A DNA stretch of 64,000 nucleotides, from sequence record PZ296772.1. One strand, written 5' to 3'. This document shows, in pieces, positions 1 to 64,000 of the stretch. Position 1 is the first letter of the stretch; the number at the start of each line of letters is the position of its first letter. The notes under the pieces are model-generated. The model did no database searches, was not told the DNA's origin, and was given only the letters and a program-made list of their open reading frames with translations. The position numbers were made by a program, and so were the translations under genes. The stretch is from a phage.

Positions 1-24
1 ATCCGGCAACTGATATCACTGTAC

Positions 25-360
25 GTGGATATGGTATTAATGAGCCTATCCAATTGGTCGAATATGACCTTGCCACCGATGAGGAAATTCCTTATGTCGA
101 TTGAAGATATTAAAGGCTACAAGCCGCATACCGACGATAAAATCGGTAAAGTGAACGCTATTAAAGATGCAGAAGTCCGTCTTGGATTGTTGTTTGATGC
201 TCTGATTGAAGAAGCATATATCTTGAAAGAAAATGAAACAGAGCAACAAACCAAAGAAGATATGGATGCAGTACAGGCTCTTAAGTATGCTAAGCAACAT
301 CTAAAAGAAGCCAGCATGTGGGCCTGTCGTGCAGTATTTCGACCTGAGGAAAAATACTAA
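25..360 (+). CDS. hypothetical protein (start uncertain, may begin upstream)
   Basis: 111-aa ORF co-oriented with flanking early genes; no motif recognised. Confidence 0.35.
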   Translation: MDMVLMSLSNWSNMTLPPMRKFLMSIEDIKGYKPHTDDKIGKVNAIKDAEVRLGLLFDALIEEAYILKENETEQQTKEDMDAVQALKYAKQHLKEASMWACRAVFRPEEKY

Positions 361-575
361 TGGCTTCTACTATTACCGGGTTATTGGACTTTCAAGAAAA
401 AGTCAACAAAATTTGTAGTGAATACTTAAAGTATCTTGAAGAAGACCTTGAAGATTGTAAGGAAGAAGGCGAAGAAGACTATGCTGACCAACGTCGTCGC
501 CAAATCGAAGAGATGAGGCATTTCGCCAATATGGTATCTAAAGAATCTTGGGCTTTAACTCCATTTTATCAATAA
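360..575 (+). CDS. hypothetical acidic protein
   Basis: 71-aa ORF, start overlaps previous stop (taATGg). Confidence 0.4.
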   Translation: MASTITGLLDFQEKVNKICSEYLKYLEEDLEDCKEEGEEDYADQRRRQIEEMRHFANMVSKESWALTPFYQ

Positions 576-579
576 AGTA

Positions 580-628
580 GTTTACTTCTCCTCTAGTTGT
601 GTTACTATAGACATGTCAACTAGAGGAG
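580..628 (+). promoter_or_regulatory. early promoter-like cassette inside inverted repeat
   Basis: GTTTAC, 17-nt spacer, TACTAT; flanked by 12-bp inverted repeat ctcctctagttg/caactagaggag that includes the regB RBS. Confidence 0.5.
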
Positions 629-636
629 AAATCAAA

Positions 637-1095
637 ATGACTATCAATTCAGACGTTTTTATCCGCCGTAATAAACTCCGTCGAATCTTTGAAACGGAGT
701 TCCGCAAAATAAATGCCGGTATAAAAGATGCTGCAAAGTCTCTTGGGCTACCCGGCTTTCATATCAAGTATTCTCAACATCTCTTAGATCGTGCCATCCA
801 GAGAGAAATAGATGAGAATTACGTTTTTGAATTATTTCGTAAAGTAAAAAATCATGTTAAAGAAGTTGCAGAATTTTTATCAATGCCGGCACGTCCAGAT
901 GTTGATGAAGATTTTGTCGAAGGTGTCGAATATCGCCCGGGCCGTTTAGAAATAACTGATGGAAATCTTTGGTTAGGACTTACAGTTTGTCGCGAAAATC
1001 CAGCGTTCAAAATGAAGACTCTTCAATGCAGAATGGCTATTATTAACAGTAAACGACTACCAGGAAAAGCTTCTAAAGCAGTGATTAAAATCTAG
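637..1095 (+). CDS. regB: RegB sequence-specific endoribonuclease
   Basis: Start moved to ATG after GAGGAG RBS; ~153 aa; strong recalled similarity to T4 RegB (FIRRNKLRR, HLKYSQHLLDRAIQREIDE, RPGRLEITDGNLWLG, QCRMAIINS.RLPGKASKAVIK). Confidence 0.85.
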   Translation: MTINSDVFIRRNKLRRIFETEFRKINAGIKDAAKSLGLPGFHIKYSQHLLDRAIQREIDENYVFELFRKVKNHVKEVAEFLSMPARPDVDEDFVEGVEYRPGRLEITDGNLWLGLTVCRENPAFKMKTLQCRMAIINSKRLPGKASKAVIKI

Positions 1096-1103
1096 AGGTA
1101 AAC

Positions 1104-1646
1104 ATGAGAAAAGCACTACTCGCTGGTCTATTTGCTCTTTCATTATCAGCACATAGCTCCGAGCATACTTTTAGTAATGTCCAACTCGATAACTTGAATT
1201 ATGCTTATCAGTTTGGGGAGCAGTTTTCTAAGGATGGAAAATTTAAAACGCATGAAAATATGCATAAGAAAGGACTTGGATACATAATGGCCGCAATACT
1301 ATGGCAGGAATCATCTGCTGGTATTAATCTTAAAGATAAGAAAGGTCACCATGCGTATGGAATGTTCCAAAACTATCTACCAACAATGAGGGCAAGAATT
1401 AACCAGCTTGGTTATAATATGACTGATGCCCAAATTAAGAAAATGCTATCTAAGCGGTCTAATTCAACCAGATGGGCTTATATCGAATTTTCTTATTGGT
1501 TAAATATACATAACGGGGATATAAGAAAAGCTATATCCTCATACAATGCGGGATGGAAGACAAGTGCTGGAAGTAAATATGCTTCTGAAGTCCTAGAAAA
1601 GGCTAATTACCTTAAATCAAATAAACTACTGGAAATAAAAGAATGA
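1104..1646 (+). CDS. secreted lytic transglycosylase-like protein
   Basis: N-terminal signal peptide (MRKALLAGLFALSLSAHS); lysozyme-like/SLT motifs WQESS, YGMFQ, SYNAG. Confidence 0.5.
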   Translation: MRKALLAGLFALSLSAHSSEHTFSNVQLDNLNYAYQFGEQFSKDGKFKTHENMHKKGLGYIMAAILWQESSAGINLKDKKGHHAYGMFQNYLPTMRARINQLGYNMTDAQIKKMLSKRSNSTRWAYIEFSYWLNIHNGDIRKAISSYNAGWKTSAGSKYASEVLEKANYLKSNKLLEIKE

Positions 1647-1990
1647 CCAAAATGTTGGCTTTAATAGTTGGCTTGGTTTCATTTAACGCTCTTGCTAATA
1701 CTACATATACTGATGTAACGGAGTATACAAACAGAACGGCGTCTGATTATTGTGGTAAAAGTCAAGAGTGTAAAGTAGATTTTTCACAAAAATTGTTATA
1801 TGCGTATAAAGACGGAGAAAAAGATGGGGCGTCTAGTAGGTTCAAGGCGTCTACCTTAATTAAACGATATCATAAAAAATGGCAAATATTAGAATGCTCG
1901 GTGGCGGAACCTAAAGATAAGGCAGCATGCAATTCTATGGTAGACCGCCTAGTTGACTCTTATACTAGAGGACTTGCAGCAAGTGATTAA
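1643..1990 (+). CDS. secreted hypothetical protein
   Basis: Signal peptide MTKMLALIVGLVSFNALA; 115 aa; position matches T4 vs region (name not asserted). Confidence 0.45.
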   Translation: MTKMLALIVGLVSFNALANTTYTDVTEYTNRTASDYCGKSQECKVDFSQKLLYAYKDGEKDGASSRFKASTLIKRYHKKWQILECSVAEPKDKAACNSMVDRLVDSYTRGLAASD

Positions 1991-2450
1991 AAACTATATC
2001 AAGGGCGATATTGTCGCCCTGTTTTCTAAAGGTAATAATATTGCTCATGGGTGTAATTGTTTTCATACAATGGGCGCCGGTGTAGCAGGACAATTAGCAA
2101 AGGCTTATCCAAAAATTCTGGAAGCCGATAAACTTCAAACTGTATATGGAGATGAGTCTAAACTCGGGACTTATTCAGTTTATGAAAAATATTTTAAGAC
2201 CCATAAAGCTTATTGCTTTAATCTTTATACACAGTTTGAGCCGGGACCTAATTTTGAGTGCTCTGCTTTAATGAATTGTATAATAGAATTAAATGAATTC
2301 GGAAAGAATAAGATAACAAAGCCTGTAATTTATATGCCAAGAATTGGTGCAGGTATCGGTGGTGGAAACTGGGATGTCATCGAAGAGATTTTAGATACAT
2401 ATTCCACTAAACTAGAAATTGTGATTGTTGATTGGGAACCATTGTTATGA
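1983..2450 (+). CDS. macro domain protein (ADP-ribose binding/hydrolase-like); start uncertain (GTG 1983 or TTG 1953)
   Basis: Macro-domain signature GDIVALFSKGNNIAHGCNCFHTMGAGVAGQLAKAYP (cf. GDIT..DAIVNAAN..GGGVAGAI) and PRIGAGIGGGNWDVI. Confidence 0.5.
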   Translation: MIKNYIKGDIVALFSKGNNIAHGCNCFHTMGAGVAGQLAKAYPKILEADKLQTVYGDESKLGTYSVYEKYFKTHKAYCFNLYTQFEPGPNFECSALMNCIIELNEFGKNKITKPVIYMPRIGAGIGGGNWDVIEEILDTYSTKLEIVIVDWEPLL

Positions 2451-2659
2451 ATATACACTATCCACATCCATATGACCCAAAGAATAAGACAGTAATTATT
2501 CGTCAATGGGAACGCATTTGTCGTACTAAATGTCCAATTAATAGTCCACATGATGTAGATAAAGACTACATCGGAACATTCGTTGAATATACCTTTATTG
2601 ATAAGAAAGGCCGTAAACAACATGTAGAAGAATATTGCTTAAAGGTGACATGGCTATGA
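2432..2659 (+). CDS. hypothetical protein
   Basis: 75-aa ORF, start overlaps upstream stop. Confidence 0.4.
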   Translation: MGTIVMNIHYPHPYDPKNKTVIIRQWERICRTKCPINSPHDVDKDYIGTFVEYTFIDKKGRKQHVEEYCLKVTWL

Positions 2660-2862
2660 GTCAAACAAAAATTCTTACAGGTGCTAAATGCGAAAAATGC
2701 GAATGGCCTGTAGTTTTTGCTTTATGCAATGACGAAATGGCTTGTGATTTTGATTATTGGTGTTACTGTTCGAACAAAGGTTGTAGCAATCATAAAGGTG
2801 AAGGGTTTTACTCAGGATTTTACCCTTACCCGGATTTCGTTAAAGAAGGTGAACCTAAATGA
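2635..2862 (+). CDS. hypothetical Cys-rich protein
   Basis: CEKCEW..C..C..C.C...C pattern, possible zinc-binding. Confidence 0.4.
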   Translation: MLKGDMAMSQTKILTGAKCEKCEWPVVFALCNDEMACDFDYWCYCSNKGCSNHKGEGFYSGFYPYPDFVKEGEPK

Positions 2863-3041
2863 AATTGACTAAAGAAGAGAAAACTAAACTGTTCGAACTT
2901 ATCCATGACCTATTGGATGAACAAGCAGCCACCAGTGCGTATGATGAATACGCTCCTTTGACAGACGAAGAATATCAAGCATTGATGGAATCATTTGACA
3001 GGAAAGAACAAGAACTCATTGACTATGTGAATTCACTATAA
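2859..3041 (+). CDS. hypothetical acidic protein
   Basis: 60-aa ORF, coupled start (aATGa). Confidence 0.4.
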   Translation: MKLTKEEKTKLFELIHDLLDEQAATSAYDEYAPLTDEEYQALMESFDRKEQELIDYVNSL

Positions 3042-3050
3042 GGGACTCTT

Positions 3051-3632
3051 ATGGCTAGTTTAATTTTTACATATGCAGCAATGAACGCAGGTAAGTCTGC
3101 TTCATTACTTACTGCCGCACATAACTATAAAGAACGTGGCATGGGTGTATTAGTTCTTAAACCGGCTATTGATACTCGTGATTCAAAAGGTGAAATAGTC
3201 TCTCGCATTGGTATTCGTCAGGATGCCAATATAATTACAAAAGACATGGATATCTTTGAATTTTATAAATGGGCTGCAGCACAAAAGGATATTCACTGTG
3301 TATTTGTTGACGAAGCTCAGTTCTTAACTACTGAAAAGGTGTATCAACTTAGTCGTATTGTTGACGTATACAATGTGCCGGTAATGGCATATGGACTACG
3401 AACAGATTTTAAAGGTAATCTATTTGAAGGTTCTCAAGCATTAATGGCTATCGCCGATAAGCTTGTTGAACTTAAAGGTGTCTGTCATTGCGGTAAAAAG
3501 GCCACAATGGTAGCTAGAGTCGCGGAAGACGGACTTCCAATTACAGATGGCAGTCAAATTGAAATTGGTGATACTGATAGATATGTGTCATTATGCCGGA
3601 AGCATTGGAATGATTTGACAGGGTTGTTATAA
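3051..3632 (+). CDS. tk: thymidine kinase
   Basis: 193 aa; P-loop AAMNAGKSASLL; TK motifs VFVDEAQF and C-terminal zinc ribbon CHCGKKAT...CRKHW; matches recalled T4 Tk. Confidence 0.9.
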   Translation: MASLIFTYAAMNAGKSASLLTAAHNYKERGMGVLVLKPAIDTRDSKGEIVSRIGIRQDANIITKDMDIFEFYKWAAAQKDIHCVFVDEAQFLTTEKVYQLSRIVDVYNVPVMAYGLRTDFKGNLFEGSQALMAIADKLVELKGVCHCGKKATMVARVAEDGLPITDGSQIEIGDTDRYVSLCRKHWNDLTGLL

Positions 3633-3659
3633 ATACTAATATCTAACCAAGAGGTATAT

Positions 3660-3872
3660 ATGCAGCAATTAAACGAAAGACAACTTCGTAATCTTACTGT
3701 AACCCAATTGGATGAAATCCGAAGAGAATTAGGACATTCTATTTCTCATTTAAACGAGGATATCCGTCAAACTGGTTCTAAAGCTGATTATACACGCAAG
3801 CGCAAGCTGGAAAAATACCTCGCAGATGTTAAGGCCGTCCAAAGGCGAAAAATAAATACTGGCCAAAATTAA
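3660..3872 (+). CDS. hypothetical protein
   Basis: 70-aa ORF with GAGG RBS. Confidence 0.45.
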
Positions 3873-3884
3873 CAGGAGGCCTAT

Positions 3885-4187
3885 ATGGCCTTAAGAGCGA
3901 TAGCCATTGTGGCGATGCTGGGGTTTTTTGCAGCAACGACTCCTATTGTTGGCACTGCATATGTTGACCCGTACTTTGATAACTTTATGGAATCAGGGAT
4001 TAAAAACGTATATACTTTGTTCGAAATTCAAAATGTCGAGAATTCTGAAAAATTCTATAAGTATATGGCAAAGCATTACAAAAATAGCCCCTGTGATGAT
4101 GCATTTGAATGCCAGGAACAAGGCATAAAAACTGCCAGACAATTTGCCGAGTTCATGAAAATAAAATTAGAGCCTACATCTATCTAA
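3885..4187 (+). CDS. rI: lysis inhibition regulator RI
   Basis: Signal-anchor MALRAIAIVAMLGFF; recalled similarity to T4 RI (VDP.FD.FMESGI..VY.LFE, NIKLE). Confidence 0.7.
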   Translation: MALRAIAIVAMLGFFAATTPIVGTAYVDPYFDNFMESGIKNVYTLFEIQNVENSEKFYKYMAKHYKNSPCDDAFECQEQGIKTARQFAEFMKIKLEPTSI

Positions 4188-4219
4188 TCAAAGCCCCTTC
4201 CGAAAGGTTGGGGCTTTTT
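4185..4219 (+). terminator. rho-independent terminator (copy 1 of 35-bp direct repeat)
   Basis: Stem aagcccc/ggggctt, 12-nt loop, T5 run; identical sequence recurs at 4808..4842. Confidence 0.6.
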
Positions 4220-4220
4220 G

Positions 4221-4228
4221 TATAAATA
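4221..4228 (+). promoter_or_regulatory. T4-type late promoter TATAAATA
   Basis: Exact TATAAATA about 25 nt upstream of the 4253 ATG. Confidence 0.45.
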
Positions 4229-4252
4229 TCCTTGTAAACTAAGAGAGGATAT

Positions 4253-4810
4253 ATGAAATTTTTAAAATACATAAGTTGGGTTGTTCTTGTTCCTATAGAT
4301 TGGATCGCAGCGATTTTAGCAATTATTCTAGCACCATTTGTAGTTCCATTCCATAGTGAAAAAACAGGTAAACTACCTTATGGCTTTGACTGGATGATGA
4401 CTTACGATAATCCTATCGATGGTGACCGTGGTCATGTTGAACGTTGGTCTAAAATACGTAAAATTCCTGTTATAGGTAAATATGCTCAACGCGTAGCTTG
4501 GTTATGGCGCAACAAAGCATATAATTTTTCGTATCATGTTTTAGGTCGCGAAGCTTCATCAGAATGGCACTATAAAGGCAACGCTGAAACTAAATCTGGA
4601 TCTCCTGATCCGGCACATCATGGATATCTTTTAGTTTGGAACGAGTCTGCATGGGGATTATTCGCTGCTATACCTTATCTTAAGGTTGGTGGTATTACAT
4701 TTTATCTGCGTGTTTACTGTGGTTGGAAACTTAAGAGTCTTTTGAGTCGTCCTATTCCACGCGCAATGCTTTCATTCCATATCAACCCTTTACGATATTA
4801 CAAAAACTAA
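4253..4810 (+). CDS. membrane protein
   Basis: 185 aa; N-terminal transmembrane segment; flanked by identical terminators. Confidence 0.55.
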   Translation: MKFLKYISWVVLVPIDWIAAILAIILAPFVVPFHSEKTGKLPYGFDWMMTYDNPIDGDRGHVERWSKIRKIPVIGKYAQRVAWLWRNKAYNFSYHVLGREASSEWHYKGNAETKSGSPDPAHHGYLLVWNESAWGLFAAIPYLKVGGITFYLRVYCGWKLKSLLSRPIPRAMLSFHINPLRYYKN

Positions 4811-4842
4811 TCAAAGCCCCTTCCGAAAGGTTGGGGCTTTTT
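4808..4842 (+). terminator. rho-independent terminator (copy 2 of 35-bp direct repeat)
   Basis: Same hairpin and T-run as 4185..4219. Confidence 0.6.
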
Positions 4843-4853
4843 TGCATTTAACA

Positions 4854-4905
4854 GTTTACTTCTCCTCAGGTTGTGTTATAGTAGACCTTACTTACTAGAG
4901 GAGAA
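4854..4905 (+). promoter_or_regulatory. early promoter-like cassette
   Basis: GTTTAC, 17 nt, TATAGT; flanking tctcctc/gaggaga inverted repeat. Confidence 0.5.
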
Positions 4906-4909
4906 CGTT

Positions 4910-5089
4910 ATGTCACGTAAAGAAAAAATTTCTAAGTTAATGTTTTTGATTGAAGAGTATGCTAACGCTGTATCTGATTGGGAAAATGCCCATGGGTGTG
5001 AAGACGGTGATATCGACATTAACAGAGCTATGAAAAAGATGGCTGATACGCACACCGAATTGCAAATGTATGTTAACGAGATTATGTGA
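4910..5089 (+). CDS. hypothetical protein
   Basis: Start moved to ATG after GAGGAG RBS; 59 aa. Confidence 0.45.
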   Translation: MSRKEKISKLMFLIEEYANAVSDWENAHGCEDGDIDINRAMKKMADTHTELQMYVNEIM

Positions 5090-5096
5090 GGATATT

Positions 5097-5303
5097 ATGC
5101 TTTACGATTATACTGGAAAATCTGAAGACGGTGTACTTGAACTTTTACCTGAAAGCGCTGAAGATGATGATACGGTGGTGATGTTTTGTAAAAATGGTCC
5201 TGGGGATAAGGGATGGATTTATCTTCGTCAAGAAAATGACTTAATTGTTTTGGACCCTAAACAAGTTGAAGAACTTTATCAACATTTAAAACACAATCGG
5301 TAG
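5097..5303 (+). CDS. hypothetical acidic protein
   Basis: Start at internal ATG with GAGGA RBS. Confidence 0.45.
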   Translation: MLYDYTGKSEDGVLELLPESAEDDDTVVMFCKNGPGDKGWIYLRQENDLIVLDPKQVEELYQHLKHNR

Positions 5304-5341
5304 TTTACATCTTGGTAGGACTGTGTTATAGTAGTCCTACC
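5303..5341 (+). promoter_or_regulatory. early promoter-like cassette inside inverted repeat
   Basis: GTTTAC ... gtgTTATAGT flanked by perfect 9-bp inverted repeat ggtaggact/agtcctacc. Confidence 0.5.
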
Positions 5342-5469
5342 AAAAACAAATGGAGAACAAAATGAAACTTTTGCTTATCGCTTATGTTGTAGTACAATAC
5401 AATTATCCAATGTTTACTTATAACATGGTAAACGGCATAGTGAATCTTATTGAAGCGAGTATGGTAAAA

Positions 5470-5649
5470 TGACCCGTGAACAAGCTAATAAATTGATGGA
5501 CCTTATCCGTGACTTACGTGAAGCCGATTCAGATTTGAATGATGTAGCTTATCACGCGGTAAATGATAACGTAGACTTTTATGAAAATCAGGTTGATGCT
5601 TGTCAGAATGATTTGGTGAATTTTGTTGAAACTTTAATTGGTGAATAAT
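5470..5649 (+). CDS. hypothetical small protein (below the ORF-track threshold)
   Basis: 59-aa ORF MTREQANKLMDLIRDLREADSDL... filling the gap before 5650. Confidence 0.3.
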
Positions 5650-6180
5650 ATGAAAACTGTAATTGAAACGACTGAGTTGTTTGGTGATTTATGTATTGAA
5701 AAACGCGGGTATGCTTACGTTCTGACACAAGAAGATGATGCGGTTACTATTCTTCCTATGGAACTGGACAAGATTTTGAAACTCAATCCACCAGGCCATG
5801 CATCTGTAATTAACATTAACGAAGACCTTCAAGTTAGTTTTTATCATGGACTTTATAGTGGGGTTAATATCGAAACAGAAGACGAATGTTTTTCTATTAA
5901 TAATTGGAAAACATTCGTCACTAAAGTGAAAGAATTCATGGAATCTGAAACAGCCAAAAAGGCCAAACTTCAATGGGCTAAATGCCGTAATGCTTTTATT
6001 ACAAATCCGGACAACCCTGACTATACAACAGTCCTGAGTGTTAATCCTTCTTATGAAGATGGTGATGTTGTAGTTATTCGCCAAATTGATGACCTTCGTC
6101 AACATATCGTTGCATTAGACAAAGATGAAGCAGTTGCTCTTAAAGCTTATCTTGATTCTATTATCCCAACTTTGAAATAA
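5650..6180 (+). CDS. hypothetical protein
   Basis: Start moved to ATG after GGTGA; 176 aa. Confidence 0.5.
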   Translation: MKTVIETTELFGDLCIEKRGYAYVLTQEDDAVTILPMELDKILKLNPPGHASVININEDLQVSFYHGLYSGVNIETEDECFSINNWKTFVTKVKEFMESETAKKAKLQWAKCRNAFITNPDNPDYTTVLSVNPSYEDGDVVVIRQIDDLRQHIVALDKDEAVALKAYLDSIIPTLK

Positions 6181-6189
6181 GGAATTATT

Positions 6190-6663
6190 ATGATTATCAA
6201 TGAAAACTCTTGGCACTATAAAATTTATGCCGCATTCAATAGTACATGGAATCGTCCGAAAACATTATGTGCTTATTTTTGGAAAACGTTTATTCCGGTA
6301 TTAGCTGTTTCGATTATTGGATTTGCGATTTTAGCAGCAGCCACAATCATTGGCCAGGAAATTTTAACTAAATTCTTTGTTTTTAGCAGTCTATGGACAT
6401 TAGTTCCAGCCTCAATTGGTATAGGCATTTTAACAATATCAGTAATGGTTCTTATTGCTGTCGGGGCGGTAATTGGTCCATCTTGGTTGTTAGACAAATA
6501 TAACGACAGAAAATATTATAAAGAAATTGAGCTCATTGCACAAAACCAAGAACGAATTAAAAATGGACTTGGGCCTATTGAACGTAAGAAATCATTAATA
6601 GGTGAATACCTTAAAGCTCGTAAAGAAAAAGTCTGTCCTACCCTTGAATATAAGGCTAAATGA
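6190..6663 (+). CDS. membrane protein
   Basis: Two or three predicted transmembrane segments. Confidence 0.5.
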   Translation: MIINENSWHYKIYAAFNSTWNRPKTLCAYFWKTFIPVLAVSIIGFAILAAATIIGQEILTKFFVFSSLWTLVPASIGIGILTISVMVLIAVGAVIGPSWLLDKYNDRKYYKEIELIAQNQERIKNGLGPIERKKSLIGEYLKARKEKVCPTLEYKAK

Positions 6664-7649
6664 TGAAAACAATTATGAAAGGCTACTTTGGTAGCCACCT
6701 TTATGGAACGTCTACTCCTGAATCTGACGTCGATTTTAAAGAAATTTATGTCCCTCACGCTCGTGATATCTTGACCGGTAATGTTAAAGAACACATGAGC
6801 AAGAACACGAATAACACATCATCTAAAAACACTAAAGATGATATTGACCACGAGTTGTATAGTCTCAAATATTTCTTTAAACTAGCTGCAGATGGTGAAA
6901 CCGTCGCATTAGATATGCTTCACACTCCACCAAGTCTAGTAGTTAAATCTGATTTGCCTGATGTATGGAAGTATATTCAAGATAACAGGTCTCGTTTCTA
7001 TACCACTAACATGAAATCTTATTTAGGGTACGTCCGTAAGCAAGCTTCTAAATACGGTGTCAAGGGTTCTCGTCTGGCTGTTCTCCGCCAAGCCCTTAAA
7101 CGTTCTAATGAATGGGGACAATACTTTGATAATGGTGCAGTAATTCGTTTATCACATATGAAGAATGTTCTGCCTGTAGGTGAATTTGCTTCATGGGTTG
7201 AAACTGAAAACGAGAAAACAGGTAAGCAAACATTCTATAGTCTGTTGGACCGTAAATTCCAAGATACGTTAACCAATAAAGAGTTCAATGCCATCCTGGT
7301 TAAACTTGAAGAGAACTACGGTGAACGTGCTCGTAAGGCAGAAGCCAATGAAGGTATTGATTGGAAAGCATTGAGTCATGCATGCCGTGGTGGACTTCAG
7401 CTCTTAGAAATTTACAAAACCGGCGACCTGGTTTACCCGCTTAAGGATGCTCCATTTATTCTCGATGTTAAGCTTGGTAAACATACATTTAAAACTGTAC
7501 AAGAATTCCTAGAAGATATCGTTGACCAAGTTGAACATGCGGCAGAACAAGCTGCTAAGAACGGTATGCAGCAAAAAGTAGATATGAGTTTCTGGGATGA
7601 CTTCCTTGAGCAAGTCTACTTAGAAAACCACAATTCATACTATAAATGA
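6660..7649 (+). CDS. Pol-beta-superfamily nucleotidyltransferase-like protein
   Basis: N-terminal minimal nucleotidyltransferase motif YFGSHLYGTSTPESDVDF (GS...[DE]xD). Confidence 0.5.
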   Translation: MMKTIMKGYFGSHLYGTSTPESDVDFKEIYVPHARDILTGNVKEHMSKNTNNTSSKNTKDDIDHELYSLKYFFKLAADGETVALDMLHTPPSLVVKSDLPDVWKYIQDNRSRFYTTNMKSYLGYVRKQASKYGVKGSRLAVLRQALKRSNEWGQYFDNGAVIRLSHMKNVLPVGEFASWVETENEKTGKQTFYSLLDRKFQDTLTNKEFNAILVKLEENYGERARKAEANEGIDWKALSHACRGGLQLLEIYKTGDLVYPLKDAPFILDVKLGKHTFKTVQEFLEDIVDQVEHAAEQAAKNGMQQKVDMSFWDDFLEQVYLENHNSYYK

Positions 7650-7651
7650 TA

Positions 7652-7670
7652 AGGGCCTTCGGGCCCTTTA
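7652..7670 (+). terminator. terminator-like hairpin
   Basis: agggcc-TTCG-ggccct stem-loop followed by ttt. Confidence 0.4.
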
Positions 7671-7696
7671 GGGGGTCAAAATATTTTTAAAAAGTA

Positions 7697-7733
7697 GTGT
7701 ACATGCTTTTAGGATATGTTATTATAGACCTAT
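7697..7733 (+). promoter_or_regulatory. early promoter-like
   Basis: GTGTAC ... gtTATTATagacctat, same -10 context as other cassettes. Confidence 0.4.
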
Positions 7734-7742
7734 CGAAACGAA

Positions 7743-8744
7743 ATGAGTAAATTGGAGAATAAAATGTTCAACGTTCAAATCAAAAAAGGTATCTATCGTA
7801 ATAACGAAATCTCCGGTTCTTATGTTGCCACAAAGACCTGGTTCCCGGCAAAGCTTAATCCTGAATGTTCCCACTTAGGTGACGGTAAAATTTTCGTTAT
7901 GATTGATGGTTCTGAACGTGGAGTATGGGTCTTCAAATCAGATATCGTAATGGAAGGAGCTGAGACATCACCAGTTGCAGTTGTTGAAAGCACTGAAGAT
8001 ATGAAAACTCGTATCAACAAACGCTTTAAAGTAATGAACATGATGACGAATGGCATTATCGATGGCAAAATTCGTTCACTCATTATTTCAGGTGCAGCCG
8101 GTATTGGTAAGACGTATTCTCTGGATAGAGCGCTTAATAATGCTAATGATAACGGTTTCATCAAATACAAAAGCATTAATGGTAAAATCTCAGGTATTGG
8201 CCTTTACGAACAACTTTGGCTCAACCGTGATGCAGACAGCGTTCTCTTAATCGACGACGTTGACGTATTCTCGGATATGGATATCTTGAACCTTCTTAAA
8301 GCAGCATTAGATACTGGTGATAAACGCAAAGTTTGCTGGAGCACTGCATCATCTTATCTTGATGATAAGGGTATTGATAAAGAATTTGAGTTTGAAGGTA
8401 CTATCGTTTTCATTACAAACGTTGATATCGATAAAGAGTTAGAACGTGGTTCGAAACTTGCTCCACACCTTCAAGCTTTAGTATCTCGTTCAGTGTATCT
8501 TGACCTTGGAGTACACTCTAATGAAGAGATTATGGTTCGAGTTGAAGATGTAATATTATCTACTGACATGATGCAGAAACGTGGTCTGACGGATGCAGAA
8601 ACGTATAAAGCATTGTCCTGGATGAAGGCTAACATATCTCGTCTTCGCAATGTGTCATTACGTACGGCTCTTTATGTAGCAGATTTTATTTCAACTGATA
8701 AAGATGGTTGGGAGGAAATCTCTGAAGTAACTTTACTGAAATAA
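7743..8744 (+). CDS. AAA+/P-loop ATPase
   Basis: Walker A ISGAAGIGKTYSL and Walker B VLLIDDVD. Confidence 0.55.
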   Translation: MSKLENKMFNVQIKKGIYRNNEISGSYVATKTWFPAKLNPECSHLGDGKIFVMIDGSERGVWVFKSDIVMEGAETSPVAVVESTEDMKTRINKRFKVMNMMTNGIIDGKIRSLIISGAAGIGKTYSLDRALNNANDNGFIKYKSINGKISGIGLYEQLWLNRDADSVLLIDDVDVFSDMDILNLLKAALDTGDKRKVCWSTASSYLDDKGIDKEFEFEGTIVFITNVDIDKELERGSKLAPHLQALVSRSVYLDLGVHSNEEIMVRVEDVILSTDMMQKRGLTDAETYKALSWMKANISRLRNVSLRTALYVADFISTDKDGWEEISEVTLLK

Positions 8745-8882
8745 GCTTATAGGAAGTTCTGAGGTAACAAAAGCCATAAAGATGAATAATCATATGGCTT
8801 ACCTCAAAGAAGGACACCAGGAACCTACTGAGGGCATAGAAATATTTAAAAATAATGATGTACAAATCAAAGAGGATATGTT

Positions 8883-9170
8883 ATGGATTTTATGCAAAAA
8901 ATTAAAGCCGCAGTCGAACTCTATGCTCATCGTATGGTTAGTTCTACAATGCAATATAGCGAGGAGGTTCGCCAGGACTCTTCCTTGAAAGGAAAAACTA
9001 AAGCCTTAATTACCTTAGATCGTTTGCAAAAGAATGCCATAGAGATGCTCCAGTACGATAAGGATGTGTATAAGAAAGAACAGGAAGAGAAACTTAAATC
9101 TGAAAAATTACAAAAAATCCCGAAGTCGGTTTGGTTCAGTGGAAAAAATACCGAAAAAAGTTTCTTTTAG
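8883..9170 (+). CDS. hypothetical protein
   Basis: 95-aa ORF with AGAGGA RBS; preferred over overlapping 8782..8988 frame. Confidence 0.4.
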   Translation: MDFMQKIKAAVELYAHRMVSSTMQYSEEVRQDSSLKGKTKALITLDRLQKNAIEMLQYDKDVYKKEQEEKLKSEKLQKIPKSVWFSGKNTEKSFF

Positions 9171-9172
9171 TT

Positions 9173-9208
9173 GTTTACAAGGTCTATGATTATGTTATTA
9201 TAGACCTA
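9173..9208 (+). promoter_or_regulatory. early promoter-like cassette inside inverted repeat
   Basis: GTTTAC, 17 nt, TATTAT; aggtctat/atagacct inverted repeat. Confidence 0.5.
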
Positions 9209-9228
9209 TCAACTACTGGAGGTAAAAC

Positions 9229-9756
9229 ATGAACGCTAAAGATATTTTCAACCTGGTAAATTATAACGACGGTAAATTTAAATCTGAAGCACAAAGCAAG
9301 TTCTTTAATGACGTTGCTTATGGTAACGAGATTACCGTGGACGGAGGTCAGATTTTCAAATCTCGCTGGAATTGGATTGTTATCATCGATTCGGTTGGAA
9401 TTGTGGAAGTCTACAAAAACACTAACAAAAAACGTACATTATTCTGGTCTCGTGAAACTAACGAGCAGTACAAAAAGGATAAAGCATCTCGTTTATCCAA
9501 AGTAACCCAGGAAGATATCGAGTTTATCAAGAAAGATATCGAGATGTACGAAAATTTAATCGCTGAAGACCAGGCAGTACTCGATAAGTTTGATGAAATT
9601 AAAGCTTCTCGTGAAATCCCTGACTTCATGAAAGAAACAGTAAACGAACGATACGCTCTCACTTCAGAACGTATTGCAAACTATACAAAACAGAAAGCAG
9701 AACGTATTAGTACTCTTCGGAAATTTGAAGAACGTTTAAAGTCGGTTCACGCATAA
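9229..9756 (+). CDS. hypothetical protein
   Basis: 175 aa, RBS GGAGG. Confidence 0.5.
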   Translation: MNAKDIFNLVNYNDGKFKSEAQSKFFNDVAYGNEITVDGGQIFKSRWNWIVIIDSVGIVEVYKNTNKKRTLFWSRETNEQYKKDKASRLSKVTQEDIEFIKKDIEMYENLIAEDQAVLDKFDEIKASREIPDFMKETVNERYALTSERIANYTKQKAERISTLRKFEERLKSVHA

Positions 9757-9783
9757 ACGCTTTACCCAAGGACGGGTTATAAT
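9755..9783 (+). promoter_or_regulatory. MotA-box-like middle promoter candidate
   Basis: aaaCGCTTTA, 13 nt, TATAAT (Mot box consensus wwwTGCTTtA, one mismatch). Confidence 0.4.
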
Positions 9784-9818
9784 GGTTTTGAGTTCCAATT
9801 CAATCTGAGGAAATAGTT

Positions 9819-10814
9819 ATGAGCATTACATCTGATGCGGTAAAACATGAAATTAACGGTTTATGTGCTTCACAGATTAAAGTGTGGTTTAAAGACCATA
9901 ACGATCGCAGAGCACTTAATTATGAGCAAATTGCTATCCAAGTTCATCAATTACTGACAAGTAAATTTGATTTTCATATGCCGTCTGAAATCTATACTAA
10001 TCTGCCGCGAGCACTTATTAAAGCGTGTAAAGGTTATGGAAAATCAATGGCTGACGGAATATTCAGCGCGCTGAATAAACTTAACGTTCTGTCGATGATT
10101 AACTCTAACAACATCCTGCGTAATCTAGGACGTACTGATTTGTTCGGTCGTGAACAGTGTAAAATGCCTTTGAAATGGATTGTTGCCCATCTTAACGAGA
10201 ACCAAACACGTTTTATGGCTGTAACAGCACGTTTACAAATGGGCCTAGATCGTCAGATGAACTTTAAAACTCATCCACGTTATTCAGGTTCAACAAACTT
10301 TTATAAATGTGAGCTTCAAAAGGTTGGTGGCAAAACTGTCTTAGTAGTTCGTGTAACGTTTGAAGGACGTCGTCAAGGATATTTTGACATAATCGGCTCT
10401 GGACTTAAACATTGTGGATTTATCGACGAAGTTGATATCAAGCGAGACGGCATTGGATACCGTATTGGGTATGTTTGTACTCTTAAAGAAGAGATTTCAG
10501 GACCAGCACCAGGACTAAAAGACGTTAGATATAAAGACGAGCTCGTTGAAGAAATAAAAGAAGTTGAATATGATATCAACCAAGAAGATGCTCTTAAAGA
10601 CCTTATTGATGAACTGAACCAAGACGTTATTCCGGTTCAGAAATTTGAATCAAAACATGCTGAGCAAATCAAATACTTTGAAGCTTTGATTAACGAACTT
10701 AATGTAACTATTCAACAGACTGATGATGAAATCTCACGATTAGCGGGCTTAAACGGTAAAAATAAAACAGAACGAGCTAATCTTATTCAAGTAGTAAAAC
10801 TTCTTAAGGAATGA
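9819..10814 (+). CDS. hypothetical protein with C-terminal coiled-coil
   Basis: 331 aa; heptad-like C-terminal ~70 aa. Confidence 0.5.
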   Translation: MSITSDAVKHEINGLCASQIKVWFKDHNDRRALNYEQIAIQVHQLLTSKFDFHMPSEIYTNLPRALIKACKGYGKSMADGIFSALNKLNVLSMINSNNILRNLGRTDLFGREQCKMPLKWIVAHLNENQTRFMAVTARLQMGLDRQMNFKTHPRYSGSTNFYKCELQKVGGKTVLVVRVTFEGRRQGYFDIIGSGLKHCGFIDEVDIKRDGIGYRIGYVCTLKEEISGPAPGLKDVRYKDELVEEIKEVEYDINQEDALKDLIDELNQDVIPVQKFESKHAEQIKYFEALINELNVTIQQTDDEISRLAGLNGKNKTERANLIQVVKLLKE

Positions 10815-10843
10815 TGTACAACCAAGGATGGTTGGAGTATAAT
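10815..10843 (+). promoter_or_regulatory. promoter with CAACCA-N4-TGGTTG palindrome (family member 1)
   Basis: tGTACAaccaaggatggttggagTATAAT; palindrome in the spacer. Confidence 0.5.
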
Positions 10844-10869
10844 AAATTTTTCAACATGAGGAATATAAA

Positions 10870-11829
10870 ATGGCTTTTATTACACGTAGAGAACTTATCA
10901 AAGAATTTACCTCGAACGCATATACTCCAGGACCTAATCCTATCCGTATGCCTGTAAAGACTCCTGAAGAGATTGAGGAAATCTGTTCATATTATGGGAT
11001 TAATTCTCGTATGTTTACTCAATTTGAATGCGTTACTAACACACCCGTTAAAGAGTTCATTAAAAATGGTGAGTTCAGCCGTTTATTAGCCAAACAGAAA
11101 CTTCGTAATTTTTGTATCGGCGGCTGCGGACAATATTTTGCTAAACAGTTCCGAAATAACCTTAACAATCTGATGGCCATTGCTTCTCGTATTCGTCCTC
11201 AAGCAATTAACATGAAACATTTGAAATATACTTACGATAAGTTAGAAATCATGGTTATCAGTGAGAATGAGTTCACTCTTACATATAAACCTAAGAATGA
11301 TAACGTTGCTCGTGTATTCCACCAAGCGCTAGAAGTGTTAGGCGATAATATCCATGAGATTAAAGCAATTTATTCTCGTGAGCTTAATATTATCGACCCT
11401 ATCAAGAATAAGGGCCATATCGCTATCCAGGCTCGTGTATCTATTGGTAAAAAGGTTCCTGCGCCATGGTGGCACAAAGACTCTGAATACTATCAAAATC
11501 TTAAAAAGGAAAATGCATTGTTTGAAGGCAATATTACAGCAACACCAGTCGGTAATGCAGAGGTTCTAGGCGCATATTCTCCAGCACAATCTGGTATGTT
11601 TAAAGGTTTGCCAAATGTGTGCAAACTGTCGGCAGTAAAACTAAATGTTTCTAATGACCTTCTTCCGGCAGAAGATTATCATTACAACCAAATCAAGGCT
11701 ACTGTAGACCAACTGTCCGTTGAACTTGACAAAGCACAAGCTAAGCTTCGTGATGCTCAAAGTGTTGTAACGAATCTCCAGTTGCAGTATTCTAAACTTT
11801 TTAATGCAATGAATGCATTAAAATCATAA
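10870..11829 (+). CDS. hypothetical protein with C-terminal coiled-coil
   Basis: 319 aa; C-terminal LDKAQAKLRDAQSVVTNLQLQYSKL. Confidence 0.5.
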   Translation: MAFITRRELIKEFTSNAYTPGPNPIRMPVKTPEEIEEICSYYGINSRMFTQFECVTNTPVKEFIKNGEFSRLLAKQKLRNFCIGGCGQYFAKQFRNNLNNLMAIASRIRPQAINMKHLKYTYDKLEIMVISENEFTLTYKPKNDNVARVFHQALEVLGDNIHEIKAIYSRELNIIDPIKNKGHIAIQARVSIGKKVPAPWWHKDSEYYQNLKKENALFEGNITATPVGNAEVLGAYSPAQSGMFKGLPNVCKLSAVKLNVSNDLLPAEDYHYNQIKATVDQLSVELDKAQAKLRDAQSVVTNLQLQYSKLFNAMNALKS

Positions 11830-11833
11830 AACG

Positions 11834-11863
11834 GTTTACAACCAAGGATGGTTGGAATATAAT
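11834..11863 (+). promoter_or_regulatory. promoter with CAACCA-N4-TGGTTG palindrome (family member 2)
   Basis: GTTTACaaccaaggatggttggaaTATAAT. Confidence 0.5.
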
Positions 11864-11891
11864 GAATCTATCTTAACGAGAGGAAAATATT

Positions 11892-12842
11892 ATGACACGT
11901 TCACATTACATTGAATACTTTGCCGGGCTTATCGCTAACGTTCATGCCCAGCGCGCTTCTGGTGCACTAGGATTTGATGTTCCACACCGAGATGTAGTAA
12001 GTGGTATTCTTCGTGATTTTGGTACATACACAGGTCAAGAAAATCATATCTGTAAAGATACTCAAAATGCATATTCTCATTCATTAGGGACACTGCTTCA
12101 ATGGTTCAAACGTTCTCGTTTATTATCTTCTACTGTAGCTCGTGATAACATCAAAAACTTTATGAAGCCGAGCTTTATTAAATCTGTGACATCTAAAACC
12201 GATTTGGTTGAATTCACTATTGTTAATGATGTTAAAAAGACTCATTTGGCTGATTGGTTATCTACCATTCCTGAAACTAAATTTGCTGATAAATTTGCTT
12301 GTGAATTCAATAACCAAGTGAATATGCTTTTTAAACATTCTCGTAAATTATTCACGGGCGGTGATGGTCGTACAAATAAAGTTCATGTTAAAGATTGGGT
12401 TACTGCAGTATTCAAACCAACCGGTAATGGTAACGCATCATTATCAATTGATATCCAGGTTCCTTATTACTACTCACGTAATCTCGGTACCATGAAAGCT
12501 GAAGAAATTAATAAGCATAACAAAACCGTTCGTTCGTTGTCTTATAAACTTATTACATTGTTAGAGACTATGGATGTTGTTGAAACGTTCGACGAGTCCG
12601 AAGATAACGGTTCAATGTTATACAGTTCTCGCACCCGAATTAAGCTGAGGAACCCTAACGAGTATAAACTTAAGACTATTAAAGAACCTAAAGTAGAAAA
12701 AGTTGACAACTTGAGCGAAGAACGTGAGTACCTCAAATCTCGTCTGAAAGAAGTCGAAGCCCAGATTAAAGAACAGACTAAATCGTTAAAAGCTCTGAAT
12801 GCGAAAGCGGATGGTTTACGAAATGCCATTGAGGTGTTATAA
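11892..12842 (+). CDS. hypothetical protein with C-terminal coiled-coil
   Basis: 316 aa; C-terminal EEREYLKSRLKEVEAQIKEQTKSLKALNAKADGLRNAIEVL. Confidence 0.5.
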   Translation: MTRSHYIEYFAGLIANVHAQRASGALGFDVPHRDVVSGILRDFGTYTGQENHICKDTQNAYSHSLGTLLQWFKRSRLLSSTVARDNIKNFMKPSFIKSVTSKTDLVEFTIVNDVKKTHLADWLSTIPETKFADKFACEFNNQVNMLFKHSRKLFTGGDGRTNKVHVKDWVTAVFKPTGNGNASLSIDIQVPYYYSRNLGTMKAEEINKHNKTVRSLSYKLITLLETMDVVETFDESEDNGSMLYSSRTRIKLRNPNEYKLKTIKEPKVEKVDNLSEEREYLKSRLKEVEAQIKEQTKSLKALNAKADGLRNAIEVL

Positions 12843-13147
12843 TGAATCTACGTCTTCTAGAGGATATTGATATGAGCACTAATCATGGCTTAGTTAAGTT
12901 TATTGATGATAGTTCAAAGATTGAATTTGTTCAGCGAGATAAAATCCTCGGTGAAGAAGAGTTCGTTCCTCCGGCATGGAACGAAATAATGAAAATGGTT
13001 GAACGACGTGAAAATGCTGCCAAATCGGCAGCAAAACATCCATGCCCAGAATGTGGAACTATCCAGGTCCAACTGGTTAACTGGACCACTGATAACTTGA
13101 AATTGAAATGCCGTAAATGCTTCCACAAATTTGAGAGAACAATATAA
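12842..13147 (+). CDS. zinc-ribbon protein
   Basis: C-terminal CPECG...(17)...CRKC. Confidence 0.45.
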   Translation: MNLRLLEDIDMSTNHGLVKFIDDSSKIEFVQRDKILGEEEFVPPAWNEIMKMVERRENAAKSAAKHPCPECGTIQVQLVNWTTDNLKLKCRKCFHKFERTI

Positions 13148-13560
13148 TGAGATATAGCCTTCGTTGTTTTATCGCAGCTTTAGTTTTTGCCATTATTCCA
13201 TTCATTTGGAACAGCCAGAATACTTACATGGAAACTAAAGTAATTCCTGTGGAGGTAGTGGAATTAATCTCAGGCCAATCTACAGGAAAATATTCTAAAT
13301 TAGAATTTATTGCAGTCTATAAAGATGAGCAAGGACGAGTTTTTGACAGGCATGTATCACCATCGTTTTATACGCTTCTGAATAAAGGTGATACGATAGC
13401 TATAGAAATTCGTGAGATGGATATTCAGCAAAATACTCGAGATAACATCATTTGGTTCTTTGGTACAGTGCTGATGTTTTCTATCGGTATCACAGGTTTT
13501 ATTACATGTATTGTATTTGGCATTGCATATTTAATCGATGAAAGGAAAAATAATGTTTAA
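13147..13560 (+). CDS. membrane protein
   Basis: N-terminal and C-terminal hydrophobic segments. Confidence 0.45.
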   Translation: MRYSLRCFIAALVFAIIPFIWNSQNTYMETKVIPVEVVELISGQSTGKYSKLEFIAVYKDEQGRVFDRHVSPSFYTLLNKGDTIAIEIREMDIQQNTRDNIIWFFGTVLMFSIGITGFITCIVFGIAYLIDERKNNV

Positions 13561-13816
13561 AGTGTACGGGTATGACTCTACTATTCATAAATGCATTTAT
13601 TGTGATAATGCGAAACGATTGCTGACTGTTAAGAAACAGCCATTCGAATTCATTAATGTTATGCCAGAAAAAGGTGTGTTCGATGATGAGAAAATTGCTG
13701 AGCTTCTGGTTAAGCTTGGACGTGAATCACAAGTCGGATTGACTATGCCACAGATATTTGCTCCTGATGGAAGTCATATTGGTGGATTTGACCAACTGCG
13801 AGAATATTTTAAATGA
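13553..13816 (+). CDS. nrdC: glutaredoxin/thioredoxin NrdC
   Basis: Start moved to ATG after AAAGGA; 87 aa; MFKVYGYDSTIHKCIYCDNAKRLL with CxxC; matches recalled T4 NrdC. Confidence 0.8.
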   Translation: MFKVYGYDSTIHKCIYCDNAKRLLTVKKQPFEFINVMPEKGVFDDEKIAELLVKLGRESQVGLTMPQIFAPDGSHIGGFDQLREYFK

Positions 13817-14109
13817 GTATTGATTTAACTTTCCCGGGCTCTTATGACCAGGGTAAATTAGAAGCTTTGTTATATCAAGAAATGTGTTCTCGTGCTAAGA
13901 ACGATATCCAATATGCTATCGATAATCCATGGGGTGAATTTCGTATATTAATGGGTAATCGAATCATAGGTGTTCAATGGCGATTCGTTGGTCTTGAACC
14001 TGAAGACTACGAAGAAAACGAGCACGGTGACTGGATTCCTGTTGGTGAATATCACTGGGAATACGGTGGTCCTGATTTCGAAGTTTCCTGTGCCTGGGTA
14101 GAACAATAA
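13813..14109 (+). CDS. hypothetical protein
   Basis: 98-aa ORF with coupled start. Confidence 0.4.
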   Translation: MSIDLTFPGSYDQGKLEALLYQEMCSRAKNDIQYAIDNPWGEFRILMGNRIIGVQWRFVGLEPEDYEENEHGDWIPVGEYHWEYGGPDFEVSCAWVEQ

Positions 14110-14127
14110 ACTGCGAGAATATTTTAA

Positions 14128-14484
14128 ATGACATATTCATTAAATCTTAAAGATTTCCAAGATGCATACGAAGTTTGTGTATCAGAGCTTGGTCCTGAAT
14201 CTCCATCTATTATTGAAGTTTTAAATGTGCTCCCTTCATCATTAGCGTATGAAGCCAAATCATGGGGATGGAATGATACTATTGTTCGTGATGACTTGTA
14301 TGTCCTGATGAATGACATGATGGTTAAAAAGGCAGAACCGGTTGCACCAATGGTTACCATTACCGTTGAAGAATATAATCGCCTGCAAGCCATTGAAGAG
14401 CTTCTGTGGAACATTGAATGTGACCTGCCGTCAGGGCTAGAATCCTGGATTGATTATGAAGAGCTCAATAAACTCCGGGGTTAA
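14128..14484 (+). CDS. hypothetical acidic protein
   Basis: 118-aa ORF. Confidence 0.4.
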   Translation: MTYSLNLKDFQDAYEVCVSELGPESPSIIEVLNVLPSSLAYEAKSWGWNDTIVRDDLYVLMNDMMVKKAEPVAPMVTITVEEYNRLQAIEELLWNIECDLPSGLESWIDYEELNKLRG

Positions 14485-14533
14485 ACCGTGGTATTCTGCT
14501 CGATGGGAGACTGTCGAGCCAGACGTCGAAACG

Positions 14534-14563
14534 GTTTACAACGACGAAGAACCATGTTATGAT
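14534..14563 (+). promoter_or_regulatory. early promoter-like
   Basis: GTTTAC, 18 nt, TATGAT; cgtcg/cgacg palindrome around the -35. Confidence 0.4.
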
Positions 14564-14612
14564 GAACCTTCAATAAATGAATTAATTGATATGGAAATGG
14601 GAAGAGATTATT

Positions 14613-14783
14613 ATGCAAGTTAAATTATTGTACCGTTTATTAAAAAACGGCAAGCATGATTGGTATTTGCTTATTAAAACCGATCCGAATTTTTTCTCTG
14701 GACAACCATTTACAGTTCGTCCTACTAAACGTCAGCTTCGCAAAGCTAAACGTTCTCATCGTAACTTTTATAGAGAATATTGA
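14613..14783 (+). CDS. small basic protein with VRPTKRQ tail
   Basis: Start at internal ATG after GGGAAGAG; C-terminal FTVRPTKRQLRKAKR shared with 44045..44257. Confidence 0.35.
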   Translation: MQVKLLYRLLKNGKHDWYLLIKTDPNFFSGQPFTVRPTKRQLRKAKRSHRNFYREY

Positions 14784-14784
14784 T

Positions 14785-15198
14785 ATGAATATTTCTGAAA
14801 CTCGCGGTAAATGGTTCAAGATTGTTAAAGAAGACGAAGAACTACAAGACAAGTTTCCTGAATTAAAGAAAGGAACAATCCTCAAGGTAATTGGTACTAC
14901 TACCGAAGATGGTTATGGCGACCATGGCATTATCGAAGTGATGTTGAACACAGGTGAGAAACTTTGCATCTATGACCGTGATACTTCTCTTTGGTGCTTC
15001 TGGGAATCCCATTCAATAGATGAACTCGAAGAAATTGACCAAGTAGTTTGTGATGGTGGACTTGGCGAATTCGAAGGTGAACGTATTTCTTATGCTTTAG
15101 CTAAATTAGCTGGTCAAGAAAATAATGACGGTTATGAAGGTAATCTGATGCAAGCCGCAGCGGAATACATTGAATATTTAGAAAGACGTTTAAGTTAA
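14785..15198 (+). CDS. hypothetical acidic protein
   Basis: Start moved to internal ATG; 137 aa. Confidence 0.45.
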   Translation: MNISETRGKWFKIVKEDEELQDKFPELKKGTILKVIGTTTEDGYGDHGIIEVMLNTGEKLCIYDRDTSLWCFWESHSIDELEEIDQVVCDGGLGEFEGERISYALAKLAGQENNDGYEGNLMQAAAEYIEYLERRLS

Positions 15199-15203
15199 TA
15201 AAT

Positions 15204-15230
15204 ACCCTTATCTATTTAAGGTAAGGGTTT
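15204..15230 (+). terminator. hairpin immediately upstream of gene 49 (terminator or RBS-occluding structure)
   Basis: accctta / taagggt stem with 11-nt loop, ending 4 nt before the ATG. Confidence 0.35.
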
Positions 15231-15233
15231 ATC

Positions 15234-15707
15234 ATGTTATTATCAGGCGCAAAATATAAAGAAGAAAAACAAAAATTTTATGATGCACAGAATGGTAAGT
15301 GTCCTATTTGCCACCGTGAATTAGACCCTGATGTTCAAGGTAACCATCTTGACCACGACCATGAATTAAACGGGCCAAAAGCTGGTAAGGTTCGTGGTTT
15401 ACTATGTAACCTGTGCAATGCAGCAGAAGGTCAAATGAAGCATAAGTTCAACCGTTCTGGTCTTAAAGGTCAAAACGTTGATTACCTCGAATGGCTTGAA
15501 GCTCTTCTTGCTTATTTGAAACAAGATTATTCTGATAATAATATCCATCCTAATTTTGTTCCAGACAAAACTAAAGAGTTCTCAAGACTAGGTAAAGAGG
15601 AAATGATGACTGAGATGCTTCAAAGAGGATTTGAATATAATGAATCTGATACTAAAACACAATTAATAGCTTCATTCAAAAAGCAGCTTAGAAAGAGTTT
15701 AAAATGA
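15234..15707 (+). CDS. 49: endonuclease VII (Holliday junction resolvase)
   Basis: 157 aa; zinc motif CPIC...CNLCN and HLDHDHELNGPKAGKVRGLLC; near-identical to recalled T4 gp49. Confidence 0.9.
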   Translation: MLLSGAKYKEEKQKFYDAQNGKCPICHRELDPDVQGNHLDHDHELNGPKAGKVRGLLCNLCNAAEGQMKHKFNRSGLKGQNVDYLEWLEALLAYLKQDYSDNNIHPNFVPDKTKEFSRLGKEEMMTEMLQRGFEYNESDTKTQLIASFKKQLRKSLK

Positions 15708-16241
15708 CGATTGAAAAAGAAATTGAAGGACTAATTCATAAAACTAATAAAGACCTTTTAAACGAGAATGCTAATAAAGATTCTCGTGTTTTTCCAACTC
15801 AACGGGACCTTATGGCTGGTATTGTGTCTAAACACATTGCCAAAAATATGGTCCCGTCTTTTATTATGAAAGCGCATGAAAGCGGAATTATCCATTTCCA
15901 CGATATTGATTATTCCCCTGCTCTTCCATTTACTAATTGCTGTTTAGTAGATTTAAAAGGAATGCTTGAGAACGGATTTAAGCTCGGTAATGCACAGATT
16001 GAAACTCCTAAATCAATCGGCGTTGCTACTGCAATTATGGCGCAAATTACTGCACAGGTTGCTTCCCACCAATATGGCGGAACGACTTTTGCGAATGTAG
16101 ATAAAGTACTTTCTCCTTATGTTAAACGCACCTATGCAAAACATATTGAGGATGCAGAAAAATGGCAAATCGCTGATGCGTTGAATTATGCTCAATCTAA
16201 AACAGAAAAAGATGTATATGACGCGTTTCAGGCGTATGAGT
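15704..16241 (+). CDS. nrdD: anaerobic ribonucleoside-triphosphate reductase NrdD, exon 1
   Basis: ORF interrupted by an in-frame stop 2 codons past the predicted 5' splice site; P1 pairing defines the exon end. Confidence 0.8.
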
Positions 16242-16452
16242 TAATTTAATTCAGGCTCATGTAAAACCGGTCTAAACGGGGAACCTCTCTAGTAGACAAT
16301 CCCGTGCTAAATGTTCTTTTGAACTAAATGCCTAACGACTAACCGTGATGAATGTAGCGGTGTAGAATAGAAGCTAATGCTATTCGAAACGGCCGGCATC
16401 GAAAGATGAAGATATAGTCTAATCTGCATGGCGACATGCAGCAGTCATCTTG

Positions 16453-16460
16453 TATAAATA
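16453..16460 (+). promoter_or_regulatory. T4-type late promoter TATAAATA inside intron
   Basis: Exact TATAAATA about 30 nt upstream of the endonuclease ATG. Confidence 0.45.
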
Positions 16461-16489
16461 AGATTATCTTATGAATACGAGGTGAAACA

Positions 16490-17260
16490 ATGAAATGGAT
16501 AAAAAGACGTTGTACTAAAATAAAAGATAAAGACGCATTTACATACTTAGTTAAGTTTTCTAATGGCGACATTTATATCGGTTATAAAAAATTTAGAACA
16601 ATTAAAAACAAGCCCACAAACTGGAAAACTTACACAACGTCATCTAAGTATATAAATGAACGCTTAAAAACTGATACACCTACTAAATGGATAATTTTAA
16701 AAACATTTGATAGTTATAAAGATGCATTAAAACATGAAGAAGAGGTCATACGTAAATATTTTTATAGCAAAAAATGTTTAAATAAATCCATAGGCGGTAA
16801 AAAGTTTTATAAGCATCCGGATACTGAAGAACATATTCAAAAATTAAGAGATGCTCATAAGGGTAAAGTGTTATCCGAATCTCATAAAAACAATATAAAA
16901 TCTTCTGTGGCTGAATATTATGCTAAAAACAGAAGATCTAAGGAACATGTGCAAAATAATATCAATAGTCGAAAAAGTAAAAAACAAGTATCGATAAAGC
17001 TTAAAAATAAAACTTTTAGAAGTTTTAAAAAAGCAGCGGAATATTTAAATTGCACTGAAAGTGAAGTCGAAACTCATCCTCTTGTTTTGAGTATTAAGAC
17101 TACTATTCATAAAGTTCCTGAATATGTGGTTGTTGACGGTATTAAGTATACGTCTTATATAGAAGCAGCTAAAGCGCTAAATTTTCATCCTAGCACTATA
17201 AAAGAACGTTGCATATCTATGGACTATCCAAATTTTGTTGTTTCATATAAACGGGCATGA
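16490..17260 (+). CDS. intron-encoded GIY-YIG homing endonuclease (I-TevII-like)
   Basis: 256 aa in the 3' part of the intron; GIY-YIG-like TYLV..DIYIGY; NUMOD3-like basic repeats (HKGKVLSESHKNNIKSS); C-terminal HTH-like IKYTSYIEAAKALNFHPSTIKERC. Confidence 0.75.
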   Translation: MKWIKRRCTKIKDKDAFTYLVKFSNGDIYIGYKKFRTIKNKPTNWKTYTTSSKYINERLKTDTPTKWIILKTFDSYKDALKHEEEVIRKYFYSKKCLNKSIGGKKFYKHPDTEEHIQKLRDAHKGKVLSESHKNNIKSSVAEYYAKNRRSKEHVQNNINSRKSKKQVSIKLKNKTFRSFKKAAEYLNCTESEVETHPLVLSIKTTIHKVPEYVVVDGIKYTSYIEAAKALNFHPSTIKERCISMDYPNFVVSYKRA

Positions 17261-17274
17261 ATTTGCGACTCATG

Positions 17275-18566
17275 CTGAATATAATGATGAAGTAAATACA
17301 CTTTTCAGCTCTAATGGTCAAACGCCTTTTGTAACAATTACATTTGGTACGGGAACTGACTGGACTGAACGAATGATTCAGAAAGCAATTCTGAAAAATC
17401 GTATTAAAGGTCTTGGTCGTGATGGGATAACTCCTATTTTCCCTAAGCTTGTTATGTTCGTTGAAGAAGGTGTTAATCTTTATAAAGATGATCCGAACTA
17501 TGATATTAAGCAGCTTGCTTTAGAGTGTGCAAGCAAAAGGATGTATCCTGATATTATTTCAGCTAAGAACAATAAAGCTATCACTGGTTCATCTGTTCCT
17601 GTTTCTCCAATGGGTTGCCGTAGTTTCTTGAGCGTATGGAAAGATTCGACTGGTAATGAAATTCTTGATGGACGTAATAATCTTGGTGTTGTAACACTGA
17701 ATCTTCCTCGCATCGCGTTAGATTCTTATATTGGAACACAGTTCAATGAACAGAAATTTATCGAATTGTTCAATGAACGAATGGATTTATGTTTTGAAGC
17801 TTTGATGTGTAGAATTAGTTCCTTAAAAGGAATTAAAGCTACTGTTGCTCCTATTCTTTACCAAGAAGGTGCATTCGGGGTTCGTCTTAAACCCGATGAC
17901 GATATAATTGAGTTATTTAAAAACGGTAGAAGTTCAGTGTCTTTAGGATACATTGGTATTCACGAATTGAATATTCTTATCGGTCGTGATATTGGACAAG
18001 AAATTTTAACTAAAATGAATGCTCATCTTAAACAGTGGACTGAAAGAACTGGGTTTGCTTTTAGTTTGTATTCTACTCCTGCTGAAAACCTTTGCTATCG
18101 CTTCTGTAAACTTGATACAGAAAAATATGGAAGTGTAAAGGATGTTACTGATAAAGGTTGGTACACTAACAGTTTCCATGTTTCAGTAGAAGAAAATGTT
18201 ACTCCGTTTGAAAAGATTTCTCGTGAAGCGCCATATCATTTCATTGCGACAGGTGGTCACATTTCTTATGTTGAACTTCCTGATATGAAAAATAACTTAA
18301 AAGGTCTTGAGGCTGTATGGGATTATGCCGCACAACATTTAGATTATTTTGGTGTTAATATGCCAGTAGATAAATGTTTTACATGTGGAAGTACCCATGA
18401 AATGACTCCTACTGAAAACGGATTTGTTTGTTCTATTTGCGGAGAAACTGATCCTAAAAAGATGAATACCATAAGAAGAACATGTGGTTATTTGGGAAAT
18501 CCGAACGAACGCGGATTTAATCTCGGTAAAAATAAAGAAATCATGCATAGGGTTAAACACCAATGA
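17275..18566 (+). CDS. nrdD: anaerobic ribonucleoside-triphosphate reductase NrdD, exon 2
   Basis: NGQTPFVTITFG; zinc ribbon CFTCGS...CSICGE; C-terminal glycyl-radical motif RRTCGYLG. Confidence 0.85.
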
Positions 18567-19033
18567 ATTATGATAGATTTTATCCCTGTGATTTTGTGAA
18601 TGGCCCTGGATGCAGGGTCGTTCTTTTCGTCACAGGTTGTTTGCATAAATGCGAAGGGTGTTATAATAAATCAACATGGAATGCTAGAAATGGTATTCCA
18701 TTCACTGGTGAAACACTGGAACAATTAATTGAATGTTTGAATAATGATTATACAGAAGGATTAACTATAACTGGGGGAGACCCTCTTTATCCTGATAACA
18801 GAGATGTGATTCATTGCATTGTTCAAACAGTAAAAAATCTTTATCCCAGTAAAAGCATTTGGTTGTGGACAGGATATAAGTTTGAAGATATTAAACAACT
18901 AGAAATGCTTAAATATGTTGATGTTATTATTGATGGGAAGTATGAGAAAAATCTTCCGACCAAAAAGCTGTGGCGAGGATCAGATAATCAGCGACTTTGG
19001 TCAAATACCGATGGGGTGTGGAAACATGATTAA
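18563..19033 (+). CDS. nrdG: anaerobic RNR activating enzyme (radical SAM)
   Basis: 156 aa; CLHKCEGC radical-SAM cluster motif; coupled to nrdD stop. Confidence 0.85.
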   Translation: MNYDRFYPCDFVNGPGCRVVLFVTGCLHKCEGCYNKSTWNARNGIPFTGETLEQLIECLNNDYTEGLTITGGDPLYPDNRDVIHCIVQTVKNLYPSKSIWLWTGYKFEDIKQLEMLKYVDVIIDGKYEKNLPTKKLWRGSDNQRLWSNTDGVWKHD

Positions 19034-19148
19034 ATTGAATTACATTATGGATACTATAAATGATATGATTTTTCATTTTGGTCCAGAATTTTATTCCCAA
19101 TATAGTTTAGTGCTTATCAATGCTTGGTTAATTAATTAAGGATAAAAT

Positions 19149-19364
19149 ATGTATAAATTTCGTAAAGGTTTAGCTGATTTTCTTACAACTGTAACATTCT
19201 TTCTGTTTATGGCAGTTGGAGCTATTTTTCTTATTCCTTTTACTGGTGTATTTTTCGTGATTAGTTTAATTTCTCCAGAAAAGGGCTTATCTTCTAATGA
19301 GTTCAATGAGCGTCTGGATAAAATTACTAACAAACTGAATTCTGTTCTTGATAAAAAGGCTTAA
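19149..19364 (+). CDS. membrane protein
   Basis: 71 aa with central hydrophobic segment. Confidence 0.45.
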   Translation: MYKFRKGLADFLTTVTFFLFMAVGAIFLIPFTGVFFVISLISPEKGLSSNEFNERLDKITNKLNSVLDKKA

Positions 19365-19366
19365 TT

Positions 19367-19684
19367 ATGATTAGTTTTGAGCGGTACGTGGTAGAGAGTT
19401 GGAATGGGTTTGATATGTTCGGTAATGACTATTATTTTTACGAATGTAATCTAAATCCTAGTTTTTGGGCTGGACGTGAACGAGATCTCGAAGAAATTAA
19501 TGCTCGTGCCGAATTGTTAGGTGAACTGCCTACAGTTTATTTTACATTTGATGAATCCGGCTTCGTTATCCAGGTTTATTTTCCTGAAGAAAACTCGGGT
19601 GAGGATTCTGTTAATCCTCCTTATTGGGCTTACCAAGGAATTATTTCTCGTGGAACAAAACTCGAACTTAAAGAACAAGATTGA
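19367..19684 (+). CDS. hypothetical protein
   Basis: 105-aa ORF. Confidence 0.45.
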   Translation: MISFERYVVESWNGFDMFGNDYYFYECNLNPSFWAGRERDLEEINARAELLGELPTVYFTFDESGFVIQVYFPEENSGEDSVNPPYWAYQGIISRGTKLELKEQD

Positions 19685-19973
19685 AATTTATGGCATCCCT
19701 GAAGAAGTTGGACGTTGTCCAGGATGTTATACTGTTACAAAACTTTTAAAGGAGCTCAATGTTCCTTATACATTTTATAAAGTCCTCACTAATAATGGTA
19801 AGATTGAATACGACCGTCCTTTAATCGTATCTCTTGCTAAACGTGCAGGATTCACTTCACTTAATATTCGTTATCCTGTCATATTTTTAAATGATAAGAA
19901 ACAAAAGAATATTGCAGAGTTTAAAAAGTCCTTGATTTCATTAGGATACGACTCTGATATCATAGAAGATTGA
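19650..19973 (+). CDS. nrdH: glutaredoxin/thioredoxin-fold protein (NrdH-like); probable GTG start
   Basis: KIEIYGIPEEVGRCPGCYTV with CPGC redox motif and YPVIF; GTG at 19650 has AAGGA about 10 nt upstream; overlaps upstream gene. Confidence 0.5.
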   Translation: MEQNSNLKNKIEIYGIPEEVGRCPGCYTVTKLLKELNVPYTFYKVLTNNGKIEYDRPLIVSLAKRAGFTSLNIRYPVIFLNDKKQKNIAEFKKSLISLGYDSDIIED

Positions 19974-19979
19974 CCAGGT

Positions 19980-19998
19980 GCCGCCTGGTCTTCTTTAT
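19980..19998 (+). terminator. terminator-like hairpin
   Basis: gaccagg-tgccg-cctggtc stem-loop with weak T-rich tail. Confidence 0.35.
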
Positions 19999-20083
19999 CC
20001 TATTTCTAATATAATCCATTGGAATCTTCACTTCACTATCTCCTTGTGCCCCTCTCAAATCAAAAATATTTTTCATAAAACAG

Positions 20084-20111
20084 TTTACATCCTCGATAGA
20101 TGTGTTAAGAT
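20084..20111 (+). promoter_or_regulatory. early promoter-like
   Basis: GTTTAC, 17 nt, TAAGAT. Confidence 0.45.
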
Positions 20112-20139
20112 TAAACCAACTGCTATAGAGGAAAACAAA

Positions 20140-20322
20140 ATGACAATTGAAGATAAAGAAATTAAGGTTGACCAGTACTATTCTGTCAACGGTAACGCAG
20201 TACAGATAACCGGAGTTTCAAGCCTGGATGTTTGGTACCGTTCAATCAAATATCCAGAAATTGGTGAAATGCTTTGTGACCGTAGTATCTTCTGTTCAAT
20301 TGCGAAGGAAATTAAGCCATGA
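20140..20322 (+). CDS. hypothetical protein
   Basis: Start moved to ATG after AGAGGA; 60 aa. Confidence 0.45.
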   Translation: MTIEDKEIKVDQYYSVNGNAVQITGVSSLDVWYRSIKYPEIGEMLCDRSIFCSIAKEIKP

Positions 20323-20567
20323 TTAGTTTAGATTCAAAGAAGGTTGTTCTAACCCTTAAAGTTAATGACGAGCATCCGGTATTCATTACCATTTCCGATT
20401 TGCATGTTGAAATTGCTAATGGCGTTCGTACTTATCAAGCAAATAAAACTCATTGGGACTATATCCCAATGTTGACGCTTACTCAGCGTTTAGAATCAAT
20501 CGGTCTTAAAGACCTTTCAGTAAGTGAAGTGAATTTTATCAAACGCATTGTATCAATCAACCTCTGA
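20319..20567 (+). CDS. hypothetical protein
   Basis: 82-aa ORF, coupled start. Confidence 0.45.
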   Translation: MISLDSKKVVLTLKVNDEHPVFITISDLHVEIANGVRTYQANKTHWDYIPMLTLTQRLESIGLKDLSVSEVNFIKRIVSINL

Positions 20568-20574
20568 GGTACTT

Positions 20575-20868
20575 ATGGGTAAAACATATCGTCGTAAAGA
20601 TTTGAAAGTTCGCGATTACGACTATTTTGGTAAGCGTAAAGCTCCTGACGGTGTTAGCCACAAAGACATGGTTGAAAACATCTTCCGCTCAGATAAATGG
20701 AAACGTATGAAAGGTGTTGATTCTGAAGTCAAGAACGAAATGAATCGACAACTCCGCAAAGAAGTTCGTAAGTTGAAAAAAGATGTTTACAGTAAAGAAG
20801 ATTATGATTATAATACTTCTCATACTGAAGCCAAACGTAAAGCTAACGAATGTTATCGTTACAGTTGA
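20575..20868 (+). CDS. highly basic Lys/Arg-rich protein
   Basis: Start moved to ATG after GAGG; about 30% K+R. Confidence 0.45.
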   Translation: MGKTYRRKDLKVRDYDYFGKRKAPDGVSHKDMVENIFRSDKWKRMKGVDSEVKNEMNRQLRKEVRKLKKDVYSKEDYDYNTSHTEAKRKANECYRYS

Positions 20869-20875
20869 GGAAATT

Positions 20876-21007
20876 ATGAATATCAAACGCTGGCTTTTTA
20901 AGCAAGGGTTCTACACTTTAAATTCTGCTCCAAAAGGCGATACAACTAAGTGGTCAGTAAATGACTGGATTAAATTTATTGATGAAAACGGTAACTGGAA
21001 AATTTAA
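20876..21007 (+). CDS. hypothetical small protein
   Basis: 43-aa ORF with GAGGA RBS; upstream part of the track ORF overlaps the previous gene. Confidence 0.35.
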   Translation: MNIKRWLFKQGFYTLNSAPKGDTTKWSVNDWIKFIDENGNWKI

Positions 21008-21208
21008 ATGAATCCTGAAAATATTGTGTCATGGCAACTTCGTGAAGAACGTGCAGAATTCTTTGCCAATATGAAACTCAACGGCGTTGAGGATGAAGAC
21101 TTCTTACGTTGGTTCTGGATTTACAAATACAAAGAATGCCAGCACGCTGTACTACTGACTTGTGCAGTTATGTACGAAGGCTGGAAAGGCGCTAAAAAGT
21201 TCGGTTAA
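21008..21208 (+). CDS. hypothetical protein
   Basis: 66-aa ORF, coupled start (taaATG). Confidence 0.4.
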   Translation: MNPENIVSWQLREERAEFFANMKLNGVEDEDFLRWFWIYKYKECQHAVLLTCAVMYEGWKGAKKFG

Positions 21209-21211
21209 TAA

Positions 21212-21250
21212 TGTACAACGATAGGAAGACATGTTATTATCTTCCTATCG
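21212..21250 (+). promoter_or_regulatory. promoter inside inverted repeat
   Basis: TGTACA ... TATTAT flanked by perfect 10-bp inverted repeat cgataggaag/cttcctatcg. Confidence 0.5.
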
Positions 21251-21271
21251 TCTTAAAATGAGGAAAATATC

Positions 21272-21511
21272 ATGGCCCAAGAATTAGATTTTATCAAATT
21301 CAAAAAACACCTCGACGTTAAAATTGGGGATTCAATTGTTAGGATTGAGTATGACATTTTAACAGATGCTATTACTGTTAGTTGTGATGGAAATAGTTTC
21401 AGCTTCGATACAACCGAAAACAAATACCCAATCTATAAAGGCATCTTTGATATGGGTGTTGATATCACTCCACGTGATACAAATTACTTACTTTTCATGC
21501 TTAAAAAATAA
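21272..21511 (+). CDS. hypothetical protein
   Basis: 79 aa; RBS GAGGAAAA. Confidence 0.45.
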   Translation: MAQELDFIKFKKHLDVKIGDSIVRIEYDILTDAITVSCDGNSFSFDTTENKYPIYKGIFDMGVDITPRDTNYLLFMLKK

Positions 21512-21576
21512 TATACAACTCTTGAGAGATGAGTATAATTCTCTAGTTGGATAATAAAATAACCGAGGAAAATAAT

Positions 21577-21909
21577 ATGTCTACTAAAATCAAAAACGTA
21601 GTTAATTCTTTCGCTTTCGATAAAGTTGTTGCTCTTCTGGAATCCGGCAATATTGTTACTCCTCAAGTTCTTGACGCGTGGGAATTCCGTCTTTATGAAA
21701 TCATGCAAAAACATGGCCAGAAAATTGGACGTAATTCTATTCGCGAAATTCTAGTACAATATATTCTTTCTGAATTTGACGTTGCTGCATTTGGTGTTGA
21801 ATCTAAAGCTTATCAGAAACATGAAATCTCTGAAAAGACTATCCGTCGTATGAAAAATCAACGTAAGAAAAAATTCGTTGACCTGAAAATTGTTAAGGCG
21901 GTAAAATGA
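21577..21909 (+). CDS. hypothetical protein
   Basis: Start moved to ATG after GAGGAAAA; 110 aa. Confidence 0.45.
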   Translation: MSTKIKNVVNSFAFDKVVALLESGNIVTPQVLDAWEFRLYEIMQKHGQKIGRNSIREILVQYILSEFDVAAFGVESKAYQKHEISEKTIRRMKNQRKKKFVDLKIVKAVK

Positions 21910-22133
21910 GCGTATTAACAGAAACTTTGATTAATGACCTGCGTCTAGCTGGTTACGAAGTTGGTACAAATAGCCTAGGTCTTCCTCAGATTGAAGGTCC
22001 TGGATTTATTCTAGAATATGAATTCAAACAATGGTGGTTATATGCTACGGTTGACGATGCGTTGAATATTGATTTCGTTGACCAATTTGATTCGCTGGAT
22101 GCTGCTCTTGAAGCAGCAAAGGAACTAGAATGA
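21906..22133 (+). CDS. hypothetical acidic protein
   Basis: 75 aa, coupled start. Confidence 0.4.
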   Translation: MSVLTETLINDLRLAGYEVGTNSLGLPQIEGPGFILEYEFKQWWLYATVDDALNIDFVDQFDSLDAALEAAKELE

Positions 22134-22399
22134 AATTAACTCGAATCAGTATAACTGAAGAAAAGCTTGGCGAATTTTATGTTGACGAATACATGAAAGT
22201 CACGTATTTTCCATTCGTTAAAGGTGTTGGTTTTTGGGAAACTCATGTATCTCAATTAAACGAAGGCGACTATAACGAAACACATGAGAACTTTTTAGAT
22301 TTTCTTTATAATGCCGGTCTTACTGAGCTTTATATCGATATCCATGAGTTCAAACGTTTAATGGAAAAAGTGTTTCAGGCTTATTGTTTGCTCCGATAG
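22130..22399 (+). CDS. hypothetical protein
   Basis: 89 aa, coupled start. Confidence 0.4.
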   Translation: MKLTRISITEEKLGEFYVDEYMKVTYFPFVKGVGFWETHVSQLNEGDYNETHENFLDFLYNAGLTELYIDIHEFKRLMEKVFQAYCLLR

Positions 22400-22406
22400 T
22401 ATCTCG

Positions 22407-22442
22407 TGCTTTAAGATAGGTCTCTAAATATTATGATATAAT
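22407..22442 (+). promoter_or_regulatory. promoter-like region upstream of gene 55
   Basis: TGCTTTA Mot-box-like element, ataggtct/agacctat inverted repeat and TATAAT. Confidence 0.4.
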
Positions 22443-22471
22443 AGACCTATGAATTGAGCCAAGAGGTACTT

Positions 22472-23029
22472 ATGACTGAACAAAAACCTAAAAATAACTA
22501 TGTGAATAATAAAGAGCTTCTCGCCGCTATAATCGAGTGGAAAAAGGAGCTCTTAAATAATAAAGACCCAAACAAAATTATTCGTCAGAATGATACCATC
22601 GGTTTAGCAATTATGCTTATCGCCGAAGGCCTGTCCAAACGTTTCAACTTTTCAGGATATACCCAGTCTTGGAAGCAGGAGATGATTGCAGATGGGATTG
22701 AAGCCTCTATTAAGGGACTTCATAATTTCGACGAAACTAAGTACAATAACCCACATGCATACATAACTCGAGCTTGTTTTAATGCTTTTGTCCAACGTAT
22801 CAAAAAAGAACGTAAGGAAGTTGCAAAGAAATATAGTTACTTCGTTCATAATGTCTACGACAGTCATGACGATGATATGGTAGCGTTGGTAGATGAAACG
22901 TTTATTCAAGACATCTACGATAAAATGACGCATTATGAAGAATCCGCTTATAAAGCTCCTGGGGCTGAAAAGAAGGAAGTTGTTAGCGATTCGCCTAGTT
23001 TGGATTTTTTATATGAGGATGACAATTGA
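22472..23029 (+). CDS. 55: late-transcription sigma factor gp55
   Basis: Start moved to ATG after AAGAGG; 185 aa as in T4; N-terminus [23 protein letters not shown] matches recalled T4 gp55. Confidence 0.8.
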
Positions 23030-23228
23030 CATCTCTAACTACTTAGAAGAACCTTTTGACGAAGCAATCCCTTATTTGGTAAAACTGTTGGGTCGTGAAT
23101 TTAAAATTAATTTTGACATCGACCCTTTGAACCCACATGACGTGTCATTTTCGATAAATGGGACTCCGGTTGAGTATGAGTTCTGTATTGAAGAGGATGG
23201 ACGTTTTTATTTTAATTTAATGAGATAA
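23019..23228 (+). CDS. hypothetical protein
   Basis: Internal ATG start overlapping the gp55 stop. Confidence 0.35.
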
Positions 23229-23229
23229 T

Positions 23230-23553
23230 ATGACTACCGAGATTATTGAAAATAAAGAAGCAGAAGATGCAGTAGCTAAAATGCTACAAGAAATCCAAAA
23301 GAAAAATGAAGCTGAAGCACGTAAAAAATCCGAAAAGATTCTTAAAAAGAATCGTTTTGAACTAAACCGTCTTTATGCTCATGCTCAAGAAGCAGCAATT
23401 CAAAACAACTTCGAAGCTTACGAATATGCTATTAAGAAATCTCGGGATATTCTACGACAACCATATAATGACAAGTTAATTAAAATCCAGTGGGTTACTA
23501 CTCGTCAGGCTATTGAGGACATCATTAATGGCGCTAGTTCAAACAAAGTTTAA
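23230..23553 (+). CDS. hypothetical protein
   Basis: 107 aa, charged and helical. Confidence 0.45.
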   Translation: MTTEIIENKEAEDAVAKMLQEIQKKNEAEARKKSEKILKKNRFELNRLYAHAQEAAIQNNFEAYEYAIKKSRDILRQPYNDKLIKIQWVTTRQAIEDIINGASSNKV

Positions 23554-23773
23554 ACGATTGAAGCTGAACGCAGGGTTCACCCTTAAATTGGGAGGTCCTC
23601 TTTGTGTTAAAATCTCTGAAAAGGAATATCACGACAGTTCTATTACAGAAATTTGTCCACCTATTGTAAAGGCAGACCCAAAACAACTCGTGTGGGTTGA
23701 TTCATTTCAAGTTAAGAAATGGTGGAAACGATGAGAGAAATCGATTTAGGCATTTTCTGAGAGGTGATTATGC

Positions 23774-23947
23774 ATGACGAACATCCCGACTTCTGAAAAT
23801 TTCGATAAAATCCGTAAAGGCAAAGCAGAAAGAATGAGACGTTTTAAAGAGTCTTATGATAAAGCTAAAGCCGAAGGAACTATTACGTACAAGCCCATTC
23901 GATTTAAAAGTTCAAATGAGCCTCTGTACGGTGTACTATGTGGATAG
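23774..23947 (+). CDS. hypothetical small protein (below ORF-track threshold)
   Basis: 57-aa ORF MTNIPTSENFDKIRKGKAER... with GAGAGG RBS, ending at a strong terminator. Confidence 0.3.
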   Translation: MTNIPTSENFDKIRKGKAERMRRFKESYDKAKAEGTITYKPIRFKSSNEPLYGVLCG

Positions 23948-23970
23948 GAACTCTTCGGAGTTCCTTTTTT
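23947..23970 (+). terminator. rho-independent terminator
   Basis: ggaactc-TTCG-gagttcc followed by T6. Confidence 0.65.
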
Positions 23971-24016
23971 GCTTTATAAACGGATGATAGAATGAATTAA
24001 CTAATGAGGAAATAAT

Positions 24017-25036
24017 ATGAAAATTTTGCACTTAGGCGACTTCCATATCGGAGTCAAACAAGACGACCCATGGGTTCAAGATATTCAACGTGATGGTATT
24101 CGTCAAGCAATTGAATACTCTAAGAAACACGGGATTAAAACTTGGATTCAGTACGGCGATTGGTTTGACGTCCGTAAAGCAATAACACATCGTACAATGG
24201 AATTCAATCGTGAAATCGTTGATATGATTTCTAAAGCAGGCATTCACGTTCATGTCACGATAGGAAACCATGACATGGCGTTTAAGAATACAATAACACC
24301 TAACACTGTTTCTGAATTGTTAACTCAATTTGAAAACTTTACTATTTACGAGCGTCCGACTACTGTAGATTTTGACGGATGTCTGATTGATATCGTTCCA
24401 TGGATGTGTGAAGAAAATACAGGTGAAATCTTAGAGCACATCAAGACTTCTTCCGCAGCGTATTGTGTTGGGCACTGGGAACTGAACGGCTTTTATTTCT
24501 ATAAAGGAATGAAGTCTCATGGGCTTGAACCTGATTTCTTAAAGACCTATAAACAAGTCTGGTCCGGCCACTTCCACACAATCTCTGAAGCTGCTAACGT
24601 CAAATATATTGGGACACCATGGACCCTTACTGCAGGCGATGAGAACGACCCACGCGGATTCTGGGTATTTGACACTGATGTTGAACGTATGGAATTTATT
24701 CCTAATGAAACAACATGGCATCGACGAATCACTTATCCGTTTAAAGGCAAAATCAATTATTCTGATTATACTAATCTAGCCGTACGTGTTATAGTATCAG
24801 AAATTGATTCAGAGTTGACTAAGTTTGAATCTGAACTTGAAAAAGTAGTTCACTCTCTTCGTATGGTTTCTAAAGTTGATAACAGTGTTGAATCTGATGA
24901 TGACCAGGAAATCGAGATTAAATCACTTCAAGATATCATTAAAGAATATATTGACGCGATTCCAGATATCTCAGACGAAGACAGAGAAGCGCTGGTCAAA
25001 TATTCCAACGAACTTTATATTGAGGCAACACAATGA
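24017..25036 (+). CDS. 47: recombination endonuclease subunit gp47 (Mre11-like)
   Basis: 339 aa; phosphoesterase motifs LGDFHIG, GDWFD, IGNHD, GHWE; matches recalled T4 gp47. Confidence 0.9.
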   Translation: MKILHLGDFHIGVKQDDPWVQDIQRDGIRQAIEYSKKHGIKTWIQYGDWFDVRKAITHRTMEFNREIVDMISKAGIHVHVTIGNHDMAFKNTITPNTVSELLTQFENFTIYERPTTVDFDGCLIDIVPWMCEENTGEILEHIKTSSAAYCVGHWELNGFYFYKGMKSHGLEPDFLKTYKQVWSGHFHTISEAANVKYIGTPWTLTAGDENDPRGFWVFDTDVERMEFIPNETTWHRRITYPFKGKINYSDYTNLAVRVIVSEIDSELTKFESELEKVVHSLRMVSKVDNSVESDDDQEIEIKSLQDIIKEYIDAIPDISDEDREALVKYSNELYIEATQ

Positions 25037-25290
25037 CTTTAGATGAATTTAACAATGCTGGGCTCGGGCTTGAAGTTGAAATAGACGTTAAAGATGATGA
25101 TGGATTCGAGAACACCATCAAGTATTGGATTGAGCCATTACGCGTTGAAGGCAATGAAGTTAAAGCAGTTCATGTCTGCACCGACTGGGCTATTGAATTT
25201 AGCTTTAATATAATGGACAACGATACTCCCGGCTCTATTCTTAAAATGGCTGAAGCGTGTATCGAGGATGCGTATAATGACGAAGACTGA
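25033..25290 (+). CDS. hypothetical acidic protein
   Basis: 85 aa, coupled start. Confidence 0.45.
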   Translation: MTLDEFNNAGLGLEVEIDVKDDDGFENTIKYWIEPLRVEGNEVKAVHVCTDWAIEFSFNIMDNDTPGSILKMAEACIEDAYNDED

Positions 25291-25516
25291 TTATAAAATC
25301 CATCGTCATGAATTTAGTATTGGTGACGGTTATATTGGTATCGTTGAATGGACTGAGAATTACGAGGAATCAACTCCTCGTTTCTTTGGAACAATGTATG
25401 TTACCTGTGAGTACGCACCAGGTGTTGTTATGTATGCAGAACTAGATGAATATTTTGCTGATAGAGATGACATGTTAAAATATGTAGAGGACTTCATTCG
25501 AAGAGAATACATATGA
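25268..25516 (+). CDS. hypothetical protein
   Basis: 82 aa, coupled start. Confidence 0.45.
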   Translation: MRIMTKTDYKIHRHEFSIGDGYIGIVEWTENYEESTPRFFGTMYVTCEYAPGVVMYAELDEYFADRDDMLKYVEDFIRREYI

Positions 25517-27201
25517 AATCATTTAAATTAAATCGTGTTCGTTATCAAAACATCATGTCGGTAGGTGGGAATCCTATTGATATCCAATTAGATAAAGTCC
25601 AAAAGACATTAATCACCGGTAAAAACGGCGGTGGTAAATCTACGATGTTAGAAGCCATTACTTTCGGACTTTTCGGTAAACCATTTCGTGATGTTAAGAA
25701 AGGACAAATCATTAACAGCACGAATAAGAAAGAGCTCTTAGTTGAGCTTTGGATGGAATTCGATGATAAAAAATACTTCATTAAACGCGGCCAAAAGCCC
25801 AATATTTTCGAAATCTCCGTTGACGGTGTTCGTCTTGATGAATCTGCCAGCAGTCGGGACTTCCAAGAAGAATTTGAACGTAGCATCGGAATGTCATACG
25901 CGTCTTTTAAACAAATCGTTGTGCTTGGGACGGCAGGGTATACCCCTTTCATGGCTCTTAGCACCCCTGCTCGTAGAAAACTTGTCGAAGACCTTTTAGA
26001 AGTCGGCACACTCGCTGAAATGGATAAAATCAATAAGTCTCAAGTTCGAGAACTTAATTCCCAGGGACAAGTTCTAGATGCCAAGAAAGATGGTATTATC
26101 CAACAAATTAAGATTTATAACGAGAATATTGAACGTCAAAAGAAATTATCTGGTGATAATGTAGCGCGTCTACAGAATATGTATGACGATCTAGCCAAAG
26201 AAGCTCGTTCATTAAAAGCAGAAATCGAAGAAGCTAATGAGCGACTACTTAATATCGTTCTTGATGAAGACCCTACTGAGGCATTCAACAAGATCGGACA
26301 AGAAGCATTCTTGATTAAATCTAAAATTGACTCATATAACAAAGTTATTAAGATGTATCATGATGGCGGTACATGTCCTACTTGTGCATCACAGTTGCAC
26401 CAGGGTGATCCTATTGTCTCTAAGATTACCGATAAGCTTCACGAATGTAATCACTCATTCGAGCAACTTACATGTCACAGAGATAATCTGAGTGTCCTAG
26501 TGGACGAATATAGAGCTAATGTTAAGACTAAACAGGACCTTGCATCTGATATTCGTACCAAGAAACAAGCAATGATTGCCACTATTGATAAAGCTAAGAA
26601 AGTTAAAGCTGCAATAGAGCAAGCCTCAGCAGAATTTATCGACCATGCTGATGAGATAGCTTTGCTTCAAAAAGAACTTGATAAAATCATTAAAACAAAA
26701 TCAGACATCGTTCTTGAAAAATACCATCGTGGTATTATCACAGATATGTTAAAAGATTCTGGTATTAAAGGTGCTATCATTAAAAAATATGTGCCTTTGT
26801 TCAACAAGCAGATTAACCATTATCTTAAAATCATGGAAGCTGATTACGTGTTTTCTATTGACGAAGAATTCAATGAATCTATAAAATCACGTGGTCGTGA
26901 AGACTTTAGTTATGCTTCATTTAGTCAAGGTGAAAAGGCCCGTATCGATATCGCACTGTTGTTTACATGGCGAGATATTGCTGAAAAGGTCTCTGGTGTT
27001 AAAATCAACACTCTGATTCTTGATGAGGTTTTTGATGGTGCTGTCGATTCTGAGGCTGTTAAGGCTATAGATACCATCCTTGGTAGTTTACAAAATACTA
27101 ATGTGTTCATTATCTCTCATCGAGATCATGACCCTCAACGTTATGGACAACATCTTCAAATGAGCAAAGTTGGACGATTTACTGTAATGACTGTTTCATA
27201 A
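25513..27201 (+). CDS. 46: recombination endonuclease subunit gp46 (Rad50/SbcC-like ATPase)
   Basis: 562 aa; Walker A GKNGGGKST; central coiled coil with zinc hook CPTC; signature FSQGEKAR; Walker B LILDEVF. Confidence 0.9.
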   Translation: MKSFKLNRVRYQNIMSVGGNPIDIQLDKVQKTLITGKNGGGKSTMLEAITFGLFGKPFRDVKKGQIINSTNKKELLVELWMEFDDKKYFIKRGQKPNIFEISVDGVRLDESASSRDFQEEFERSIGMSYASFKQIVVLGTAGYTPFMALSTPARRKLVEDLLEVGTLAEMDKINKSQVRELNSQGQVLDAKKDGIIQQIKIYNENIERQKKLSGDNVARLQNMYDDLAKEARSLKAEIEEANERLLNIVLDEDPTEAFNKIGQEAFLIKSKIDSYNKVIKMYHDGGTCPTCASQLHQGDPIVSKITDKLHECNHSFEQLTCHRDNLSVLVDEYRANVKTKQDLASDIRTKKQAMIATIDKAKKVKAAIEQASAEFIDHADEIALLQKELDKIIKTKSDIVLEKYHRGIITDMLKDSGIKGAIIKKYVPLFNKQINHYLKIMEADYVFSIDEEFNESIKSRGREDFSYASFSQGEKARIDIALLFTWRDIAEKVSGVKINTLILDEVFDGAVDSEAVKAIDTILGSLQNTNVFIISHRDHDPQRYGQHLQMSKVGRFTVMTVS

Positions 27202-27227
27202 ACGCTTTAACACGATGTGGTTATAAT
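27200..27227 (+). promoter_or_regulatory. MotA-box-like middle promoter inside inverted repeat
   Basis: aaaCGCTTTA, 12 nt, TATAAT; -10 flanked by gatgtggt/accacatc inverted repeat. Confidence 0.45.
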
Positions 27228-27255
27228 GACCACATCAAATTAAATGGAGAACAAC

Positions 27256-27444
27256 ATGGAGTATTCAACTGGCCAACATCTTCTCGTTGTCCCTGAAATT
27301 AAAAAATATGTTTTGACCAATACGTTTTCAGGTGAAGAACATATTGTTACTGAACAAATGCTCAAATCTGCTTTTAAAGATGAGTATAATAAAATAATGT
27401 CTAATCGCAATTCCGCCTGGACAGTTACCGACTTCTACGAATAA
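27256..27444 (+). CDS. hypothetical protein
   Basis: Start moved to ATG after GGAGAA. Confidence 0.4.
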   Translation: MEYSTGQHLLVVPEIKKYVLTNTFSGEEHIVTEQMLKSAFKDEYNKIMSNRNSAWTVTDFYE

Positions 27445-27456
27445 GAGAGAAATAAT

Positions 27457-27873
27457 ATGTTTACTACTGCTAAAGGTTTCACTGCTGCTGATCTGAAAGT
27501 TACTTCTATCCGTACTGACGTTAACCCACATAACCATAATCGTGTTCGTAAAGCATGGGTCCTGCATTGTGATGACGCAAGTGCTAAAAAACTTCAATCT
27601 TTGCCACAAGAAACTCGTTTTATGATTTATGGTTTTATTGATAACGATGTATCTGATATGTGGATTCATCTGATGCGTAAGCACTATAAAGATTCTATTG
27701 AAGCTGGCGGAAAAATCGTTCTTGATAAAGACGGTTCTGAGCGTCTGGAAGATTTATATTGTGTTGATGCAGACGAACAACTAATTGCAGCTGGCGAAAT
27801 TGTTGCTTCTAAAATTCCAGAATATATTGAATCATTGCCTGAAGCTATTAAAAAGCAGATGGTTGCTGCATAA
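27457..27873 (+). CDS. hypothetical protein (position of T4 rpbA)
   Basis: 138 aa immediately upstream of gene 45; name by synteny only. Confidence 0.4.
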   Translation: MFTTAKGFTAADLKVTSIRTDVNPHNHNRVRKAWVLHCDDASAKKLQSLPQETRFMIYGFIDNDVSDMWIHLMRKHYKDSIEAGGKIVLDKDGSERLEDLYCVDADEQLIAAGEIVASKIPEYIESLPEAIKKQMVAA

Positions 27874-27915
27874 TAAATTTGTTATAAACTTTGAATTGTC
27901 TTGAAAGGAAATAAA

Positions 27916-28602
27916 ATGAAACTGTCTAAAGATACTATTGCTATTCTGAAAAACTTTGCCTCTATTAACTCCGGTATTCTGCTGAGTCAAGGTAAATTTA
28001 TTATGACTCGTGCAGTTAATGGCACTACTTATGCGGAAGCAAATATCTCTGATGAAATTGATTTTGACGTAGCACTTTATGATTTGAATAGCTTCTTAAG
28101 CATTTTGAGTCTAGTGTCTGATGATGCTGAAATTTCAATGCACACTGATGGTAATATTAAAATTGCAGATACACGTTCCACAGTTTATTGGCCTGCCGCT
28201 GACAAGAGCACTATTGTTTTTCCTAATAAGCCAATTCAATTCCCAGTGGCTTCTGTGATTACTGAAATTAAAGCCGAAGACCTTCAACAATTGCTTCGAG
28301 TTTCACGTGGTCTTCAGATTGATACAATTGCTATTACAAATAAAGATGGTAAAATTGTTATCAATGGCTATAATAAAGTTGAAGATTCAGGACTAACTCG
28401 TCCTAAGTATTCTTTGACTCTTACCGATTATGATGGTTCTAACAACTTTAACTTCGTAATCAATATGGCTAATATGAAAATCCAGCCAGGTAACTATAAA
28501 GTAATGCTGTGGGGAGCCGGTGATAAAGTTGCAGCCAAGTTTGAAAGCTCTCAAGTAAGTTATATTATTGCGATGGAAGCCGATTCTACCCACGACTTCT
28601 AA
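27916..28602 (+). CDS. 45: sliding clamp gp45
   Basis: Start moved to ATG after AAAGGAAA; 228 aa as in T4; MKLSKDTIAILKNFASINSGILL matches recalled T4 gp45. Confidence 0.85.
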   Translation: MKLSKDTIAILKNFASINSGILLSQGKFIMTRAVNGTTYAEANISDEIDFDVALYDLNSFLSILSLVSDDAEISMHTDGNIKIADTRSTVYWPAADKSTIVFPNKPIQFPVASVITEIKAEDLQQLLRVSRGLQIDTIAITNKDGKIVINGYNKVEDSGLTRPKYSLTLTDYDGSNNFNFVINMANMKIQPGNYKVMLWGAGDKVAAKFESSQVSYIIAMEADSTHDF

Positions 28603-28604
28603 GT

Positions 28605-28632
28605 CAAAGCTTTACGTTTAATGTAGTACGAT
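28605..28632 (+). promoter_or_regulatory. MotA-box-like middle promoter candidate upstream of gene 44
   Basis: caaaGCTTTA, 12 nt, TACGAT. Confidence 0.35.
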
Positions 28633-28677
28633 TATGGAGGAGAAATCCTCCAGTTTAATGATAATGAGGAAAATTAC

Positions 28678-29640
28678 ATGATTACTATCAATTCCAAAGA
28701 ACACATTCTAGAACAGAAATATCGTCCTTCTTCCATTGACGAATGTATTCTGCCTGCGTATGACCATGAAACATTCAAGTCTTTAGTATCTAAAGGAAAA
28801 CTTCCTCATATTATTTTGCACTCTCCTTCTCCTGGTACAGGTAAAACAACTGTAGCAAAAGCATTATGTAATGATATCAATGCCGAAATGATGTTCGTCA
28901 ACGGTTCTGATTGTAAGATTGATTTTGTGCGTGGCCCGTTAACTGCATTCGCTCGTTCAGTCTCAATGGAAGGCAAGCCTAAAGTTATTGTTATTGATGA
29001 ATTCGACCGTAGTGGTCTCGCCGAATCACAACGTCACCTTCGTACGTTTATGGAAGAATTCTCTAGTAACTGCTCTATTGTTATTACTGCTAACAACATC
29101 GATGGAATTATTGAACCATTACGTAGTCGTTGTCGAGTTATCGAATTCGGACGTCCAACCGAAGAAGATAAAATCTCGATGATGAAGAAAATGATTCATC
29201 GTATGGTTGAAATCTGTAAGAATGAAAATATCGAAATCGCTGATATGAAAGTTGTTGCAGCTCTGGTTAAAAAGAACTTCCCGGACTTTCGTCGTACAAT
29301 TGGTCAATTAGACCAGTACTCGTCTAAAGGTGTTCTTGATGCAGGTATTCTGTCTATCGTAACTAATGACCGTGGCACAGTCTCTGACGTTATCGAAGCA
29401 ATGAAGAATAAAGATATCAAACAGCTTCGTGCATTAGCTCCAAAATATGCTGCAGATTATTCATGGTTCATCGATAAATTAGTTTCAGAATGTTATGACC
29501 AAGTTGCACCTGGTAAAAGTATTATTTCGCTTTACGAAATTGCAGGCGAAAATAATAAGTTTCATGGACTAGCAAGTAATATTGAATTACATGTTATGTA
29601 TATGCTTCTTCAACTGACCTGCGAACTGACTTGGAAATAA
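28678..29640 (+). CDS. 44: clamp loader large subunit gp44 (AAA+)
   Basis: Walker [11 protein letters not shown], Walker [12 protein letters not shown] motif RSRCRVIEF. Confidence 0.9.
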
Positions 29641-29641
29641 T

Positions 29642-30205
29642 ATGAACTTATTTGATGATGACGTCCAGCTTAACGAGCACCAAATTGCATGGAAGTCTAA
29701 TGACGCTGATGCGATCCAAAAATGTGCTGATATGTTTAAAGAAAAACCTGAGAATGAATTCTTTAAAATCATTAATGCTATTAATGAAAAGAAACCTATG
29801 TCAATTGCTCAGGTCGACTACTCAAAATTTATGGTTGAGAACTCATTATCCCAGTTCCCAGAATGTATGCCAGCTGTTTACATGATGAACTTAGTCGGTT
29901 CTGAATTAAGTGATGAAGCGCACTTCAACTATATGATGGCGGCAATTCCGCGTGGTCGACGATTCTCTAAATGGGCTAAACTAGTAGAAGACACTTCAGA
30001 GTTACTAGTTATCAAACTGTTGATGAAACATTACACAATCAACATGAATGATGCTACCGAGTATAAGCGGCTCCTTGAAAAAAATAACAAGTTGCCAATA
30101 GTCCTTAAAGAACTGAAGGCCATGGTCACTGATGAATTTCTCAAAGAAGTTACCAAAAACGTGAAAGAACAAAAACAATTTAAAAAATTAGCATTGGAAT
30201 GGTAA
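29642..30205 (+). CDS. 62: clamp loader small subunit gp62
   Basis: 187 aa immediately downstream of 44, as in T4. Confidence 0.75.
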
Positions 30206-30207
30206 AA

Positions 30208-30576
30208 ATGATTGAAATTAAATTGAAGAACCCCGAAGATTTTCTGAAAGTCAAAGAGACTTTGACCCGTATGGGCATCGCTAATAACAAGGATAAAGTT
30301 CTTTATCAGTCCTGTCATATCCTCCAAAAGCAAGGTAAGTACTATATCGTCCACTTTAAAGAAATGTTGCGTATGGATGGACGTCAGGTTGATATCGACG
30401 GTGAAGACTATCAGCGACGTGATTCGATTGCCCAGTTGCTTGAAGACTGGGGATTGATTATTATTGAAGACTCTGCTCGTGAAGATCTATTTAGTCTGAC
30501 TAATAACTTCCGAGTTATCTCTTTTAAACAGAAAGATGACTGGACTTTGAAAGCAAAATATACAATTGGTAATTAA
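30208..30576 (+). CDS. regA: translational repressor RegA
   Basis: Start moved to ATG; 122 aa; near-identical to recalled T4 RegA (KVKETLTRMGIANNKDKVLYQSCHIL, FKEMLRMDGRQV). Confidence 0.85.
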   Translation: MIEIKLKNPEDFLKVKETLTRMGIANNKDKVLYQSCHILQKQGKYYIVHFKEMLRMDGRQVDIDGEDYQRRDSIAQLLEDWGLIIIEDSAREDLFSLTNNFRVISFKQKDDWTLKAKYTIGN

Positions 30577-30580
30577 AGCA

Positions 30581-30598
30581 ATGGGACTTCGGTCCCAT
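30581..30598 (+). promoter_or_regulatory. hairpin between regA and gene 43 (terminator or part of the gp43 translational operator)
   Basis: atgggac-TTCG-gtcccat stem-loop followed by ggagTATAAT. Confidence 0.35.
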
Positions 30599-30657
30599 TT
30601 GGAGTATAATAAGTTCATCAACAAACAAAAGACAATAACTCGTCTAAAGGAAATTAA

Positions 30658-33369
30658 ATGAAAGAATTTTACTTAACGGTTGAACAGATTGGTGATTCAA
30701 TTTTTGAACGTTACATCGATTCTAATGGCCGTGAACGTACTCGTGAAGTAGAATATAAACCATCACTGTTTGCTCATTGTCCAGAAAGTCAGGCTACGAA
30801 ATATTTCGATATCTACGGTAAGCCGTGTACTCGTAAGTTGTTCGCTAATATGCGTGATGCCTCCCAATGGATTAAACGCATGGAAGATATCGGACTTGAA
30901 GCACTTGGCATGGACGATTTCAAATTGGCGTATTTGTCTGACACTTATAACTATGAAATCAAATACGACCATACAAAAATTCGTGTGGCTAACTTCGACA
31001 TCGAAGTAACATCTCCGGATGGGTTCCCTGAGCCGTCACAAGCAAAACATCCAATTGATGCTATCACCCATTATGACTCAATTGATGACAGGTTTTATGT
31101 ATTTGACCTTTTGAATTCTCCATACGGTAATGTGGAAGAATGGTCTATCGAAATTGCGGCTAAGCTTCAAGAACAAGGTGGTGATGAAGTTCCATCCGAA
31201 ATTATCGATAAAATCATTTATATGCCGTTCGATAACGAAAAAGAATTGTTGATGGAATATCTCAACTTCTGGCAACAGAAAACTCCTGTCATTTTGACTG
31301 GATGGAACGTTGAGTCATTTGATATTCCATATGTGTATAACCGAATCAAGAATATTTTTGGCGAATCAACTGCGAAACGTTTATCACCACATCGTAAAAC
31401 TCGTGTTAAAGTTATCGAAAACATGTATGGTTCTCGTGAAATCATTACATTGTTCGGTATCTCTGTTCTTGATTACATTGACCTTTACAAAAAATTCTCT
31501 TTTACCAATCAACCGTCATATTCTCTGGATTACATTTCAGAATTTGAATTGAACGTTGGTAAACTGAAATACGACGGCCCTATTTCTAAGCTTCGTGAAA
31601 GCAATCACCAACGATATATTTCTTATAACATTATCGACGTGTATCGTGTATTGCAAATTGATGCTAAGCGTCAGTTCATCAACTTGAGCTTGGACATGGG
31701 TTATTATGCTAAAATTCAGATTCAATCCGTGTTCAGTCCAATTAAAACTTGGGACGCTATTATTTTTAATAGCCTTAAAGAACAAAACAAGGTGATTCCA
31801 CAAGGTCGTTCGCATCCAGTTCAACCTTACCCAGGTGCTTTTGTTAAGGAACCTATTCCAAATCGATACAAATATGTTATGAGCTTCGACCTCACATCTC
31901 TGTATCCAAGTATTATTCGCCAAGTGAATATTAGTCCGGAAACAATAGCAGGAACGTTTAAAGTAGCTCCATTGCATGATTATATTAACGCTGTTGCTGA
32001 ACGTCCTTCTGATGTGTACAGTTGTTCTCCTAACGGCATGATGTATTATAAAGACCGTGATGGTGTAGTTCCAACTGAAATCACTAAGGTCTTTAATCAA
32101 CGTAAAGAACATAAAGGTTACATGCTTGCAGCTCAACGTAATGGTGAAATAATTAAAGAGGCATTGCATAATCCTAATTTTTCTGATGACGAACCGTTAG
32201 ATGTTGATTATCGTTTCGACTTCAGCGATGAGATTAAAGAAAAGATTAAAAAGTTGTCTGCTAAATCTCTTAATGAAATGTTGTTTAGAGCTCAACGTAC
32301 TGAAGTTGCAGGTATGACTGCACAAATTAACCGTAAATTGCTTATCAACTCACTTTATGGTGCACTTGGCAACGTTTGGTTCCGTTATTACGATTTGCGT
32401 AATGCTACTGCAATCACAACATTCGGGCAAATGGCTTTACAGTGGATTGAACGTAAAGTCAATGAATATCTGAATGAAGTTTGTGGTACAGAAGGCGAAG
32501 CTTTCGTTCTATATGGTGATACAGACTCCATTTACGTATCTGCAGATAAAATTATTGATAAGGTTGGTGAATCTAAATTCCGTGATACCAACCATTGGGT
32601 AGACTTCTTAGATAAGTTCGCTCGTGAACGTATGGAACCTGCTATTGATAGAGGTTTCCGTGAAATGTGCGAATACATGAATAATAAGCAACATTTGATG
32701 TTCATGGACCGAGAAGCTATCGCTGGACCTCCGCTTGGTTCTAAAGGTATTGGCGGATTTTGGACTGGTAAGAAACGTTATGCATTAAACGTGTGGGATA
32801 TGGAAGGCACTCGTTACGCTGAGCCTAAACTCAAAATCATGGGTCTAGAGACTCAGAAATCTTCGACTCCTAAAGCAGTACAGAAAGCTCTTAAGGAATG
32901 TATTCGTCGTATGCTTCAGGAAGGTGAAGAATCATTACAAGAATATTTTAAAGAGTTTGAAAAAGAATTCCGTCAATTGAATTATATTAGCATCGCGTCG
33001 GTATCTTCTGCGAATAACATCGCTAAATATGATGTTGGTGGATTCCCTGGTCCCAAATGCCCGTTCCATATTCGTGGAATTCTGACGTATAACCGGGCTA
33101 TCAAAGGTAATATCGATGCACCACAAGTTGTAGAAGGTGAAAAAGTATATGTTCTGCCTTTACGTGAAGGAAACCCATTCGGTGATAAATGTATCGCATG
33201 GCCTTCTGGTACTGAAATCACAGATTTAATTAAAGACGACGTACTTCATTGGATGGACTACACTGTTCTCCTTGAGAAGACATTTATTAAACCACTTGAA
33301 GGATTCACATCAGCAGCGAAACTCGATTACGAGAAGAAAGCATCTCTGTTCGATATGTTCGATTTTTGA
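30658..33369 (+). CDS. 43: family B DNA polymerase gp43 (RB69-type)
   Basis: 903 aa; exo motifs FDIEV, YNIIDV; pol motifs DLTSLYPSII, LYGDTDSIYV; N-terminus MKEFYLTVEQIGDSIFERYIDSNGRERTREVEYKP matches recalled RB69 gp43. Confidence 0.95.
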   Translation: MKEFYLTVEQIGDSIFERYIDSNGRERTREVEYKPSLFAHCPESQATKYFDIYGKPCTRKLFANMRDASQWIKRMEDIGLEALGMDDFKLAYLSDTYNYEIKYDHTKIRVANFDIEVTSPDGFPEPSQAKHPIDAITHYDSIDDRFYVFDLLNSPYGNVEEWSIEIAAKLQEQGGDEVPSEIIDKIIYMPFDNEKELLMEYLNFWQQKTPVILTGWNVESFDIPYVYNRIKNIFGESTAKRLSPHRKTRVKVIENMYGSREIITLFGISVLDYIDLYKKFSFTNQPSYSLDYISEFELNVGKLKYDGPISKLRESNHQRYISYNIIDVYRVLQIDAKRQFINLSLDMGYYAKIQIQSVFSPIKTWDAIIFNSLKEQNKVIPQGRSHPVQPYPGAFVKEPIPNRYKYVMSFDLTSLYPSIIRQVNISPETIAGTFKVAPLHDYINAVAERPSDVYSCSPNGMMYYKDRDGVVPTEITKVFNQRKEHKGYMLAAQRNGEIIKEALHNPNFSDDEPLDVDYRFDFSDEIKEKIKKLSAKSLNEMLFRAQRTEVAGMTAQINRKLLINSLYGALGNVWFRYYDLRNATAITTFGQMALQWIERKVNEYLNEVCGTEGEAFVLYGDTDSIYVSADKIIDKVGESKFRDTNHWVDFLDKFARERMEPAIDRGFREMCEYMNNKQHLMFMDREAIAGPPLGSKGIGGFWTGKKRYALNVWDMEGTRYAEPKLKIMGLETQKSSTPKAVQKALKECIRRMLQEGEESLQEYFKEFEKEFRQLNYISIASVSSANNIAKYDVGGFPGPKCPFHIRGILTYNRAIKGNIDAPQVVEGEKVYVLPLREGNPFGDKCIAWPSGTEITDLIKDDVLHWMDYTVLLEKTFIKPLEGFTSAAKLDYEKKASLFDMFDF

Positions 33370-33409
33370 TATAATACCATGGACGGTAAACTAATTAAAT
33401 GAGAGAAAT

Positions 33410-34045
33410 ATGAAAACTACTCCTATTACTATCGCTATTGACGCAATCATAAAACAAGCTTCTTCTTTGGCCGCTATGGCCAAAGTAATTAGTCAAAACC
33501 CTGCTCGTTATAATGCTATTCTAGAAACTCTTCGACGCCCGGGACTTAGTAATTATGAAAGCCGAGTAATTATTACAGGTGTTGGTAAGAATGCTAATAT
33601 TGCAACTAAAGCTTCTGAGACATTTGCTTCACTCGGTATCCCGAGTATGTACTTGAACACCGGGCACTATTCTCACGGTGATGCAGGATTTATTGCGCCT
33701 AATGATGTATTAGTTCACATCAGTCGTTCTGGTAAGACTGAAGAAATGATAGGTGTTGCTAAACATCTTCGTATGATTCGTCCTCAGGTTAAACAGATTC
33801 TGTTACATTGTAACCCTGACATTCCACAAGAATACGAAGCTCTTTTTGATTATACGTTCTGTACCGGTATCGCGGTAGAAGTTGACGAGAACTCTTTAGC
33901 TCCGACAATGTCAACCACATTGTTGTTAGCGCTTATCGATACGTTCGCTATCAACCTTTCGTCTGAGCGTGGATTTACCTCTAATGACTTCCTTAAGTTC
34001 CACCCTGGTGGTGCACTAGGTGCCATGTTACGAGGCGAACAATGA
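33410..34045 (+). CDS. SIS-domain sugar-phosphate isomerase (arabinose-5-phosphate isomerase-like, no CBS domains)
   Basis: SIS motifs GVGKNANIATKA, HISRSGKTEE and C-terminal FHPGGALG typical of KdsD/GutQ/KpsF isomerases. Confidence 0.65.
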   Translation: MKTTPITIAIDAIIKQASSLAAMAKVISQNPARYNAILETLRRPGLSNYESRVIITGVGKNANIATKASETFASLGIPSMYLNTGHYSHGDAGFIAPNDVLVHISRSGKTEEMIGVAKHLRMIRPQVKQILLHCNPDIPQEYEALFDYTFCTGIAVEVDENSLAPTMSTTLLLALIDTFAINLSSERGFTSNDFLKFHPGGALGAMLRGEQ

Positions 34046-34185
34046 AAGCAATAACAATAGGACTTTTACTATTGATGCTTGTCATGACTATCTACTGGAG
34101 CTTAACGGCTCCAGTAATGATTCCAACACTTGTAATTGGATGGATTATGATTGGTCTACAGGCAAAGTATGAATGCTTTAACTAG
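34042..34185 (+). CDS. small hydrophobic protein (below ORF-track threshold)
   Basis: 47-aa ORF MKAITIGLLLLMLVMTIYWSLTAPVMIPTLVIGWIMIGL..., two transmembrane-like segments, coupled start. Confidence 0.3.
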   Translation: MKAITIGLLLLMLVMTIYWSLTAPVMIPTLVIGWIMIGLQAKYECFN

Positions 34186-34226
34186 AATAGTGTACAATAC
34201 ATCTACTTACCAATGAGGACCACAAC

Positions 34227-35912
34227 ATGAAAAAAGCTGTTATTCTTGGTGCTGGACTGGCAACTCGTTTGTATCCAATAACGCATCATATTCCAAAAGT
34301 TCTTGTGAACTATAAACAAGACACTATTCTGAGCAATTTGTATACAATTTATTCTGACCTTGGCGCAGATGAAATTATTGTAGTAGTTCATTCAAAATTT
34401 GCTGAAACTGTTCGAGCTTATTGTGAGCAAGAAGGGTTCAATGTGACTATTCGTACAGTTGATGAAGCGTATGGTTCTGCTTATGCTCTTGCTAAATTAC
34501 ACAAAGATTTAGACGGCCATAATGTAATTGTTAACTGGTGTGATATTATTCCTGATTTTGGTTCATGGTCTTGGAATGTTAACGCAATCTATGTTAAGGG
34601 TGACGAATGTCGGTATAATTTCGACGGTGAAAATATCACTAACGTAGGTTCAACAGGTGGTAATGTTGTAGGAATTTATCAGTTCAAAGACTGGGAATTC
34701 TATATGGGTTCTACTGATGAGGAAATTCATGAATACTGCAAAGGACGCGATTTCGTAGAATTCCTTTACAGCGGCGCATTCAATAAATCAGAGCTTATGA
34801 ATCTAATTGATTTAGGTGATATGCCTAAACTTGAAAAAGCTCATGAAGTTCGTGAACTTAATCGTAGTTTTAATGCAGTTGAAATTGGTGAAGAAACTGT
34901 AACTAAATTCGCATTAACCGAACAGGGTCGAGCTCTTCAGAAAGATGAGATTTCATGGTATCTTAAAGTGAAATCAGATTCAGTTCCTCAGTTAGTTTCT
35001 GTAAATGAAAATAACTTTGAAATGGAACGTATTAAAGGTAAGCCGGCATTTGAATATATTAAATCCAAATCAAGTCTTGCTCGTCCACAAATTGTTGATG
35101 CAATTTTAGATGCACTAAAATTCAGCACAGACACGTATTTTGTAAGTCCTGAAACTGTTCGTCGTGATTTCACTAAAGAATTCTATACGAAAGTTATTGA
35201 TCGTTGTGAAAGCATTCAGCCATTGATTGATTCATTTGGTAAAATCACACACGTGAACTACACTAAGATTGGACGTCTGAAGCCAATGCTGAAACAAGCT
35301 TTAGAACACCTTATTCGTTATCATAACCGTTCTCAGGGACAGTACTCTGTTATTCATGGTGACCCGAACTTCAGTAATACTATGATTACTGATAACGGCG
35401 AAGTCAAGTTTATCGACCCTCGTGGATATTTTGGCGAAACCAAGATTTACGGGCCAAAATTGTATGATGAAGCTAAAGTGCTTTATGCTGTTTCAGGTTA
35501 TGATGAATTCAATGCTAATCCGACCTGGGGACAGTTTACTATTGATGAAACAACTTGTAATGTGACTATTAACATCAATCCATTAATTTACAAATATGGA
35601 AAGATGAGTTCGTTTAACGAGTATCATCATTTGGCTGTAGCAATTATCTGGATTGCATTAGGTGGTTATTTCAAGAATAATCCACTTAAAGCGGTAGCCG
35701 CATATTATAAAGGTATGGAACTTCTGACTAAGCAATTACGTAACATGGGCCGTGTACTTCAAGATGGCTCTATTAGTTATGACGTAGCAGAACCTGTAAC
35801 GGCTACTCTGATTACAAAAAATCCTGGTAAATGGGTACTAACTGATAAAGAAACTGGTGTTTCCTATCGTCCAATCGGTGGCGATATCACTCATCAATGG
35901 GAACGAATCTAA
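34227..35912 (+). CDS. bifunctional sugar-1-phosphate nucleotidyltransferase / APH-type anomeric sugar kinase
   Basis: N-terminus ILGAGLATRLYPIT (NTP-transferase G-x-G-T-R-L); C-terminus kinase catalytic loop VIHGDPNFSNTMI and metal-binding FIDPRG. Confidence 0.6.
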   Translation: MKKAVILGAGLATRLYPITHHIPKVLVNYKQDTILSNLYTIYSDLGADEIIVVVHSKFAETVRAYCEQEGFNVTIRTVDEAYGSAYALAKLHKDLDGHNVIVNWCDIIPDFGSWSWNVNAIYVKGDECRYNFDGENITNVGSTGGNVVGIYQFKDWEFYMGSTDEEIHEYCKGRDFVEFLYSGAFNKSELMNLIDLGDMPKLEKAHEVRELNRSFNAVEIGEETVTKFALTEQGRALQKDEISWYLKVKSDSVPQLVSVNENNFEMERIKGKPAFEYIKSKSSLARPQIVDAILDALKFSTDTYFVSPETVRRDFTKEFYTKVIDRCESIQPLIDSFGKITHVNYTKIGRLKPMLKQALEHLIRYHNRSQGQYSVIHGDPNFSNTMITDNGEVKFIDPRGYFGETKIYGPKLYDEAKVLYAVSGYDEFNANPTWGQFTIDETTCNVTININPLIYKYGKMSSFNEYHHLAVAIIWIALGGYFKNNPLKAVAAYYKGMELLTKQLRNMGRVLQDGSISYDVAEPVTATLITKNPGKWVLTDKETGVSYRPIGGDITHQWERI

Positions 35913-36298
35913 TGCATCGTGTAGAAAACATGCTTAATCTTTGTTTTGATGTCGACGATTGTATAACAGAGTGGAATAACAATCGTGATTACGTGAACTT
36001 CAAGCCAGACGTCGAAATGGTGACTGCCATTAATGCCCTGTATGATGCAGGGCATACCATAACGCTTTACACTGCTCGTGGTATGAAGTCAGTAGGTCCT
36101 GGACGTATAGCAATTGACATTCTACCGAGTCTGATTCAGAACTTGGAAAACATTGGTTTGAAGTACCATAATTTGCTAACACATAAACCAGTATATGATT
36201 GGATTATCGACGACAAAGCTATGCGTCCTGACGAATTCAAAGCTCTTATGAATAAAGGCGAATTCGAAACATTTAAATCATATAAACCGAACCTATAA
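35912..36298 (+). CDS. HAD-like phosphatase (small)
   Basis: Start at ATG overlapping upstream stop; motif I CFDVDDCIT (DxDx-). Confidence 0.4.
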   Translation: MHRVENMLNLCFDVDDCITEWNNNRDYVNFKPDVEMVTAINALYDAGHTITLYTARGMKSVGPGRIAIDILPSLIQNLENIGLKYHNLLTHKPVYDWIIDDKAMRPDEFKALMNKGEFETFKSYKPNL

Positions 36299-36346
36299 TA
36301 ATTTAAGTAAGACCTGCAAAAAAACCATCGCATCAATTAACGTGAG

Positions 36347-37516
36347 ATGCAAAAAATGAATACTTTTAAAATCGGAACGAATTTTGATTTAGCTCTTCTT
36401 GATAAAATCGTAGAGCTCAATAAAACTTATCCTAATAGCTTGATAAACGAAGTGTACGGCTCTACAAGAGAAATGGCTTTTGTAGCAGCCAGACCTGATT
36501 TTAGGCTTCCTGACGTTGACAAAAAGATGTTAGAAGATTACGTTAAACGTTGTAACGAATTAGGTATTTGCTTTAACTATACACTCAACACGATAAATCC
36601 TGGTTCAAAAAGAGAACTAGTTGAGTGGAAGAAGAAAGCTATTCAGGATTATGTTCAGTATCTTTGGTCAATAGGCGTATGGCGTATTACTATCGCTAAC
36701 CCTGTTGTTATGGAAATTGTTCGTGAAGTAAATAAAGACATTGAGATTGAAGTTTCAACAATTCTACATGTTGATGCTGTAACTCAAATCAAATACTTGC
36801 ATGACCAATATAATATCAAAAAGGTCTGCTGTGGAATTCATAAGAACCGTTCAGTTTCTTTCCTGAAGCGTGCAGCAGAGTTTTGCAATAAGAACAATAT
36901 AATATTTGAAGTTCTTGTAAATGAGTTCTGTTCTAATGCTGGTAAAGGGTATACAACACATTGTAGCTATCGTGACTCTTGCTATATTTTCCATAGTACT
37001 GATGTTACAGCTGATGATGCTAAATCCTTAAATGGATATCCAATGCAGCACTGTATTAAAGCTCGTGATACAGACCCATTTAACTGGTTGAGAACTCGTT
37101 TTGTTCGTCCTCAAGATTTGAAACTTTATAATGATATTGGTATCACTCAATTCAAAGTTTCAGGACGTACAGGTAGCACAGACTACATTTTGAAAGTTCT
37201 TGAAGCATACGCTTCTGAAAAGTTTGAAGGTAATTTGTTAGAACTGTGGAAGCCTTTAGAGACTATTTTCACTCTTGAAAACGAAACCGAGTTTTCACAT
37301 ACAGTAAATATTGAAACCTCTTTGTTAGATGGCTTTTTAGAAAAAAGGTGGTTCAGACATCCAGATTTCGATTGTGCTAATGAAATCTGTGGGACGACGT
37401 GTACATATTGTGAAAGATATTATAAACGTCAGTTATCTAAAAACGGGTTAGCAGAAAACTCTATATCTATTATTGATATAACTAACTCTGATGACGCTTT
37501 GAGGTACCCGGAATGA
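36347..37516 (+). CDS. peptidase-U32-family-like protein (putative Fe-S enzyme)
   Basis: Central region resembles recalled U32 pattern (FNYTLNTI...GVWRITIANPVVMEIVRE...IEVSTILHV...NRSVSFLKRAAE); multiple Cys (CSNAGKG..HCSYRDSC, CANEICGTTCTYC). Confidence 0.35.
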   Translation: MQKMNTFKIGTNFDLALLDKIVELNKTYPNSLINEVYGSTREMAFVAARPDFRLPDVDKKMLEDYVKRCNELGICFNYTLNTINPGSKRELVEWKKKAIQDYVQYLWSIGVWRITIANPVVMEIVREVNKDIEIEVSTILHVDAVTQIKYLHDQYNIKKVCCGIHKNRSVSFLKRAAEFCNKNNIIFEVLVNEFCSNAGKGYTTHCSYRDSCYIFHSTDVTADDAKSLNGYPMQHCIKARDTDPFNWLRTRFVRPQDLKLYNDIGITQFKVSGRTGSTDYILKVLEAYASEKFEGNLLELWKPLETIFTLENETEFSHTVNIETSLLDGFLEKRWFRHPDFDCANEICGTTCTYCERYYKRQLSKNGLAENSISIIDITNSDDALRYPE

Positions 37517-37752
37517 TTTCTAGAAAAACTTTTAATCACCAACTTAATGAAGAGATTTTGACTACGAAACTGAACACTAACGAACAAATTCTTAAAAAGG
37601 CCCTTATGGGCCTGTTTGAAACCAAAGCGGCTAAAGTGATTAAAGAACCTGTTCAATTGGAATACTACGCTGATGCATTTCTTCACAGTGTTCTTGGAAG
37701 TATCGATGCTGAAGCTTTACGGTATACCAACATTGCCAAGAAATTCAAATAA
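37513..37752 (+). CDS. hypothetical protein
   Basis: 79 aa, coupled start. Confidence 0.4.
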   Translation: MISRKTFNHQLNEEILTTKLNTNEQILKKALMGLFETKAAKVIKEPVQLEYYADAFLHSVLGSIDAEALRYTNIAKKFK

Positions 37753-37775
37753 GCTTTACGAATCGAGTATATAAT
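37749..37775 (+). promoter_or_regulatory. MotA-box-like middle promoter candidate upstream of gene 42
   Basis: ataaGCTTTA, 11 nt, TATAAT. Confidence 0.4.
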
Positions 37776-37794
37776 AAATTGTATTGAGGTAAAC

Positions 37795-38511
37795 ATGGGA
37801 AAACATAACACAATGAAATATATCAAAGCCGCAGATTTTCAAGCCGCATTTAAAGCAGTCAATCGTGAAATTTTAGAAAACCCAGAATTCGTAACTGATT
37901 CTCGTATTGGACGTTGTAATGAAATTGGGTCTATGACAGTAGTTGTTGACACTCCATCATCATTCAAAATGACCGACCCACGTATTAACCGCATCTCTTA
38001 TGAATATGCTGAAGACTTCTGGAAGTTTATGATTTCTGGTGGTACTGACGCAGAAGAAGCGTTTAAGGCATACCCTAATGTCGCTAAATTTATTTCTAAA
38101 CCCAAATCAGACGCTTTGCCGGCGAACTTCAACACTTTCTATGGTCCTCGCATTGCGGCCCAATTACCAGCTCTTCTAAAAGAACTTAAAGAGAAGCCTA
38201 ACTCTCGAAGAGTTGTGTTCCAAATTCTAGAAAGTTCTGATCAGGCTTTGCTTGATTCGGACGAAACGCTTGAATATCCATGTACTGACTCAGTGACTTA
38301 TTATATTCGTGATGGTAAGCTTTATACCCACTGTCATATGCGTTCTCAGAACTGTGCTGTTGTTATGCAGTTGGATTTTTATCTCCAAGGAAAATTACTT
38401 CATTATATCGCTAACGAATGCGGTGTAGAAGTAGGTGATTATACTCATACCATGGTAAGTGCCCATGTGTTTGAACGTGATTTTGATTATGTTAAAGGAT
38501 TCCTTGACTAA
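37795..38511 (+). CDS. 42: dCMP hydroxymethylase (divergent)
   Basis: Thymidylate-synthase fold: nucleophile YPCTD, then HMRSQNCAVVMQLDF with Asp where TS has the PFNIAS Asn; T4 gene 42 position. Confidence 0.65.
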   Translation: MGKHNTMKYIKAADFQAAFKAVNREILENPEFVTDSRIGRCNEIGSMTVVVDTPSSFKMTDPRINRISYEYAEDFWKFMISGGTDAEEAFKAYPNVAKFISKPKSDALPANFNTFYGPRIAAQLPALLKELKEKPNSRRVVFQILESSDQALLDSDETLEYPCTDSVTYYIRDGKLYTHCHMRSQNCAVVMQLDFYLQGKLLHYIANECGVEVGDYTHTMVSAHVFERDFDYVKGFLD

Positions 38512-39410
38512 TGGCTATTTTCCGCGTACCTATCTTGAGTATGCGGTCTTATGAAACTGGACAGTATGCTATCCTTAAGGATGGCAACTTCCAACTTCAT
38601 TTGCACCGTGCTAATCCAGGTGATGTGATTACATATCCACGTAATGCATCTGATATTAAAGAATGTGAACGTCTTTTCCCGGAATTTAAGTTTGTTCCAT
38701 TATGGTATAAAGATAACGCGTATAACACTCGTAAATATTTCTGGTCTGAAAATGAATTTGTGGTTGATTCATTAATTGCTTATTATGATTGTGATTTTCT
38801 AATCACAGATATCACTGGATATGATGGCGCTTTTGACGTAGAATTCAATTTCAATATCACTGCAGACCCTAATAAACCACGTTTTTATATTGATGAATTC
38901 TTAAAAACCGACATGTTGTCTGTTAATCGTTCAATCCAAACAACTGTGTTGAATAAACGTCAAAAGGAAGTGCTGGTTAACGCTGGTGCCGATGGTAATA
39001 AGATTATCGTAACGCAGAAAGTTATACGTCCTTCCGTCATGCAGCGTCTTGTAGGTGATTTGGCTCCTATTCATCTAGATGGTATTTTTCATCCATTTCG
39101 AATTAGTGACCCATGCTATCGTTTTGAACAAGTTGTTGAATGCGCAATTCAATTAGGTCAACCGCTTTATATAACTGATCCAAATAATAGTTTCGACAGA
39201 AATAAGTATCCTGAAGAAGCGCTGATTCGAATTTTTAATCCAACTAAAACTGAGTACTATCAAATTCTTAAAGGACGTCCGAAGATTCAATATTTCGAAA
39301 ATCCTGAAGAAGTATTCCATCCAGGTCTTGGTGAGTTCATCTACTTTAATGCTTTAATTTCTTCACCGTATAATATACCTAAATACGAAGATGTCGTAAT
39401 CGAGGAATAA
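38511..39410 (+). CDS. hypothetical protein occupying the T4 beta-glucosyltransferase position
   Basis: 299 aa, coupled to the gp42 stop; no recognisable similarity to recalled T4 beta-gt. Confidence 0.45.
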   Translation: MAIFRVPILSMRSYETGQYAILKDGNFQLHLHRANPGDVITYPRNASDIKECERLFPEFKFVPLWYKDNAYNTRKYFWSENEFVVDSLIAYYDCDFLITDITGYDGAFDVEFNFNITADPNKPRFYIDEFLKTDMLSVNRSIQTTVLNKRQKEVLVNAGADGNKIIVTQKVIRPSVMQRLVGDLAPIHLDGIFHPFRISDPCYRFEQVVECAIQLGQPLYITDPNNSFDRNKYPEEALIRIFNPTKTEYYQILKGRPKIQYFENPEEVFHPGLGEFIYFNALISSPYNIPKYEDVVIEE

Positions 39411-39411
39411 A

Positions 39412-39960
39412 ATGGCTAAAATTATTTTAGTAGATGGCCCGGATAATGCCGGTAAAACAACTTTCATTAATGACGTAATGGAAATTAGTGAAAGATATGT
39501 AAAGATTGATTTCCCTAAACGAACAATTGATGGACGTTTCGATGTTAAGTCTCGAAATGAAGTTGGCTGTTTCGAAACGATGTTGAATTATTTAGACCCT
39601 ACTAAGATTTATCTGTTAGACCGTGGATATATTAGTAACTGGGTTTATGGACGTATTCGACAAGATGCGGACTCAGTTCTTGACGTTTATGAACAGGATT
39701 ATGTTCGTCTTTGCCAAAACCATGATGTGTTCACAATTATTTTAACACGTAACGAAATGACTGAAAGTTTTGAAGACGACCTTATTACTTTGTCTTCATT
39801 AGGTTTTAATACAGTCATTTCATATTTTGAAGAGTTTGCAATTCATAACAAAATCCAAACGTATCAATTACTTAATCATGATGGTGCTAACAAAGTTATA
39901 GGATTTAATGCAAGCGAACGTAATAATTTGATTACAGAAATCATCAAATGGGCTCGTTAA
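39412..39960 (+). CDS. P-loop nucleoside/nucleotide kinase-like protein
   Basis: Walker A VDGPDNAGKTT; LLDRGYISNWVYG resembling the dNK/TMPK DR(Y) motif. Confidence 0.5.
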   Translation: MAKIILVDGPDNAGKTTFINDVMEISERYVKIDFPKRTIDGRFDVKSRNEVGCFETMLNYLDPTKIYLLDRGYISNWVYGRIRQDADSVLDVYEQDYVRLCQNHDVFTIILTRNEMTESFEDDLITLSSLGFNTVISYFEEFAIHNKIQTYQLLNHDGANKVIGFNASERNNLITEIIKWAR

Positions 39961-40058
39961 GAGCCATTTAAAGTTTTAAATGCTGTATAACCCTTAGTAT
40001 ATAATCATCTTATCTTTTAAACATGAGTAAAATATAATGATGCCTATGGAAAAATACA

Positions 40059-41231
40059 ATGTCTGATTTAAAATCTCGTCTGATTAAAGCTTCTACTTCT
40101 AAAATGACTGCAGACTTGACTAAGTCTAAGCTGTTTAATAATCGTGATGAAGTCCCTACTCGTATTCCGATGTTGAATATTGCACTAGGTGGTGCTCTGA
40201 ATGCAGGATTGCAATCAGGCTTGACTATTTTTGCTGCTCCTTCTAAACACTTTAAAACGTTGTTTGGGCTGACTATGGTTGCAGCGTATATGAAGAAATA
40301 TAAAGATGCAATCTGTTTGTTTTATGACTCGGAATTCGGTGCTTCAGAATCTTATTTTCGTTCAATGGGTGTCGATTTAGACCGTGTAGTTCATACACCA
40401 ATTCAGTCTGTCGAACAACTTAAAGTCGATATGACTAATCAGCTTGACGCTATTGAACGCGGTGATAAAGTTATTATCTTTATCGATTCAATCGGTAATA
40501 CTGCATCTAAGAAAGAAACCGAAGATGCGTTGAACGAGAAAGTTGTAGGTGATATGTCTCGTGCTAAGGCACTTAAATCTCTTTTCCGTATTGTGACCCC
40601 GTATCTGACTATTAAAGATATTCCGTGTGTTGCAATTAACCATACCGCAATGGAAATTGGCGGATTGTATCCTAAAGAGATTATGGGCGGTGGTACAGGT
40701 ATTCTTTATTCTGCCAACACAGTATTTTTTATCTCTAAACGTCAGGTTAAAGAAGGTACAGAATTGACCGGTTATGACTTCACGTTGAAAGCAGAAAAAT
40801 CTCGCACCGTTAAAGAAAAATCTACTTTCCCAATCACGGTTAATTTTGATGGTGGTATCGACCCATTCAGTGGCTTGCTAGAAATGGCAACTGAAATCGG
40901 TTTTGTGGTTAAGCCTAAAGCCGGGTGGTATGCTCGTGAATTCCTTGACGAAGAAACAGGTGAAATGATTCGTGAAGAAAAATCATGGCGTGCTAAAGCT
41001 ACTGATTGTGTAGAATTCTGGGGACCTTTGTTTAAACACAAACCTTTCCGAGATGCAATTGAAACCAAATATAAACTAGGTGCTATCTCTTCTATTAAAG
41101 AAGTTGATGACGCTGTTAACGACCTTATTAATTGCAAAGCAACAACTAAGGTTCCAGTTAAAACTTCTGATGCTCCATCTGCAGCAGATATAGAAAACGA
41201 CCTTGACGAAATGGAAGATTTCGATGAATAA
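40059..41231 (+). CDS. uvsX: RecA-like recombinase UvsX
   Basis: 390 aa; MSDLKSRLIKASTSK, Walker A, FDGGIDPFSGLLEMA, WYAREFLDEETGEMIREEKSWRAK; near-identical to recalled T4 UvsX. Confidence 0.9.
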   Translation: MSDLKSRLIKASTSKMTADLTKSKLFNNRDEVPTRIPMLNIALGGALNAGLQSGLTIFAAPSKHFKTLFGLTMVAAYMKKYKDAICLFYDSEFGASESYFRSMGVDLDRVVHTPIQSVEQLKVDMTNQLDAIERGDKVIIFIDSIGNTASKKETEDALNEKVVGDMSRAKALKSLFRIVTPYLTIKDIPCVAINHTAMEIGGLYPKEIMGGGTGILYSANTVFFISKRQVKEGTELTGYDFTLKAEKSRTVKEKSTFPITVNFDGGIDPFSGLLEMATEIGFVVKPKAGWYAREFLDEETGEMIREEKSWRAKATDCVEFWGPLFKHKPFRDAIETKYKLGAISSIKEVDDAVNDLINCKATTKVPVKTSDAPSAADIENDLDEMEDFDE

Positions 41232-41565
41232 TCTCGATGATTTAAATCTAGAAATCGTTGATGAATCCCCTTCTTTGGAAGGGGAGGACATTCGCAAAGA
41301 ACGAGTGTTTAATGAATCTCTTAAAATTATCCGTTCAGCAATGGAAAATGTCATTCAAGAGATTCTGATTACACTTGAAGACGGTTCACATCATATAGTC
41401 TATATTACAAAACTAGACTGGGTTGATGGTAAAATCGTAATGGACTTTGCAGTTCTTGACCAGGACAGAAAAGCAGAACTTGCACCACATGTTGAAAAAT
41501 GTGTTACAATGCAAGTACAACAAGCTTTTAATGAACGAACCAAGAAAAAATTTAAATTCTTTTAA
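41224..41565 (+). CDS. 40: head vertex assembly chaperone gp40 (by position)
   Basis: Start moved to ATG overlapping uvsX stop; 113 aa between uvsX and 41. Confidence 0.5.
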   Translation: MNNLDDLNLEIVDESPSLEGEDIRKERVFNESLKIIRSAMENVIQEILITLEDGSHHIVYITKLDWVDGKIVMDFAVLDQDRKAELAPHVEKCVTMQVQQAFNERTKKKFKFF

Positions 41566-41574
41566 GGAGTTATC

Positions 41575-43017
41575 GTGGTAGAAATTATTTTGTCTCATCT
41601 CGTATATGACCAGGCTTATTTTTCTAAGGTCTGGCCTTATATGGATTCTGAGTATTTTGAGCGTGGACCGGCAAAAAATGTCTTTAAAATTATAAAGAGC
41701 CACGTTAACGAATATAATGCAATGCCATCCATCAATGCATTAAAGGTGGCTTTAGATAACAGTTCTTTAACTGAAGCCGAATATAAAGGAACTTCAGACC
41801 TAATTGAAAAATTGGCTGATACTCCTGAAGACCACGAATGGTTGGTTAAAGAAACTGAGAAATATGTCCAGCAAAAAGCGATGTATAATGCTACATCCAA
41901 AATCATTGAGATTCAGTCTAATGCTGAACTACCTCCAGAACAACGTAACAAGAAAATGCCTGACGTAGGAGCTATTCCTGATATTATGCGTCAAGCACTT
42001 TCAATTTCGTTCGATAGTTATGTTGGACATGACTGGATGGAAGACTACGAAGCACGCTGGCTTTCTTATCTGAACAAAGCACGTAAGGTCCCGTTCAAAT
42101 TAAACATTCTGAATAAAATCACTAAAGGTGGTGCTGAAACCGGTACACTAAACGTTTTAATGGCTGGTGTTAACGTTGGTAAATCTTTAGGCCTTTGTTC
42201 ACTTGCTGCAGATTATCTTCAAACAGGTCATAATGTTCTTTATATTTCCATGGAAATGGCTGAAGAAGTTTGTGCTAAGCGTATAGATGCAAACATGCTT
42301 GACGTATCGCTCGATGATATCGATGATGGTAATGTATCTTATGCTGAATATAAAGCCAAGATGGAAAAATGGCGTTCAAAATCCACATTAGGACGTTTAG
42401 TAGTTAAACAGTATCCTACCGGTGGAGCTAATGCTAATACATTTCGTGCATTGCTTAATGAGTTAAAACTTAAGAAGAACTTTGTGCCATCCGTAATCAT
42501 GGTTGATTACTTAGGTATTTGTGGGTCTTGTCGTATCAGAGTTTACACTGAAAATAGCTACACATTAGTTAAAGCTATCGCAGAAGAACTTCGTGCATTA
42601 GCAGTAGAATCTGAAACAGTTTTATGGACTGCAGCTCAAGTAGGACGTGCAGCATGGGATGCTTCGGATATGAACATGAGCGATATTGCAGAATCAGCAG
42701 GTTTACCAGCAACGGCAGATTTCATGTTGGCCGTAATTGAAACCGAAGAACTTGCACAAGCTGAACAACAACTTATCAAACAAATCAAATCACGATATGG
42801 TGATAAGAATAAATGGAATAAATTCCTGATGGGTGTACGTAAAGGCAACCAAAAATGGATTGAGATTGAGCAAGAAGGCATGAACACACCTAACACAGTA
42901 AATGAAAACGCAGGTGCTCAGATGCGTCAGGCAGAGGTGAATCGTACGGAACGCGTAGGTAAAGCCAAAGCAACACGGGCTGACCTAGATAGCTTAGCCA
43001 ATGAGTTAAAATTTTAA
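41575..43017 (+). CDS. 41: replicative DnaB-like helicase gp41
   Basis: GTG start after AAGGAG; Walker A AGVNVGKS; near-identical to recalled T4 gp41. Confidence 0.9.
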   Translation: MVEIILSHLVYDQAYFSKVWPYMDSEYFERGPAKNVFKIIKSHVNEYNAMPSINALKVALDNSSLTEAEYKGTSDLIEKLADTPEDHEWLVKETEKYVQQKAMYNATSKIIEIQSNAELPPEQRNKKMPDVGAIPDIMRQALSISFDSYVGHDWMEDYEARWLSYLNKARKVPFKLNILNKITKGGAETGTLNVLMAGVNVGKSLGLCSLAADYLQTGHNVLYISMEMAEEVCAKRIDANMLDVSLDDIDDGNVSYAEYKAKMEKWRSKSTLGRLVVKQYPTGGANANTFRALLNELKLKKNFVPSVIMVDYLGICGSCRIRVYTENSYTLVKAIAEELRALAVESETVLWTAAQVGRAAWDASDMNMSDIAESAGLPATADFMLAVIETEELAQAEQQLIKQIKSRYGDKNKWNKFLMGVRKGNQKWIEIEQEGMNTPNTVNENAGAQMRQAEVNRTERVGKAKATRADLDSLANELKF

Positions 43018-43024
43018 TAAAAAA

Positions 43025-43043
43025 GGAGACTTCGGTCTCCTTT
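43025..43043 (+). terminator. terminator-like hairpin
   Basis: ggagac-TTCG-gtctcc followed by ttt. Confidence 0.5.
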
Positions 43044-43047
43044 CGGG

Positions 43048-43077
43048 GTTTACATCTTCCTCTAGGCATGATATGAT
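43048..43077 (+). promoter_or_regulatory. early promoter-like
   Basis: GTTTAC, 18 nt, TATGAT. Confidence 0.45.
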
Positions 43078-43106
43078 GAACTTACACCAACCAAGAGGAA
43101 AACATT

Positions 43107-43481
43107 ATGAATATGTCTCAAGCAATTTTTACTGCAATCACCGAAAACAAAACTGTTGAAGTAGTTTCTCCGCTGGCAACCTACGTTATTCTTGCTCCTA
43201 AAACTATTGTATCTCGTATGGAAAACACGGGCAAACGTATCGTACAAATAGTTGGAGCTGGAAATCAAAAACTTGATTATCTACGAACCATCAAAGCTTA
43301 TGAACATTTCCAACTCGAAAAAGGTTCTCCTATCCAGGTAGAACTCGTAAATGGTGATATCGTTCGAGCAATGTTCCATCATTTCTATGCATTGAATGAC
43401 CCATCTAAAGCGGTTCGTTTAATTGCATACGACGCAAACCAAAACGAAATCAACGCAGATATATCTAAATTACATTTTTAA
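43107..43481 (+). CDS. hypothetical protein
   Basis: 124 aa, RBS AAGAGGAAAA. Confidence 0.45.
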   Translation: MNMSQAIFTAITENKTVEVVSPLATYVILAPKTIVSRMENTGKRIVQIVGAGNQKLDYLRTIKAYEHFQLEKGSPIQVELVNGDIVRAMFHHFYALNDPSKAVRLIAYDANQNEINADISKLHF

Positions 43482-43482
43482 G

Positions 43483-43532
43483 TTTACTTCTCCAGTAGTT
43501 GTGTTATTATAGACCCTATCAACTACTGGAGA
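43483..43532 (+). promoter_or_regulatory. early promoter-like cassette inside inverted repeat
   Basis: GTTTAC, 17 nt, TATTAT; perfect 12-bp inverted repeat ctccagtagttg/caactactggag includes the RBS. Confidence 0.5.
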
Positions 43533-43537
43533 ACAAA

Positions 43538-43855
43538 ATGAAAACCATCGATTGTAAAGCAGAATTTAAGATTTTTTATCACGGTTCAAGTAGTTCAGCT
43601 AACATCAAAAACATGCTTTGTCCTCCTGAAGAAACAGGAGTTCTGTCTGAAACAGGACGTAAGAAAAACTTGGATCGTGTATTCTTTACTGAAGATATCG
43701 GTTTAGCAAAGATTTATGCAGGACGAGCAGCACGCTCTTATGGAGGTGAACCACGTCTCTATCGAGTAATTTCTCCGGTAGATGTAGTTCAAATGAATGA
43801 TACTAAAGGCGCTACAGTTTATCACGCTGAATGGGCATTTTGCGAGGAAATATGA
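43538..43855 (+). CDS. hypothetical protein with possible minimal ADP-ribosyltransferase-like (Arr-like) motifs
   Basis: Start moved to internal ATG; FYHGSSS, VFFTEDIGLAKIYAG and RLYRVISP loosely resemble recalled Arr-type H-Y-E transferases. Confidence 0.4.
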   Translation: MKTIDCKAEFKIFYHGSSSSANIKNMLCPPEETGVLSETGRKKNLDRVFFTEDIGLAKIYAGRAARSYGGEPRLYRVISPVDVVQMNDTKGATVYHAEWAFCEEI

Positions 43856-44043
43856 GCAAATTAACTAAAGTTACTTTTATTGGCTGGTTTAAAAGCGGTG
43901 AGATGTTCACTAAAGATATCATGTTATCAGGCGACCGTGAAGAAATCGAGTGGGTTGCGGTACAACTTGCTGAAGTGAACAACGCATTAGTTAAAGCATT
44001 TGTTAATGACGAGAAAGTTTTTGAAGCTGATTTCAGAGGATAA
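43852..44043 (+). CDS. dmd: Dmd (discriminator of mRNA degradation, antitoxin-like)
   Basis: Start moved to ATG overlapping upstream stop; 63 aa; FIGWFKSGEMFTKDIM and AEVNNALVKAFVNDEKVFEADFRG match recalled T4 Dmd. Confidence 0.65.
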   Translation: MSKLTKVTFIGWFKSGEMFTKDIMLSGDREEIEWVAVQLAEVNNALVKAFVNDEKVFEADFRG

Positions 44044-44044
44044 T

Positions 44045-44257
44045 ATGTATTCAACTGTGTTTAAACCATCAACATACGAATTTGCATCAACTACACAATG
44101 GAAAGCTCTTATTCTGGAAGGATGGGAACTAATGATGGACTGTGAAGCATCTGAAAAGTTTCCACACGGCAAAGTGGACTTCGTTAAATTTGCTGTACGT
44201 CCGACTAAACGACAGATTCGTCAAGAAAAACGCAAATTTCGCAAAAGTTTAAAATAA
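44045..44257 (+). CDS. small basic protein with VRPTKRQ tail
   Basis: Start at ATG after AGAGGA; C-terminal FAVRPTKRQIRQEKRKFRK paralogous to 14613..14783. Confidence 0.4.
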   Translation: MYSTVFKPSTYEFASTTQWKALILEGWELMMDCEASEKFPHGKVDFVKFAVRPTKRQIRQEKRKFRKSLK

Positions 44258-44259
44258 CT

Positions 44260-44289
44260 GTTTACAAGCACCACATACTGTGTTACTAT
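44260..44289 (+). promoter_or_regulatory. early promoter-like
   Basis: GTTTAC, 18 nt, TACTAT. Confidence 0.45.
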
Positions 44290-44317
44290 CTTTCTATCAA
44301 CTACAGAGGAAATTGAA

Positions 44318-44686
44318 ATGAAAAAATTAATCGCTTTAGCAATGGTATTTGGATTAACCGGATGTGGTGCCCATGGCTTTATTCCTAATAACGTTGGCCA
44401 ACTGATTTACAATCCGAATGTTAAACAATATGAACAACCTAAAGTTGAAGTGGAAGACCCGGTTACTGTAGGTAATCGAATGATTCAAGCTGATGCTCAT
44501 GCTCAACGTTATCGTGATTCTGATACTGTAGCTATGTCAAAAGAACAACGTGTTAAAGAACATTGCTTACAGGCTACTGAAATCGCATTCATTCGCTATG
44601 TTGAAACAACTGGTAAAGAGCCTACCCAGAAACAAATCGCAAATAACTACGTCCAGTGTATTGAACGTTTAAACAAATTTAATTAA
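44318..44686 (+). CDS. lipoprotein
   Basis: Signal peptide plus lipobox MVFGLTGC. Confidence 0.5.
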   Translation: MKKLIALAMVFGLTGCGAHGFIPNNVGQLIYNPNVKQYEQPKVEVEDPVTVGNRMIQADAHAQRYRDSDTVAMSKEQRVKEHCLQATEIAFIRYVETTGKEPTQKQIANNYVQCIERLNKFN

Positions 44687-44689
44687 TTG

Positions 44690-44720
44690 GTTTACACCAA
44701 AGTTAAAATAAGATACTATA
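44690..44720 (+). promoter_or_regulatory. early promoter-like
   Basis: GTTTAC, about 19 nt, TACTAT. Confidence 0.4.
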
Positions 44721-44747
44721 AACATAACAAATCAAGAGGAAATTAAC

Positions 44748-44996
44748 ATGGAATTATTCGTGGCTAGTTCAGTAGCAGTTTTAATCGCAGGTATTGGTTC
44801 AATCATCATTTACATGTTGCCTTGGGTAATCGCACTTATTCGTGGCACAAAAAGCACAACAGCAATCTTCTTTGTATCTTTACTCTTTAACTGGACGATG
44901 GTTGGTTGGATTGGAACTTTAATTTGGTCTATCGTTGCCGAAAAGAAATCTGCTCAGCAGCCTCAACAAGTAATTATTATTCGCGAAAAAGAATAA
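44748..44996 (+). CDS. membrane protein
   Basis: Two transmembrane segments. Confidence 0.45.
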   Translation: MELFVASSVAVLIAGIGSIIIYMLPWVIALIRGTKSTTAIFFVSLLFNWTMVGWIGTLIWSIVAEKKSAQQPQQVIIIREKE

Positions 44997-45000
44997 ACTT

Positions 45001-45035
45001 GTTTACATTATAGATGGACTATAGTATAGTAGTCC
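45001..45035 (+). promoter_or_regulatory. early promoter-like cassette inside inverted repeat
   Basis: GTTTAC, 18 nt, TATAGT; ggacta/tagtcc inverted repeat. Confidence 0.45.
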
Positions 45036-45059
45036 TATCAAATCAACTAAGGAGTTAAA

Positions 45060-45353
45060 ATGAAAAAGTTATCATTGGCAGCAATCTTACTCGCAGTATC
45101 ATGTGCACCAGCTCCAGTTACGGCAGGTTATGATAAAGACCTCTGTGAGTGGTCAATGACTGCAAATCAAGAAGATGTTGAACAACAAATCTTCTCTGAT
45201 ATCATGAACATCACTAAACGAGACCGTCCTAATATGGTTAATAAAGTTGTTGAACAACTTAAGTCTGGTGGTATCATGCAGTACAATTATGTTTTGTATT
45301 GTGACCCTAATTTCGATAACAAAGATATCGTAACCGAAATCACAGGTGAATAA
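45060..45353 (+). CDS. sp: Spackle periplasmic protein
   Basis: 97 aa with signal peptide; AGYDKDLCEWSMTA, SGG.MQYNYVLYCD match recalled T4 Sp. Confidence 0.7.
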   Translation: MKKLSLAAILLAVSCAPAPVTAGYDKDLCEWSMTANQEDVEQQIFSDIMNITKRDRPNMVNKVVEQLKSGGIMQYNYVLYCDPNFDNKDIVTEITGE

Positions 45354-45354
45354 T

Positions 45355-46005
45355 ATGATTTATTACATGCACAAAAACGCGCCATTTAAATATGGTAAAT
45401 TTCCTAATGCACAATGTTATAATATAACGCCGAATGAAAATAATAACGGTTATCATATTGGTGTAATTTTTGTAATTGTTAAAGATAACGAAATCGTTGC
45501 CTGGGCTGATTTTAAAGGTACAACGTATGATGTTAATCCGGTGCCTTTCACATATTATAATATAATGGATTTGGCATATGATTATAATTGGTTTAATCAT
45601 GACGCGTTGGCTCATATTGAAGGTGTAGGATTTGACATCTCTTATTCTAGTTATTCATTATGTCCTATGAGCCGAGCTCACGGTAAAGATGCATCATATC
45701 TTTCATTTCGGAAACGTGTAAACTTCAAACGTAGTACAGAGTATGTCGGTGGACTCTTTGTTAAAGATAATAAAATAACCCGTATTAGTTATCCTTTAAG
45801 TGTAGGTCAAAAAGATGTTGATGTTGATTTAGACTTAACCGAAAATAACATTAATCATATTGCTTCCGTGTATTTTGATATCGATGAAAAAATTGTAGTG
45901 TGTGGATACGAATTACCGCCTGAAGAAAAGGCTGAAACAATTGAAGTCGAATTAGAAATTTCTGTTGATGACCAAATATTTAATGCATTTATGAATCGAG
46001 GTTAA
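45355..46005 (+). CDS. hypothetical protein
   Basis: Start moved to ATG after GGTGA; 216 aa. Confidence 0.5.
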   Translation: MIYYMHKNAPFKYGKFPNAQCYNITPNENNNGYHIGVIFVIVKDNEIVAWADFKGTTYDVNPVPFTYYNIMDLAYDYNWFNHDALAHIEGVGFDISYSSYSLCPMSRAHGKDASYLSFRKRVNFKRSTEYVGGLFVKDNKITRISYPLSVGQKDVDVDLDLTENNINHIASVYFDIDEKIVVCGYELPPEEKAETIEVELEISVDDQIFNAFMNRG

Positions 46006-46006
46006 A

Positions 46007-46204
46007 ATGACTACTGCAATTTGCACTGGTTCTAAAATTAGTGTTTTTACAAGTTTTGAAGATTACGAAGTTGTTTCAAAACACCAATGCCATATTAGCG
46101 TAAAAGCTAATGATGGTGTAATTTGGAATATTCCGCAGTATGAAGGCACTACATATGAAGTCACAGATATAAATGGTGACAAAGCAATCTTTGTAATTGA
46201 TTAA
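46007..46204 (+). CDS. hypothetical protein
   Basis: 65 aa. Confidence 0.4.
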   Translation: MTTAICTGSKISVFTSFEDYEVVSKHQCHISVKANDGVIWNIPQYEGTTYEVTDINGDKAIFVID

Positions 46205-46223
46205 ATATACTCAGGAGGTACCT

Positions 46224-46691
46224 ATGGGTATTATTAACACTGCAATAGATTCTGTTTACGCATATAAGTTTATTCGACTAATGCAAAAACCTTTTACCGA
46301 ATGGAAAGCATACGAAGCCAAAATCATCGATGAACGTGGAAGTGTTCTTAAACGTCCTTCTACTCCCGAAGAGAAAGCAGCGTATACACCTTTTCATGCT
46401 TCAGTTCGTTCAATGAAGCGAATGATGAGCACTGTTCCGGGTCTTAATGGAATGGCCTCAATGATGTCTGCCTGGAGTGCTGTAGCTTCACGCTATAACA
46501 TTACGGAAGAACAACAGAAAGAAATATTTAAAGAACTCCCTTTATTTGAGGATATGGTTGCTGGTGATTCAGGTGGCAGCCCTCAAGCTATTGCATCAGG
46601 AACAACTACAGGTGCAGTCGTAAATAAAGGTCCAGAACAAATTCCTTCCAAGAAAAGAAAGCGAATTAAAGTAAATATTAATAAGTTGTGA
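46224..46691 (+). CDS. hypothetical protein
   Basis: Start moved to ATG after CAGGAGG; 155 aa. Confidence 0.45.
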   Translation: MGIINTAIDSVYAYKFIRLMQKPFTEWKAYEAKIIDERGSVLKRPSTPEEKAAYTPFHASVRSMKRMMSTVPGLNGMASMMSAWSAVASRYNITEEQQKEIFKELPLFEDMVAGDSGGSPQAIASGTTTGAVVNKGPEQIPSKKRKRIKVNINKL

Positions 46692-46697
46692 TATGAT

Positions 46698-46717
46698 GGC
46701 CTTATTAATTTAAGGCC
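46698..46717 (+). promoter_or_regulatory. RNA hairpin abutting the gene 61 RBS
   Basis: ggcctta-ttaatt-taaggcc stem-loop directly upstream of GGAG-N9-ATG; no T-run. Confidence 0.3.
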
Positions 46718-46730
46718 TCTGGAGAATACT

Positions 46731-47753
46731 ATGGCTGAATGGATAGATAATGAATTTGCGTATCGTGCGTTTTCTCACCTACCTCGTTTTAGACAAATCA
46801 ATAATTCAAGCACATTTAAATTAACATTTCGTTGTCCAGTTTGTGGCGACTCCCAGACAGATGCAATGAAAGCTCGTGGATGGTATTATGGCGGTACTCC
46901 TGGTAATGTACATTGCTATAATTGTCAATACCACAATACAATTTCCGGATACTTAAAAGAATATGACGAAGAGCTTTATCGCGAATATCTAATGGAAGTT
47001 CGTAAAGAAAAAGCTAGAATGGAACCAAAGATTGAAAAGGTTCCTGAAGCTAAGCCGGAGCCAGAGAAAAAGACTATAAATTCTTTGCCGTCTTGTTCTC
47101 GTCTGGACAAGCTGCCTGAAGAGCATCCTATTGTGAAATATGTTAAGTCTCGATGCATTCCTAAAGAATCATGGAACAGATTATGGTTCACATTAGAATG
47201 GCCTAAATTGGTCAACAAGATTCAACCTGGTACGTATAAGAAAGAGATTCCCGAACCACGTTTAGTGATTCCTATTTTTAATAAAGACGGGAAGGCTGAG
47301 TCATTCCAAGGACGTGCACTTCGTAAAGATGCTCCTCAGAAATATATCACTATTAAAGCGTTTGAGTCTGCAACAAAAATTTATGGTGTTGAACGTGTTA
47401 AGGAAGGGGACGTCTGGGTAATGGAAGGCCCTATTGATAGTTTATTCATACCCAATGCAATCGCTATTACAGGCGGCTCAATAGATTTAGATGTGGTACC
47501 ATTTAAAGAACGTCGGGTATGGGTAATGGATAATGAACCTAGGCATCCGGATACTATAGCTCGCATGAAGCGATTAGTTGATGCAGGCGAACGTGTCATG
47601 TTCTGGGACCGAGCTCCATGGAGATCAAAGGATGTGAATGATATGGTAATGAAAGAAAATGCAACACCACAAGAAATTTTAGAATATATGAAACAGAATA
47701 TTTCAAGTGGGTTGCATGCTAAAATGAGATTATCTCGTTATTCGAAGATTTAA
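46731..47753 (+). CDS. 61: DNA primase gp61
   Basis: 340 aa; zinc ribbon CPVCGDS...CYNCQYH; WIDNEFAYRA, KYITIKA, RVWVMDNEPRHPDTI match recalled T4 gp61. Confidence 0.9.
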   Translation: MAEWIDNEFAYRAFSHLPRFRQINNSSTFKLTFRCPVCGDSQTDAMKARGWYYGGTPGNVHCYNCQYHNTISGYLKEYDEELYREYLMEVRKEKARMEPKIEKVPEAKPEPEKKTINSLPSCSRLDKLPEEHPIVKYVKSRCIPKESWNRLWFTLEWPKLVNKIQPGTYKKEIPEPRLVIPIFNKDGKAESFQGRALRKDAPQKYITIKAFESATKIYGVERVKEGDVWVMEGPIDSLFIPNAIAITGGSIDLDVVPFKERRVWVMDNEPRHPDTIARMKRLVDAGERVMFWDRAPWRSKDVNDMVMKENATPQEILEYMKQNISSGLHAKMRLSRYSKI

Positions 47754-47947
47754 ACAAGCCCTATAATAGCAAAGGCCAAATCAACTACAGTATCCAATGG
47801 AACAGAAGGAACTATAATACCATGGGCAACTAACAATGGCGCAATCCCGAAGTTCCATGAAATAATGCCACCTACAACTATTGCAGCGATAGCAGTTTTC
47901 TTTTTATTGCCTTTAATAGCGTTGATTAACGATGGAAGTTTAAACAT
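47750..47947 (-). CDS. small membrane protein (minus strand)
   Basis: 65 aa with two hydrophobic segments; minus-strand RBS AAGGAG 5 nt before ATG; no competing + ORF in the 61-56 gap. Confidence 0.5.
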   Translation of the reverse strand: MFKLPSLINAIKGNKKKTAIAAIVVGGIISWNFGIAPLLVAHGIIVPSVPLDTVVDLAFAIIGLV

Positions 47948-48035
47948 AATATCTCCTTAGTTACCTATTATTTATTACGCTTTATAAAATTAATGTTAGA
48001 ATTAACTCTCTTATACTGAATTGAAAGGAAAAATT

Positions 48036-48557
48036 ATGGCACACTTTAACGAATGTTCACAACTTATTTCTGGTGTTGATAAAGCAGAAGAAGCTTATTT
48101 TAATGCTCTGATTCACGAAGATAAAGACCCACTGCAGGTAATGCTTGATATGCAGAAATCTTTACAGGTTCGTTTGGCAAATGATAAGCCTGAACATAAC
48201 AAACATCCTGATGAATTGGCTACTGCCGGTGATGTTGTTGATTGGCTGCGTAATCAGAAAGATTATATTGATGATGAATTCCGTGAACTGCTGACTTCAC
48301 TTGGCGGTATGAGCAATGGTGAAAAAGCCGCTAGCTCTGTATGGAAGCCGTGGAAAGCACAACATGCTGAATATCGTAATCGTCGTATCGATGAACTGTC
48401 TCCTGAAGACCAGCTTGAAATTAAATTCGAGATGATTGACATCCTCCACTTTGTTCTGAATATGTTCCAAGGTCTGGGTCTTTCTGCTGAAGAAATCTTT
48501 AAACTTTACTACTTGAAAAACCAACACAACTTTGAACGCCAGGATAACGGTTACTAA
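48036..48557 (+). CDS. 56: dCTP pyrophosphatase gp56 (MazG-like)
   Basis: Start moved to ATG after AAAGGAAA; MAHFNEC, DPLQVMLDMQ, TAGDVV.W, IDDEFRELLTSLG, LEIKFE..DI.HFVLNMF match recalled T4 gp56. Confidence 0.85.
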   Translation: MAHFNECSQLISGVDKAEEAYFNALIHEDKDPLQVMLDMQKSLQVRLANDKPEHNKHPDELATAGDVVDWLRNQKDYIDDEFRELLTSLGGMSNGEKAASSVWKPWKAQHAEYRNRRIDELSPEDQLEIKFEMIDILHFVLNMFQGLGLSAEEIFKLYYLKNQHNFERQDNGY

Positions 48558-48563
48558 TTAAGT

Positions 48564-48571
48564 TATAAATA
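48564..48571 (+). promoter_or_regulatory. T4-type late promoter TATAAATA for soc
   Basis: Exact TATAAATA about 30 nt upstream of soc ATG. Confidence 0.5.
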
Positions 48572-48602
48572 CACCTGTAATTAAACAACAAAGGAGTTAA
48601 TT

Positions 48603-48839
48603 ATGGGTGGTTACGTTAATATCAAAACCTTTACGCATCCTGCCGGTGAAGGCAAAGAAGTTAAAGGTATGGAAGTTTCTGTACCGTTTGAGATTTATTC
48701 AAACGAACATCGGATTGCAGATTCTCATTACCAAATCTTTCCATCAGAAAAGGCAGCATATTCTACTGTAGTTTCTGATGCGGCTGATTGGAAAACTAAG
48801 AATGCCGCAATGTTTACCCCTACACCAGTAAGTGGTTAA
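48603..48839 (+). CDS. soc: small outer capsid protein Soc
   Basis: 78 aa; GYVNIKTF and HYQ.FPSEKAAYSTV match recalled T4 Soc. Confidence 0.8.
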   Translation: MGGYVNIKTFTHPAGEGKEVKGMEVSVPFEIYSNEHRIADSHYQIFPSEKAAYSTVVSDAADWKTKNAAMFTPTPVSG

Positions 48840-48846
48840 ATAATTT

Positions 48847-48872
48847 AAGGAATCCTTCGGGATTCCTTTTTT
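48847..48872 (+). terminator. rho-independent terminator
   Basis: aaggaatcc-TTCG-ggattcctt followed by T6. Confidence 0.7.
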
Positions 48873-48881
48873 GTTTCTACA

Positions 48882-48911
48882 GTTTACAACCACTAAAAAC
48901 TGTGTTAAGAT
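48882..48911 (+). promoter_or_regulatory. early promoter-like
   Basis: GTTTAC, 18 nt, TAAGAT. Confidence 0.45.
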
Positions 48912-48939
48912 ATTTTTACTTACTCAAGAGGAGAACAAT

Positions 48940-49167
48940 ATGTTAAATCGTTGGATTAAACCTAATAACACATTAGGTGCTTTGATTGCTCAAGAAGTTT
49001 CATTGAAATACGGCCTTGGATATTATGATGATGTAGTCGTACACTCGTTCATGATGGATGGTGAAAACGTCAAATTTAATGCCGAAATCCGTTGGGATGA
49101 CGGTGGTGTTCGTTTTGTTCGAGGAACAATTAATGCTTACGATGCTGAAGAAGTTGTTTGCTGTTAA
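48940..49167 (+). CDS. hypothetical protein
   Basis: Start moved to ATG after AAGAGGAG; 75 aa. Confidence 0.4.
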   Translation: MLNRWIKPNNTLGALIAQEVSLKYGLGYYDDVVVHSFMMDGENVKFNAEIRWDDGGVRFVRGTINAYDAEEVVCC

Positions 49168-49350
49168 ACCAGGCGAAGGTATGATGCCGATTCCTGATAC
49201 ACACGAAAAAAGTTGGGAATACATTGGTGATGGAATGATGGAAGAAGTTGTTCGTCCAAAAACAAAACAGGTTAATGCTTCAAGCTCTTCCGATTATAAT
49301 CATTCATACGTATCGTCTTGGCCTGGTGATTCTGGGTCAAGTTATTCTGA

Positions 49351-49557
49351 TTGTGGTTCAAGCTCAGGGAGCTGCGAATGAACAGAATAGTAAAATGGTT
49401 TAAAAGCTTGAATGATGGTGTCGGTCCGGAAGATTGGCTGGATGTTCTTGAAGAGAATATGGCTAAAGAATTCCAGAAACACGAAGAGAAGCTCGTCGAA
49501 GATGAAGGCGAACGTATTGTAAAACTTTATATGGGTGAACCATCGAGGAAATTATAA
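49351..49557 (+). CDS. hypothetical protein
   Basis: 68 aa. Confidence 0.35.
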   Translation: MWFKLRELRMNRIVKWFKSLNDGVGPEDWLDVLEENMAKEFQKHEEKLVEDEGERIVKLYMGEPSRKL

Positions 49558-50021
49558 TGGATGCTATGTTATTTAAAATGTATTTGCTTGAAGCCAAGTC
49601 GTTTAAACATATACCAGTAGAAGATAAGACTCCACTAGAAATAGCTATTCTCATTAACAAAAGTCTAAATAATCCGCAATATATCGTAGAAGAATTCTGC
49701 AAATTGCAGATTCCTAAAGGTTACAAAATTCGTGTAGAGCGAGTTGGAGCTATTACTCATTCTAAAAATTCTCCGTTTAGTCTTGAAGAAGGCATAAAGG
49801 ACTTAGGTTATGAATCTACGGAAAATGCAGTTTATGTGAATCCTGAAAAGCGTTTAGACTTGTTTGAAAAGCGAGACCATAAGTATTTTGCCAAAAAATA
49901 CTTTATTACATCATTAGCAGATTTAATCCATTTGCAACGAGCTATTTGGAAATTTTTTAAGACAAAAGGTGTAGTACTAGAAACATTCTCTGAACCTGCT
50001 AGTTTTTATCTCGGTGAATAA
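49557..50021 (+). CDS. hypothetical protein
   Basis: 154 aa, coupled start. Confidence 0.45.
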   Translation: MDAMLFKMYLLEAKSFKHIPVEDKTPLEIAILINKSLNNPQYIVEEFCKLQIPKGYKIRVERVGAITHSKNSPFSLEEGIKDLGYESTENAVYVNPEKRLDLFEKRDHKYFAKKYFITSLADLIHLQRAIWKFFKTKGVVLETFSEPASFYLGE

Positions 50022-50022
50022 T

Positions 50023-50202
50023 ATGGACTTGATGAGTATGTTTGATGAGCCTGAAGTTGAGGCTCCTAAAGTGCATCGTAGTGAACTTGTTGATGAACTA
50101 GATAGTATTATACAACGACACGGCTTTAGTTTACCTGTTGAAGCCCTGAAAGACCTTGCCTCTTATTATGACGACCCTCCACCATGGAGTCCTTGGAAAT
50201 GA
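50023..50202 (+). CDS. hypothetical acidic protein
   Basis: Start moved to internal ATG after GGTGA. Confidence 0.35.
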   Translation: MDLMSMFDEPEVEAPKVHRSELVDELDSIIQRHGFSLPVEALKDLASYYDDPPPWSPWK

Positions 50203-50362
50203 AAGAGAAATTTAAAGAGAAATTCTTACTAGAAATCAAGGAAAAAGACTTTGAGACATGGTATCGAATGGTGAAAGGGTTGACATTGCTTTTTAAAGCA
50301 TCCTTATTCATGTTAGAACAACCTGGTCCTGATGGACCTTTAGTAGGAAAGCTTAAAAAGTA

Positions 50363-50391
50363 GTTTACATTCCCTCCTCTCGTGTTATGAT
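50363..50391 (+). promoter_or_regulatory. early promoter-like
   Basis: GTTTAC, 17 nt, TATGAT. Confidence 0.45.
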
Positions 50392-50418
50392 AGGCTTATC
50401 TTTAAATGGAGGTCTATC

Positions 50419-51000
50419 ATGACATGTCAATCTGAACTTCAAGAACATGAATACCTAACAAATCTGATTGATAGCAAATTCACCCGCCAAGAACAAAACA
50501 TTCTCTGGGCCTGCACCGATTCTAAGGAAGACCCGGATTTCCACTATGAATTAGACCATCTTGTTCGTAAGCATATGACTTCTACAGTGCCAGTAGAACT
50601 CTACCGTGGTGTAACTCCAGAAGAAGTAGAACGTCTTTCCCTTCTTTCTGTGGGATGCCATTGGTCTCCTGGACGAGTAACATCGTTCACAACTGATTTC
50701 AGTACAGCTCGTCAATTCTCCGGGAGATGGGAATATCAGACGTACACTATTCTTAGTCTCAGGAATGCTCCATTCATTTTTGATTACTACCAAAACATGG
50801 TTAACATTGTACTTGCCGGAAAGAACCCTAAGCATGTTATGGAAGAAACGCGTGTTGACGTCCTAGATATGATTGAATCTGAACAAGAATACATGGTCTC
50901 AGGTATCTCTAGATTTGAGATTGTGGAAATTGAAGAGTTAGAGTATGACCCTTTGCCTCGAGTATACAAAATCATTCACTTAAAGATGTTGAATTTTTAG
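50419..51000 (+). CDS. modA: ADP-ribosyltransferase, ModA/ModB type (first of pair)
   Basis: R-S-E motifs: LYRGV, SFTTDF, EQEYMVSG; paralogous to next ORF; symbol by recalled T4 order. Confidence 0.55.
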   Translation: MTCQSELQEHEYLTNLIDSKFTRQEQNILWACTDSKEDPDFHYELDHLVRKHMTSTVPVELYRGVTPEEVERLSLLSVGCHWSPGRVTSFTTDFSTARQFSGRWEYQTYTILSLRNAPFIFDYYQNMVNIVLAGKNPKHVMEETRVDVLDMIESEQEYMVSGISRFEIVEIEELEYDPLPRVYKIIHLKMLNF

Positions 51001-51030
51001 TGTACAAACTCTACCTACGATGATACTATA
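51001..51030 (+). promoter_or_regulatory. early promoter-like
   Basis: TGTACA, 18 nt, TACTAT. Confidence 0.4.
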
Positions 51031-51057
51031 CTTTTATCAACCAGAGGAGAAACCTAA

Positions 51058-51666
51058 ATGTTTATGCCGTATAACGAGTGTGAAATTGAAGAAATGGTTC
51101 GTCGTGCTCAAAACCCCGAATATCAAGATGTATTGCAGTACGAAATTGATAGTCAATTCAGCGACATTGAACAAAGTGTACTGTGGCAGTGTATGGAAAA
51201 CAAGCCAGACTGTATTCAACAGGAGTTAAGTTCAATCGTTCGTAGAAATTGGACGTCTTCTGTTCCTGAGACAATGTATCGTGGAATCTCTAAGAAAACT
51301 ATGGCCACACTCGATGATAAAGGCATTGGTAGTATTATTAAATTTGACAGAGTAATGAGCTTTAGTCCAGTGTTTGGTGTAGCACGTAACTTCGCTTCAT
51401 ATAATTTTTATGGAACATTTAATATGTTCTGCGTCAAAGATGCACCATTTGCTTTCAACTTCCGTGAACATATGCTTAATATGATTCTGGCTGCACCATC
51501 TTGTGAGTTCAATGGAGCTTTCCCTGAAGCGACAAGACGGTCTAATGCTAGACTTATATCTGACGAATGTGAATTTATGCTCCCTATAGGGACTACACTG
51601 CGTGTAGATTCTATTATTCAAGATGGACGTTATACAATCTGGAATCTGTCTATTGTTGGTTACTGA
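51058..51666 (+). CDS. modB: ADP-ribosyltransferase, ModA/ModB type (second of pair)
   Basis: R-S-E motifs: MYRGI, SFSPVF, ECEFMLPIG; symbol by recalled T4 order. Confidence 0.55.
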   Translation: MFMPYNECEIEEMVRRAQNPEYQDVLQYEIDSQFSDIEQSVLWQCMENKPDCIQQELSSIVRRNWTSSVPETMYRGISKKTMATLDDKGIGSIIKFDRVMSFSPVFGVARNFASYNFYGTFNMFCVKDAPFAFNFREHMLNMILAAPSCEFNGAFPEATRRSNARLISDECEFMLPIGTTLRVDSIIQDGRYTIWNLSIVGY

Positions 51667-51740
51667 CTGGATTGGAATAACCGGATGGAACTCAGAACCA
51701 TTATAACACATAAAAAATTAAAGCATTTTACGAAAAAAGT

Positions 51741-51769
51741 GTGTACACTACCTGAGGGCATGATATTAT
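51741..51769 (+). promoter_or_regulatory. early promoter-like
   Basis: GTGTAC, 17 nt, TATTAT. Confidence 0.4.
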
Positions 51770-51818
51770 AGACCTATCAGCTAAATGACCTAACGTCCGT
51801 AAGACAGAGGAAAATATT

Positions 51819-52565
51819 ATGTTATCAAATAATAAAATTAACAAAATCAATCGTCGTCTTGACCACACCAGAGCTTCTGCGAAGAGACGCTCTAAGGATT
51901 TTAACTTAGATTTTAATTACCTTAAAAACATTCTTGATCAAAAGGTCTGCGCTTACTCAGGTGAATCTTTCAATAACTCTGTTGAAGGTGAGAAATTATC
52001 CTTAGAACGTTTTAATAATGATATAGGCTACATTAAAGGTAATGTTATCCCAGTTAAGAAAAAATATAACACGGCTCGTTCTGATTTAACATTAGAAGAA
52101 CTTATTGAGAAACGTGATGCCATTGCAAGACGTATTGCTAATCCTTCTGCCCGTAAAGTAGAGAAACTTAATCTTGACGAGAAGAAATGGGCCCAAATTA
52201 AAAAGGTTTATGGTACTATTTTAAAAATCCGAGCAAAACGTGAAAACCGTGTTAAGCATATGGCGAACATGATGAAAAATCAACCTTTATCTAACGAATC
52301 TAAACTTAGAATTGTTGCTTTGAAAGCACGCATTAATGGCTCACATCAAGCAGAAGGCCATGAACTTACTAAACTCAACGTTCTTCTTAAAGGCTCTGAC
52401 TGGAAAACTAAAACTAAATTAACTGACGCCGAATCGCTTTTCGATACATATGATAAAGTTATCCAAGGTCTGCAACGTTTTGAAAAGATCGGTTTCATTG
52501 GTAAATTAAAATTGAAACGTGGCCTACCACTTAGCGCATCATTATTCCAACTGATTAAAGGTTAA
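51819..52565 (+). CDS. hypothetical protein (position of T4 srd)
   Basis: 248 aa between the mod pair and dda; name by synteny only. Confidence 0.4.
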   Translation: MLSNNKINKINRRLDHTRASAKRRSKDFNLDFNYLKNILDQKVCAYSGESFNNSVEGEKLSLERFNNDIGYIKGNVIPVKKKYNTARSDLTLEELIEKRDAIARRIANPSARKVEKLNLDEKKWAQIKKVYGTILKIRAKRENRVKHMANMMKNQPLSNESKLRIVALKARINGSHQAEGHELTKLNVLLKGSDWKTKTKLTDAESLFDTYDKVIQGLQRFEKIGFIGKLKLKRGLPLSASLFQLIKG

Positions 52566-52567
52566 TT

Positions 52568-52879
52568 ATGGTTTATGTATATGCAATAGTTTATCGAGAT
52601 ATGGAAGGATTTACTGTCCCGGTTCCACTTGATGAGCATCGTCCTGCAGTATTTTTTAGAAAGGATATTGCAGATAAAGTTTTCGATACTTTGAAAACAC
52701 AGTATAAAACAGATTTAAAAATGGGAGTTCTAAGAATGGTCGAAACTCCGCGTAAGTTCTGGTTTAATAAGCTTGAAATGAAACACGTTAAACTAGATGC
52801 GGAGACGCAAAAATTGTATCAACGAATCCTGGACACAGGCCGTATTGTTAGTATTCCAATTGCAGGGACTTTACGATGA
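52568..52879 (+). CDS. hypothetical protein
   Basis: 103 aa immediately upstream of dda. Confidence 0.45.
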   Translation: MVYVYAIVYRDMEGFTVPVPLDEHRPAVFFRKDIADKVFDTLKTQYKTDLKMGVLRMVETPRKFWFNKLEMKHVKLDAETQKLYQRILDTGRIVSIPIAGTLR

Positions 52880-54189
52880 CATTTGATGATTTGACTGAAG
52901 GCCAGAAAAACGCCTTCAACGTTGTTATGGAAGCTATTAAAGAAAAGAAACATCATGTAACTATTAATGGACCTGCTGGTACAGGTAAAACAACCCTTAC
53001 TAGATTCATCGTTGAAGCCCTTATTTCTTCTGGAGAATCAGGTATTATTTTAGCAGCCCCTACACATGCTGCTAAAAAGGTTCTAAGCAAACTTGCGGGT
53101 CAAGAAGCATCGACTATTCATAGCATTCTTAAAATCAACCCAACTACATACGAAGAAAACGTATTATTTGAACAGAAAAAGGTTCCAGACTTAGCCTTGT
53201 GTCGTGTACTGTTATTTGATGAAGCGTCAATGTGCGACCGTTCTCTGTTTAAAATAATGTTAGCTAGTATCCCTAAATGGTGTACAGTAATTGGAATCGG
53301 CGACCGATGCCAGATTCGTCCGGTAGACCCAGGCGAATCAACTGCGTATCTAAGTCCTTTCTTCACTCACAAAGACTTCGTGCAATGCAACCTTACAGAA
53401 GTTAAACGTAGCAATGCACCAATTATTGATGTTGCGACTGATATTCGTAACGGCAAATGGATTTACGATAAAGTAGTTGATGGGCACGGTGTTCACGGAT
53501 ATACAGACCTTAAATCGTATATGATGAACTATTTTAACGTCGTTAAAACTCCTGAAGACCTTTTCGAAAATCGAATGATGGCATTCACAAATAAGTCGGT
53601 GGACAAGTTAAATTCAATTATTCGCCGAAAACTTCTTGAAACAGAAAAACCATTTATTAAAGACGAAGTCATTGTTCTACAAGAGCCGTTTACTAAGACA
53701 TATAAGCTAGATGGTAAAAATATGACCGAAATGCTTTTCAATAACGGTCAATTCGTTCGTATTCGAGATGCTGTAGAAACGTCTACATTCGTTAAAGCAC
53801 GTGGTGTTTCAGGCGAATATATGATACGATACTGGAATCTTACAGTAGAAACGTATGGGGATGATGAAGAATACATCCGCGAAGATATAAAGGTTATTTC
53901 TTCTGAAGAAGAGCTTTATAAATTCAATTTGTTTTTGGCTAAGACCGCAGAAACATACAAATTTTGGAATAAAGGTGGTAAAGCTCCATGGAGCGAATTC
54001 TGGGATGCTAAACGTATGTTCACTAAGGTGAAGGCACTACCAGTATCAACCTTCCATAAGGCCCAGGGTATGTCTGTTGACACGGCCTTTGTTTATACAC
54101 CGTGTATCCATTACGCCGATTCAGAATTAGCTAAACAGTTATTGTATGTCGGCACAACTCGTGGTCGGTTTGACGTCCATTTTATTTGA
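52876..54189 (+). CDS. dda: Dda SF1 DNA helicase
   Basis: 437 aa; motif I GPAGTGKTT, motif II LLFDEASM, C-terminal VGTTRG; matches recalled T4 Dda. Confidence 0.85.
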   Translation: MTFDDLTEGQKNAFNVVMEAIKEKKHHVTINGPAGTGKTTLTRFIVEALISSGESGIILAAPTHAAKKVLSKLAGQEASTIHSILKINPTTYEENVLFEQKKVPDLALCRVLLFDEASMCDRSLFKIMLASIPKWCTVIGIGDRCQIRPVDPGESTAYLSPFFTHKDFVQCNLTEVKRSNAPIIDVATDIRNGKWIYDKVVDGHGVHGYTDLKSYMMNYFNVVKTPEDLFENRMMAFTNKSVDKLNSIIRRKLLETEKPFIKDEVIVLQEPFTKTYKLDGKNMTEMLFNNGQFVRIRDAVETSTFVKARGVSGEYMIRYWNLTVETYGDDEEYIREDIKVISSEEELYKFNLFLAKTAETYKFWNKGGKAPWSEFWDAKRMFTKVKALPVSTFHKAQGMSVDTAFVYTPCIHYADSELAKQLLYVGTTRGRFDVHFI

Positions 54190-54198
54190 GAGAAAATT

Positions 54199-54876
54199 AT
54201 GAGCACTGATGTTATTATAGATTTTGAAACATTCGGCAATACATCAAAAGCGGCTGTTATTGACCTTGCGGTTATTGCATATAATTCCGACCCTGAAGTT
54301 GTTGAATCATTTGAAGAACTTGTTCAACGAGGTAAGCGAATTAAATTTAATTTAGCTTCTCAGAAAGGGAAGCGAGTTTTCGCTAAATCCACTATGAAAT
54401 GGTGGAAAGAACAATCGGCTGAAGCACGTAAAAACTTGGCTCCGTCTGAAGACGATGTCACTACGCTTGAAGGCATTAAAATCTTTTTAGACTATTGCCG
54501 AGCTAATAAAGTTGACCAATGGAAATCACAGATGTGGTGTCGTGGTATGAGCTTTGACTTCCCGATATTGGTCGATTTGATTCGTGACCTCTATCGTGAT
54601 GAAGGTGTTCCTGAACCAGAGATTGATACTGATAAATTAGAACCGGTTAAATTCTGGGCTCAACGTGATATTCGTACGGCAATCGAAGCTTACTCGTTGA
54701 CACGAGGATTAAGTATGTGTCCATTACCGATGGGTACGCTAAAAGGATTCGTTGCCCATGATAGTATTCATGATTGTGCTAAAGATATTTTGATGTTAAA
54801 ATATGCTCAGCGTTATGCGCTTGGTCTTGAAGATGTCCCTGAGAATCCTGACCCGTTAAGTGTAAAACAGCGATAA
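54199..54876 (+). CDS. dexA: exonuclease A (DnaQ-like)
   Basis: 225 aa; Exo I motif IDFETFG; T4 dexA position. Confidence 0.65.
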   Translation: MSTDVIIDFETFGNTSKAAVIDLAVIAYNSDPEVVESFEELVQRGKRIKFNLASQKGKRVFAKSTMKWWKEQSAEARKNLAPSEDDVTTLEGIKIFLDYCRANKVDQWKSQMWCRGMSFDFPILVDLIRDLYRDEGVPEPEIDTDKLEPVKFWAQRDIRTAIEAYSLTRGLSMCPLPMGTLKGFVAHDSIHDCAKDILMLKYAQRYALGLEDVPENPDPLSVKQR

Positions 54877-54882
54877 AATCAG

Positions 54883-54911
54883 TTTACAACCAAGGACGGT
54901 TGGAGTATAAT
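54883..54911 (+). promoter_or_regulatory. promoter with CAACCA-N4-CGGTTG palindrome (family member 3)
   Basis: GTTTACaaccaaggacggttggagTATAAT. Confidence 0.5.
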
Positions 54912-54941
54912 CTTTCTATCTTAACCAAACGGGAAACAATT

Positions 54942-55436
54942 ATGAATATCAATACTACGTCTACTTACATCCTGAAAGACGAAAAACAAATCAACTGGTA
55001 CGGTGCTTCAGTGCGAGCTTATGAAAAGTTTTGTGAAATTTTAGGTGCCACTCAAGGTAATAGTTTCACTATTGTTAACTTCATTAAACAAGTTGAAGGC
55101 CCTTGGTTATTCTTAGAAATTAAAAATTCATACGGTACAATTTCTACTACTGCCATCCCAAGCACCGACTTTGAACTGTTGATTGAAGAAGCACCTGTTA
55201 AAGATGGTCTCCACTTTGATATGGATATCGTTTGTATGTACGGTACTCTGATTAAGCCTATTGAGCCTACTGATTTATTGTGTAAATATGTTTCAATTCG
55301 ACGCCCATTCGATGGTCCAGTAAATGGATGGGTAACTGACCAGTGGATTGAAGATGGGGTTGAACTTCTGAACGTTGTTCATGCCGGTGATTTTAGTGTG
55401 GTTCCACGTAGTGCAGTAGTTAATATTCTAAATTAA
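54942..55436 (+). CDS. paralog-family protein 1 (shared C-terminal domain)
   Basis: Start moved to ATG; C-terminal TDQWIEDGVELLNVVHAGDFSVVP shared with 55498 and 55963. Confidence 0.5.
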   Translation: MNINTTSTYILKDEKQINWYGASVRAYEKFCEILGATQGNSFTIVNFIKQVEGPWLFLEIKNSYGTISTTAIPSTDFELLIEEAPVKDGLHFDMDIVCMYGTLIKPIEPTDLLCKYVSIRRPFDGPVNGWVTDQWIEDGVELLNVVHAGDFSVVPRSAVVNILN

Positions 55437-55438
55437 TG

Positions 55439-55468
55439 TTGTACATCCAAGGATGGATGGAGTATAAT
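55439..55468 (+). promoter_or_regulatory. promoter with degenerate CATCCA-N4-TGGATG palindrome (family member 4)
   Basis: tGTACAtccaaggatggatggagTATAAT. Confidence 0.5.
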
Positions 55469-55497
55469 GAATTCAATTTAACAAAGAGAGAAAAATT

Positions 55498-55953
55498 ATG
55501 ATTACTATTGGTGAAATTAAGCGTGTATCAACTGCATCCCGGTCTAAAGCCGCAGGTCGTCTGGTTGAAGTGGTAGGACTTCGCACAAATGGCATGGGAC
55601 GCATTAAAGAAGTTAAAGTTCGAATCATTCCTAGTTTTGGACGTCAGGATACTCAGCACGCTTACGTAAGTCCTAAATTCTTGGAAACTCCTGTGAGCGC
55701 TCATTTTGCTTCTACTGAACCTAATGCACAGTTCAAATGGGCCTTGTGTAAAGGTGTTGAATTCCAGACTGATAAAGAATTTGACTTCATCGATGAATAC
55801 GGTTATCCAAGCAAAACTGATACTATGTGTGGCTTCATTAGTGACCAATGGGTTGAAGATGGTGAAAAGTTATACAATATCGTATTCTTAGGTGACTTCC
55901 GAGTTGTTAAAGAATCTGAAATCACTCGTTATGTGTCTCCTCGTAAAGCTTAA
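55498..55953 (+). CDS. paralog-family protein 2 (possible MotB-like by position)
   Basis: 151 aa; SRSKAAGRLVEV and CGFISDQWVEDGEKLYNIVFLGDF shared with neighbour; MotB assignment is recollection only. Confidence 0.5.
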   Translation: MITIGEIKRVSTASRSKAAGRLVEVVGLRTNGMGRIKEVKVRIIPSFGRQDTQHAYVSPKFLETPVSAHFASTEPNAQFKWALCKGVEFQTDKEFDFIDEYGYPSKTDTMCGFISDQWVEDGEKLYNIVFLGDFRVVKESEITRYVSPRKA

Positions 55954-55962
55954 GGAATTATT

Positions 55963-56382
55963 ATGAATATTGTAAATCTCTCTACAGGTGATTACGTATA
56001 TGTATCTGTTGCTTCTCGCTCTAAAGTTGCCGGGAAGTTGGTTGAAGTTCTTTCTGTGAGTGATCCGGTTTTTGGTCGTAACCAAGTTAAAGTTCGTGAC
56101 GCCGATGGTAACATTGGTTACGTTAAAAGCCAATTTATTGAACCAGAAGAAAAAGCGTTCAAATGGAAACTGGGCAGATCAGTTTTAGTTGTAAAAGACT
56201 ACGAGTTCACCATTGCCGCTGCGACAGATGGAACACCGTGGACAACGAATCAAGTTGCTGGTTTTATTTCGGACCAATGGGTAGAAGATGGTGTTAAGCT
56301 TTATAACATTGTTTTCGCTGGGCAGTTCATGGTAGTTCCTGAGTTCCAAATCAAAAAATATTGTCCAGCATCTTTTGCATAA
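55963..56382 (+). CDS. paralog-family protein 3
   Basis: 139 aa; SRSKVAGKLVEV and AGFISDQWVEDGVKLYNIVFAGQF, clear tandem paralog of 55498. Confidence 0.5.
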   Translation: MNIVNLSTGDYVYVSVASRSKVAGKLVEVLSVSDPVFGRNQVKVRDADGNIGYVKSQFIEPEEKAFKWKLGRSVLVVKDYEFTIAAATDGTPWTTNQVAGFISDQWVEDGVKLYNIVFAGQFMVVPEFQIKKYCPASFA

Positions 56383-56386
56383 AGTT

Positions 56387-56415
56387 GTTTACTTCTCCTC
56401 CGGTTTTGATATTAT
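56387..56415 (+). promoter_or_regulatory. early promoter-like cassette
   Basis: GTTTAC, 17 nt, TATTAT; tctcctccggtt/aaccagaggaga near-inverted repeat. Confidence 0.45.
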
Positions 56416-56441
56416 AACCATATCAACCAGAGGAGAATAAT

Positions 56442-56966
56442 ATGTTAGTTTACCGCGTAGAACGTAGTTTTTGTACTCAACGTGAATCATTACCAGGAAT
56501 TGCTATCGAAGATGGTAAAGCCGTCAGAATTTGGGAAACCTCTTGGAATAAAGAACCTCGCTCACCATACGGTTGGTCAGGCACCGACAACTCTGAAGAA
56601 ACATGGGAGTTCCTTGATAAACATGGAATACTCTCAGGTAACTTCTACCATCATGGCGACAACTATAATGTCCCTAATCGTCCTACAGTAAATGAAGACA
56701 AACTCCTTGAACAAAATATCTTAAGATACCATAGAATTGAGCACACATTTGAATTGAACGAAGATTGGGCTCAAGGGTTCTATTTTGGATTTGAAAGTGT
56801 TGACGCGGTTTATGCATGGTTTGATGACCAGGTGGATGTTGAACTCTTGAAAGCTAAAGGATACTACATCGCTGTCTATGAAGCACCCGATTTCATCCTC
56901 GGAAGTTGTCAATTAATGTTTAGACGTTCATTGGCAGAACAAGTTGATTTTATTTTGCTAAAATGA
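56442..56966 (+). CDS. hypothetical protein
   Basis: 174 aa, RBS GAGGAG. Confidence 0.5.
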   Translation: MLVYRVERSFCTQRESLPGIAIEDGKAVRIWETSWNKEPRSPYGWSGTDNSEETWEFLDKHGILSGNFYHHGDNYNVPNRPTVNEDKLLEQNILRYHRIEHTFELNEDWAQGFYFGFESVDAVYAWFDDQVDVELLKAKGYYIAVYEAPDFILGSCQLMFRRSLAEQVDFILLK

Positions 56967-56994
56967 TGTACAACAACTATGGTCTATGATACTA
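56967..56994 (+). promoter_or_regulatory. early promoter-like cassette
   Basis: TGTACA ... TATGATACTAT; ggtctat/atagacc inverted repeat. Confidence 0.4.
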
Positions 56995-57023
56995 TAGACC
57001 TATCAAAACAAGAGGAGAATATT

Positions 57024-57251
57024 ATGAAACGTCAAATCATTAAAAACGTAACTACTGATTCAAACATCGATGAGTTTGAAGATGTTCTGTTTAATCCTGA
57101 TTTAGTTGTTGTACAGAAAAACTGGACCGAATTTTTATGCTACACCGAAGTGGTTTACGTTTACGAAAAACTCGGCGATGAAATGCCTATCTATGGTATC
57201 TTCCGTGAAATCACTGAAAATGGTACAACTTATTGGAAGGAAACTTACTAA
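57024..57251 (+). CDS. hypothetical protein
   Basis: Start moved to ATG after AGAGGAGAA; 75 aa. Confidence 0.4.
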
Positions 57252-57661
57252 TGGCTAATAAATTCCGCGTTAACTCATGGTACCAATTTATAGATAAACG
57301 TGCCCAAGAAGAGTTTATTAAAGACCACACTGATAATGGGATTTATGCACGACGTCTTGGCATGGAACCATTTAAAGTATTAGATGTTGACCATCTCGGA
57401 CGTCCTACTAAAATTTTAACATCTACTGGCACGGTTGGATACGCAACAGGCGGTGATATCCTTGATGAAAACTTTATCTGGCTCTCCACGAATGAAGCAG
57501 AGTTCTTTGACGAAGTTGAAAATCCATATCAAGCGTCCGAAGAGCAAGATTCTGGTGAACTTGGCGAATTGTCTGAATTTCCTGTGATGACGATTACTAT
57601 CGAAAATAATGACCAGGCATGGTCTTTGTATCAAATGTTGAAAGCACATTTTAAGGAATAA
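57251..57661 (+). CDS. hypothetical protein
   Basis: Start moved to internal ATG overlapping upstream stop; 136 aa. Confidence 0.4.
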
Positions 57662-57663
57662 TA

Positions 57664-57843
57664 ATGCCATTATACGACTATAAATGCCAATCTAAAGATT
57701 GTGGCCATGAATATGAAAAAATTAAAAGAATTTCTGAACGAGAAAACGATGTTTGCCCTGAATGTCATCGTTTGTCTACTCGTCGGGTTTCTGCTCCTAA
57801 ACATGTGAACGGTGGTTTTTACGACTTACTTAAGAAGGGTTAA
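57664..57843 (+). CDS. zinc-ribbon small protein (FmdB-like), below ORF-track threshold
   Basis: 59-aa ORF MPLYDYKCQSKDCGHEYEKIKRISERENDVCPECHRL... with CxxxxC...CPxC; fills the gap between 57661 and 57846. Confidence 0.45.
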   Translation: MPLYDYKCQSKDCGHEYEKIKRISERENDVCPECHRLSTRRVSAPKHVNGGFYDLLKKG

Positions 57844-57845
57844 TT

Positions 57846-58271
57846 ATGGCTTTTAAAGGTTTTGAAGTTGGTAAGAAATATCGTATTATCAAAGGACAGG
57901 AAGATAATTTCTTGAGAATTCTTAATACGACTGGTAAACGTCTTAATACTAATCTGCATACTACTTTATTGACCAAAGATTTTATTGTGGAAGAGATGAT
58001 TGGTTACGGCGTTTCGGTTATTGCCGTAGAAGCCGTAGGCGATTATGGGCGAACTATTCATAGTATGCAAGGTGATATTCTGCTTTATGGTGCAGAATTT
58101 AAATTCTTTGAAGAAGTTCCGGAACCAGATACAGCTGTCGATTTCAAAAAAGGCTCTATAGAATTTGTTGATGGTTCGGTGATCGTATCAGGCGATGTGG
58201 TCATTACAGTTAAAAGTGAACAAGGGCGTTTGGCTGCAATTGATACACTTCAGAAAATTAAATTTAAATAA
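57846..58271 (+). CDS. hypothetical protein
   Basis: 141 aa, followed by a terminator. Confidence 0.45.
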   Translation: MAFKGFEVGKKYRIIKGQEDNFLRILNTTGKRLNTNLHTTLLTKDFIVEEMIGYGVSVIAVEAVGDYGRTIHSMQGDILLYGAEFKFFEEVPEPDTAVDFKKGSIEFVDGSVIVSGDVVITVKSEQGRLAAIDTLQKIKFK

Positions 58272-58288
58272 GGGCTTCGGCCCTTTTT
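58271..58288 (+). terminator. rho-independent terminator
   Basis: agggc-TTCG-gccct followed by T5. Confidence 0.6.
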
Positions 58289-58334
58289 GCTTTAGATTTC
58301 GGATGATAGAATACCTTCATAACGAGGAGACAAC

Positions 58335-60152
58335 ATGATTAAAAATGAAATTAAGGTATTGTCAGATGTAGAACATATTAAGAAACGTAGTGGTATGTAT
58401 ATTGGTTCTTCGGCCAAAGAAGCACATGAGCGTTTTTTGTTTGGTAAATATCAACAAGTTGAATATGTTCCTGGTCTGGTTAAATTAATCGATGAGATTA
58501 TTGACAACTCGGTCGATGAAGCTATTCGTACATCATTTAAGTTTGCAAATAAAATTGATGTGCAAATTAAAAATAATCAAGTTTCGGTGGAAGATAACGG
58601 ACGTGGTATTCCTCAAGGTTTAGTTACAGACCAAACAGGTGAACAAATTCCTGGGCCTGTAGCAGCCTGGACTATTCCAAAGGCCGGTGGTAACTTTGGT
58701 GATGACTCTGAACGCAAGACTGGTGGTATGAACGGTGTCGGGAGTAGTTTAACTAATATCTTCTCTACGTTGTTTACAGGCATTACGTCAGATGGCGAAA
58801 ATGAAATCACTGTTAACTGTTCAAACGGAATGGAAAACAAATCATGGTCTTCTAAGAAATCTAAAGGTAAAGGCACTAAAGTAATCTTCACTCCTGATTT
58901 CTCTTCATTTGAAGAGCATAATTTATCTCAAATTTATTTAGATATTACTTTAGACCGACTTCAAACATTAGCAGTCGTTTATCCTGATATCAAGTTCACA
59001 TTTAATGGTAAAAAGGTTGATGGTAATTTTAAACGATTTGCTAAACAATTTGGTGAAGATAACATCATTCAAGAAAATGATAAAGTCTCTATAGCATTCA
59101 CAACATCACCAGATGGCTTCCGTCATTTAACTTATGTGAATAACATCCATACTAAAAATGGCGGACATCATGTTGAATGTGTAATGGATGATATCTGCGA
59201 ACATCTTTTGCCGGGTATTAAAAAGAAATATAAAGGTATTGAAGTCACTAAAGCTCGTGTTAAAGAATGCCTCACAATGTTGATGTTTATTAGAGACATG
59301 AGCAACGTGCGTTTTGATTCTCAGACTAAAGAACGTTTAACGTCGACGTATGGTGATATTCGTAATCATATCCAATTAGATGCTAAGAAAATTGCTCAGG
59401 CACTTCTTAAAAACGAAGCCTTGATTATGCCTATTGTTGAAGCAGCATTAGCTCGTAAATTGGCGGCAGAAAAGGCTGCAGAAACTAAAGCAGCTAAAAA
59501 GGCAACTAAAGCTAAAGTTCATAAGCATATTAAAGCTAACCAATGTGGTAAAGATGCAGATACGACATTGTTCTTAACAGAAGGTGATTCGGCAATTGGT
59601 TATCTCATTGATGTTCGTGACCGTGAACTACACGGTGGATTCCCATTACGTGGTAAGGTGATGAATAGCTGGGGTATGTCATATGCTGATATGATGAAGA
59701 ACAAAGAGCTCTTTGATATCTGTGCTATCACAGGTCTTATTCTTGGTGAAAAGGCAGAGAATACGAACTATCGTAATATTGCAATTATGACTGATGCCGA
59801 TCATGACGGTCTTGGAAGTATTTATCCGGCTTTGCTTGCTTTCTTTAGTAATTGGCCTGAATTGTTTGAACAAGGACGTATTCGCTTTGTTAAAACGCCT
59901 GTAATTATTGCACAAATTGGCAAAACTCAAAAATGGTTTTATACTGTAGCTGAGTATGAAGAAGTTAAAGATACACTGCCTAAGCATAGTATTCGATACA
60001 TCAAGGGATTAGGCTCCCTTGAAAAGTCAGAATATCGTGAAATGATTCAGAACCCAGTGTACGACGTAGTTAAACTTCCTGAAAATTGGAAAGAACTATT
60101 TGAAATGCTCATGGGTGATGATTCAGAACTTCGTAAAGAATGGATGTCCTAA
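58335..60152 (+). CDS. 39: DNA topoisomerase II large subunit (GyrB-like), single fused gp39+gp60-equivalent ORF
   Basis: 605 aa; GHKL ATPase motif LIDEIIDNSVDEA, GGMNGVGSS; Toprim LTEGDSA and DADHDG in one frame. Confidence 0.85.
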   Translation: MIKNEIKVLSDVEHIKKRSGMYIGSSAKEAHERFLFGKYQQVEYVPGLVKLIDEIIDNSVDEAIRTSFKFANKIDVQIKNNQVSVEDNGRGIPQGLVTDQTGEQIPGPVAAWTIPKAGGNFGDDSERKTGGMNGVGSSLTNIFSTLFTGITSDGENEITVNCSNGMENKSWSSKKSKGKGTKVIFTPDFSSFEEHNLSQIYLDITLDRLQTLAVVYPDIKFTFNGKKVDGNFKRFAKQFGEDNIIQENDKVSIAFTTSPDGFRHLTYVNNIHTKNGGHHVECVMDDICEHLLPGIKKKYKGIEVTKARVKECLTMLMFIRDMSNVRFDSQTKERLTSTYGDIRNHIQLDAKKIAQALLKNEALIMPIVEAALARKLAAEKAAETKAAKKATKAKVHKHIKANQCGKDADTTLFLTEGDSAIGYLIDVRDRELHGGFPLRGKVMNSWGMSYADMMKNKELFDICAITGLILGEKAENTNYRNIAIMTDADHDGLGSIYPALLAFFSNWPELFEQGRIRFVKTPVIIAQIGKTQKWFYTVAEYEEVKDTLPKHSIRYIKGLGSLEKSEYREMIQNPVYDVVKLPENWKELFEMLMGDDSELRKEWMS

Positions 60153-60168
60153 GCTCCTTCGGGAGCTT
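60151..60168 (+). terminator. terminator-like hairpin
   Basis: aagctcc-TTCG-ggagctt followed by cattttaatttt. Confidence 0.5.
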
Positions 60169-60194
60169 CATTTTAATTTTAATAAGGCTTAATT

Positions 60195-61295
60195 ATGAAA
60201 GTTATGTTTATCCCATCTCGTGCAGTCCCATTTAATCCTGACCGTGTACAAGGTGGACTTGAAGCAGTACATTTAAATGTGTTGAAATATCTTGTGTCCA
60301 TCGGTGCTGATATTGATTATATCGGCTTTGATAATGACACGTTTGGTGACTGGAAAGTTACACACCATCCTGTTGGTCATCTGACTAAATTCAGTCTAGG
60401 TATGAGTTATACTATGGCTCGTAAGATTGTTGAACTAGCCGGCATCCATGAATACGATTTTGTTGTTACTATGGAACCGACTAAACTAACCGTCCAAGCA
60501 ATTAAAGACGCAGGTCTCTCTAAAGTTCATAAGAATTTTATGGCTACGCCATTTGAACCGGTGTCTCGTGGTATTGTTCAAATTTGGGATCAGACTATCC
60601 AGATTCACAAGAACGGTGGGAAGAGCTATGCTCCTACTAAAGCCTTCCGTGAATTTGAACGTAAATATTGTCATATGACTTCAGCTCTTACTGACAAAAT
60701 TGATTATGACTACTGGCGTGAAAATCCATTATTTGAACCTGATGACTACCCGGTTATTTGTTTGAATGAAAAACCTGAAGTTCTTCCGGCAACTGATTTG
60801 ATTATTAGTGCTCAACGTTATGACACTAAGATGCGTCGCACTGATGTTGCTCTTGAAGCAATTAAAGCACTAGGCGAAAATGGTATTGGTTATTGTCCAA
60901 GCAAATGGGCACCACCAGCTAAATATCCTGTTATTATTGATGCTCCACACAGTGAAATCATGGAACGTCTTAAAACAGCTAAAGCACTTATTAATACATG
61001 TCCTGACACAGGTACGGTAGAGAATAGTTCTATTGAAGCCATCTCTAAAGGTGTCCCTGTAATCCAGTTAGTTTTTAAGGATTATCCTCATGCGACATTC
61101 GAATACGACCCAGATACTGTGCGTGTAGAAATTGATTCCTCTACTCCTAAGAAAGAAGTAGTTGCGCTTTACACAAAAGCTGTATTAGAATTCACTGACA
61201 CATACAAAGCTCGAGTTAAACGTGCTGAAGCAGTATGGAAGAAGTATAATCGAGATGCAGTTGTTGCGATGTGGGATAAAATCTTCACAGCGTAA
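60195..61295 (+). CDS. GT-B-fold glycosyltransferase (candidate DNA hmC glycosyl/arabinosyl transferase)
   Basis: 366 aa; N-terminal MKVMFIPSRAVPFNPDRVQGGLEAVHLNV and C-terminal ENSSIEAISKGVPVIQ resembling the GT4/GT-B donor-binding motif; between 39 and rIIA. Confidence 0.55.
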   Translation: MKVMFIPSRAVPFNPDRVQGGLEAVHLNVLKYLVSIGADIDYIGFDNDTFGDWKVTHHPVGHLTKFSLGMSYTMARKIVELAGIHEYDFVVTMEPTKLTVQAIKDAGLSKVHKNFMATPFEPVSRGIVQIWDQTIQIHKNGGKSYAPTKAFREFERKYCHMTSALTDKIDYDYWRENPLFEPDDYPVICLNEKPEVLPATDLIISAQRYDTKMRRTDVALEAIKALGENGIGYCPSKWAPPAKYPVIIDAPHSEIMERLKTAKALINTCPDTGTVENSSIEAISKGVPVIQLVFKDYPHATFEYDPDTVRVEIDSSTPKKEVVALYTKAVLEFTDTYKARVKRAEAVWKKYNRDAVVAMWDKIFTA

Positions 61296-61387
61296 ATCCT
61301 GAATAGCCTGAGGCACTATTACACATAAGATGATAAATTATATGGTCTTTAGTAATAGTGCCCTAGGAATCTACTGAAGAGAATATT

Positions 61388-61588
61388 ATGAGAACATATA
61401 ACGTGGACTTGGAACTTTTTGATAAAGCGGTGCTCCGGGAATTCCGGCTTATCCAAAGATTTTTTGATATCGAGTCAGCAGAGTCATTTAAAGAACGCTT
61501 TAAAGAAATTCGATATAAAATACAAACCGATACAGCTACTAAAGAAGAACTTCTTGAAGTAGCAGAAATTTTTAAACGTAACTTGTGA
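61388..61588 (+). CDS. hypothetical protein (rIIA-proximal small ORF)
   Basis: 66 aa immediately upstream of rIIA. Confidence 0.4.
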   Translation: MRTYNVDLELFDKAVLREFRLIQRFFDIESAESFKERFKEIRYKIQTDTATKEELLEVAEIFKRNL

Positions 61589-61600
61589 TGAGAGAAAAAT

Positions 61601-63814
61601 ATGATTATTGAAACAGCTAAAGAAACGATTATTGGTTCAGGCGGTAAGAGCACAGCATTCACTATTCAAGGCAATAGCAAAGTTTATAAGATTTTGTCTA
61701 ATGACCTTTATACAAACAAAGAATTGGCTTGTGTACGTGAATTAATCACAAACTGTATCGATGGACAAATTCTTAATGGTTGCACTGATAAGTTTATTGT
61801 TCAGGCTCCAGGTCGTTTAGACCCACGTTTTGTAGTTCGAGACTTTGGTCCTGGCATGAGCGATTTCACCATTAGAGGTAATGACGAAGAGCCAGGAATC
61901 TATAACTCATATTTTGCTTCAACTAAAACATCGAGTAACGATTTCATTGGCGGATTCGGACTCGGCTCTAAAGCTCCACTAGCATATACCGATACGTTTA
62001 ACCTTACGTCTTATCACAACGGTGAAGTTCGTGGTTACGTAATCTACCAAGATGACAGTGGTCCACAGATTAAGCCGACCTTTGTAGATAAGATGGGCCC
62101 TGATGACCGTACGGGTGTAGAAGTAGTTGTGCCGGTTAACCCAGAAGATTTTGAAAAGTTCGCATCTGAAATTGCATATGTTATGCGTCCTCTAGGTGAT
62201 ATTGCAGAAGTTCGCGGTGTTAAAGATATTAAATACTTTCCTGAATTTGACGATGTATATTTGGCTAAGGAAGCTCCATGGGGTGAACGTGGTAATATCA
62301 TGGCTGTTTATGGTGGTATTGTATATCCAATCGGAAGTGTTATTAAAGAACAAACATGGATGATGACGCGATGCACTACAGCTTATATTAAATTCCCTAT
62401 GGGTGAACTAGATGTAGCCCCGTCTCGTGAAGCATTGTCATTTGATAAACGTACAGTAGCAAATATCCATAAACGCGTTGCAGAAATTGATGCAAAATTA
62501 TTTGCTGAAGATTCTAAGAAATGGATTGATTGTGAATATCCACGTCATGTATTCCGTGAAATCGATTCTCTTGGTTACTCTGCTCGTAAATACATGGAAA
62601 AAGCTGGTTCTAATATTGAATCACTGAAATATTCTAAAGAACAGCTAACTTATTCTGAGTTGTACAAACGTTTTAAAATGGGACCCGAATGGTGCAACCT
62701 TGGTGTTGTATATGATATCGTTTCAGACCCACGACTTCGTCGTATTCGTGAAAGCGGAAGCTCGTCTGCAACTATTTCAATTAATAGCCTGCTAGGTATT
62801 AGTCGTAAGCATATTGATATTGTTATTGACGATGTGAAAGGCCGCGTACCAATGATGCGTGCTCTGAACGATGCTTTGACTTCCACAGATGCATCAACAC
62901 TCGTTGATAAGGTTCCTTCCGGATATGGTAGTAGCGTATTATTCATTAACCCGGAAGATGAAGTTGCAATGAAACTTCTGGAACGATTAAAGGTTATTTT
63001 CGCTGGTGATAGCCTTAAATTTTATAAGACCTCTGAAATTCTTGCATTAGTTAAACCGTGGATTGAAGTTAAAGAACGTTCATCGCAGCCTCGTCCTAAA
63101 TCCCCAAGTGCTCATCGGTTCTTTAAGAACGAAAAAGATGTTTGGGTATCAGAAGACCTTTTTATTCCGGCCAGTAAAGCTGATGAGATTCAAGGTTATG
63201 TTGTAATTCGTAATCGTTCTAATGCTGAATGTCTTGATGCAGATAAAGGTTGGTTGAACTATGATTCAAATTTCTTGACCCGTATTGCTGATTTGTCAGG
63301 TATTAAAGAGTTCACTGTAGTTCGCCCACAGATTGCTAAGAAAGTTCGTAAACTTGGTGAAGTAGAATGTTTGTTCGAAAAATCAATTAATGACTATGTT
63401 ATGCTAATTGATAAAGTGGATTATGATGAGTATGTATCACCAAGTCGTAGAGCACAGCCTTATTTGAATCATATTACTCGTAATGAAGAGCTTAATTTCC
63501 TTAGTAAATATTTTAGCTCTAAGAACAAAGAAATCAGTAAAGACTTTGCAAAACTCTCAACAGTAAATAATCGCTGGGGATGGAATCGATTCGCAGGTGC
63601 TGATAACAAAGACCTGAACAGGAAGTTAGAATTGTGTGCTAAAATTTTCGATAAGCTTAAAGATAATGCTTACGATAATGATGATAAAATGGTTATTGAA
63701 TTCGAAACCAATTATCATATTGTGTCAGAATACATGGGACGACGTGGTACTCTTTCCAAAGAACAGGTCGCTCAAATCGTTAAATTCATGAAGGCCGTGG
63801 AAGCGGCCAAATAA
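61601..63814 (+). CDS. rIIA: rIIA protein
   Basis: 737 aa; N-terminus MIIETAKETIIGSGGKS...KVYKILSNDLYTNKELACVRELITNCID matches recalled T4 rIIA. Confidence 0.8.
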   Translation: MIIETAKETIIGSGGKSTAFTIQGNSKVYKILSNDLYTNKELACVRELITNCIDGQILNGCTDKFIVQAPGRLDPRFVVRDFGPGMSDFTIRGNDEEPGIYNSYFASTKTSSNDFIGGFGLGSKAPLAYTDTFNLTSYHNGEVRGYVIYQDDSGPQIKPTFVDKMGPDDRTGVEVVVPVNPEDFEKFASEIAYVMRPLGDIAEVRGVKDIKYFPEFDDVYLAKEAPWGERGNIMAVYGGIVYPIGSVIKEQTWMMTRCTTAYIKFPMGELDVAPSREALSFDKRTVANIHKRVAEIDAKLFAEDSKKWIDCEYPRHVFREIDSLGYSARKYMEKAGSNIESLKYSKEQLTYSELYKRFKMGPEWCNLGVVYDIVSDPRLRRIRESGSSSATISINSLLGISRKHIDIVIDDVKGRVPMMRALNDALTSTDASTLVDKVPSGYGSSVLFINPEDEVAMKLLERLKVIFAGDSLKFYKTSEILALVKPWIEVKERSSQPRPKSPSAHRFFKNEKDVWVSEDLFIPASKADEIQGYVVIRNRSNAECLDADKGWLNYDSNFLTRIADLSGIKEFTVVRPQIAKKVRKLGEVECLFEKSINDYVMLIDKVDYDEYVSPSRRAQPYLNHITRNEELNFLSKYFSSKNKEISKDFAKLSTVNNRWGWNRFAGADNKDLNRKLELCAKIFDKLKDNAYDNDDKMVIEFETNYHIVSEYMGRRGTLSKEQVAQIVKFMKAVEAAK

Positions 63815-63823
63815 GGAAACATT

Positions 63824-64000
63824 ATGTACAATATCAAATGCTTGTCCCAAGAAGAACAGTTAGAAGCTTACGGTCTGGTTGAATCAGGCAAATGGACTCG
63901 TAAAGAAATTGCCGATTACTTCGACATTTCAACAGATACTCTTCGTAAGATTGTTAAGAATTTTAAAGCTGAAGAGAAAGCAGCTGAATTTGAAGACGAA
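63824..64000 (+). CDS. rIIB: rIIB protein, 5' partial (runs off window end)
   Basis: ATG after AAGGAAA; MYNIKCLSQEEQ... matches recalled T4 rIIB N-terminus (MYNIKCL). Confidence 0.7.
   Translation, partial: MYNIKCLSQEEQLEAYGLVESGKWTRKEIADYFDISTDTLRKIVKNFKAEEKAAEFEDE

What the first reader, a model, noticed from the sequence alone, without database searches (positions are those of the whole stretch)
34227..35912. Fused nucleotidyltransferase and anomeric kinase in one 561-aa polypeptide
The N-terminal ~230 aa carry the NTP-transferase signature ILGAGLATRLYPIT. The C-terminal ~260 aa carry a protein-kinase-like catalytic loop (VIHGDPNFSNTMI) and metal-binding FIDPRG, as in APH/choline-kinase/NahK/AmgK-type sugar 1-kinases. 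This is a salvage-style design that makes an NDP-sugar in two steps from free sugar, unusual in a phage and suggestive of a sugar the host does not supply in activated form.
Basis: inference. Interest (0 to 1): 0.75.

Follow-up and report, generated by a model that had tools for sequence, protein, structure and literature searches.

The report
Known phage UDP-arabinose-making fusion enzyme
This gene is a real fusion of a sugar kinase and a sugar-nucleotide-forming enzyme, but it is the already described enzyme that RB69-like phages use to make the activated arabinose they attach to their DNA, and it starts from a host sugar phosphate rather than from free sugar.

Summary

The gene is already known. 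The window is a Mosigvirus. The protein is 100% identical to phage Bas47 QXV75156.1 and about 99% identical to the corrected RB69 ORF53_52c (gp52:53). Published work assigns its homologue AfhE of phage HY126 two activities: D-arabinose-5-phosphate 1-kinase and UDP-D-arabinofuranose pyrophosphorylase.

The 'salvage from free sugar' reading is not supported. The gene sits between a KdsD-like isomerase and an overlapping HAD phosphatase. The pathway runs Ru5P, Ara5P, Ara-1,5-P2, Ara-1-P, UDP-Araf, which is the logic of ADP-heptose synthesis built from different folds. I found the same isomerase/phosphatase linkage in phages, giant-virus MAGs (as single four-domain proteins), bacteria and archaea. 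The fusion is not rare: 369 phage records encode a homologue.

Verdict: correct reading of the domains, partly wrong pathway, no novelty.

The parts
34227..35912 (+). Whole ORF: 561-aa bifunctional enzyme (AfhE / RB69 gp52:53 orthologue), stop codon included
   Evidence: 100% identical to Bas47 QXV75156.1, PTK, LH01 and JN02 proteins. 97.7% nt identity to RB69 28094-29780, with the single 1-nt gap that is the known RB69 sequencing error (PMC6024577).
34227..34856 (+). N-terminal sugar-1-phosphate nucleotidyltransferase domain (about residues 1-210)
34248..34298 (+). NTP-binding signature G8-A-G10-L-A-T-R14 ... K24
   Evidence: G10, R14 and K24 are invariant in 41 homologues down to 28% identity.
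34809..34820 (+). D195-L-G197-D198 acidic motif of the nucleotidyltransferase domain. Inferred to be the metal/sugar-phosphate site by analogy with the D-x-G motif of RmlA-type enzymes.
   Evidence: D195, G197, D198 and K201 are invariant. The functional assignment is inference from knowledge of the family.
34857..35750 (+). C-terminal APH/choline-kinase-like kinase domain (about residues 211-508)
35355..35378 (+). Kinase catalytic loop H377-G-D379-P-N-F-S-N384
   Evidence: H377, G378, D379, S383 and N384 are invariant in 41 homologues. The motif has the HGDxxxSN form of the APH/ChoK catalytic loop (family knowledge).
35415..35426 (+). Metal-binding D397-P-R-G400 (equivalent to the DFG motif)
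   Evidence: I396, D397, P398, R399 and G400 are invariant.
35751..35909 (+). C-terminal tail (residues 509-561). Conserved in the T4-like phage proteins and absent from homologues that end near residue 505. Function unknown.
   Evidence: Alignment columns 701-770. pLDDT 59-82 in this stretch. Cellular and giant-virus matches stop at residues 497-508.
33410..34045 (+). Upstream partner: SIS-domain D-arabinose-5-phosphate isomerase (KdsD/GutQ-like, without the CBS domains)
   Evidence: Pfam SIS E 9.6e-10. NCBIfam KpsF/GutQ E 8.9e-32 and KdsD E 3.9e-30, both below the full-length cutoffs. PHROG 5670 'arabinose 5-phosphate isomerase' E 2.6e-116.
35897..36298 (+). Downstream partner: small HAD phosphatase (AfhF / RB69 gp51 orthologue). 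Its start overlaps the 3' end of the fusion gene (ATG at 35897, or the TAATG at 35912).
   Evidence: TIGR01689 capsule-biosynthesis phosphatase E 2e-13. The same small-HAD family lies directly downstream of the fusion in 27 viral and 43 cellular loci.
37795..38511 (+). Thymidylate-synthase homologue = 5-hydroxy-dCMP synthase, which makes the acceptor base
   Evidence: Pfam Thymidylat_synt E 2.4e-15. 235/238 identical to PDB 9iqc/9ir2. Function from PMC13326640.
38511..39410 (+). 299-aa glycosyltransferase candidate (RB69 gp46:47, 'arabinosyltransferase 1'), the consumer of the NDP-arabinose
   Evidence: PHROG 3891 E 8e-156, no Pfam hit. Co-occurs with the fusion in all 29 viral loci of at least 37% identity. 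Assignment from PMC13326640.
39412..39960 (+). Thymidylate-kinase-like nucleotide kinase of the module
   Evidence: PHROG 761 E 3.4e-44. Co-occurrence.
60195..61295 (+). Second DNA arabinosyltransferase (RB69 ORF003c orthologue), lying between the topoisomerase gene and rIIA
   Evidence: 357/366 identical to RB69p003. PMC6024577 and PMC13326640.

Best explanation
The ORF encodes the bifunctional D-arabinose-5-phosphate 1-kinase / UDP-D-arabinofuranose pyrophosphorylase of the phage pathway that arabinosylates 5-hydroxycytosine in DNA. It is the orthologue of AfhE of phage HY126, of RB69 gp52:53 and of DLP3 gp82.

The pathway works as follows. Ribulose-5-phosphate is isomerised to D-arabinose-5-phosphate, either by the phage SIS enzyme (33410-34045) or by host KdsD/GutQ. 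The C-terminal kinase domain of this protein uses ATP to phosphorylate the anomeric C1 hydroxyl, giving arabinofuranose-1,5-bisphosphate. The translationally coupled HAD phosphatase (35897-36298) removes the 5-phosphate. The N-terminal nucleotidyltransferase domain then condenses arabinofuranose-1-phosphate with UTP to give UDP-D-Araf. Two DNA glycosyltransferases (38511-39410 and 60195-61295) transfer this sugar onto 5-hydroxycytosine in phage DNA.

Shown here: both folds, the invariant catalytic residues, identity to the published proteins, and the conserved isomerase/phosphatase/ThyA/GT neighbourhood. Taken from the literature: the substrates, UDP as the carrier, and the order kinase before phosphatase. 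My inference: starting from the 5-phosphate locks the sugar in the furanose ring, because O5 is blocked. This explains why the pathway does not go through free arabinose.
For: Identity to published proteins. The protein is 100% identical to the Bas47, PTK, LH01 and JN02 proteins. It is about 99% identical to the frameshift-corrected RB69 ORF53_52c. The neighbouring ThyA homologue is 235/238 identical to PDB 9iqc/9ir2. I take that entry to be the HY126 5hodCMP synthase, so HY126 is a near-identical Mosigvirus.

Context. The gene order is SIS isomerase, fusion, overlapping HAD, U32, ThyA homologue, GT, Tmk-like kinase. All 29 viral loci of at least 37% identity keep HAD, the ThyA homologue and the GT, and 19 of the 29 keep SIS. 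Giant-virus MAGs encode the same four activities as HAD-SIS-NTase-kinase proteins of 912-929 aa. In 80 bacterial and archaeal loci the same small-HAD family is nearby in 63 and SIS in 41.

Literature. AfhE is reported to have Ara5P kinase and UDP-D-Ara pyrophosphorylase activities, and AfhF is reported as an Mg-dependent phosphatase acting on Ara-1,5-P2 (PMC13326640 citing He et al. 2026). RB69 DNA carries beta-D-Araf-(1-3)-alpha-D-Araf on 5-hydroxy-dC. The Thanatos homologue TH1_060 (54% identical) is essential for phage propagation (PMC12838424).
Against: I could not read the primary biochemical papers (He et al. 2026 and Mahler et al. 2025 are not held). The substrate order therefore rests on a secondary summary. 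Table 1 of that same paper still lists the alternative order (phosphatase makes free Ara, kinase makes Ara-1-P), which contradicts its own text.

No sequence of HY126 AfhE was available, so orthology to the assayed protein is inferred through the neighbouring gene. Purified TH1_060 showed no pyrophosphorylase activity with xylose-1-phosphate and any NTP. That is expected for a wrong, pyranose substrate, but it is not positive evidence. Ten of the 29 close viral loci lack an SIS gene within 7 kb. This requires host Ara5P or a gene located elsewhere in those genomes.
Confidence: 0.85

Rival explanations
1. This is the first reader's model, also listed in Table 1 of Lee et al. The HAD phosphatase first makes free D-arabinose from Ara5P, or the sugar is scavenged. 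The kinase domain then phosphorylates free arabinose at C1 like NahK/AmgK. The N-terminal domain makes the NDP-sugar. That would be a two-step salvage-type activation.
For: APH-fold anomeric kinases that have been characterised (NahK, AmgK) act on free sugars (family knowledge). Table 1 of PMC13326640 lists 'phosphorylates Ara to Araf1p' and 'dephosphorylates Araf5p to Ara'. The same set of enzymes would serve either order.
Against: The text of the same paper reports experiments on AfhE/AfhF showing Ara5P going to Ara-1,5-P2 and then Ara-1-P. Free D-arabinose is mainly pyranose, whereas the DNA sugar is furanose. An SIS isomerase that makes the 5-phosphate is linked to the fusion in 45 of 63 viral and 41 of 80 cellular loci. 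It is fused into the same polypeptide in giant viruses, and that would be pointless for scavenging free sugar. Foldseek hits reported for the DLP3 homologue of the HAD partner (gp81) include the heptose-1,7-bisphosphate phosphatase GmhB.
Confidence: 0.1
2. The protein is a choline-type or other non-sugar activation enzyme: a fused LicA/LicC-like choline kinase and CTP:phosphocholine cytidylyltransferase making a CDP-alcohol.
Against: Identity to these enzymes is only 12-20%, a superfamily-level resemblance. RmlA, GalU and MurU score almost equally. There are no choline-pathway genes nearby. The neighbours are a sugar-phosphate isomerase, a phosphatase, glycosyltransferases and a dCMP-modifying enzyme. 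The DNA of identical or near-identical phages carries arabinose.
Confidence: 0.02
3. The protein is itself the DNA glycosyltransferase, as first considered for RB69 ORF053c and for Thanatos TH1_060, because the N-terminal domain has a GT-A-like fold.
For: [quoted passage not shown]
Against: The GxGxR...K pyrophosphorylase signature is present and invariant. All top structural matches are nucleotidyltransferases, not transferases acting on acceptors. It scored poorly against glycosyltransferase HMMs. No xylosyl transfer to DNA, dCMP or dCTP was seen. Separate GT-B transferases are encoded in the window.
Confidence: 0.02

Closest known systems
AfhE of Escherichia phage HY126 (He et al., Nat Chem Biol 2026, as summarised in PMC13326640); same family as RB69 gp52:53 (ORF53_52c) and Acinetobacter phage DLP3 gp82
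   Same: The architecture is the same (N-terminal nucleotidyltransferase, C-terminal kinase, about 560 aa). The neighbours are the same (SIS isomerase, HAD AfhF, ThyA-like 5hodCMP synthase, GTs). The window protein is 100% identical to the Bas47 protein and about 99% identical to corrected RB69 ORF53_52c.
   Different: No functional difference is evident. There are only a few substitutions relative to RB69 (H92Y, S182G, G183S, Q233H, I454V). The HY126 sequence itself could not be compared.
ADP-heptose pathway GmhA / HldE / GmhB
   Same: The logic is identical: an SIS isomerase makes a sugar omega-phosphate, a kinase adds the anomeric phosphate, a HAD phosphatase removes the distal phosphate, and a nucleotidyltransferase activates the sugar. 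In both pathways the kinase and the nucleotidyltransferase are fused in one protein, and the phosphatase step falls between their two reactions.
   Different: The folds are different. HldE uses a PfkB/ribokinase-like kinase and a cytidylyltransferase-like adenylyltransferase (family knowledge). Here the folds are an APH/ChoK-like kinase and an RmlA/LicC-like nucleotidyltransferase. The domain order is reversed, and the sugar is a pentofuranose carried on UDP.
AmgK / MurU (and NahK + GlmU) salvage pairs
   Different: Those enzymes are normally separate proteins acting on free amino sugars, with no isomerase or phosphatase. Here the two are fused, the substrate is a sugar 5-phosphate, and the HAD step is obligatory.
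LicA / LicC of Streptococcus pneumoniae
   Same: These are the best individual matches for each domain.
   Different: They act on a non-sugar substrate (choline), use CTP, and are separate genes. Identity is only 12-20%.
FKP (L-fucokinase / GDP-fucose pyrophosphorylase)
   Same: It is a bifunctional protein with an N-terminal pyrophosphorylase and a C-terminal anomeric kinase in one chain.
   Different: The FKP kinase is of the GHMP type (family knowledge). It salvages free fucose and has no bisphosphate intermediate.

Membership tests
AfhE-type bifunctional Ara5P 1-kinase / UDP-Araf pyrophosphorylase (phage arabinosyl-5-hydroxycytosine pathway) | N-terminal sugar-1-phosphate nucleotidyltransferase domain with the GxGxR...K signature | tested here: met
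AfhE-type bifunctional Ara5P 1-kinase / UDP-Araf pyrophosphorylase (phage arabinosyl-5-hydroxycytosine pathway) | C-terminal APH/ChoK-fold kinase domain with an intact catalytic loop and metal-binding Asp, in the same polypeptide | tested here: met
AfhE-type bifunctional Ara5P 1-kinase / UDP-Araf pyrophosphorylase (phage arabinosyl-5-hydroxycytosine pathway) | Gene neighbourhood with an Ara5P isomerase, a HAD phosphatase (AfhF), a ThyA-like 5hodCMP synthase and DNA arabinosyltransferases | tested here: met
   Conserved in 29/29 close viral loci for HAD, ThyA homologue and GT, and in 19/29 for SIS.
AfhE-type bifunctional Ara5P 1-kinase / UDP-Araf pyrophosphorylase (phage arabinosyl-5-hydroxycytosine pathway) | Sequence orthology to a protein from a phage with chemically demonstrated arabinosyl-5hoC DNA | tested here: met
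   100% identical to Bas47 QXV75156.1. About 99% identical to corrected RB69 gp52:53. Bas47 and RB69 DNA chemistry is reported in PMC13326640.
AfhE-type bifunctional Ara5P 1-kinase / UDP-Araf pyrophosphorylase (phage arabinosyl-5-hydroxycytosine pathway) | Direct sequence identity to the biochemically assayed HY126 AfhE | tested here: inconclusive
The neighbouring ThyA homologue is 235/238 identical to PDB 9iqc/9ir2, presumed to be from HY126. No PDB chain of AfhE was found.
AfhE-type bifunctional Ara5P 1-kinase / UDP-Araf pyrophosphorylase (phage arabinosyl-5-hydroxycytosine pathway) | Enzymatic activities: ATP-dependent C1 phosphorylation of Ara5P, and UTP + Araf-1-P giving UDP-Araf | not testable with these tools
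   Only the literature summary is available.
Free-sugar salvage pairs (AmgK/MurU, NahK/GlmU type) | APH-fold anomeric kinase plus a sugar-1-P nucleotidyltransferase | tested here: met
   This holds at the level of the fold only. NahK and AmgK are not among the listed top matches.
Free-sugar salvage pairs (AmgK/MurU, NahK/GlmU type) | A two-enzyme route that needs no sugar-phosphate isomerase or phosphatase partner | tested here: not met
   SIS and HAD partners are adjacent in the window. They are conserved or fused across viral and cellular loci.
Free-sugar salvage pairs (AmgK/MurU, NahK/GlmU type) | The kinase substrate is the free, unphosphorylated sugar | not testable with these tools
   The literature summary says Ara5P is the substrate.
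HldE (ADP-heptose) bifunctional kinase/adenylyltransferase | Pathway logic: isomerase, anomeric kinase, HAD phosphatase, nucleotidyltransferase | tested here: met
   Gene context together with the literature.
HldE (ADP-heptose) bifunctional kinase/adenylyltransferase | PfkB/ribokinase-fold kinase domain and cytidylyltransferase-fold adenylyltransferase domain | tested here: not met

The most novel reading that the evidence does not exclude
The phage enzyme may be one offshoot of a much wider and largely uncharacterised module: a sugar-phosphate isomerase, an NTase-kinase fusion and a small HAD phosphatase. The module occurs in bacteria (for example Trichodesmium erythraeum IMS101, Prochlorococcus, Polynucleobacter, Sutterella/Dakarella and Helicobacter/Campylobacter relatives). 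It also occurs in archaea (Micrarchaeota, Thermoplasmata, Methanobrevibacter) and in giant viruses, where all four activities are fused into proteins of about 920 aa. There it would make NDP-D-arabinofuranose, or other NDP-sugars via 1,omega-bisphosphate intermediates, for glycans unrelated to DNA modification. Variants with a ribulose-phosphate epimerase or a cupin isomerase in place of SIS would extend the idea to other sugars.
Probability: 0.5. Interest if true: 0.5.

Novelty: already known. Interest (0 to 1): 0.22.

Why it matters
The enzyme supplies the donor sugar for arabinosyl-5-hydroxycytosine. This DNA hypermodification shields Mosigvirus and many other T4-like phages from restriction and CRISPR nucleases, and it sensitises them to type IV systems. 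That matters for phage therapy and for phage engineering.

This window adds nothing new on that subject: the gene, its role and its chemistry have been published (2018, 2025, 2026). There are two practical points. First, databases still label the gene 'hypothetical', 'GlmU' or 'mannose-1-phosphate guanylyltransferase'. Second, the neighbouring 'dCMP hydroxymethylase' is really a 5-hydroxy-dCMP synthase. The wider cellular and giant-virus distribution of the module, seen here in passing, is the part that may still be open.

Tried and rejected
- The primary papers (He et al. 2026, doi 10.1038/s41589-026-02150-z; Mahler et al. 2025, doi 10.1016/j.chom.2025.06.005) are not in the held library. A search for 'AfhE' and 'HY126' returned only the NAR 2026 paper.
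- A PDB sequence search with the fusion found no solved structure of the protein itself. The best hit was LicC at E 2e-5.
- The promoter/terminator scan of 33300-40100 found no more sites than shuffled sequence (22 against 25 expected; 3 against 3.6). It gives no information on the operon structure.
- Removing the base at RB69 record position 29116 to recreate the corrected ORF gave a short mis-framed patch (residues 219-222). The 99% figure therefore comes from the residues outside that patch together with the 97.7% nt identity.
- A PDB sequence search with the U32 ORF found nothing.
- I rejected the choline-activation and glycosyltransferase readings (see the rival explanations).
- I found no sequence-only test that would separate Ara5P from free arabinose as the kinase substrate.
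Full report
1. What is in the sequence.

Window 34227-35912 (+) is one uninterrupted ATG-initiated ORF of 561 codons. A GAGGA ribosome-binding site lies about 8 nt upstream.

Pfam recognises the N-terminal third as NTP_transferase (E 8.5e-10, above the curated cutoff). It gives only sub-threshold kinase-like hits for residues 344-409. NCBIfam gives only partial, below-cutoff matches to sugar-1-phosphate nucleotidyltransferases. PHROGs places the whole protein in phrog_4098, 'unknown function', and residues 211-517 in a kinase-only family, phrog_21938.

2. Structure.

Invariant columns of the alignment include the pyrophosphorylase signature G10/R14/K24 and the acidic D195-x-G197-D198 motif. 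They also include the kinase residues K227, E241, H377-G-D379, S383-N384 and D397-P-R-G400. Both halves therefore look catalytically competent.

Residues 509-561 form a lower-confidence tail (pLDDT 59-82). This tail is absent from homologues that end near residue 505.

3. Where the window comes from.

The 6.7-kb segment 33300-39990 is 99.7% identical to Escherichia phage PTK and 99.3% identical to phage AlbertHofmann (Bas47). It is 97-98% identical to about 150 other Mosigvirus genomes. The protein is 100% identical to Bas47 QXV75156.1, which its depositors named 'putative enzyme involved in UDP-arabinose biosynthesis', and to the PTK, LH01 and JN02 proteins.

Against RB69 the gene is 97.7% identical at the nucleotide level, with a single 1-nt gap. 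That gap is the sequencing error that split the gene into RB69 ORF053c and ORF052c. Thomas et al. corrected it in 2018, showing a single 561-residue, 63.9-kDa product that they called ORF53_52c (PMC6024577).

4. Neighbourhood.

Downstream of DNA polymerase (30658-33369) lie, all on the + strand and in this order:
- a KdsD/GutQ-like SIS isomerase (33410-34045);
- a 47-codon hydrophobic ORF;
- the fusion gene;
- a 133-aa HAD-type phosphatase whose start overlaps the end of the fusion gene (ATG at 35897, or the TAATG at 35912);
- a U32-family protein;
- a 79-aa ORF;
- a thymidylate-synthase homologue;
- a 299-aa protein with no Pfam match;
- a thymidylate-kinase-like protein;
- uvsX.

The ThyA homologue is 235/238 identical to PDB 9iqc/9ir2. 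I take that entry to be the flavin-containing 5-hydroxy-dCMP synthase of phage HY126 crystallised by He et al. This is an inference, because the tool gives only the depositor's molecule name ('Thymidylate synthase'), not the source organism. A 366-aa ORF at 60195-61295, between the topoisomerase gene and rIIA, is 98% identical to RB69 ORF003c, the second arabinosyltransferase.

5. What the literature already says.

RB69 DNA was first reported to carry arabinose in 2018, and ORF53_52c plus ORF055c were proposed to make UDP-arabinose (PMC6024577). Lee et al. (NAR 2026, PMC13326640) showed that the base is 5-hydroxycytosine, not hydroxymethylcytosine. They found that it carries beta-D-Araf-(1-3)-alpha-D-Araf.

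Citing He et al. (Nat Chem Biol 2026) and Mahler et al. (Cell Host Microbe 2025), they state three things. [quoted passage not shown] AfhF is an Mg-dependent phosphatase that converts Ara-1,5-P2 to Ara-1-P. RB69 gp52:53 and DLP3 gp82 share this architecture.

Table 1 of the same paper still lists the older order (phosphatase first, kinase on free arabinose), so the paper is internally inconsistent on this point. The Shewanella phage Thanatos homologue TH1_060 (54% identical, P0030) is essential for propagation. It showed no activity on xylose-1-phosphate (PMC12838424). [quoted passage not shown] I could not read He et al. or Mahler et al. directly.

6. Independent test of the pathway logic.

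The disputed point is whether the kinase sees free sugar or a sugar phosphate. I therefore asked which genes travel with the fusion.

Viral contigs (63 loci). All 29 loci with at least 37% identity carry the small HAD, the ThyA homologue and the 299-aa GT downstream. Nineteen of these also carry SIS upstream. The other ten form a group at 42-44% identity with none within 7 kb. More distant phage-like contigs keep SIS immediately upstream. One has a T4 beta-glucosyltransferase-like gene two ORFs downstream of the fusion.

Giant-virus MAGs. These encode either a HAD-SIS protein next to the fusion or a single HAD-SIS-NTase-kinase protein of 912-929 aa. The same four-domain order is seen in P0084, P0088, P0092 and a eukaryote-derived transcript, P0091. 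P0084 lies between a MutS-HNH gene and RNA-polymerase subunit genes, which is a giant-virus-like context.

Species genomes. Eighty bacterial and archaeal loci encode relatives at 24-35% identity. An HMM built from the window HAD and five cellular neighbours finds the same small-HAD family within 7 kb in 63 of the 80 loci, and directly downstream on the same strand in 43. SIS is present in 41.

A sugar-phosphate isomerase and a phosphatase that are this tightly linked to the fusion, and sometimes fused to it, argue against a free-sugar salvage design. They fit the isomerase, kinase, phosphatase, nucleotidyltransferase sequence. Gene context does not by itself fix the order of kinase and phosphatase. 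That rests on the cited biochemistry and on my inference that a 5-phosphate forces the furanose ring that is found on the DNA.

7. Comparison with known systems.

Functionally this is the ADP-heptose logic (GmhA, HldE, GmhB) rebuilt from unrelated folds. The bifunctional protein catalyses steps 2 and 4, and a separate HAD enzyme catalyses step 3. Structurally each domain resembles the AmgK/MurU and LicA/LicC pairs, but only at superfamily level (12-21% identity). It is a member of the AfhE family by architecture, catalytic residues, context and identity to the Bas47 and RB69 proteins. It is not a member of the HldE family, because the folds differ. It does not behave like a two-enzyme salvage pair, because the partner requirement is not met.

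8. Frequency.

tblastn finds a homologue in 369 of 50,697 phage records, 364 of them full-length. The hosts include Escherichia, Acinetobacter, Klebsiella, Vibrio, Shigella, Serratia, Enterobacter, Proteus and Yersinia. The gene is therefore common among T4-like phages, although it is mostly annotated 'hypothetical protein' or mis-annotated 'GlmU'.

9. Verdict.

Novelty: already known. Interest is low for this locus. The breadth of the module outside phages is the only part that may deserve further work.

Noticed in passing
window 36347-37516 (+): A U32 'peptidase'-family protein (Pfam E 7e-11; weak UbiU hit, E 9e-4) sits inside the modification module. It is present in 15 of the 29 close viral loci. 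The U32 family includes the O2-independent hydroxylases UbiU/UbiV, TrhP and RlhA, and RlhA makes 5-hydroxycytidine (family knowledge). The phage 5hodCMP synthase is reported to use O2. This gene could therefore be an anaerobic route to 5-hydroxycytosine for a gut phage. Lee et al. label it only 'sugar or heterocycle reductase'.
   Followed up: partly
L047, L048, L058, L059 (giant-virus MAG contigs); P0084 on L002 8001-10781: Single proteins of 912-929 aa carry HAD, SIS, nucleotidyltransferase and kinase domains in that order. P0084 lies between MutS-HNH and RNA polymerase Rpb2/Rpb10 genes, which is a giant-virus-like context. No ThyA homologue or DNA GT is nearby, so the product probably serves another glycan.
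   Followed up: partly
L135 (Trichodesmium erythraeum NC_008312), L104, L099, L129, L087 and 75 other cellular loci: Bacterial and archaeal relatives at 24-35% identity keep the same gene order: SIS, fusion, overlapping small HAD of about 125-150 aa with a D-x-D-G-T/V motif. In Dakarella (L087) a ribulose-phosphate-epimerase-like ORF precedes the fusion and a cupin-isomerase-like ORF follows the HAD, in place of SIS. This assignment was made by eye from the N-terminal sequences. Other homologues carry a fused C-terminal cupin (P0106).
   Followed up: partly
L024-L030, L034, L039, L052 (phages at 42-44% identity; KIT01/Bp7/VR5-like and Klebsiella phages): These phages keep the fusion, HAD, ThyA homologue, GT and Tmk-like genes but have no SIS isomerase within 7 kb. 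They may rely on host KdsD/GutQ for arabinose-5-phosphate.
   Followed up: no
L035 451-1605, L044 5598-6797 (and L046): The SIS ORF upstream of the fusion continues in frame into a GIY-YIG/NUMOD3 (SegE-like) homing-endonuclease domain. This gives ORFs of 385-401 aa that combine an isomerase with an endonuclease.
   Followed up: no
window 37795-38511 (+): This gene is annotated in relatives as 'dCMP hydroxymethylase' or 'thymidylate synthase'. It is 235/238 identical to PDB 9iqc/9ir2. According to PMC13326640 it is a flavin-dependent 5-hydroxy-dCMP synthase, so the phage's modified base is 5-hydroxycytosine, not 5-hydroxymethylcytosine.
   Followed up: yes
window 34042-34185 (+): A 47-codon strongly hydrophobic ORF lies between SIS and the fusion gene. 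Its ATG overlaps the SIS stop codon (ATGA). It is annotated as bas47_0152. The RB69 record annotates a shorter ORF (RB69p054) in the corresponding SIS-fusion gap. Function unknown.
   Followed up: no
window 38511-39410 (+); literature on Thanatos TH1_063: The homologue of this 299-aa GT-like protein in phage Thanatos was reported to form UDP-xylose from xylose-1-P and UTP. The fusion homologue TH1_060 did not (PMC12838424). This is odd for a glycosyltransferase and remains unexplained. It may be a reverse or side reaction.
   Followed up: no
L061 9210-10397: In a 278-kb phage-like contig the SIS-fusion pair is followed, after a 230-aa ORF, by a protein matching T4 beta-glucosyltransferase (PF09198, E 3e-12). 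This suggests the NDP-sugar module has been combined with a different class of DNA glycosyltransferase.
   Followed up: no

Follow-up and report, generated by a model that had tools for sequence, protein, structure and literature searches.

The window, as we call the whole stretch of 64,000 nucleotides of phage DNA analyzed here (sequence record PZ296772.1), comes from an RB69-like Mosigvirus. On its plus strand, at positions 36,347–37,516, lies a U32-family gene, the homologue of RB69p050, which was recognized from its ORF, Pfam, phrog and fold matches, encodes 389 amino acids and has a second possible start at 36,356. It is preceded on the same strand by genes for a SIS-domain arabinose-5-phosphate isomerase (33,410–34,045; RB69 gp55 homologue, PF01380), a bifunctional AfhE-like nucleotidyltransferase/kinase (34,227–35,912; RB69 gp52:53, PF00483 and kinase-like matches) and, directly upstream, a small AfhF-like phosphatase (35,897–36,298; RB69 gp51, Bas47 annotation), all three of which have been described in RB69 (PMC13326640). 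It is followed, again on the plus strand, by a small Cys-free ORF, orf79 (37,513–37,752; phrog_8601), a thymidylate-synthase homologue (37,795–38,511; PF00303) that as the counterpart of RB69 gp48 is probably a flavin/O2-dependent 5-hydroxy-dCMP synthase, a putative DNA arabinosyltransferase 1 (38,511–39,410; RB69 gp46:47, assigned with the help of synteny) and a thymidylate-kinase-like nucleotide kinase (39,412–39,960; RB69 gp45) (PMC13326640 and its Table 1). The phage also encodes the anaerobic ribonucleotide reductase proteins NrdD/NrdG. A scan for promoters and terminators gave no enrichment over shuffled sequence.

The start codon of orf79 overlaps the stop codon of the U32 gene (ATGA), and homologues of orf79 hold the same slot in four other loci (L013, L018, L021 and L026); its product is possibly a partner of the U32 protein. 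We considered orf79 as a diverged chorismate mutase and rejected this identity: it has no Pfam match, its hhalign probability to chorismate mutase is 0.7%, and a true chorismate mutase is also present in the same four loci.

The original prediction had placed the protein in the U32 family tentatively, and this membership is now confirmed. In a Pfam profile search, the protein matches Peptidase_U32 (PF01136) with 42.2 bits (E = 7.4e-11; gathering cutoff 22.4); residues 97–289 (positions 36,635–37,213, plus strand) align with profile positions 2–192 of 233, and this is the sole Pfam domain found in the 389 amino acids. Among 120 homologues listed, PF01136 is present in all 117 that have a precomputed Pfam match. 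The protein scores 887 bits against phrog_5757, and other Mosigvirus genomes carry copies that are 100% identical. Sequence and profile searches of the PDB returned no useful match; in the fold comparison, the PDB entry matched best was 5d88, a U32 structure, and the protein has the TIM-barrel-like fold of the family. A thymidylate synthase fold was not found in it, either as a PF00303 match in Pfam or in a comparison of the U32 ORFs with the thymidylate synthase family HMM (E around 1 or worse). According to hhalign, the best pairwise match among the four characterized E. coli members is RlhA (residues 57–288, E = 1.7e-5), followed by TrhP (E = 0.0024), UbiU (E = 0.0071) and UbiV (E = 0.25). 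The protein is nevertheless not an orthologue of RlhA or TrhP, which have 653 and 453 amino acids, and it reaches only 18.4 bits on the UbiU equivalog NF047963 (NCBIfam), the cutoff of which is 440. It forms a subfamily of its own, which comprises 454 or more clusters at a threshold of 50% identity. The gene is already annotated in more than 200 phage genomes, and many GenBank records label its product as a "peptidase".

Clustered Cys residues, also pointed out in the original prediction, occur in two conserved motifs. The first, C195-x10-C206-x5-C212-x23-C236 (36,929–37,054, plus strand), follows the U32 core at a position homologous to that of the four-Cys motif of the family, and we regard it as a candidate [4Fe-4S] site on the basis of clade conservation and the RlhA alignment. 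It does not vary within the clade. Among 124 subfamily members, C195, C206 and C236 are kept in 99–100% and C212 in 61%; about 39% of the distant members have another residue, often His, in place of C212. In the hhalign alignment, the RlhA ligands C169 and C176 ("CYISHA") are paired with C206 and C212 ("CYIFHS"). The spacing is Cx10Cx5Cx23C in the window protein and Cx3-10Cx5-7Cx17-23C across the subfamily, a variant of the canonical CX6CX15CX3/4C, from which UbiU and UbiV also deviate (PMC6747719); this difference in spacing counts against the hydroxylase model discussed below. The second motif, C343-x4-C348-x3-C352-x2-C355 near the C terminus (37,373–37,411, plus strand), is invariant in the clade and is kept in 92–96% of the wider subfamily as Cx3-4Cx2-3Cx2C. 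Its conservation is compatible with a second metal or Fe-S site, which we consider possible.

RB69 gp48 is a flavin/O2-dependent 5-hydroxy-dCMP synthase, and 18O2 labeling has demonstrated that its oxygen comes from O2 (PMC13326640). The modified base is 5-hydroxycytosine, and the earlier view of this neighbor as a dCMP hydroxymethylase in a 5-hydroxymethylcytosine pathway has to be abandoned. Furthermore, RB69, which has the U32 gene, and the Acinetobacter phage DLP3, which does not, both place arabinosyl chains on 5-hydroxycytosine (PMC13326640). Because phages with and without the gene make the same arabinosyl-5hoC, there is no leftover chemical step to explain, and the evidence does not favor the proposal of an additional U32-catalyzed step on the sugar or base. 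What stands of the original prediction is the family and the family chemistry: the U32 members characterized so far hydroxylate RNA or quinones without O2 (PMC5727448, PMC6599085, PMC6747719, PMC10990095).

Genetic and isotopic evidence has identified prephenate as the oxygen donor or a requirement of U32 hydroxylases (PMC10990095, PMC5727448), and the phage U32 genes are linked to genes that supply this compound. In 14 of the 15 T4-like loci outside Mosigvirus, the interval from the U32 gene to the synthase contains an AroQ chorismate mutase (PF01817 scores of 44.6, 43.4 and 38.3 bits; cutoff 27), and a chorismate mutase is found in the same interval in 54 GenBank phage records. In non-T4 phages, a DAHP synthase or a DAHPS-chorismate mutase fusion adjoins the U32 gene in five of 22 loci. 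The fusion is supported in L036 by Pfam (71.8 bits) and in L039 by the NCBIfam chorismate mutase models; L041 was counted with the fusions by clustering and length only. Outside He et al. (2026) and Mahler et al. (2025), which may bear on the question, full-text searches turned up no earlier link between phage 5hoC and U32, prephenate or chorismate mutase. In the phage of the window itself, no chorismate mutase was found, and the Dhakavirus phages lack U32; both observations count against the hydroxylase model.

The U32 gene is present in 222 phage records, and the hosts listed for them are all Enterobacterales or Shewanella. Acinetobacter is not among the ten host genera listed for these records, and at most three Acinetobacter records could fall outside the listing. 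The synthase is present in 57 Acinetobacter phage records, and U32 was not found in the Acinetobacter phages that retain the remaining module genes. DLP3, which was checked directly, shows a clean absence of U32 and also lacks NrdD/NrdG. Acinetobacter is a strict aerobe, and this phyletic pattern fits O2-independent hydroxylation, although it is suggestive only: the Acinetobacter phages belong to a single clade or to a handful of them, and the number of independent events behind the correlation may be very small. Moreover, the synthase occurs without U32 in coliphages of the genus Dhakavirus, WG01 being one example, which indicates that some enteric phages can do without the gene. Where it occurs, the U32 protein is the best conserved of the module, with 83–89% identity across T4-like genera compared with 73–83% for the synthase and 42–73% for AfhE, and strong purifying selection is therefore indicated.

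In our judgment, the chances are about even that the U32 protein hydroxylates cytosine at C5 with prephenate and without O2, as a backup of the O2-dependent synthase. Two observations, the linkage of U32 to genes for chorismate mutase and DAHP synthase and its absence from phages of a strict aerobe, suggest that the base can be hydroxylated by a second, O2-independent route running in parallel. Such a route would be needed because the synthase known so far depends on O2 for its oxygen atom, and the phage also encodes NrdD/NrdG. Further support comes from the rank of RlhA, a cytidine-C5 hydroxylase, as the best pairwise match, from the Cys block at the Fe-S position of the family, and from the DNA-modification genes that surround U32 in the 22 non-T4 loci, where no 5hodCMP-synthase-type gene is present within 10 kb. 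As an Fe-S enzyme, the U32 protein would hydroxylate cytosine at C5 without molecular oxygen, most likely on dCMP and less likely on cytosine already in DNA, and the oxygen atom would be donated by prephenate, as proposed for RlhA, TrhP and UbiU/UbiV. It would thus be the anaerobic twin of the adjacent flavin/O2-dependent 5-hydroxy-dCMP synthase. During anoxic growth of a facultatively anaerobic host, the phage could still make 5-hydroxy-dCTP and hence arabinosyl-5-hydroxycytosine DNA. The aerobic and anaerobic ribonucleotide reductases of the phage and the UbiIHF/UbiUV and TrhO/TrhP systems of the host would be parallel pairs. Without a chorismate mutase of their own, the Mosigvirus phages would rely on PheA and TyrA of the host for their prephenate. 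The Fe-S cluster, the use of prephenate, the substrate and the anaerobic role are all predictions at this stage, and no U32 protein has yet had its direct hydroxylase activity reconstituted in vitro (PMC10990095).

An unlikely alternative is that the protein acts in the sugar branch and modifies, for instance by reduction, oxidation or hydroxylation, arabinose-5-phosphate, UDP-arabinose or the arabinosyl chain on the DNA. The gene directly follows three sugar-activation genes, and Table 1 of the RB69 study labels it, without discussion, a "sugar or heterocycle reductase" (PMC13326640). In addition, sugar-related genes co-occur with U32 in the 22 non-T4 loci, in which the neighbors include GT1-like glycosyltransferases (15 loci), AfhE-like (10) and SIS (9) proteins, HAD phosphatases (7), Tmk-like kinases (7) and dCMP deaminase. 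However, UDP-arabinofuranose is already accounted for by the published three-enzyme route (PMC13326640), and DLP3 arabinosylates 5hoC without the gene. The identity of the adjacent DAHP_synth_1 genes is also relevant because KDO-8-phosphate synthases at this position would have favored a role in sugar metabolism. This identity was rejected: the U32-flanking enzymes in unrelated large phages are type-I-beta DAHP synthases that score 131–237 bits on DAHPS models versus 47–63 bits on KDO8PS, and at least two are confirmed chorismate mutase fusions. The linkage with chorismate mutase and DAHP synthase makes no sense in sugar chemistry, and we know of no U32 enzyme that acts on a sugar.

We consider it improbable that the protein is a viral TrhP or RlhA that hydroxylates host or phage RNA (for example, tRNA U34 to ho5U or rRNA C2501 to ho5C) and thereby tunes translation during infection. 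The known nucleic-acid-directed U32 enzymes all act on RNA and need prephenate (PMC5727448, PMC6599085), and the position of RlhA as the best pairwise match points the same way. Nevertheless, in all of the loci examined, in T4-like and unrelated phages alike, the U32 genes sit in DNA-precursor or DNA-modification modules, and in sequenced T4-like phages they are seen only together with a 5hoC-type synthase. Homologues with 50–58% identity were considered as cellular proteins from which a bacterial pathway could be read, but this was rejected, as every context inspected was phage-like, with DnaE- or PolB-type polymerases, SSB, UvsX, gp32 and UDG. Furthermore, the extra domains of RlhA and TrhP are missing from the shorter phage protein, and E. 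coli hosts have both enzymes of their own.

A non-hydroxylase role, in which the U32 protein would provide the 5hodCMP synthase with reduced flavin by Fe-S electron transfer or as a flavin reductase, is very doubtful. Although the gene adjoins that of the synthase, two conserved Cys clusters would suit electron transfer, and the FMN of the synthase is loosely bound, the RB69 synthase is active in E. coli without U32 (PMC13326640), and the Acinetobacter and Dhakavirus phages manage without the gene. Conversely, within 10 kb on either side of U32, a 5hodCMP-synthase-type gene is absent in 22 of 22 non-T4 loci, and the chorismate mutase/DAHPS linkage would be left unexplained. A protease, as the "peptidase" label of the phage records and the origin of the U32 name in the PrtC collagenase would have it, is hardly credible given that the U32 members with a defined physiological role are all linked to O2-independent hydroxylation (PMC10990095) and that Fe-S-type Cys motifs and a context of nucleotide metabolism do not fit such an activity.

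Beyond the window, the O2-independent hydroxylase model has several consequences. It was only in 2025–2026 that glycosylated 5-hydroxycytosine came to be known as a DNA hypermodification widespread among phages, and most phages that carry it infect gut and other facultatively anaerobic bacteria. To our knowledge, one hydroxylase is known for this modification, and it needs molecular oxygen. If U32 provides the O2-independent route, U32/prephenate hydroxylation would reach DNA in addition to RNA and quinones, the presence in phages of genes for chorismate mutase and DAHP synthase would be explained, and phages without the U32 gene (the Acinetobacter phages and Dhakavirus) would be predicted to depend on O2 for replication. 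A small, soluble, single-subunit enzyme with a nucleotide substrate could also give workers on U32 proteins the in vitro assay they lack, and DNA modification without oxygen is a practical matter for phage therapy. Tentatively, and with rather more doubt than confidence, we suggest that this subfamily would be the first in the U32 family to have DNA or its precursors as substrate, and the first case of a virus obtaining oxygen from prephenate. Many large non-T4 phages combine U32 with arabinose-type sugar-activation genes and glycosyltransferases but show no 5hodCMP-synthase-type gene within 10 kb; in these phages, U32 may be the sole hydroxylase that creates the attachment point of an O-glycosylated pyrimidine. 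The phage chorismate mutases and DAHPS-CM fusions may then serve as auxiliary metabolic genes by which the shikimate pathway of the host is diverted toward DNA hypermodification.

The phage protein shares the U32 fold with Mk0906, the archaeal U32 "peptidase" whose core structure is PDB 5d88. RlhA (YdcP), the E. coli 23S rRNA 5-hydroxycytidine C2501 synthase, has in common with it the U32 domain and the ligand segment C...CYI(S/F)H, and carries out cytosine C5 hydroxylation, the same change as that proposed here, with a requirement for prephenate and Fe-S biogenesis (PMC5727448). In contrast, RlhA is larger, includes another U32-related region and modifies rRNA within pre-50S particles, whereas the phage protein has other Cys spacing, its own C-terminal Cys4 motif and a place in a DNA-modification module. 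TrhP differs in its length and its C-terminal domain, and UbiU/UbiV are heterodimeric and require UbiT. The flavin-dependent 5-hydroxy-dCMP synthase (RB69 gp48/HY126) belongs to the same module and yields the product proposed for U32, 5-hydroxy-dCMP, as the handle for arabinosylation (PMC13326640); it differs in having a thymidylate synthase fold instead of the U32 TIM barrel, a flavin cofactor and O2 as its oxygen source, and in occurring where U32 does not. The closest parallels to the arrangement as a whole are TrhP/TrhO and UbiU-UbiV/UbiIHF, in which a flavin- or O2-using hydroxylase and a U32/prephenate enzyme secure one product across the range of O2 (PMC6599085, PMC6747719, PMC10990095). 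These systems belong to cells and modify tRNA or the precursors of ubiquinone, and the pairing that we infer for the phage would follow the same logic.

The window comes from a T4-like Mosigvirus phage (RB69 group), and the 6.6-kb module that holds its U32 gene is 99.7% identical to that of Escherichia phage PTK and 99.3% identical to that of the BASEL phage Bas47 (AlbertHofmann). Every gene near the U32 gene lies on the + strand, in the order DNA polymerase (30658-33369), SIS isomerase (33410-34045), nucleotidyltransferase/kinase (AfhE-like, 34227-35912), small phosphatase (35897-36298), U32 ORF (36347-37516), a 79-aa ORF (orf79, 37513-37752), a thymidylate-synthase (TS) homologue (37795-38511), a 299-aa protein (38511-39410) and a Tmk-like kinase (39412-39960), after which UvsX follows. 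A 50-aa ORF (34020-34172), which overlaps the isomerase end and precedes the AfhE-like gene, recurs in Bas47 and Erwinia phage Virsaitis27, where its product is annotated as hypothetical, so its position is kept across genera. Promoter-like sites are not in excess in the U32 region (22 vs 25 in shuffled sequence); a sigma-70-like match just upstream of the U32 gene, over the phosphatase gene end (36272-36299, TTTAAA-16-TATAAT, 10/12), is a candidate. The original prediction placed the gene in a 5-hydroxymethylcytosine context, beside a dCMP hydroxymethylase. This context is overturned, because the arabinosyl chains of RB69 DNA are attached to 5-hydroxycytosine (5hoC) and not to 5-hydroxymethylcytosine, and RB69 gp48, the homologue of the TS-like protein, binds flavin and synthesises 5-hydroxy-dCMP with oxygen taken from O2, according to 18O2 labelling (PMC13326640). 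He et al. 2026, as cited in that paper, also report such an O2-using synthase for phage HY126, and the isomerase, the bifunctional AfhE-like enzyme and the AfhF-like phosphatase fully explain UDP-arabinofuranose synthesis (PMC13326640).

Among cellular U32 enzymes, RlhA is required for ho5C2501 of 23S rRNA, for which prephenate and Fe-S biogenesis are also needed (PMC5727448), TrhP plays the corresponding part for ho5U34 (PMC6599085), and O2-independent ubiquinone hydroxylation requires UbiU and UbiV, both [4Fe-4S] proteins (PMC6747719). The oxygen donor of U32 hydroxylases is prephenate, and in vitro reconstitution has so far been achieved for none of them (PMC10990095). In Virsaitis27 (Winklervirus), the U32 gene is followed by an AroQ chorismate mutase (CM) gene, which overlaps its stop codon (PF01817, 44.6 bits, cutoff 27), and then by the synthase. 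Prephenate is the product of CM, and DAHP synthase (DAHPS) is the entry step of the pathway to prephenate. By tblastn, this type of CM gene is present in 54 phage records, with hosts in Serratia, Erwinia, Kosakonia, Escherichia (EcS1), Morganella, Providencia, Edwardsiella, Enterobacter, Klebsiella, Pectobacterium, Yersinia and Proteus, and it adjoins a U32 'peptidase' and/or the synthase in all records listed with informative annotation. CM lies between U32 and the synthase in 14 of 15 T4-like loci outside Mosigvirus; it is absent from Klebsiella phage Marfa and the Mosigvirus group, including the window, the only exceptions among the T4-like loci compared. For two divergent CM copies in these T4-like loci, Pfam confirmed the identity (43.4 and 38.3 bits). 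In addition, a type-I-beta DAHPS adjoins U32 in five of 22 non-redundant non-T4 loci; these come from unrelated large phages that have DnaE- or PolB-type polymerases, on contigs of up to 466 kb. The identification of these genes as KDO8P synthase was rejected (NCBIfam DAHPS models 131-237 bits vs 47-63 for KDO8P synthase). Of the five, three are apparent DAHPS-CM fusions with a C-terminal CM domain (L036 8411-9433; L039 7302-8357, equivalent to L038 9-971; L041 8332-9387), directly upstream of an HAD phosphatase gene and the U32 gene. Pfam confirms the CM domain in L036 (PF01817, 71.8 bits) and NCBIfam CM models do so in L039, and L041 was grouped with them through clustering and length alone. 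The other two loci (L003 and L025) carry a 248-aa stand-alone DAHPS shortly downstream of U32. Because U32 is coupled to prephenate supply in two independent arrangements, this linkage, in our view, argues most strongly for a mode of action shared by the phage enzyme and the cellular U32 hydroxylases. The shikimate-pathway entry enzymes of these phages look like auxiliary metabolic genes and are apparently unreported.

The 79-aa product of orf79 is Cys-free, its start overlaps the U32 stop codon (ATGA), and homologues occupy the same slot in Pectobacterium phage PM2, Yersinia phage TG1 and two further loci (L021 and L026). It was ruled out as a chorismate mutase. An N-terminal 'RINHxLNE' is common to orf79 and the long CM of Winklervirus and EcS1 (KTFNHQLNEE vs RRINHTMNEL of the 114-aa protein at L010 6158-6502 and L019 11167-11511); the short CMs of other phages (75-80 aa) have no such extension and follow an orf79 homologue. 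The common N-terminus hints that U32, orf79, CM and synthase were the ancestral order, from which CM may have been lost in Mosigvirus, and a deletion may have produced an orf79'-CM fusion in Winklervirus.

We give an even chance to the model in which the phage protein is a prephenate-type U32 hydroxylase that makes 5-hydroxy-dCMP. By analogy with the cellular enzymes (PMC10990095), it would take two electrons from the pyrimidine ring, and its candidate Fe-S cluster(s) would pass them to some acceptor. Decarboxylative aromatisation of prephenate would free hydroxide for addition at C5, and the products would be 5-hydroxy-dCMP and phenylpyruvate. The former would then share the downstream route of dNMP kinase, polymerase and arabinosyltransferases, and the window phage, which has no CM, would depend on host PheA and TyrA for prephenate. 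The U32 family, the conserved Cys blocks and the genetic linkage to prephenate-supply and DNA-modification genes are firm, and all steps of the mechanism beyond them we infer. Modified DNA in T4-type phages is built from modified dNTPs, with dCTP excluded; for this reason, and because U32 adjoins dCMP deaminase, MazG/dCTPase-like and Tmk-like genes in other phages, dCMP is favoured over DNA cytosine as the substrate, although the enzyme may act on a polymer, like RlhA and TrhP. If true, the model describes a viral U32 prephenate-type hydroxylase acting on DNA precursors.

By tblastn, U32 occurs in 222 phage records, all with at least 80% identity, and the synthase in 346, of which 57 are from Acinetobacter phages. 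The U32 host genera listed are Enterobacterales, with Shewanella the sole other host seen; Acinetobacter is not among them and can therefore account for at most three records, and no U32 match fell below 80% identity. Acinetobacter is a strict aerobe, whereas the hosts of U32 phages are facultative anaerobes. In Acinetobacter phage DLP3, U32 and orf79 are absent, and the phosphatase gene abuts the synthase at their exact window position. NrdD and NrdG, which the window encodes, are absent from the 78-kb early region of DLP3, where the syntenic site holds gp55, glutaredoxin and then endonuclease VII. The Acinetobacter phages belong to one or a few clades, so the aerobe pattern may stem from very few evolutionary events. 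In the window (15704-19033), a GIY-YIG/NUMOD1 homing-endonuclease ORF (16490-17260) parts NrdD into an N-terminal piece (15704-16249, PF13597 positions 1-141) and a C-terminal piece with the glycyl-radical domain (17235-18566, positions 145-562), after which nrdG follows (18563-19033); the gene may carry an intron or be truly split. A 'tRNA-Pyl' annotated in GenBank within the tRNA cluster of DLP3 (26310-26384) is probably an annotation artefact. A role of the U32 protein in modifying the sugar agrees with the gene position but is unlikely, since DLP3 has identical arabinosyl-5hoC chemistry without U32 and the CM linkage would stay unexplained.

U32 is also absent from Dhakavirus coliphages such as WG01, whose module (L052 3878-8589) contains AfhE-like, AfhF-like, Tmk-like, synthase and GT genes and, in place of a full SIS isomerase, the 166-aa ORF47. 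If the hydroxylase model is true, these coliphages would need O2. Across T4-like genera, U32 is the best-conserved protein of the module (83-89% identity; synthase 73-83%, AfhE 42-73%, glycosyltransferase 52-72%), which indicates that it is under strong selection and is no decaying passenger.

Within approximately 4 kb of U32 in the 22 non-T4 loci, clustering of the neighbours revealed GT1-like glycosyltransferases in 15, AfhE-like enzymes in 10, SIS isomerases in nine, and Tmk-like kinases and KdsC-like HAD phosphatases in seven each; a dCMP deaminase lies directly upstream in three. The other contexts are gp32/UvsX/UvsW, a TAGT-like glycosyltransferase, and MazG with a methyltransferase. This consistent DNA-module context disagrees with an RNA hydroxylase of the TrhP or RlhA type, which has family precedent and which we rate slightly below the sugar role. 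A TS-family HMM was run on all 412 ORFs that are 120 aa or longer (393 kb, ±10 kb around U32 in these loci), and a single TS-fold gene was found, with the dUMP-type Asn rather than the dCMP-type Asp (signature according to PMC13326640). This gene (L027 5509-6360, on a 230-kb contig) encodes a 283-aa ThyA-like protein ('GGFNDIEY'), which may act as an ordinary thymidylate synthase or as a dUMP hydroxymethylase; its neighbours are one AfhE-like and two GT-like genes. Thus, the RB69-type module with U32, and without an O2-dependent hydroxylase within ±10 kb, recurs in other lineages. An electron-transfer or flavin-reductase partner of the synthase is more doubtful still, because U32 occurs without a nearby synthase and the synthase alone is active in E. 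coli. A protease, for which the historical name is the sole basis, is highly improbable. In a 466-kb phage-like contig (JGI Ga0672870_0000001, 1-17086), U32 is flanked by a dCMP deaminase and a 254-aa SDR-like ORF. It lies downstream of genes for a radical-SAM/SPASM protein, a thymidylate kinase, a UDG-family protein, a 1615-aa DnaE-type polymerase and a 402-aa protein weakly similar to the queuosine mannosyltransferase N-domain; this region may represent another type of pyrimidine hypermodification module.

The U32 gene and its U32 resemblance were previously on record, and the bare observation is not new. RB69p050 is often labelled 'peptidase' or 'peptidase family U32 protein' in GenBank, and its sole mention in Lee et al. 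2026, which is later than He et al., is as 'Sugar or heterocycle reductase' in Table 1, with 5d88 as the top fold match, without discussion and with no function given for gp50 (PMC13326640). In the literature that our search covered (He et al. 2026 and Mahler et al. 2025 lie outside it), we found no functional reading of the U32 gene, linkage of U32 to CM or DAHPS, U32 without a nearby TS-like synthase, or aerobe/anaerobe pattern of U32.

The prediction of a U32-like Cys-rich protein at 36347-37516 was confirmed by conserved Cys blocks and by hhalign, which aligned C206/C212 ('HCSYRDSCYIFHS') to the RlhA Fe-S ligands C169/C176 ('LCVAYSGQCYISHA'). Ten Cys are invariant in close homologues. An exhaustive search of the wider subfamily yielded 454 clusters at 50% identity (E ≤ 1e-30), and in 124 full-length members drawn from it, conservation is 99-100% at C195, C206 and C236, 61% at C212 and 92-96% at C343/C348/C352/C355. 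Fe-S binding by the U32 protein is predicted from these sequences. The U32 family motif is CX6CX15CX3/4C, from which UbiU and UbiV deviate (PMC6747719); the phage subfamily instead has Cx3-10Cx5-7Cx17-23C, which occupies the same place, and adds a second, C-terminal Cx3-4Cx2-3Cx2C motif.

Follow-up and report, generated by a model that had tools for sequence, protein, structure and literature searches.

A linked transferase and kinase gene pair in the putative arabinosyl-5-hydroxycytosine cluster of a Mosigvirus phage

Results and Discussion

Two genes located before uvsX in this phage form a real and functionally linked pair that is already described in RB69-type phages. They probably make up the rest of a three-gene core in the arabinosyl-5-hydroxycytosine pathway, in which one product (GT1) would be the first transferase, acting at the DNA level, and the other a 5-hydroxy-dCMP (5hodCMP) kinase. 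This assignment draws on the 98-99.6% DNA identity of the window (the whole stretch analyzed, 64,000 nucleotides) to the phages PTK, Bas47, JS09, HY126, and RB69, which places it in Mosigvirus; on the 98% identity of GT1 to RB69 ORF046c+047c (gp46:47) and to its HY126 counterpart; and on the published roles of gp46:47 as putative arabinosyltransferase 1 and of gp45 as a nucleotide kinase (PMC13326640). It is also based on Thanatos, whose DNA is mono-arabinosylated and whose sole such transferase is the GT1 orthologue TH1_063 (47% identity; PMC13326640), and on the linkage of the kinase, the matching phyletic counts, and the D169N signature of the neighboring synthase. Counted against it are the negative result for DLP3 gp79, the UDP-xylose report for TH1_063, the acidic pI of GT1, its half EX7E motif, and the redundancy of the kinase with gp159.

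In this pathway, the upstream ThyA homologue makes 5-hydroxy-dCMP and the sugar genes supply UDP-arabinofuranose. GT1, as the inferred base-proximal transferase, would transfer Araf from UDP-Araf to the cytosine 5-hydroxyl, most probably on newly replicated DNA as do all known phage DNA glycosyltransferases, and GT2 would then add the second arabinose. The kinase would most probably phosphorylate 5-hydroxy-dCMP to its diphosphate and thereby allow rapid build-up of the modified dNTP pool. This role overlaps that of the T4 gp1-type dNMP kinase, the RB69 version of which (gp159) also phosphorylates 5hodCMP (PMC13326640).

Table 1. Positions and assignments of the genes discussed, in window coordinates.
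Product	Position	Strand	Size and start	Basis and remarks
SIS-domain arabinose-5-phosphate isomerase, RB69 gp55-like	33410..34045	+		Pfam SIS 9.6e-10; Bas47, HY126, and KLB31 annotation; PMC13326640
Bifunctional sugar-phosphate kinase / UDP-arabinose pyrophosphorylase	34227..35912	+	561 aa	RB69 gp52:53, HY126 AfhE-like; PMC13326640
HAD-type sugar phosphatase, RB69 gp51, AfhF-like	35897..36298	+		NCBIfam capsule biosynthesis phosphatase 2e-13; PMC13326640
Peptidase-U32-family protein, RB69 gp50	36347..37516	+		Pfam PF01136 42.2 bits (cutoff 22.4)
79-aa ORF	37513..37752	+	79 aa	Start overlaps U32 stop region; phrog_8601
5-hydroxy-dCMP synthase (thymidylate-synthase homologue)	37795..38511	+	238 aa	D169N signature; HY126 9iqc match
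GT1	38511..39410	+	299 aa, ATG	Predicted compact GT-B (GT4-like) fold; RB69 gp46:47 orthologue
NMP kinase	39412..39960	+	182 aa, ATG	Thymidylate-kinase fold; RB69 gp45 and DLP3 gp78 orthologue
uvsX	40059..41231			Downstream of kinase gene, 98-nt spacer between
dCTPase, gp56-like, clears dCTP from pool	48021..48557	+		Pfam dUTPase_2; syntenic Bas47 'dCTPase / dCDPase'
GT2, second arabinosyltransferase	60195..61295	+	366 aa	RB69 gp3/ORF003c; phrog_8302; PMC6024577, PMC13326640

Source phage and gene cluster

The DNA of RB69-group Mosigvirus phages contains mono- and di-arabinosyl-5-hydroxycytosine instead of glucosyl-hmC (PMC13326640). Arabinosyl-5-hydroxycytosine has been demonstrated by LC-MS/NMR in virions of RB69, NP, and Bas46/47 (PMC13326640, PMC13390438, PMC12923530); these carry alpha-Araf on O5 of the cytosine, with a second beta-Araf on part of it (PMC13326640). 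According to one report, the arabinosylated cytidines wholly replace canonical cytidine in RB69 virion DNA (PMC13326640). The virion DNA of the present phage may carry the same base.

The window reproduces the RB69 gp45-gp55 region by orthology and synteny, with the order pol ... isomerase, kinase/pyrophosphorylase, phosphatase, U32, synthase, GT1, kinase, uvsX. The annotations of Bas47 and HY126 match the cluster completely, gene for gene, and GT2 lies beside rIIA in the RB69-type arrangement. The order at the corresponding place in T4 is 42 / beta-gt / segA / uvsX, and our analysis confirms the preliminary description in placing the two ORFs at the T4 beta-gt position. Translational coupling, also claimed there, is consistent with the packing of the genes: the synthase stop and GT1 start overlap as TAATG, and the GT1-kinase junction (GAGGAATAAAATG) has a TAA stop, one base, and an ATG, with a GAGG Shine-Dalgarno sequence within the GT1 gene. 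A promoter/terminator scan of 36200..40200 returned 13 sites versus 15.8 in shuffles, with 1 terminator-like site versus 2.0; these counts fall below the shuffles, and the scan is uninformative on operon limits.

The synthase is all but identical to the HY126 enzyme of structure 9iqc (phmmer E of 4.5e-162). Its sequence reads MRSQN at the site that is QRSCD in E. coli ThyA and MRSND in T4 gp42; this is the D169N signature, whereas the aspartate at the ThyA Asp169 position is kept in T4 gp42 and PS2. The RB69 counterpart, gp48, has demonstrated 5-hydroxy-dCMP synthase activity (PMC13326640). Judged by its sequence, the "gene 42" of the window is a flavin-dependent 5-hydroxy-dCMP synthase, not a dCMP hydroxymethylase, and the hmC chemistry assumed in the preliminary description gives way to 5-hydroxycytosine.

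The sugar genes upstream lead to UDP-arabinofuranose (PMC13326640). [quoted passage not shown] Published work gives this C-terminal domain of the AfhE-like protein the role of pentose-1-kinase (PMC13326640). GT2 matches the solved structure of the "phage HY126 glycosyltransferase" (PDB 9iqz/9ir0) with a phmmer E of 6.7e-250.

The U32-family protein, with 10 invariant cysteines in its family, could be an oxygen-independent cytosine hydroxylase, a lead that is possibly of greater weight than the transferase/kinase pair itself. It was found in 222 phage records, none of them from Acinetobacter. The 79-aa ORF that follows has no Pfam matches. We rejected its assignment as a chorismate mutase, as in the annotation of Klebsiella phage KLB31, since it is a different type of protein and lacks the chorismate mutase signal. 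In related phages, the KLB31-type ORFs after the U32 gene are chorismate mutases, and the two proteins are paired.

The transferase

Both ORFs are conserved genes rather than chance ORFs, as tblastn retrieved homologues from 349 (GT1) and 344 (kinase) phage records. The 299-aa protein is hence no orphan, as it had been called: it belongs to phrog_3891, and 34 columns are invariant in an alignment of 40 sequences. Searches of GT1 against Pfam (E<=0.1) and NCBIfam returned no families, including Glycos_transf_1 and Glyco_trans_4, and a profile search of the PDB returned no glycosyltransferases. Structure prediction alone resolved the protein. The comparison with GT-A and GT-B folds proposed in the preliminary description points to a GT-B, GT4-like protein, as the model has two Rossmann-like domains and an inter-domain cleft. 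The best fold matches are GT4-family transferases, namely sucrose-phosphate synthase (6kih), BshA (6n1x), PimA (2gej), and WaaG (8b5s), with which GT1 shares 8-12% identity. GT4 enzymes are retaining glycosyltransferases. GT1 is approximately 60-100 residues shorter than the bacterial members and the first glutamate of the EX7E motif is not conserved: in the window the motif reads E267-x7-E275, beside an invariant H270-P271-G272, but most homologues have K or T at 267, and position 275 is E in 35/40 and D in 5/40.

On a competing view, the protein would activate the sugar as a UDP-pentose pyrophosphorylase rather than transfer it. Thanatos TH1_063 yielded UDP-xylose from UTP and xylose-1-phosphate by LC-MS (PMC12838424). 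However, the only control in that assay was a no-enzyme reaction, which leaves room for a pyrophosphorylase co-purified from E. coli, and the predicted fold is that of a GT-B, not a nucleotidyltransferase. The cluster already contains an NTP_transferase protein, which in HY126 is the UDP-arabinose pyrophosphorylase according to PMC13326640, citing He et al. In addition, members of the GT1 family are present at two loci that lack pentose genes altogether. We give this reading hardly any credence and retain GT1 as the putative transferase. By published inference it is the first, base-proximal enzyme and not the "second transferase" of the preliminary description, a role that falls to GT2; profile comparison found no sequence relationship between GT1 and GT2.

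GT1 was also considered and rejected as a diverged beta-gt, given an hhalign probability of 0.1% against T4 beta-gt. With the occurrence of the trio in unrelated metagenomic phages, this undercuts the suggestion that the pair replaced beta-gt. The counterexample sought, a homologue at this position in a phage that also has beta-gt, exists weakly in Serratia phage PS2; the homologue is distant, and most residues that are invariant in the GT1 family are replaced in it.

The kinase

The motifs noted in the preliminary description, VDGPDNAGKTT (residues 7-17) and DRGY (70-73), are present and conserved across the family, in which G9, D11, N12, G14, K15, T16, D70, and R71 are invariant. With its P-loop, DR(Y/H) motif, and NMP-binding FP..R segment, the protein has the fold of an NMP kinase. 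Database annotations call it a thymidylate kinase and thymidylate kinases are its closest fold, which would agree with a housekeeping role in dTMP phosphorylation, or else with a sugar kinase, and in either case no connection to the cytosine nucleotide. Yet it falls below curated dTMP-kinase cutoffs (16.1 bits versus 83 for TIGR00041) and has no PF02223 match. The best thymidylate kinase sequence match in the PDB has an E of 0.0046, and hhalign against human and E. coli thymidylate kinases aligned only the N-terminal 25-40 residues, too little to bear on base specificity. By annotation, dTMP is covered by gp1 in T4-type phages. The kinase is confined to phage groups that also carry GT1 (tblastn E<=1e-3), with identical genus counts for GT1/kinase (Escherichia 177/177, Acinetobacter 57/57, Shigella 15/15), and its presence solely alongside the 5hoC/GT1 module argues for a 5hoC-related nucleotide over dTMP.

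A sugar kinase, one of the roles suggested earlier, is unlikely in view of the thymidylate kinase fold and the existing assignment of pentose C1 phosphorylation to the 561-aa protein. Moreover, in Rhizobium phage RL38J1 (gp214-216; PMC13326640) the trio accompanies a hexose modification in place of a pentose one, and it is also present at the loci without pentose genes. Taken together, a dTMP or sugar kinase is very improbable. The broader proposal, that both genes serve the alternative cytosine modification as a sugar transferase and a dNK/TMPK-type nucleotide kinase, is upheld.

Linkage of the trio and the level of arabinosylation

Among the loci with sufficient flanking sequence, all 49 have the kinase gene no more than 4.4 kb from GT1. 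The kinase gene immediately follows GT1 in 38/49, where the two genes abut or overlap; in 6 it immediately precedes the synthase, and in the other 5 it is located 2-4.3 kb upstream. The same linkage is found in metagenomic phages at only 31-37% identity. Synthase, transferase, and kinase are a conserved core, a point new to this analysis, and the trio is an old cassette that is present in those unrelated phages as well.

Why the cassette retains a kinase needs explaining: as gp159 already accepts 5hodCMP, a second 5hodCMP kinase looks redundant. One solution is a pre-replicative route, in which GT1 arabinosylates free 5-hydroxy-dCMP, the kinase is dedicated to the bulky arabinosyl-5-hydroxy-dCMP, which the gp1-type dNMP kinase would be unable to handle, and the polymerase inserts arabinosyl-5-hydroxy-dCTP. 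We regard this route as unlikely. It would, to our knowledge, be the first case of nucleotide-level phage DNA glycosylation. If true, it would explain both the second NMP kinase wherever GT1 occurs and the failure of a GT1 orthologue on 5hoC-DNA: in vitro, DLP3 gp79 supplied with UDP-Araf or UDP-Arap did not arabinosylate 5hoC-containing DNA, and the authors of that work leave it undecided which of the two, mononucleotide or DNA, receives the first arabinose (PMC13326640). The strict retention of the kinase with GT1, the abutting or overlapping genes, and the reported full replacement of RB69 cytidine also fit this route, as does the GT1 family being acidic (pI 5.2 for GT1, median 5.17, versus 9.05 for T4 beta-GT) and unusually small for DNA-binding GT-Bs. 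The pI is nevertheless a weak proxy for DNA binding, since the PS2 beta-gt homologue is acidic too.

Several observations instead favor transfer to DNA. Every characterized phage DNA glycosylation is post-replicative (PMC13326640), and later arabinoses go onto DNA, with DLP3 gp76+77 acting on RB69 DNA (PMC13326640). Synthase and gp1-type kinase alone suffice for ready incorporation of 5hodC into DNA (PMC13326640). Adjacency of kinase and GT1 is not obligatory, given that the kinase is upstream of the synthase in Dhakavirus and 2 kb off in Marfa-like phages, and the in vitro support for the pre-replicative route consists of negative data only. We found no enzyme assay of GT1 itself in the literature consulted.

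Significance and relation to known systems

Arabinosylated 5-hydroxycytosine is reported to give DNA protection against restriction enzymes, CRISPR-Cas, and the DNA glycosylase Brig1. Settling which substrate the first arabinosyltransferase uses and why a cassette NMP kinase is always kept, both of them matters of these two genes, would complete the pathway. This would aid phage engineering, enzymatic production of glycosylated DNA, and prediction of modification type from genomes. For uncultured phages, the D169N synthase, GT1, and kinase trio is a practical genomic marker of O5-glycosylated cytosine.

The pathway itself is already known and was published in 2018-2026. There is no substantive difference between the genes of the window and those of RB69 (gp46:47 and gp45), HY126, Bas46/47, and NP (Lee et al. 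NAR 2026, PMC13326640; PMC13390438). In the RB69 reference, a sequencing error splits the transferase into ORF046c and ORF047c, whereas the window has one intact 299-aa ORF. DLP3 (gp79/gp78) and Thanatos (TH1_063 and the downstream 186-aa gene) share the order synthase, transferase, kinase with the window, at 46-47% identity for the transferase and 43-46% for the kinase. DLP3 adds a third arabinose via extra transferases and Thanatos DNA has a single pentose; TH1_063 was reported as a UDP-xylose pyrophosphorylase, unlike our assignment (PMC12838424). Other close known systems are T4 beta-glucosyltransferase (GT63) and alpha-glucosyltransferase (GT72) for GT1, and thymidylate kinases (PF02223/TIGR00041) and the T4 gp1 dNMP kinase for the kinase.

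Gene organization and phage identity

The ORF table confirms two adjacent genes on the same strand, which the preliminary description had placed where T4 carries beta-gt; in T4, the genes at this position run 42, beta-gt, segA, uvsX. The stop codon of the upstream thymidylate-synthase homologue (the synthase) overlaps the start of the 299-aa gene (GT1) as TAATG. One base separates the GT1 stop from the start of the kinase gene, and a GAGG Shine-Dalgarno sequence lies within GT1. The synthase, GT1, and kinase are thus packed as one translational unit.

A 3.6-kb stretch of the window is 99.6% identical to Escherichia phage PTK and ~98% identical to each of Bas47 (AlbertHofmann), JS09, Shf125875, and PhAPEC2, so the window belongs to the genus Mosigvirus. 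The genes upstream correspond to a module of RB69 that Thomas et al. 2018 (PMC6024577) were the first to describe; it consists of an isomerase of the SIS type, a fusion of nucleotidyltransferase and kinase (561 aa), a small phosphatase, and a U32-family protein. The second arabinosyltransferase (GT2) matches the solved 'phage HY126 glycosyltransferase' (9iqz, E 6.7e-250). Between the isomerase and 561-aa genes lies a conserved hydrophobic ORF of 47 aa, which the annotations of Bas47, HY126, and KLB31 also include (in the last as 'contains transmembrane domain'); it is a putative membrane peptide inside the nucleotide-sugar cluster.

Coordinates of features in the window and in related phage loci (L numbers)
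Feature	Coordinates	Strand	Length	Remarks
Hydrophobic ORF	34042..34185	+	47 aa	
U32-family protein	36347..37516	+		RB69 gp50
ORF after U32 gene	37513..37752	+	79 aa	phrog_8601, 'type B' protein
Synthase	37795..38511		238 aa	upstream of GT1
GT1	38511..39410	+	299 aa	ORF table
Kinase	39412..39960	+	182 aa	ORF table
uvsX	40059..41231			downstream of kinase
GT2	60195..61295		366 aa	RB69 ORF003c-type transferase, between topoisomerase and rIIA
PS2 gp042, distant GT1 homologue	L004:4001-4927		308 aa	hhalign and Foldseek
Flavodoxin_2 gene	L007:6739-7293			immediately upstream of D169N ThyA homologue
Flavodoxin_2 gene	L006:1-523			~6 kb upstream of D169N ThyA homologue
Related U32 loci	L058:4983-6394; L003:7462-8852; L009; L010; L013; L015			

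Relation to published work

The identity and predicted roles of the GT1 and kinase genes are already published. RB69 cytosines are mono- and di-arabinosylated 5-hydroxycytosine (5hoC), not arabinosyl-hmC (Lee et al., NAR 2026, PMC13326640), and this modification is shared by phage NP and Bas46/47 (PMC13390438, PMC12923530). In RB69, the ThyA homologue gp48 acts as a synthase of 5-hydroxy-dCMP (5hodCMP) that depends on flavin and O2, and its product is phosphorylated by gp159, a gp1-type dNMP kinase (PMC13326640). The preliminary description reported a real finding and took the right general direction, but its premises are outdated or wrong: the base is not hmC, the upstream gene is not gene 42, and the supposed orphan belongs to phrog_3891, with homologues in 349 phage records. 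Many database records still label the synthase 'dCMP hydroxymethylase' or 'thymidylate synthase' and the kinase 'thymidylate kinase'; some label GT1 'RNA polymerase binding protein'.

GT1 is a separate GT-B lineage

No Pfam or NCBIfam family matched GT1, and profile searching of the PDB brought up no related glycosyltransferase. Its homologues are 98% identical in RB69 and HY126 (Mosigvirus), extend to Dhakavirus and the T4-like phages of Klebsiella, Enterobacter, Yersinia, and Serratia, and are more distant in Acinetobacter phages (~46%) and Thanatos-2 (47%); a large protein collection holds 137 clusters. A 40-sequence alignment contains 34 invariant columns, including MRS (11-13), KDGN (23-26), K246, and HPG (270-272). 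FPFRISD (193-200; position 198 at 90% or more) and T-D-P-N (222-225; D223 in 39/40) are also kept; the EX7E motif is conserved only by half. In the RB69 record (AY303349, 24600..25497) GT1 is split into ORF046c and ORF047c, such that the tblastn match needs two pieces; this split has been attributed to a sequencing error (PMC13326640). The window carries GT1 as an intact ORF.

Profile comparison detected no sequence relationship of GT1 to T4 beta-gt or GT2. On this basis GT1 forms its own lineage of GT-B enzymes and is not a diverged beta-gt. T4 beta-GT is absent from its best 60 fold matches; in a viral structure library, its own orthologues match best, with generic family-1/4 transferases next. 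In the predicted structure, the closest folds are those of GT4, a retaining family, which is consistent with the base-proximal arabinose being alpha-linked. The UDP-xylose pyrophosphorylase activity reported for the Thanatos orthologue (PMC12838424) is at odds with the fold and with the presence of a dedicated pyrophosphorylase.

The kinase tracks the synthase and GT1

We scanned 58 loci, some of them near-duplicates and hence not independent, with profiles of the synthase, GT1, and kinase. The kinase lies within 4.4 kb of GT1 in all 49 loci where GT1 is clear and the flanks are long enough: directly downstream of GT1 in 38 (gap -119 to +1 nt), directly upstream of the synthase in six (Dhakavirus), and 2-4.3 kb upstream in five. 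The synthase adjoins GT1 in 43/48 loci (gap -8 to +10 nt). The trio also occurs on two contigs of unrelated metagenomic phages, 355 kb and 122 kb long, with proteins only 31-37% identical; there the reading frames of transferase and kinase share 17-22 nt. It is likewise reported from DLP3 (gp80, gp79, gp78) and the hexose-modifying Rhizobium phage RL38J1 (gp216, gp215, gp214) (PMC13326640). The kinase tracks the synthase-GT1 pair and not the pentose genes, which argues for a nucleotide and against a sugar substrate.

The kinase family comprises 344 phage records, and its genus counts match those of GT1 (Escherichia 177/177, Acinetobacter 57/57, Shigella 15/15, Klebsiella 25/26); no T4, T2, or T6 is among the matches listed. 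This phyletic pattern speaks against both a housekeeping dTMP kinase and a sugar kinase. Both motifs noted previously, VDGPDNAGKTT and DRGY, are present. Across the family, the P-loop (GxDNxGKT), FPK(R), and DR(G)Y show little or no variation except at R37, which varies; the first two align with human TMPK. The protein scores below the curated cutoffs of thymidylate-kinase models. It thus resembles an NMP kinase of the thymidylate-kinase type in its probable function, but is not a certified member of that family.

The preliminary description would have taken homologues at the same position in phages that glucosylate via beta-gt elsewhere as contrary evidence. In Serratia phage PS2 and phage Muldoon, a 308-aa protein directly follows a true gene 42 (dCMP hydroxymethylase, Asp169 kept) and precedes beta-alpha-gt and beta-gt. 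Its homology to GT1 is real (PS2: hhalign 99.2%, 19% identity, Foldseek TM 0.73). However, most of the family's invariant residues have been replaced, including R12, K23, G25, N26, R197, D200, T222, D223, P224, H270, and P271, and no kinase accompanies it. The homologue is probably a relic or has been repurposed for another function, and its presence does not refute that the intact pair is linked to the alternative modification.

Proposed pathway

The best supported reading is the order synthase, kinase, polymerase, GT1, GT2, with the roles of GT1 and the kinase inferred from fold, synteny, and phyletic pattern. The synthase would supply 5hodCMP, which the cassette kinase, in its putative role, and the gp1-type kinase would convert to 5hodCDP and host NDP kinase to the triphosphate. 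The polymerase would then incorporate 5hoC, GT1 would add the first alpha-arabinofuranose from UDP-arabinofuranose, and GT2 the second arabinose.

In vitro, the DLP3 orthologue of GT1 did not act on 5hoC-DNA, and the authors could not distinguish whether the first arabinose is added to the mononucleotide or to DNA (PMC13326640). This negative result, the puzzling retention of a second kinase, and the tight GT1-kinase pairing would all fit arabinosylation before replication, with the kinase acting on an arabinosyl nucleotide. We consider this main rival reading unlikely, given that it runs contrary to everything known on phage DNA glycosylation and that some genera place the kinase loosely.

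A candidate anaerobic route to 5-hydroxycytosine

Two distant metagenomic phages carry a Flavodoxin_2 gene (NAD(P)H-dependent FMN reductase-like) near a ThyA homologue with D169N, the Asn signature of 5hodCMP synthases. Such a neighbour fits their flavin dependence; the Mosigvirus cluster lacks one.

The U32-family gene product is annotated as 'sugar or heterocycle reductase' (PMC13326640). Its relatives RlhA, TrhP, and UbiU/UbiV are prephenate-dependent hydroxylases; RlhA makes 5-hydroxycytidine (ho5C) in rRNA, and for TrhP and UbiU/UbiV the prephenate route is the oxygen-independent one (PMC5727448, PMC6599085, PMC10990095). Ten cysteines of the phage protein are invariant, among them those of a C-terminal CX4CX3CX2C, and it keeps 82% identity or more across 222 phage records, which include Thanatos-2, whose GT1 is only 47% identical. 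It is missing from all 57 phages of Acinetobacter, a strict aerobe. In many relatives, the gene is followed by that of a small, bona fide AroQ chorismate mutase, which makes prephenate (Pfam CM_2 in 7/7; PDB 1ybz, E 1.4e-15). In the window, the type B ORF holds this place. In Serratia phages (L026, L027) the mutase is fused to a type-B-like N-terminus; the ORF of HY126 and of several metagenome clusters is shortened to 40-58 aa and may be decaying.

A further module occurs in phages of a different type, which have PolIII-alpha, a DnaG-type primase, and RecA (L053/L059, IMGVR_UViG_3300035520_000516; also L054 and L057). At L053/L059, this comprises a dUTPase_2-like protein, a TMPK-like kinase (168 aa), a GT1-like protein (329 aa; hhalign 99.9%; SMRS, DGN, FPFRLSD, and TDPN kept), and U32 (365 aa), with no ThyA homologue or pentose genes within 21 kb. 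From this gene content, U32 seems able to replace the ThyA-type hydroxylase, and the kinase and GT1 seem to form the invariant core.

The phage U32 protein may be an oxygen-independent, prephenate-dependent cytosine C5 hydroxylase. We found no paper in the open-access literature linking it and chorismate mutase to 5-hydroxycytosine formation. Taken together, the conservation of U32, its absence from Acinetobacter phages, its cysteines, the chorismate mutase, and the ThyA-less module suggest that 5-hydroxycytosine can also be reached by a second route that works anaerobically, much as tRNA has the dual TrhO/TrhP routes.
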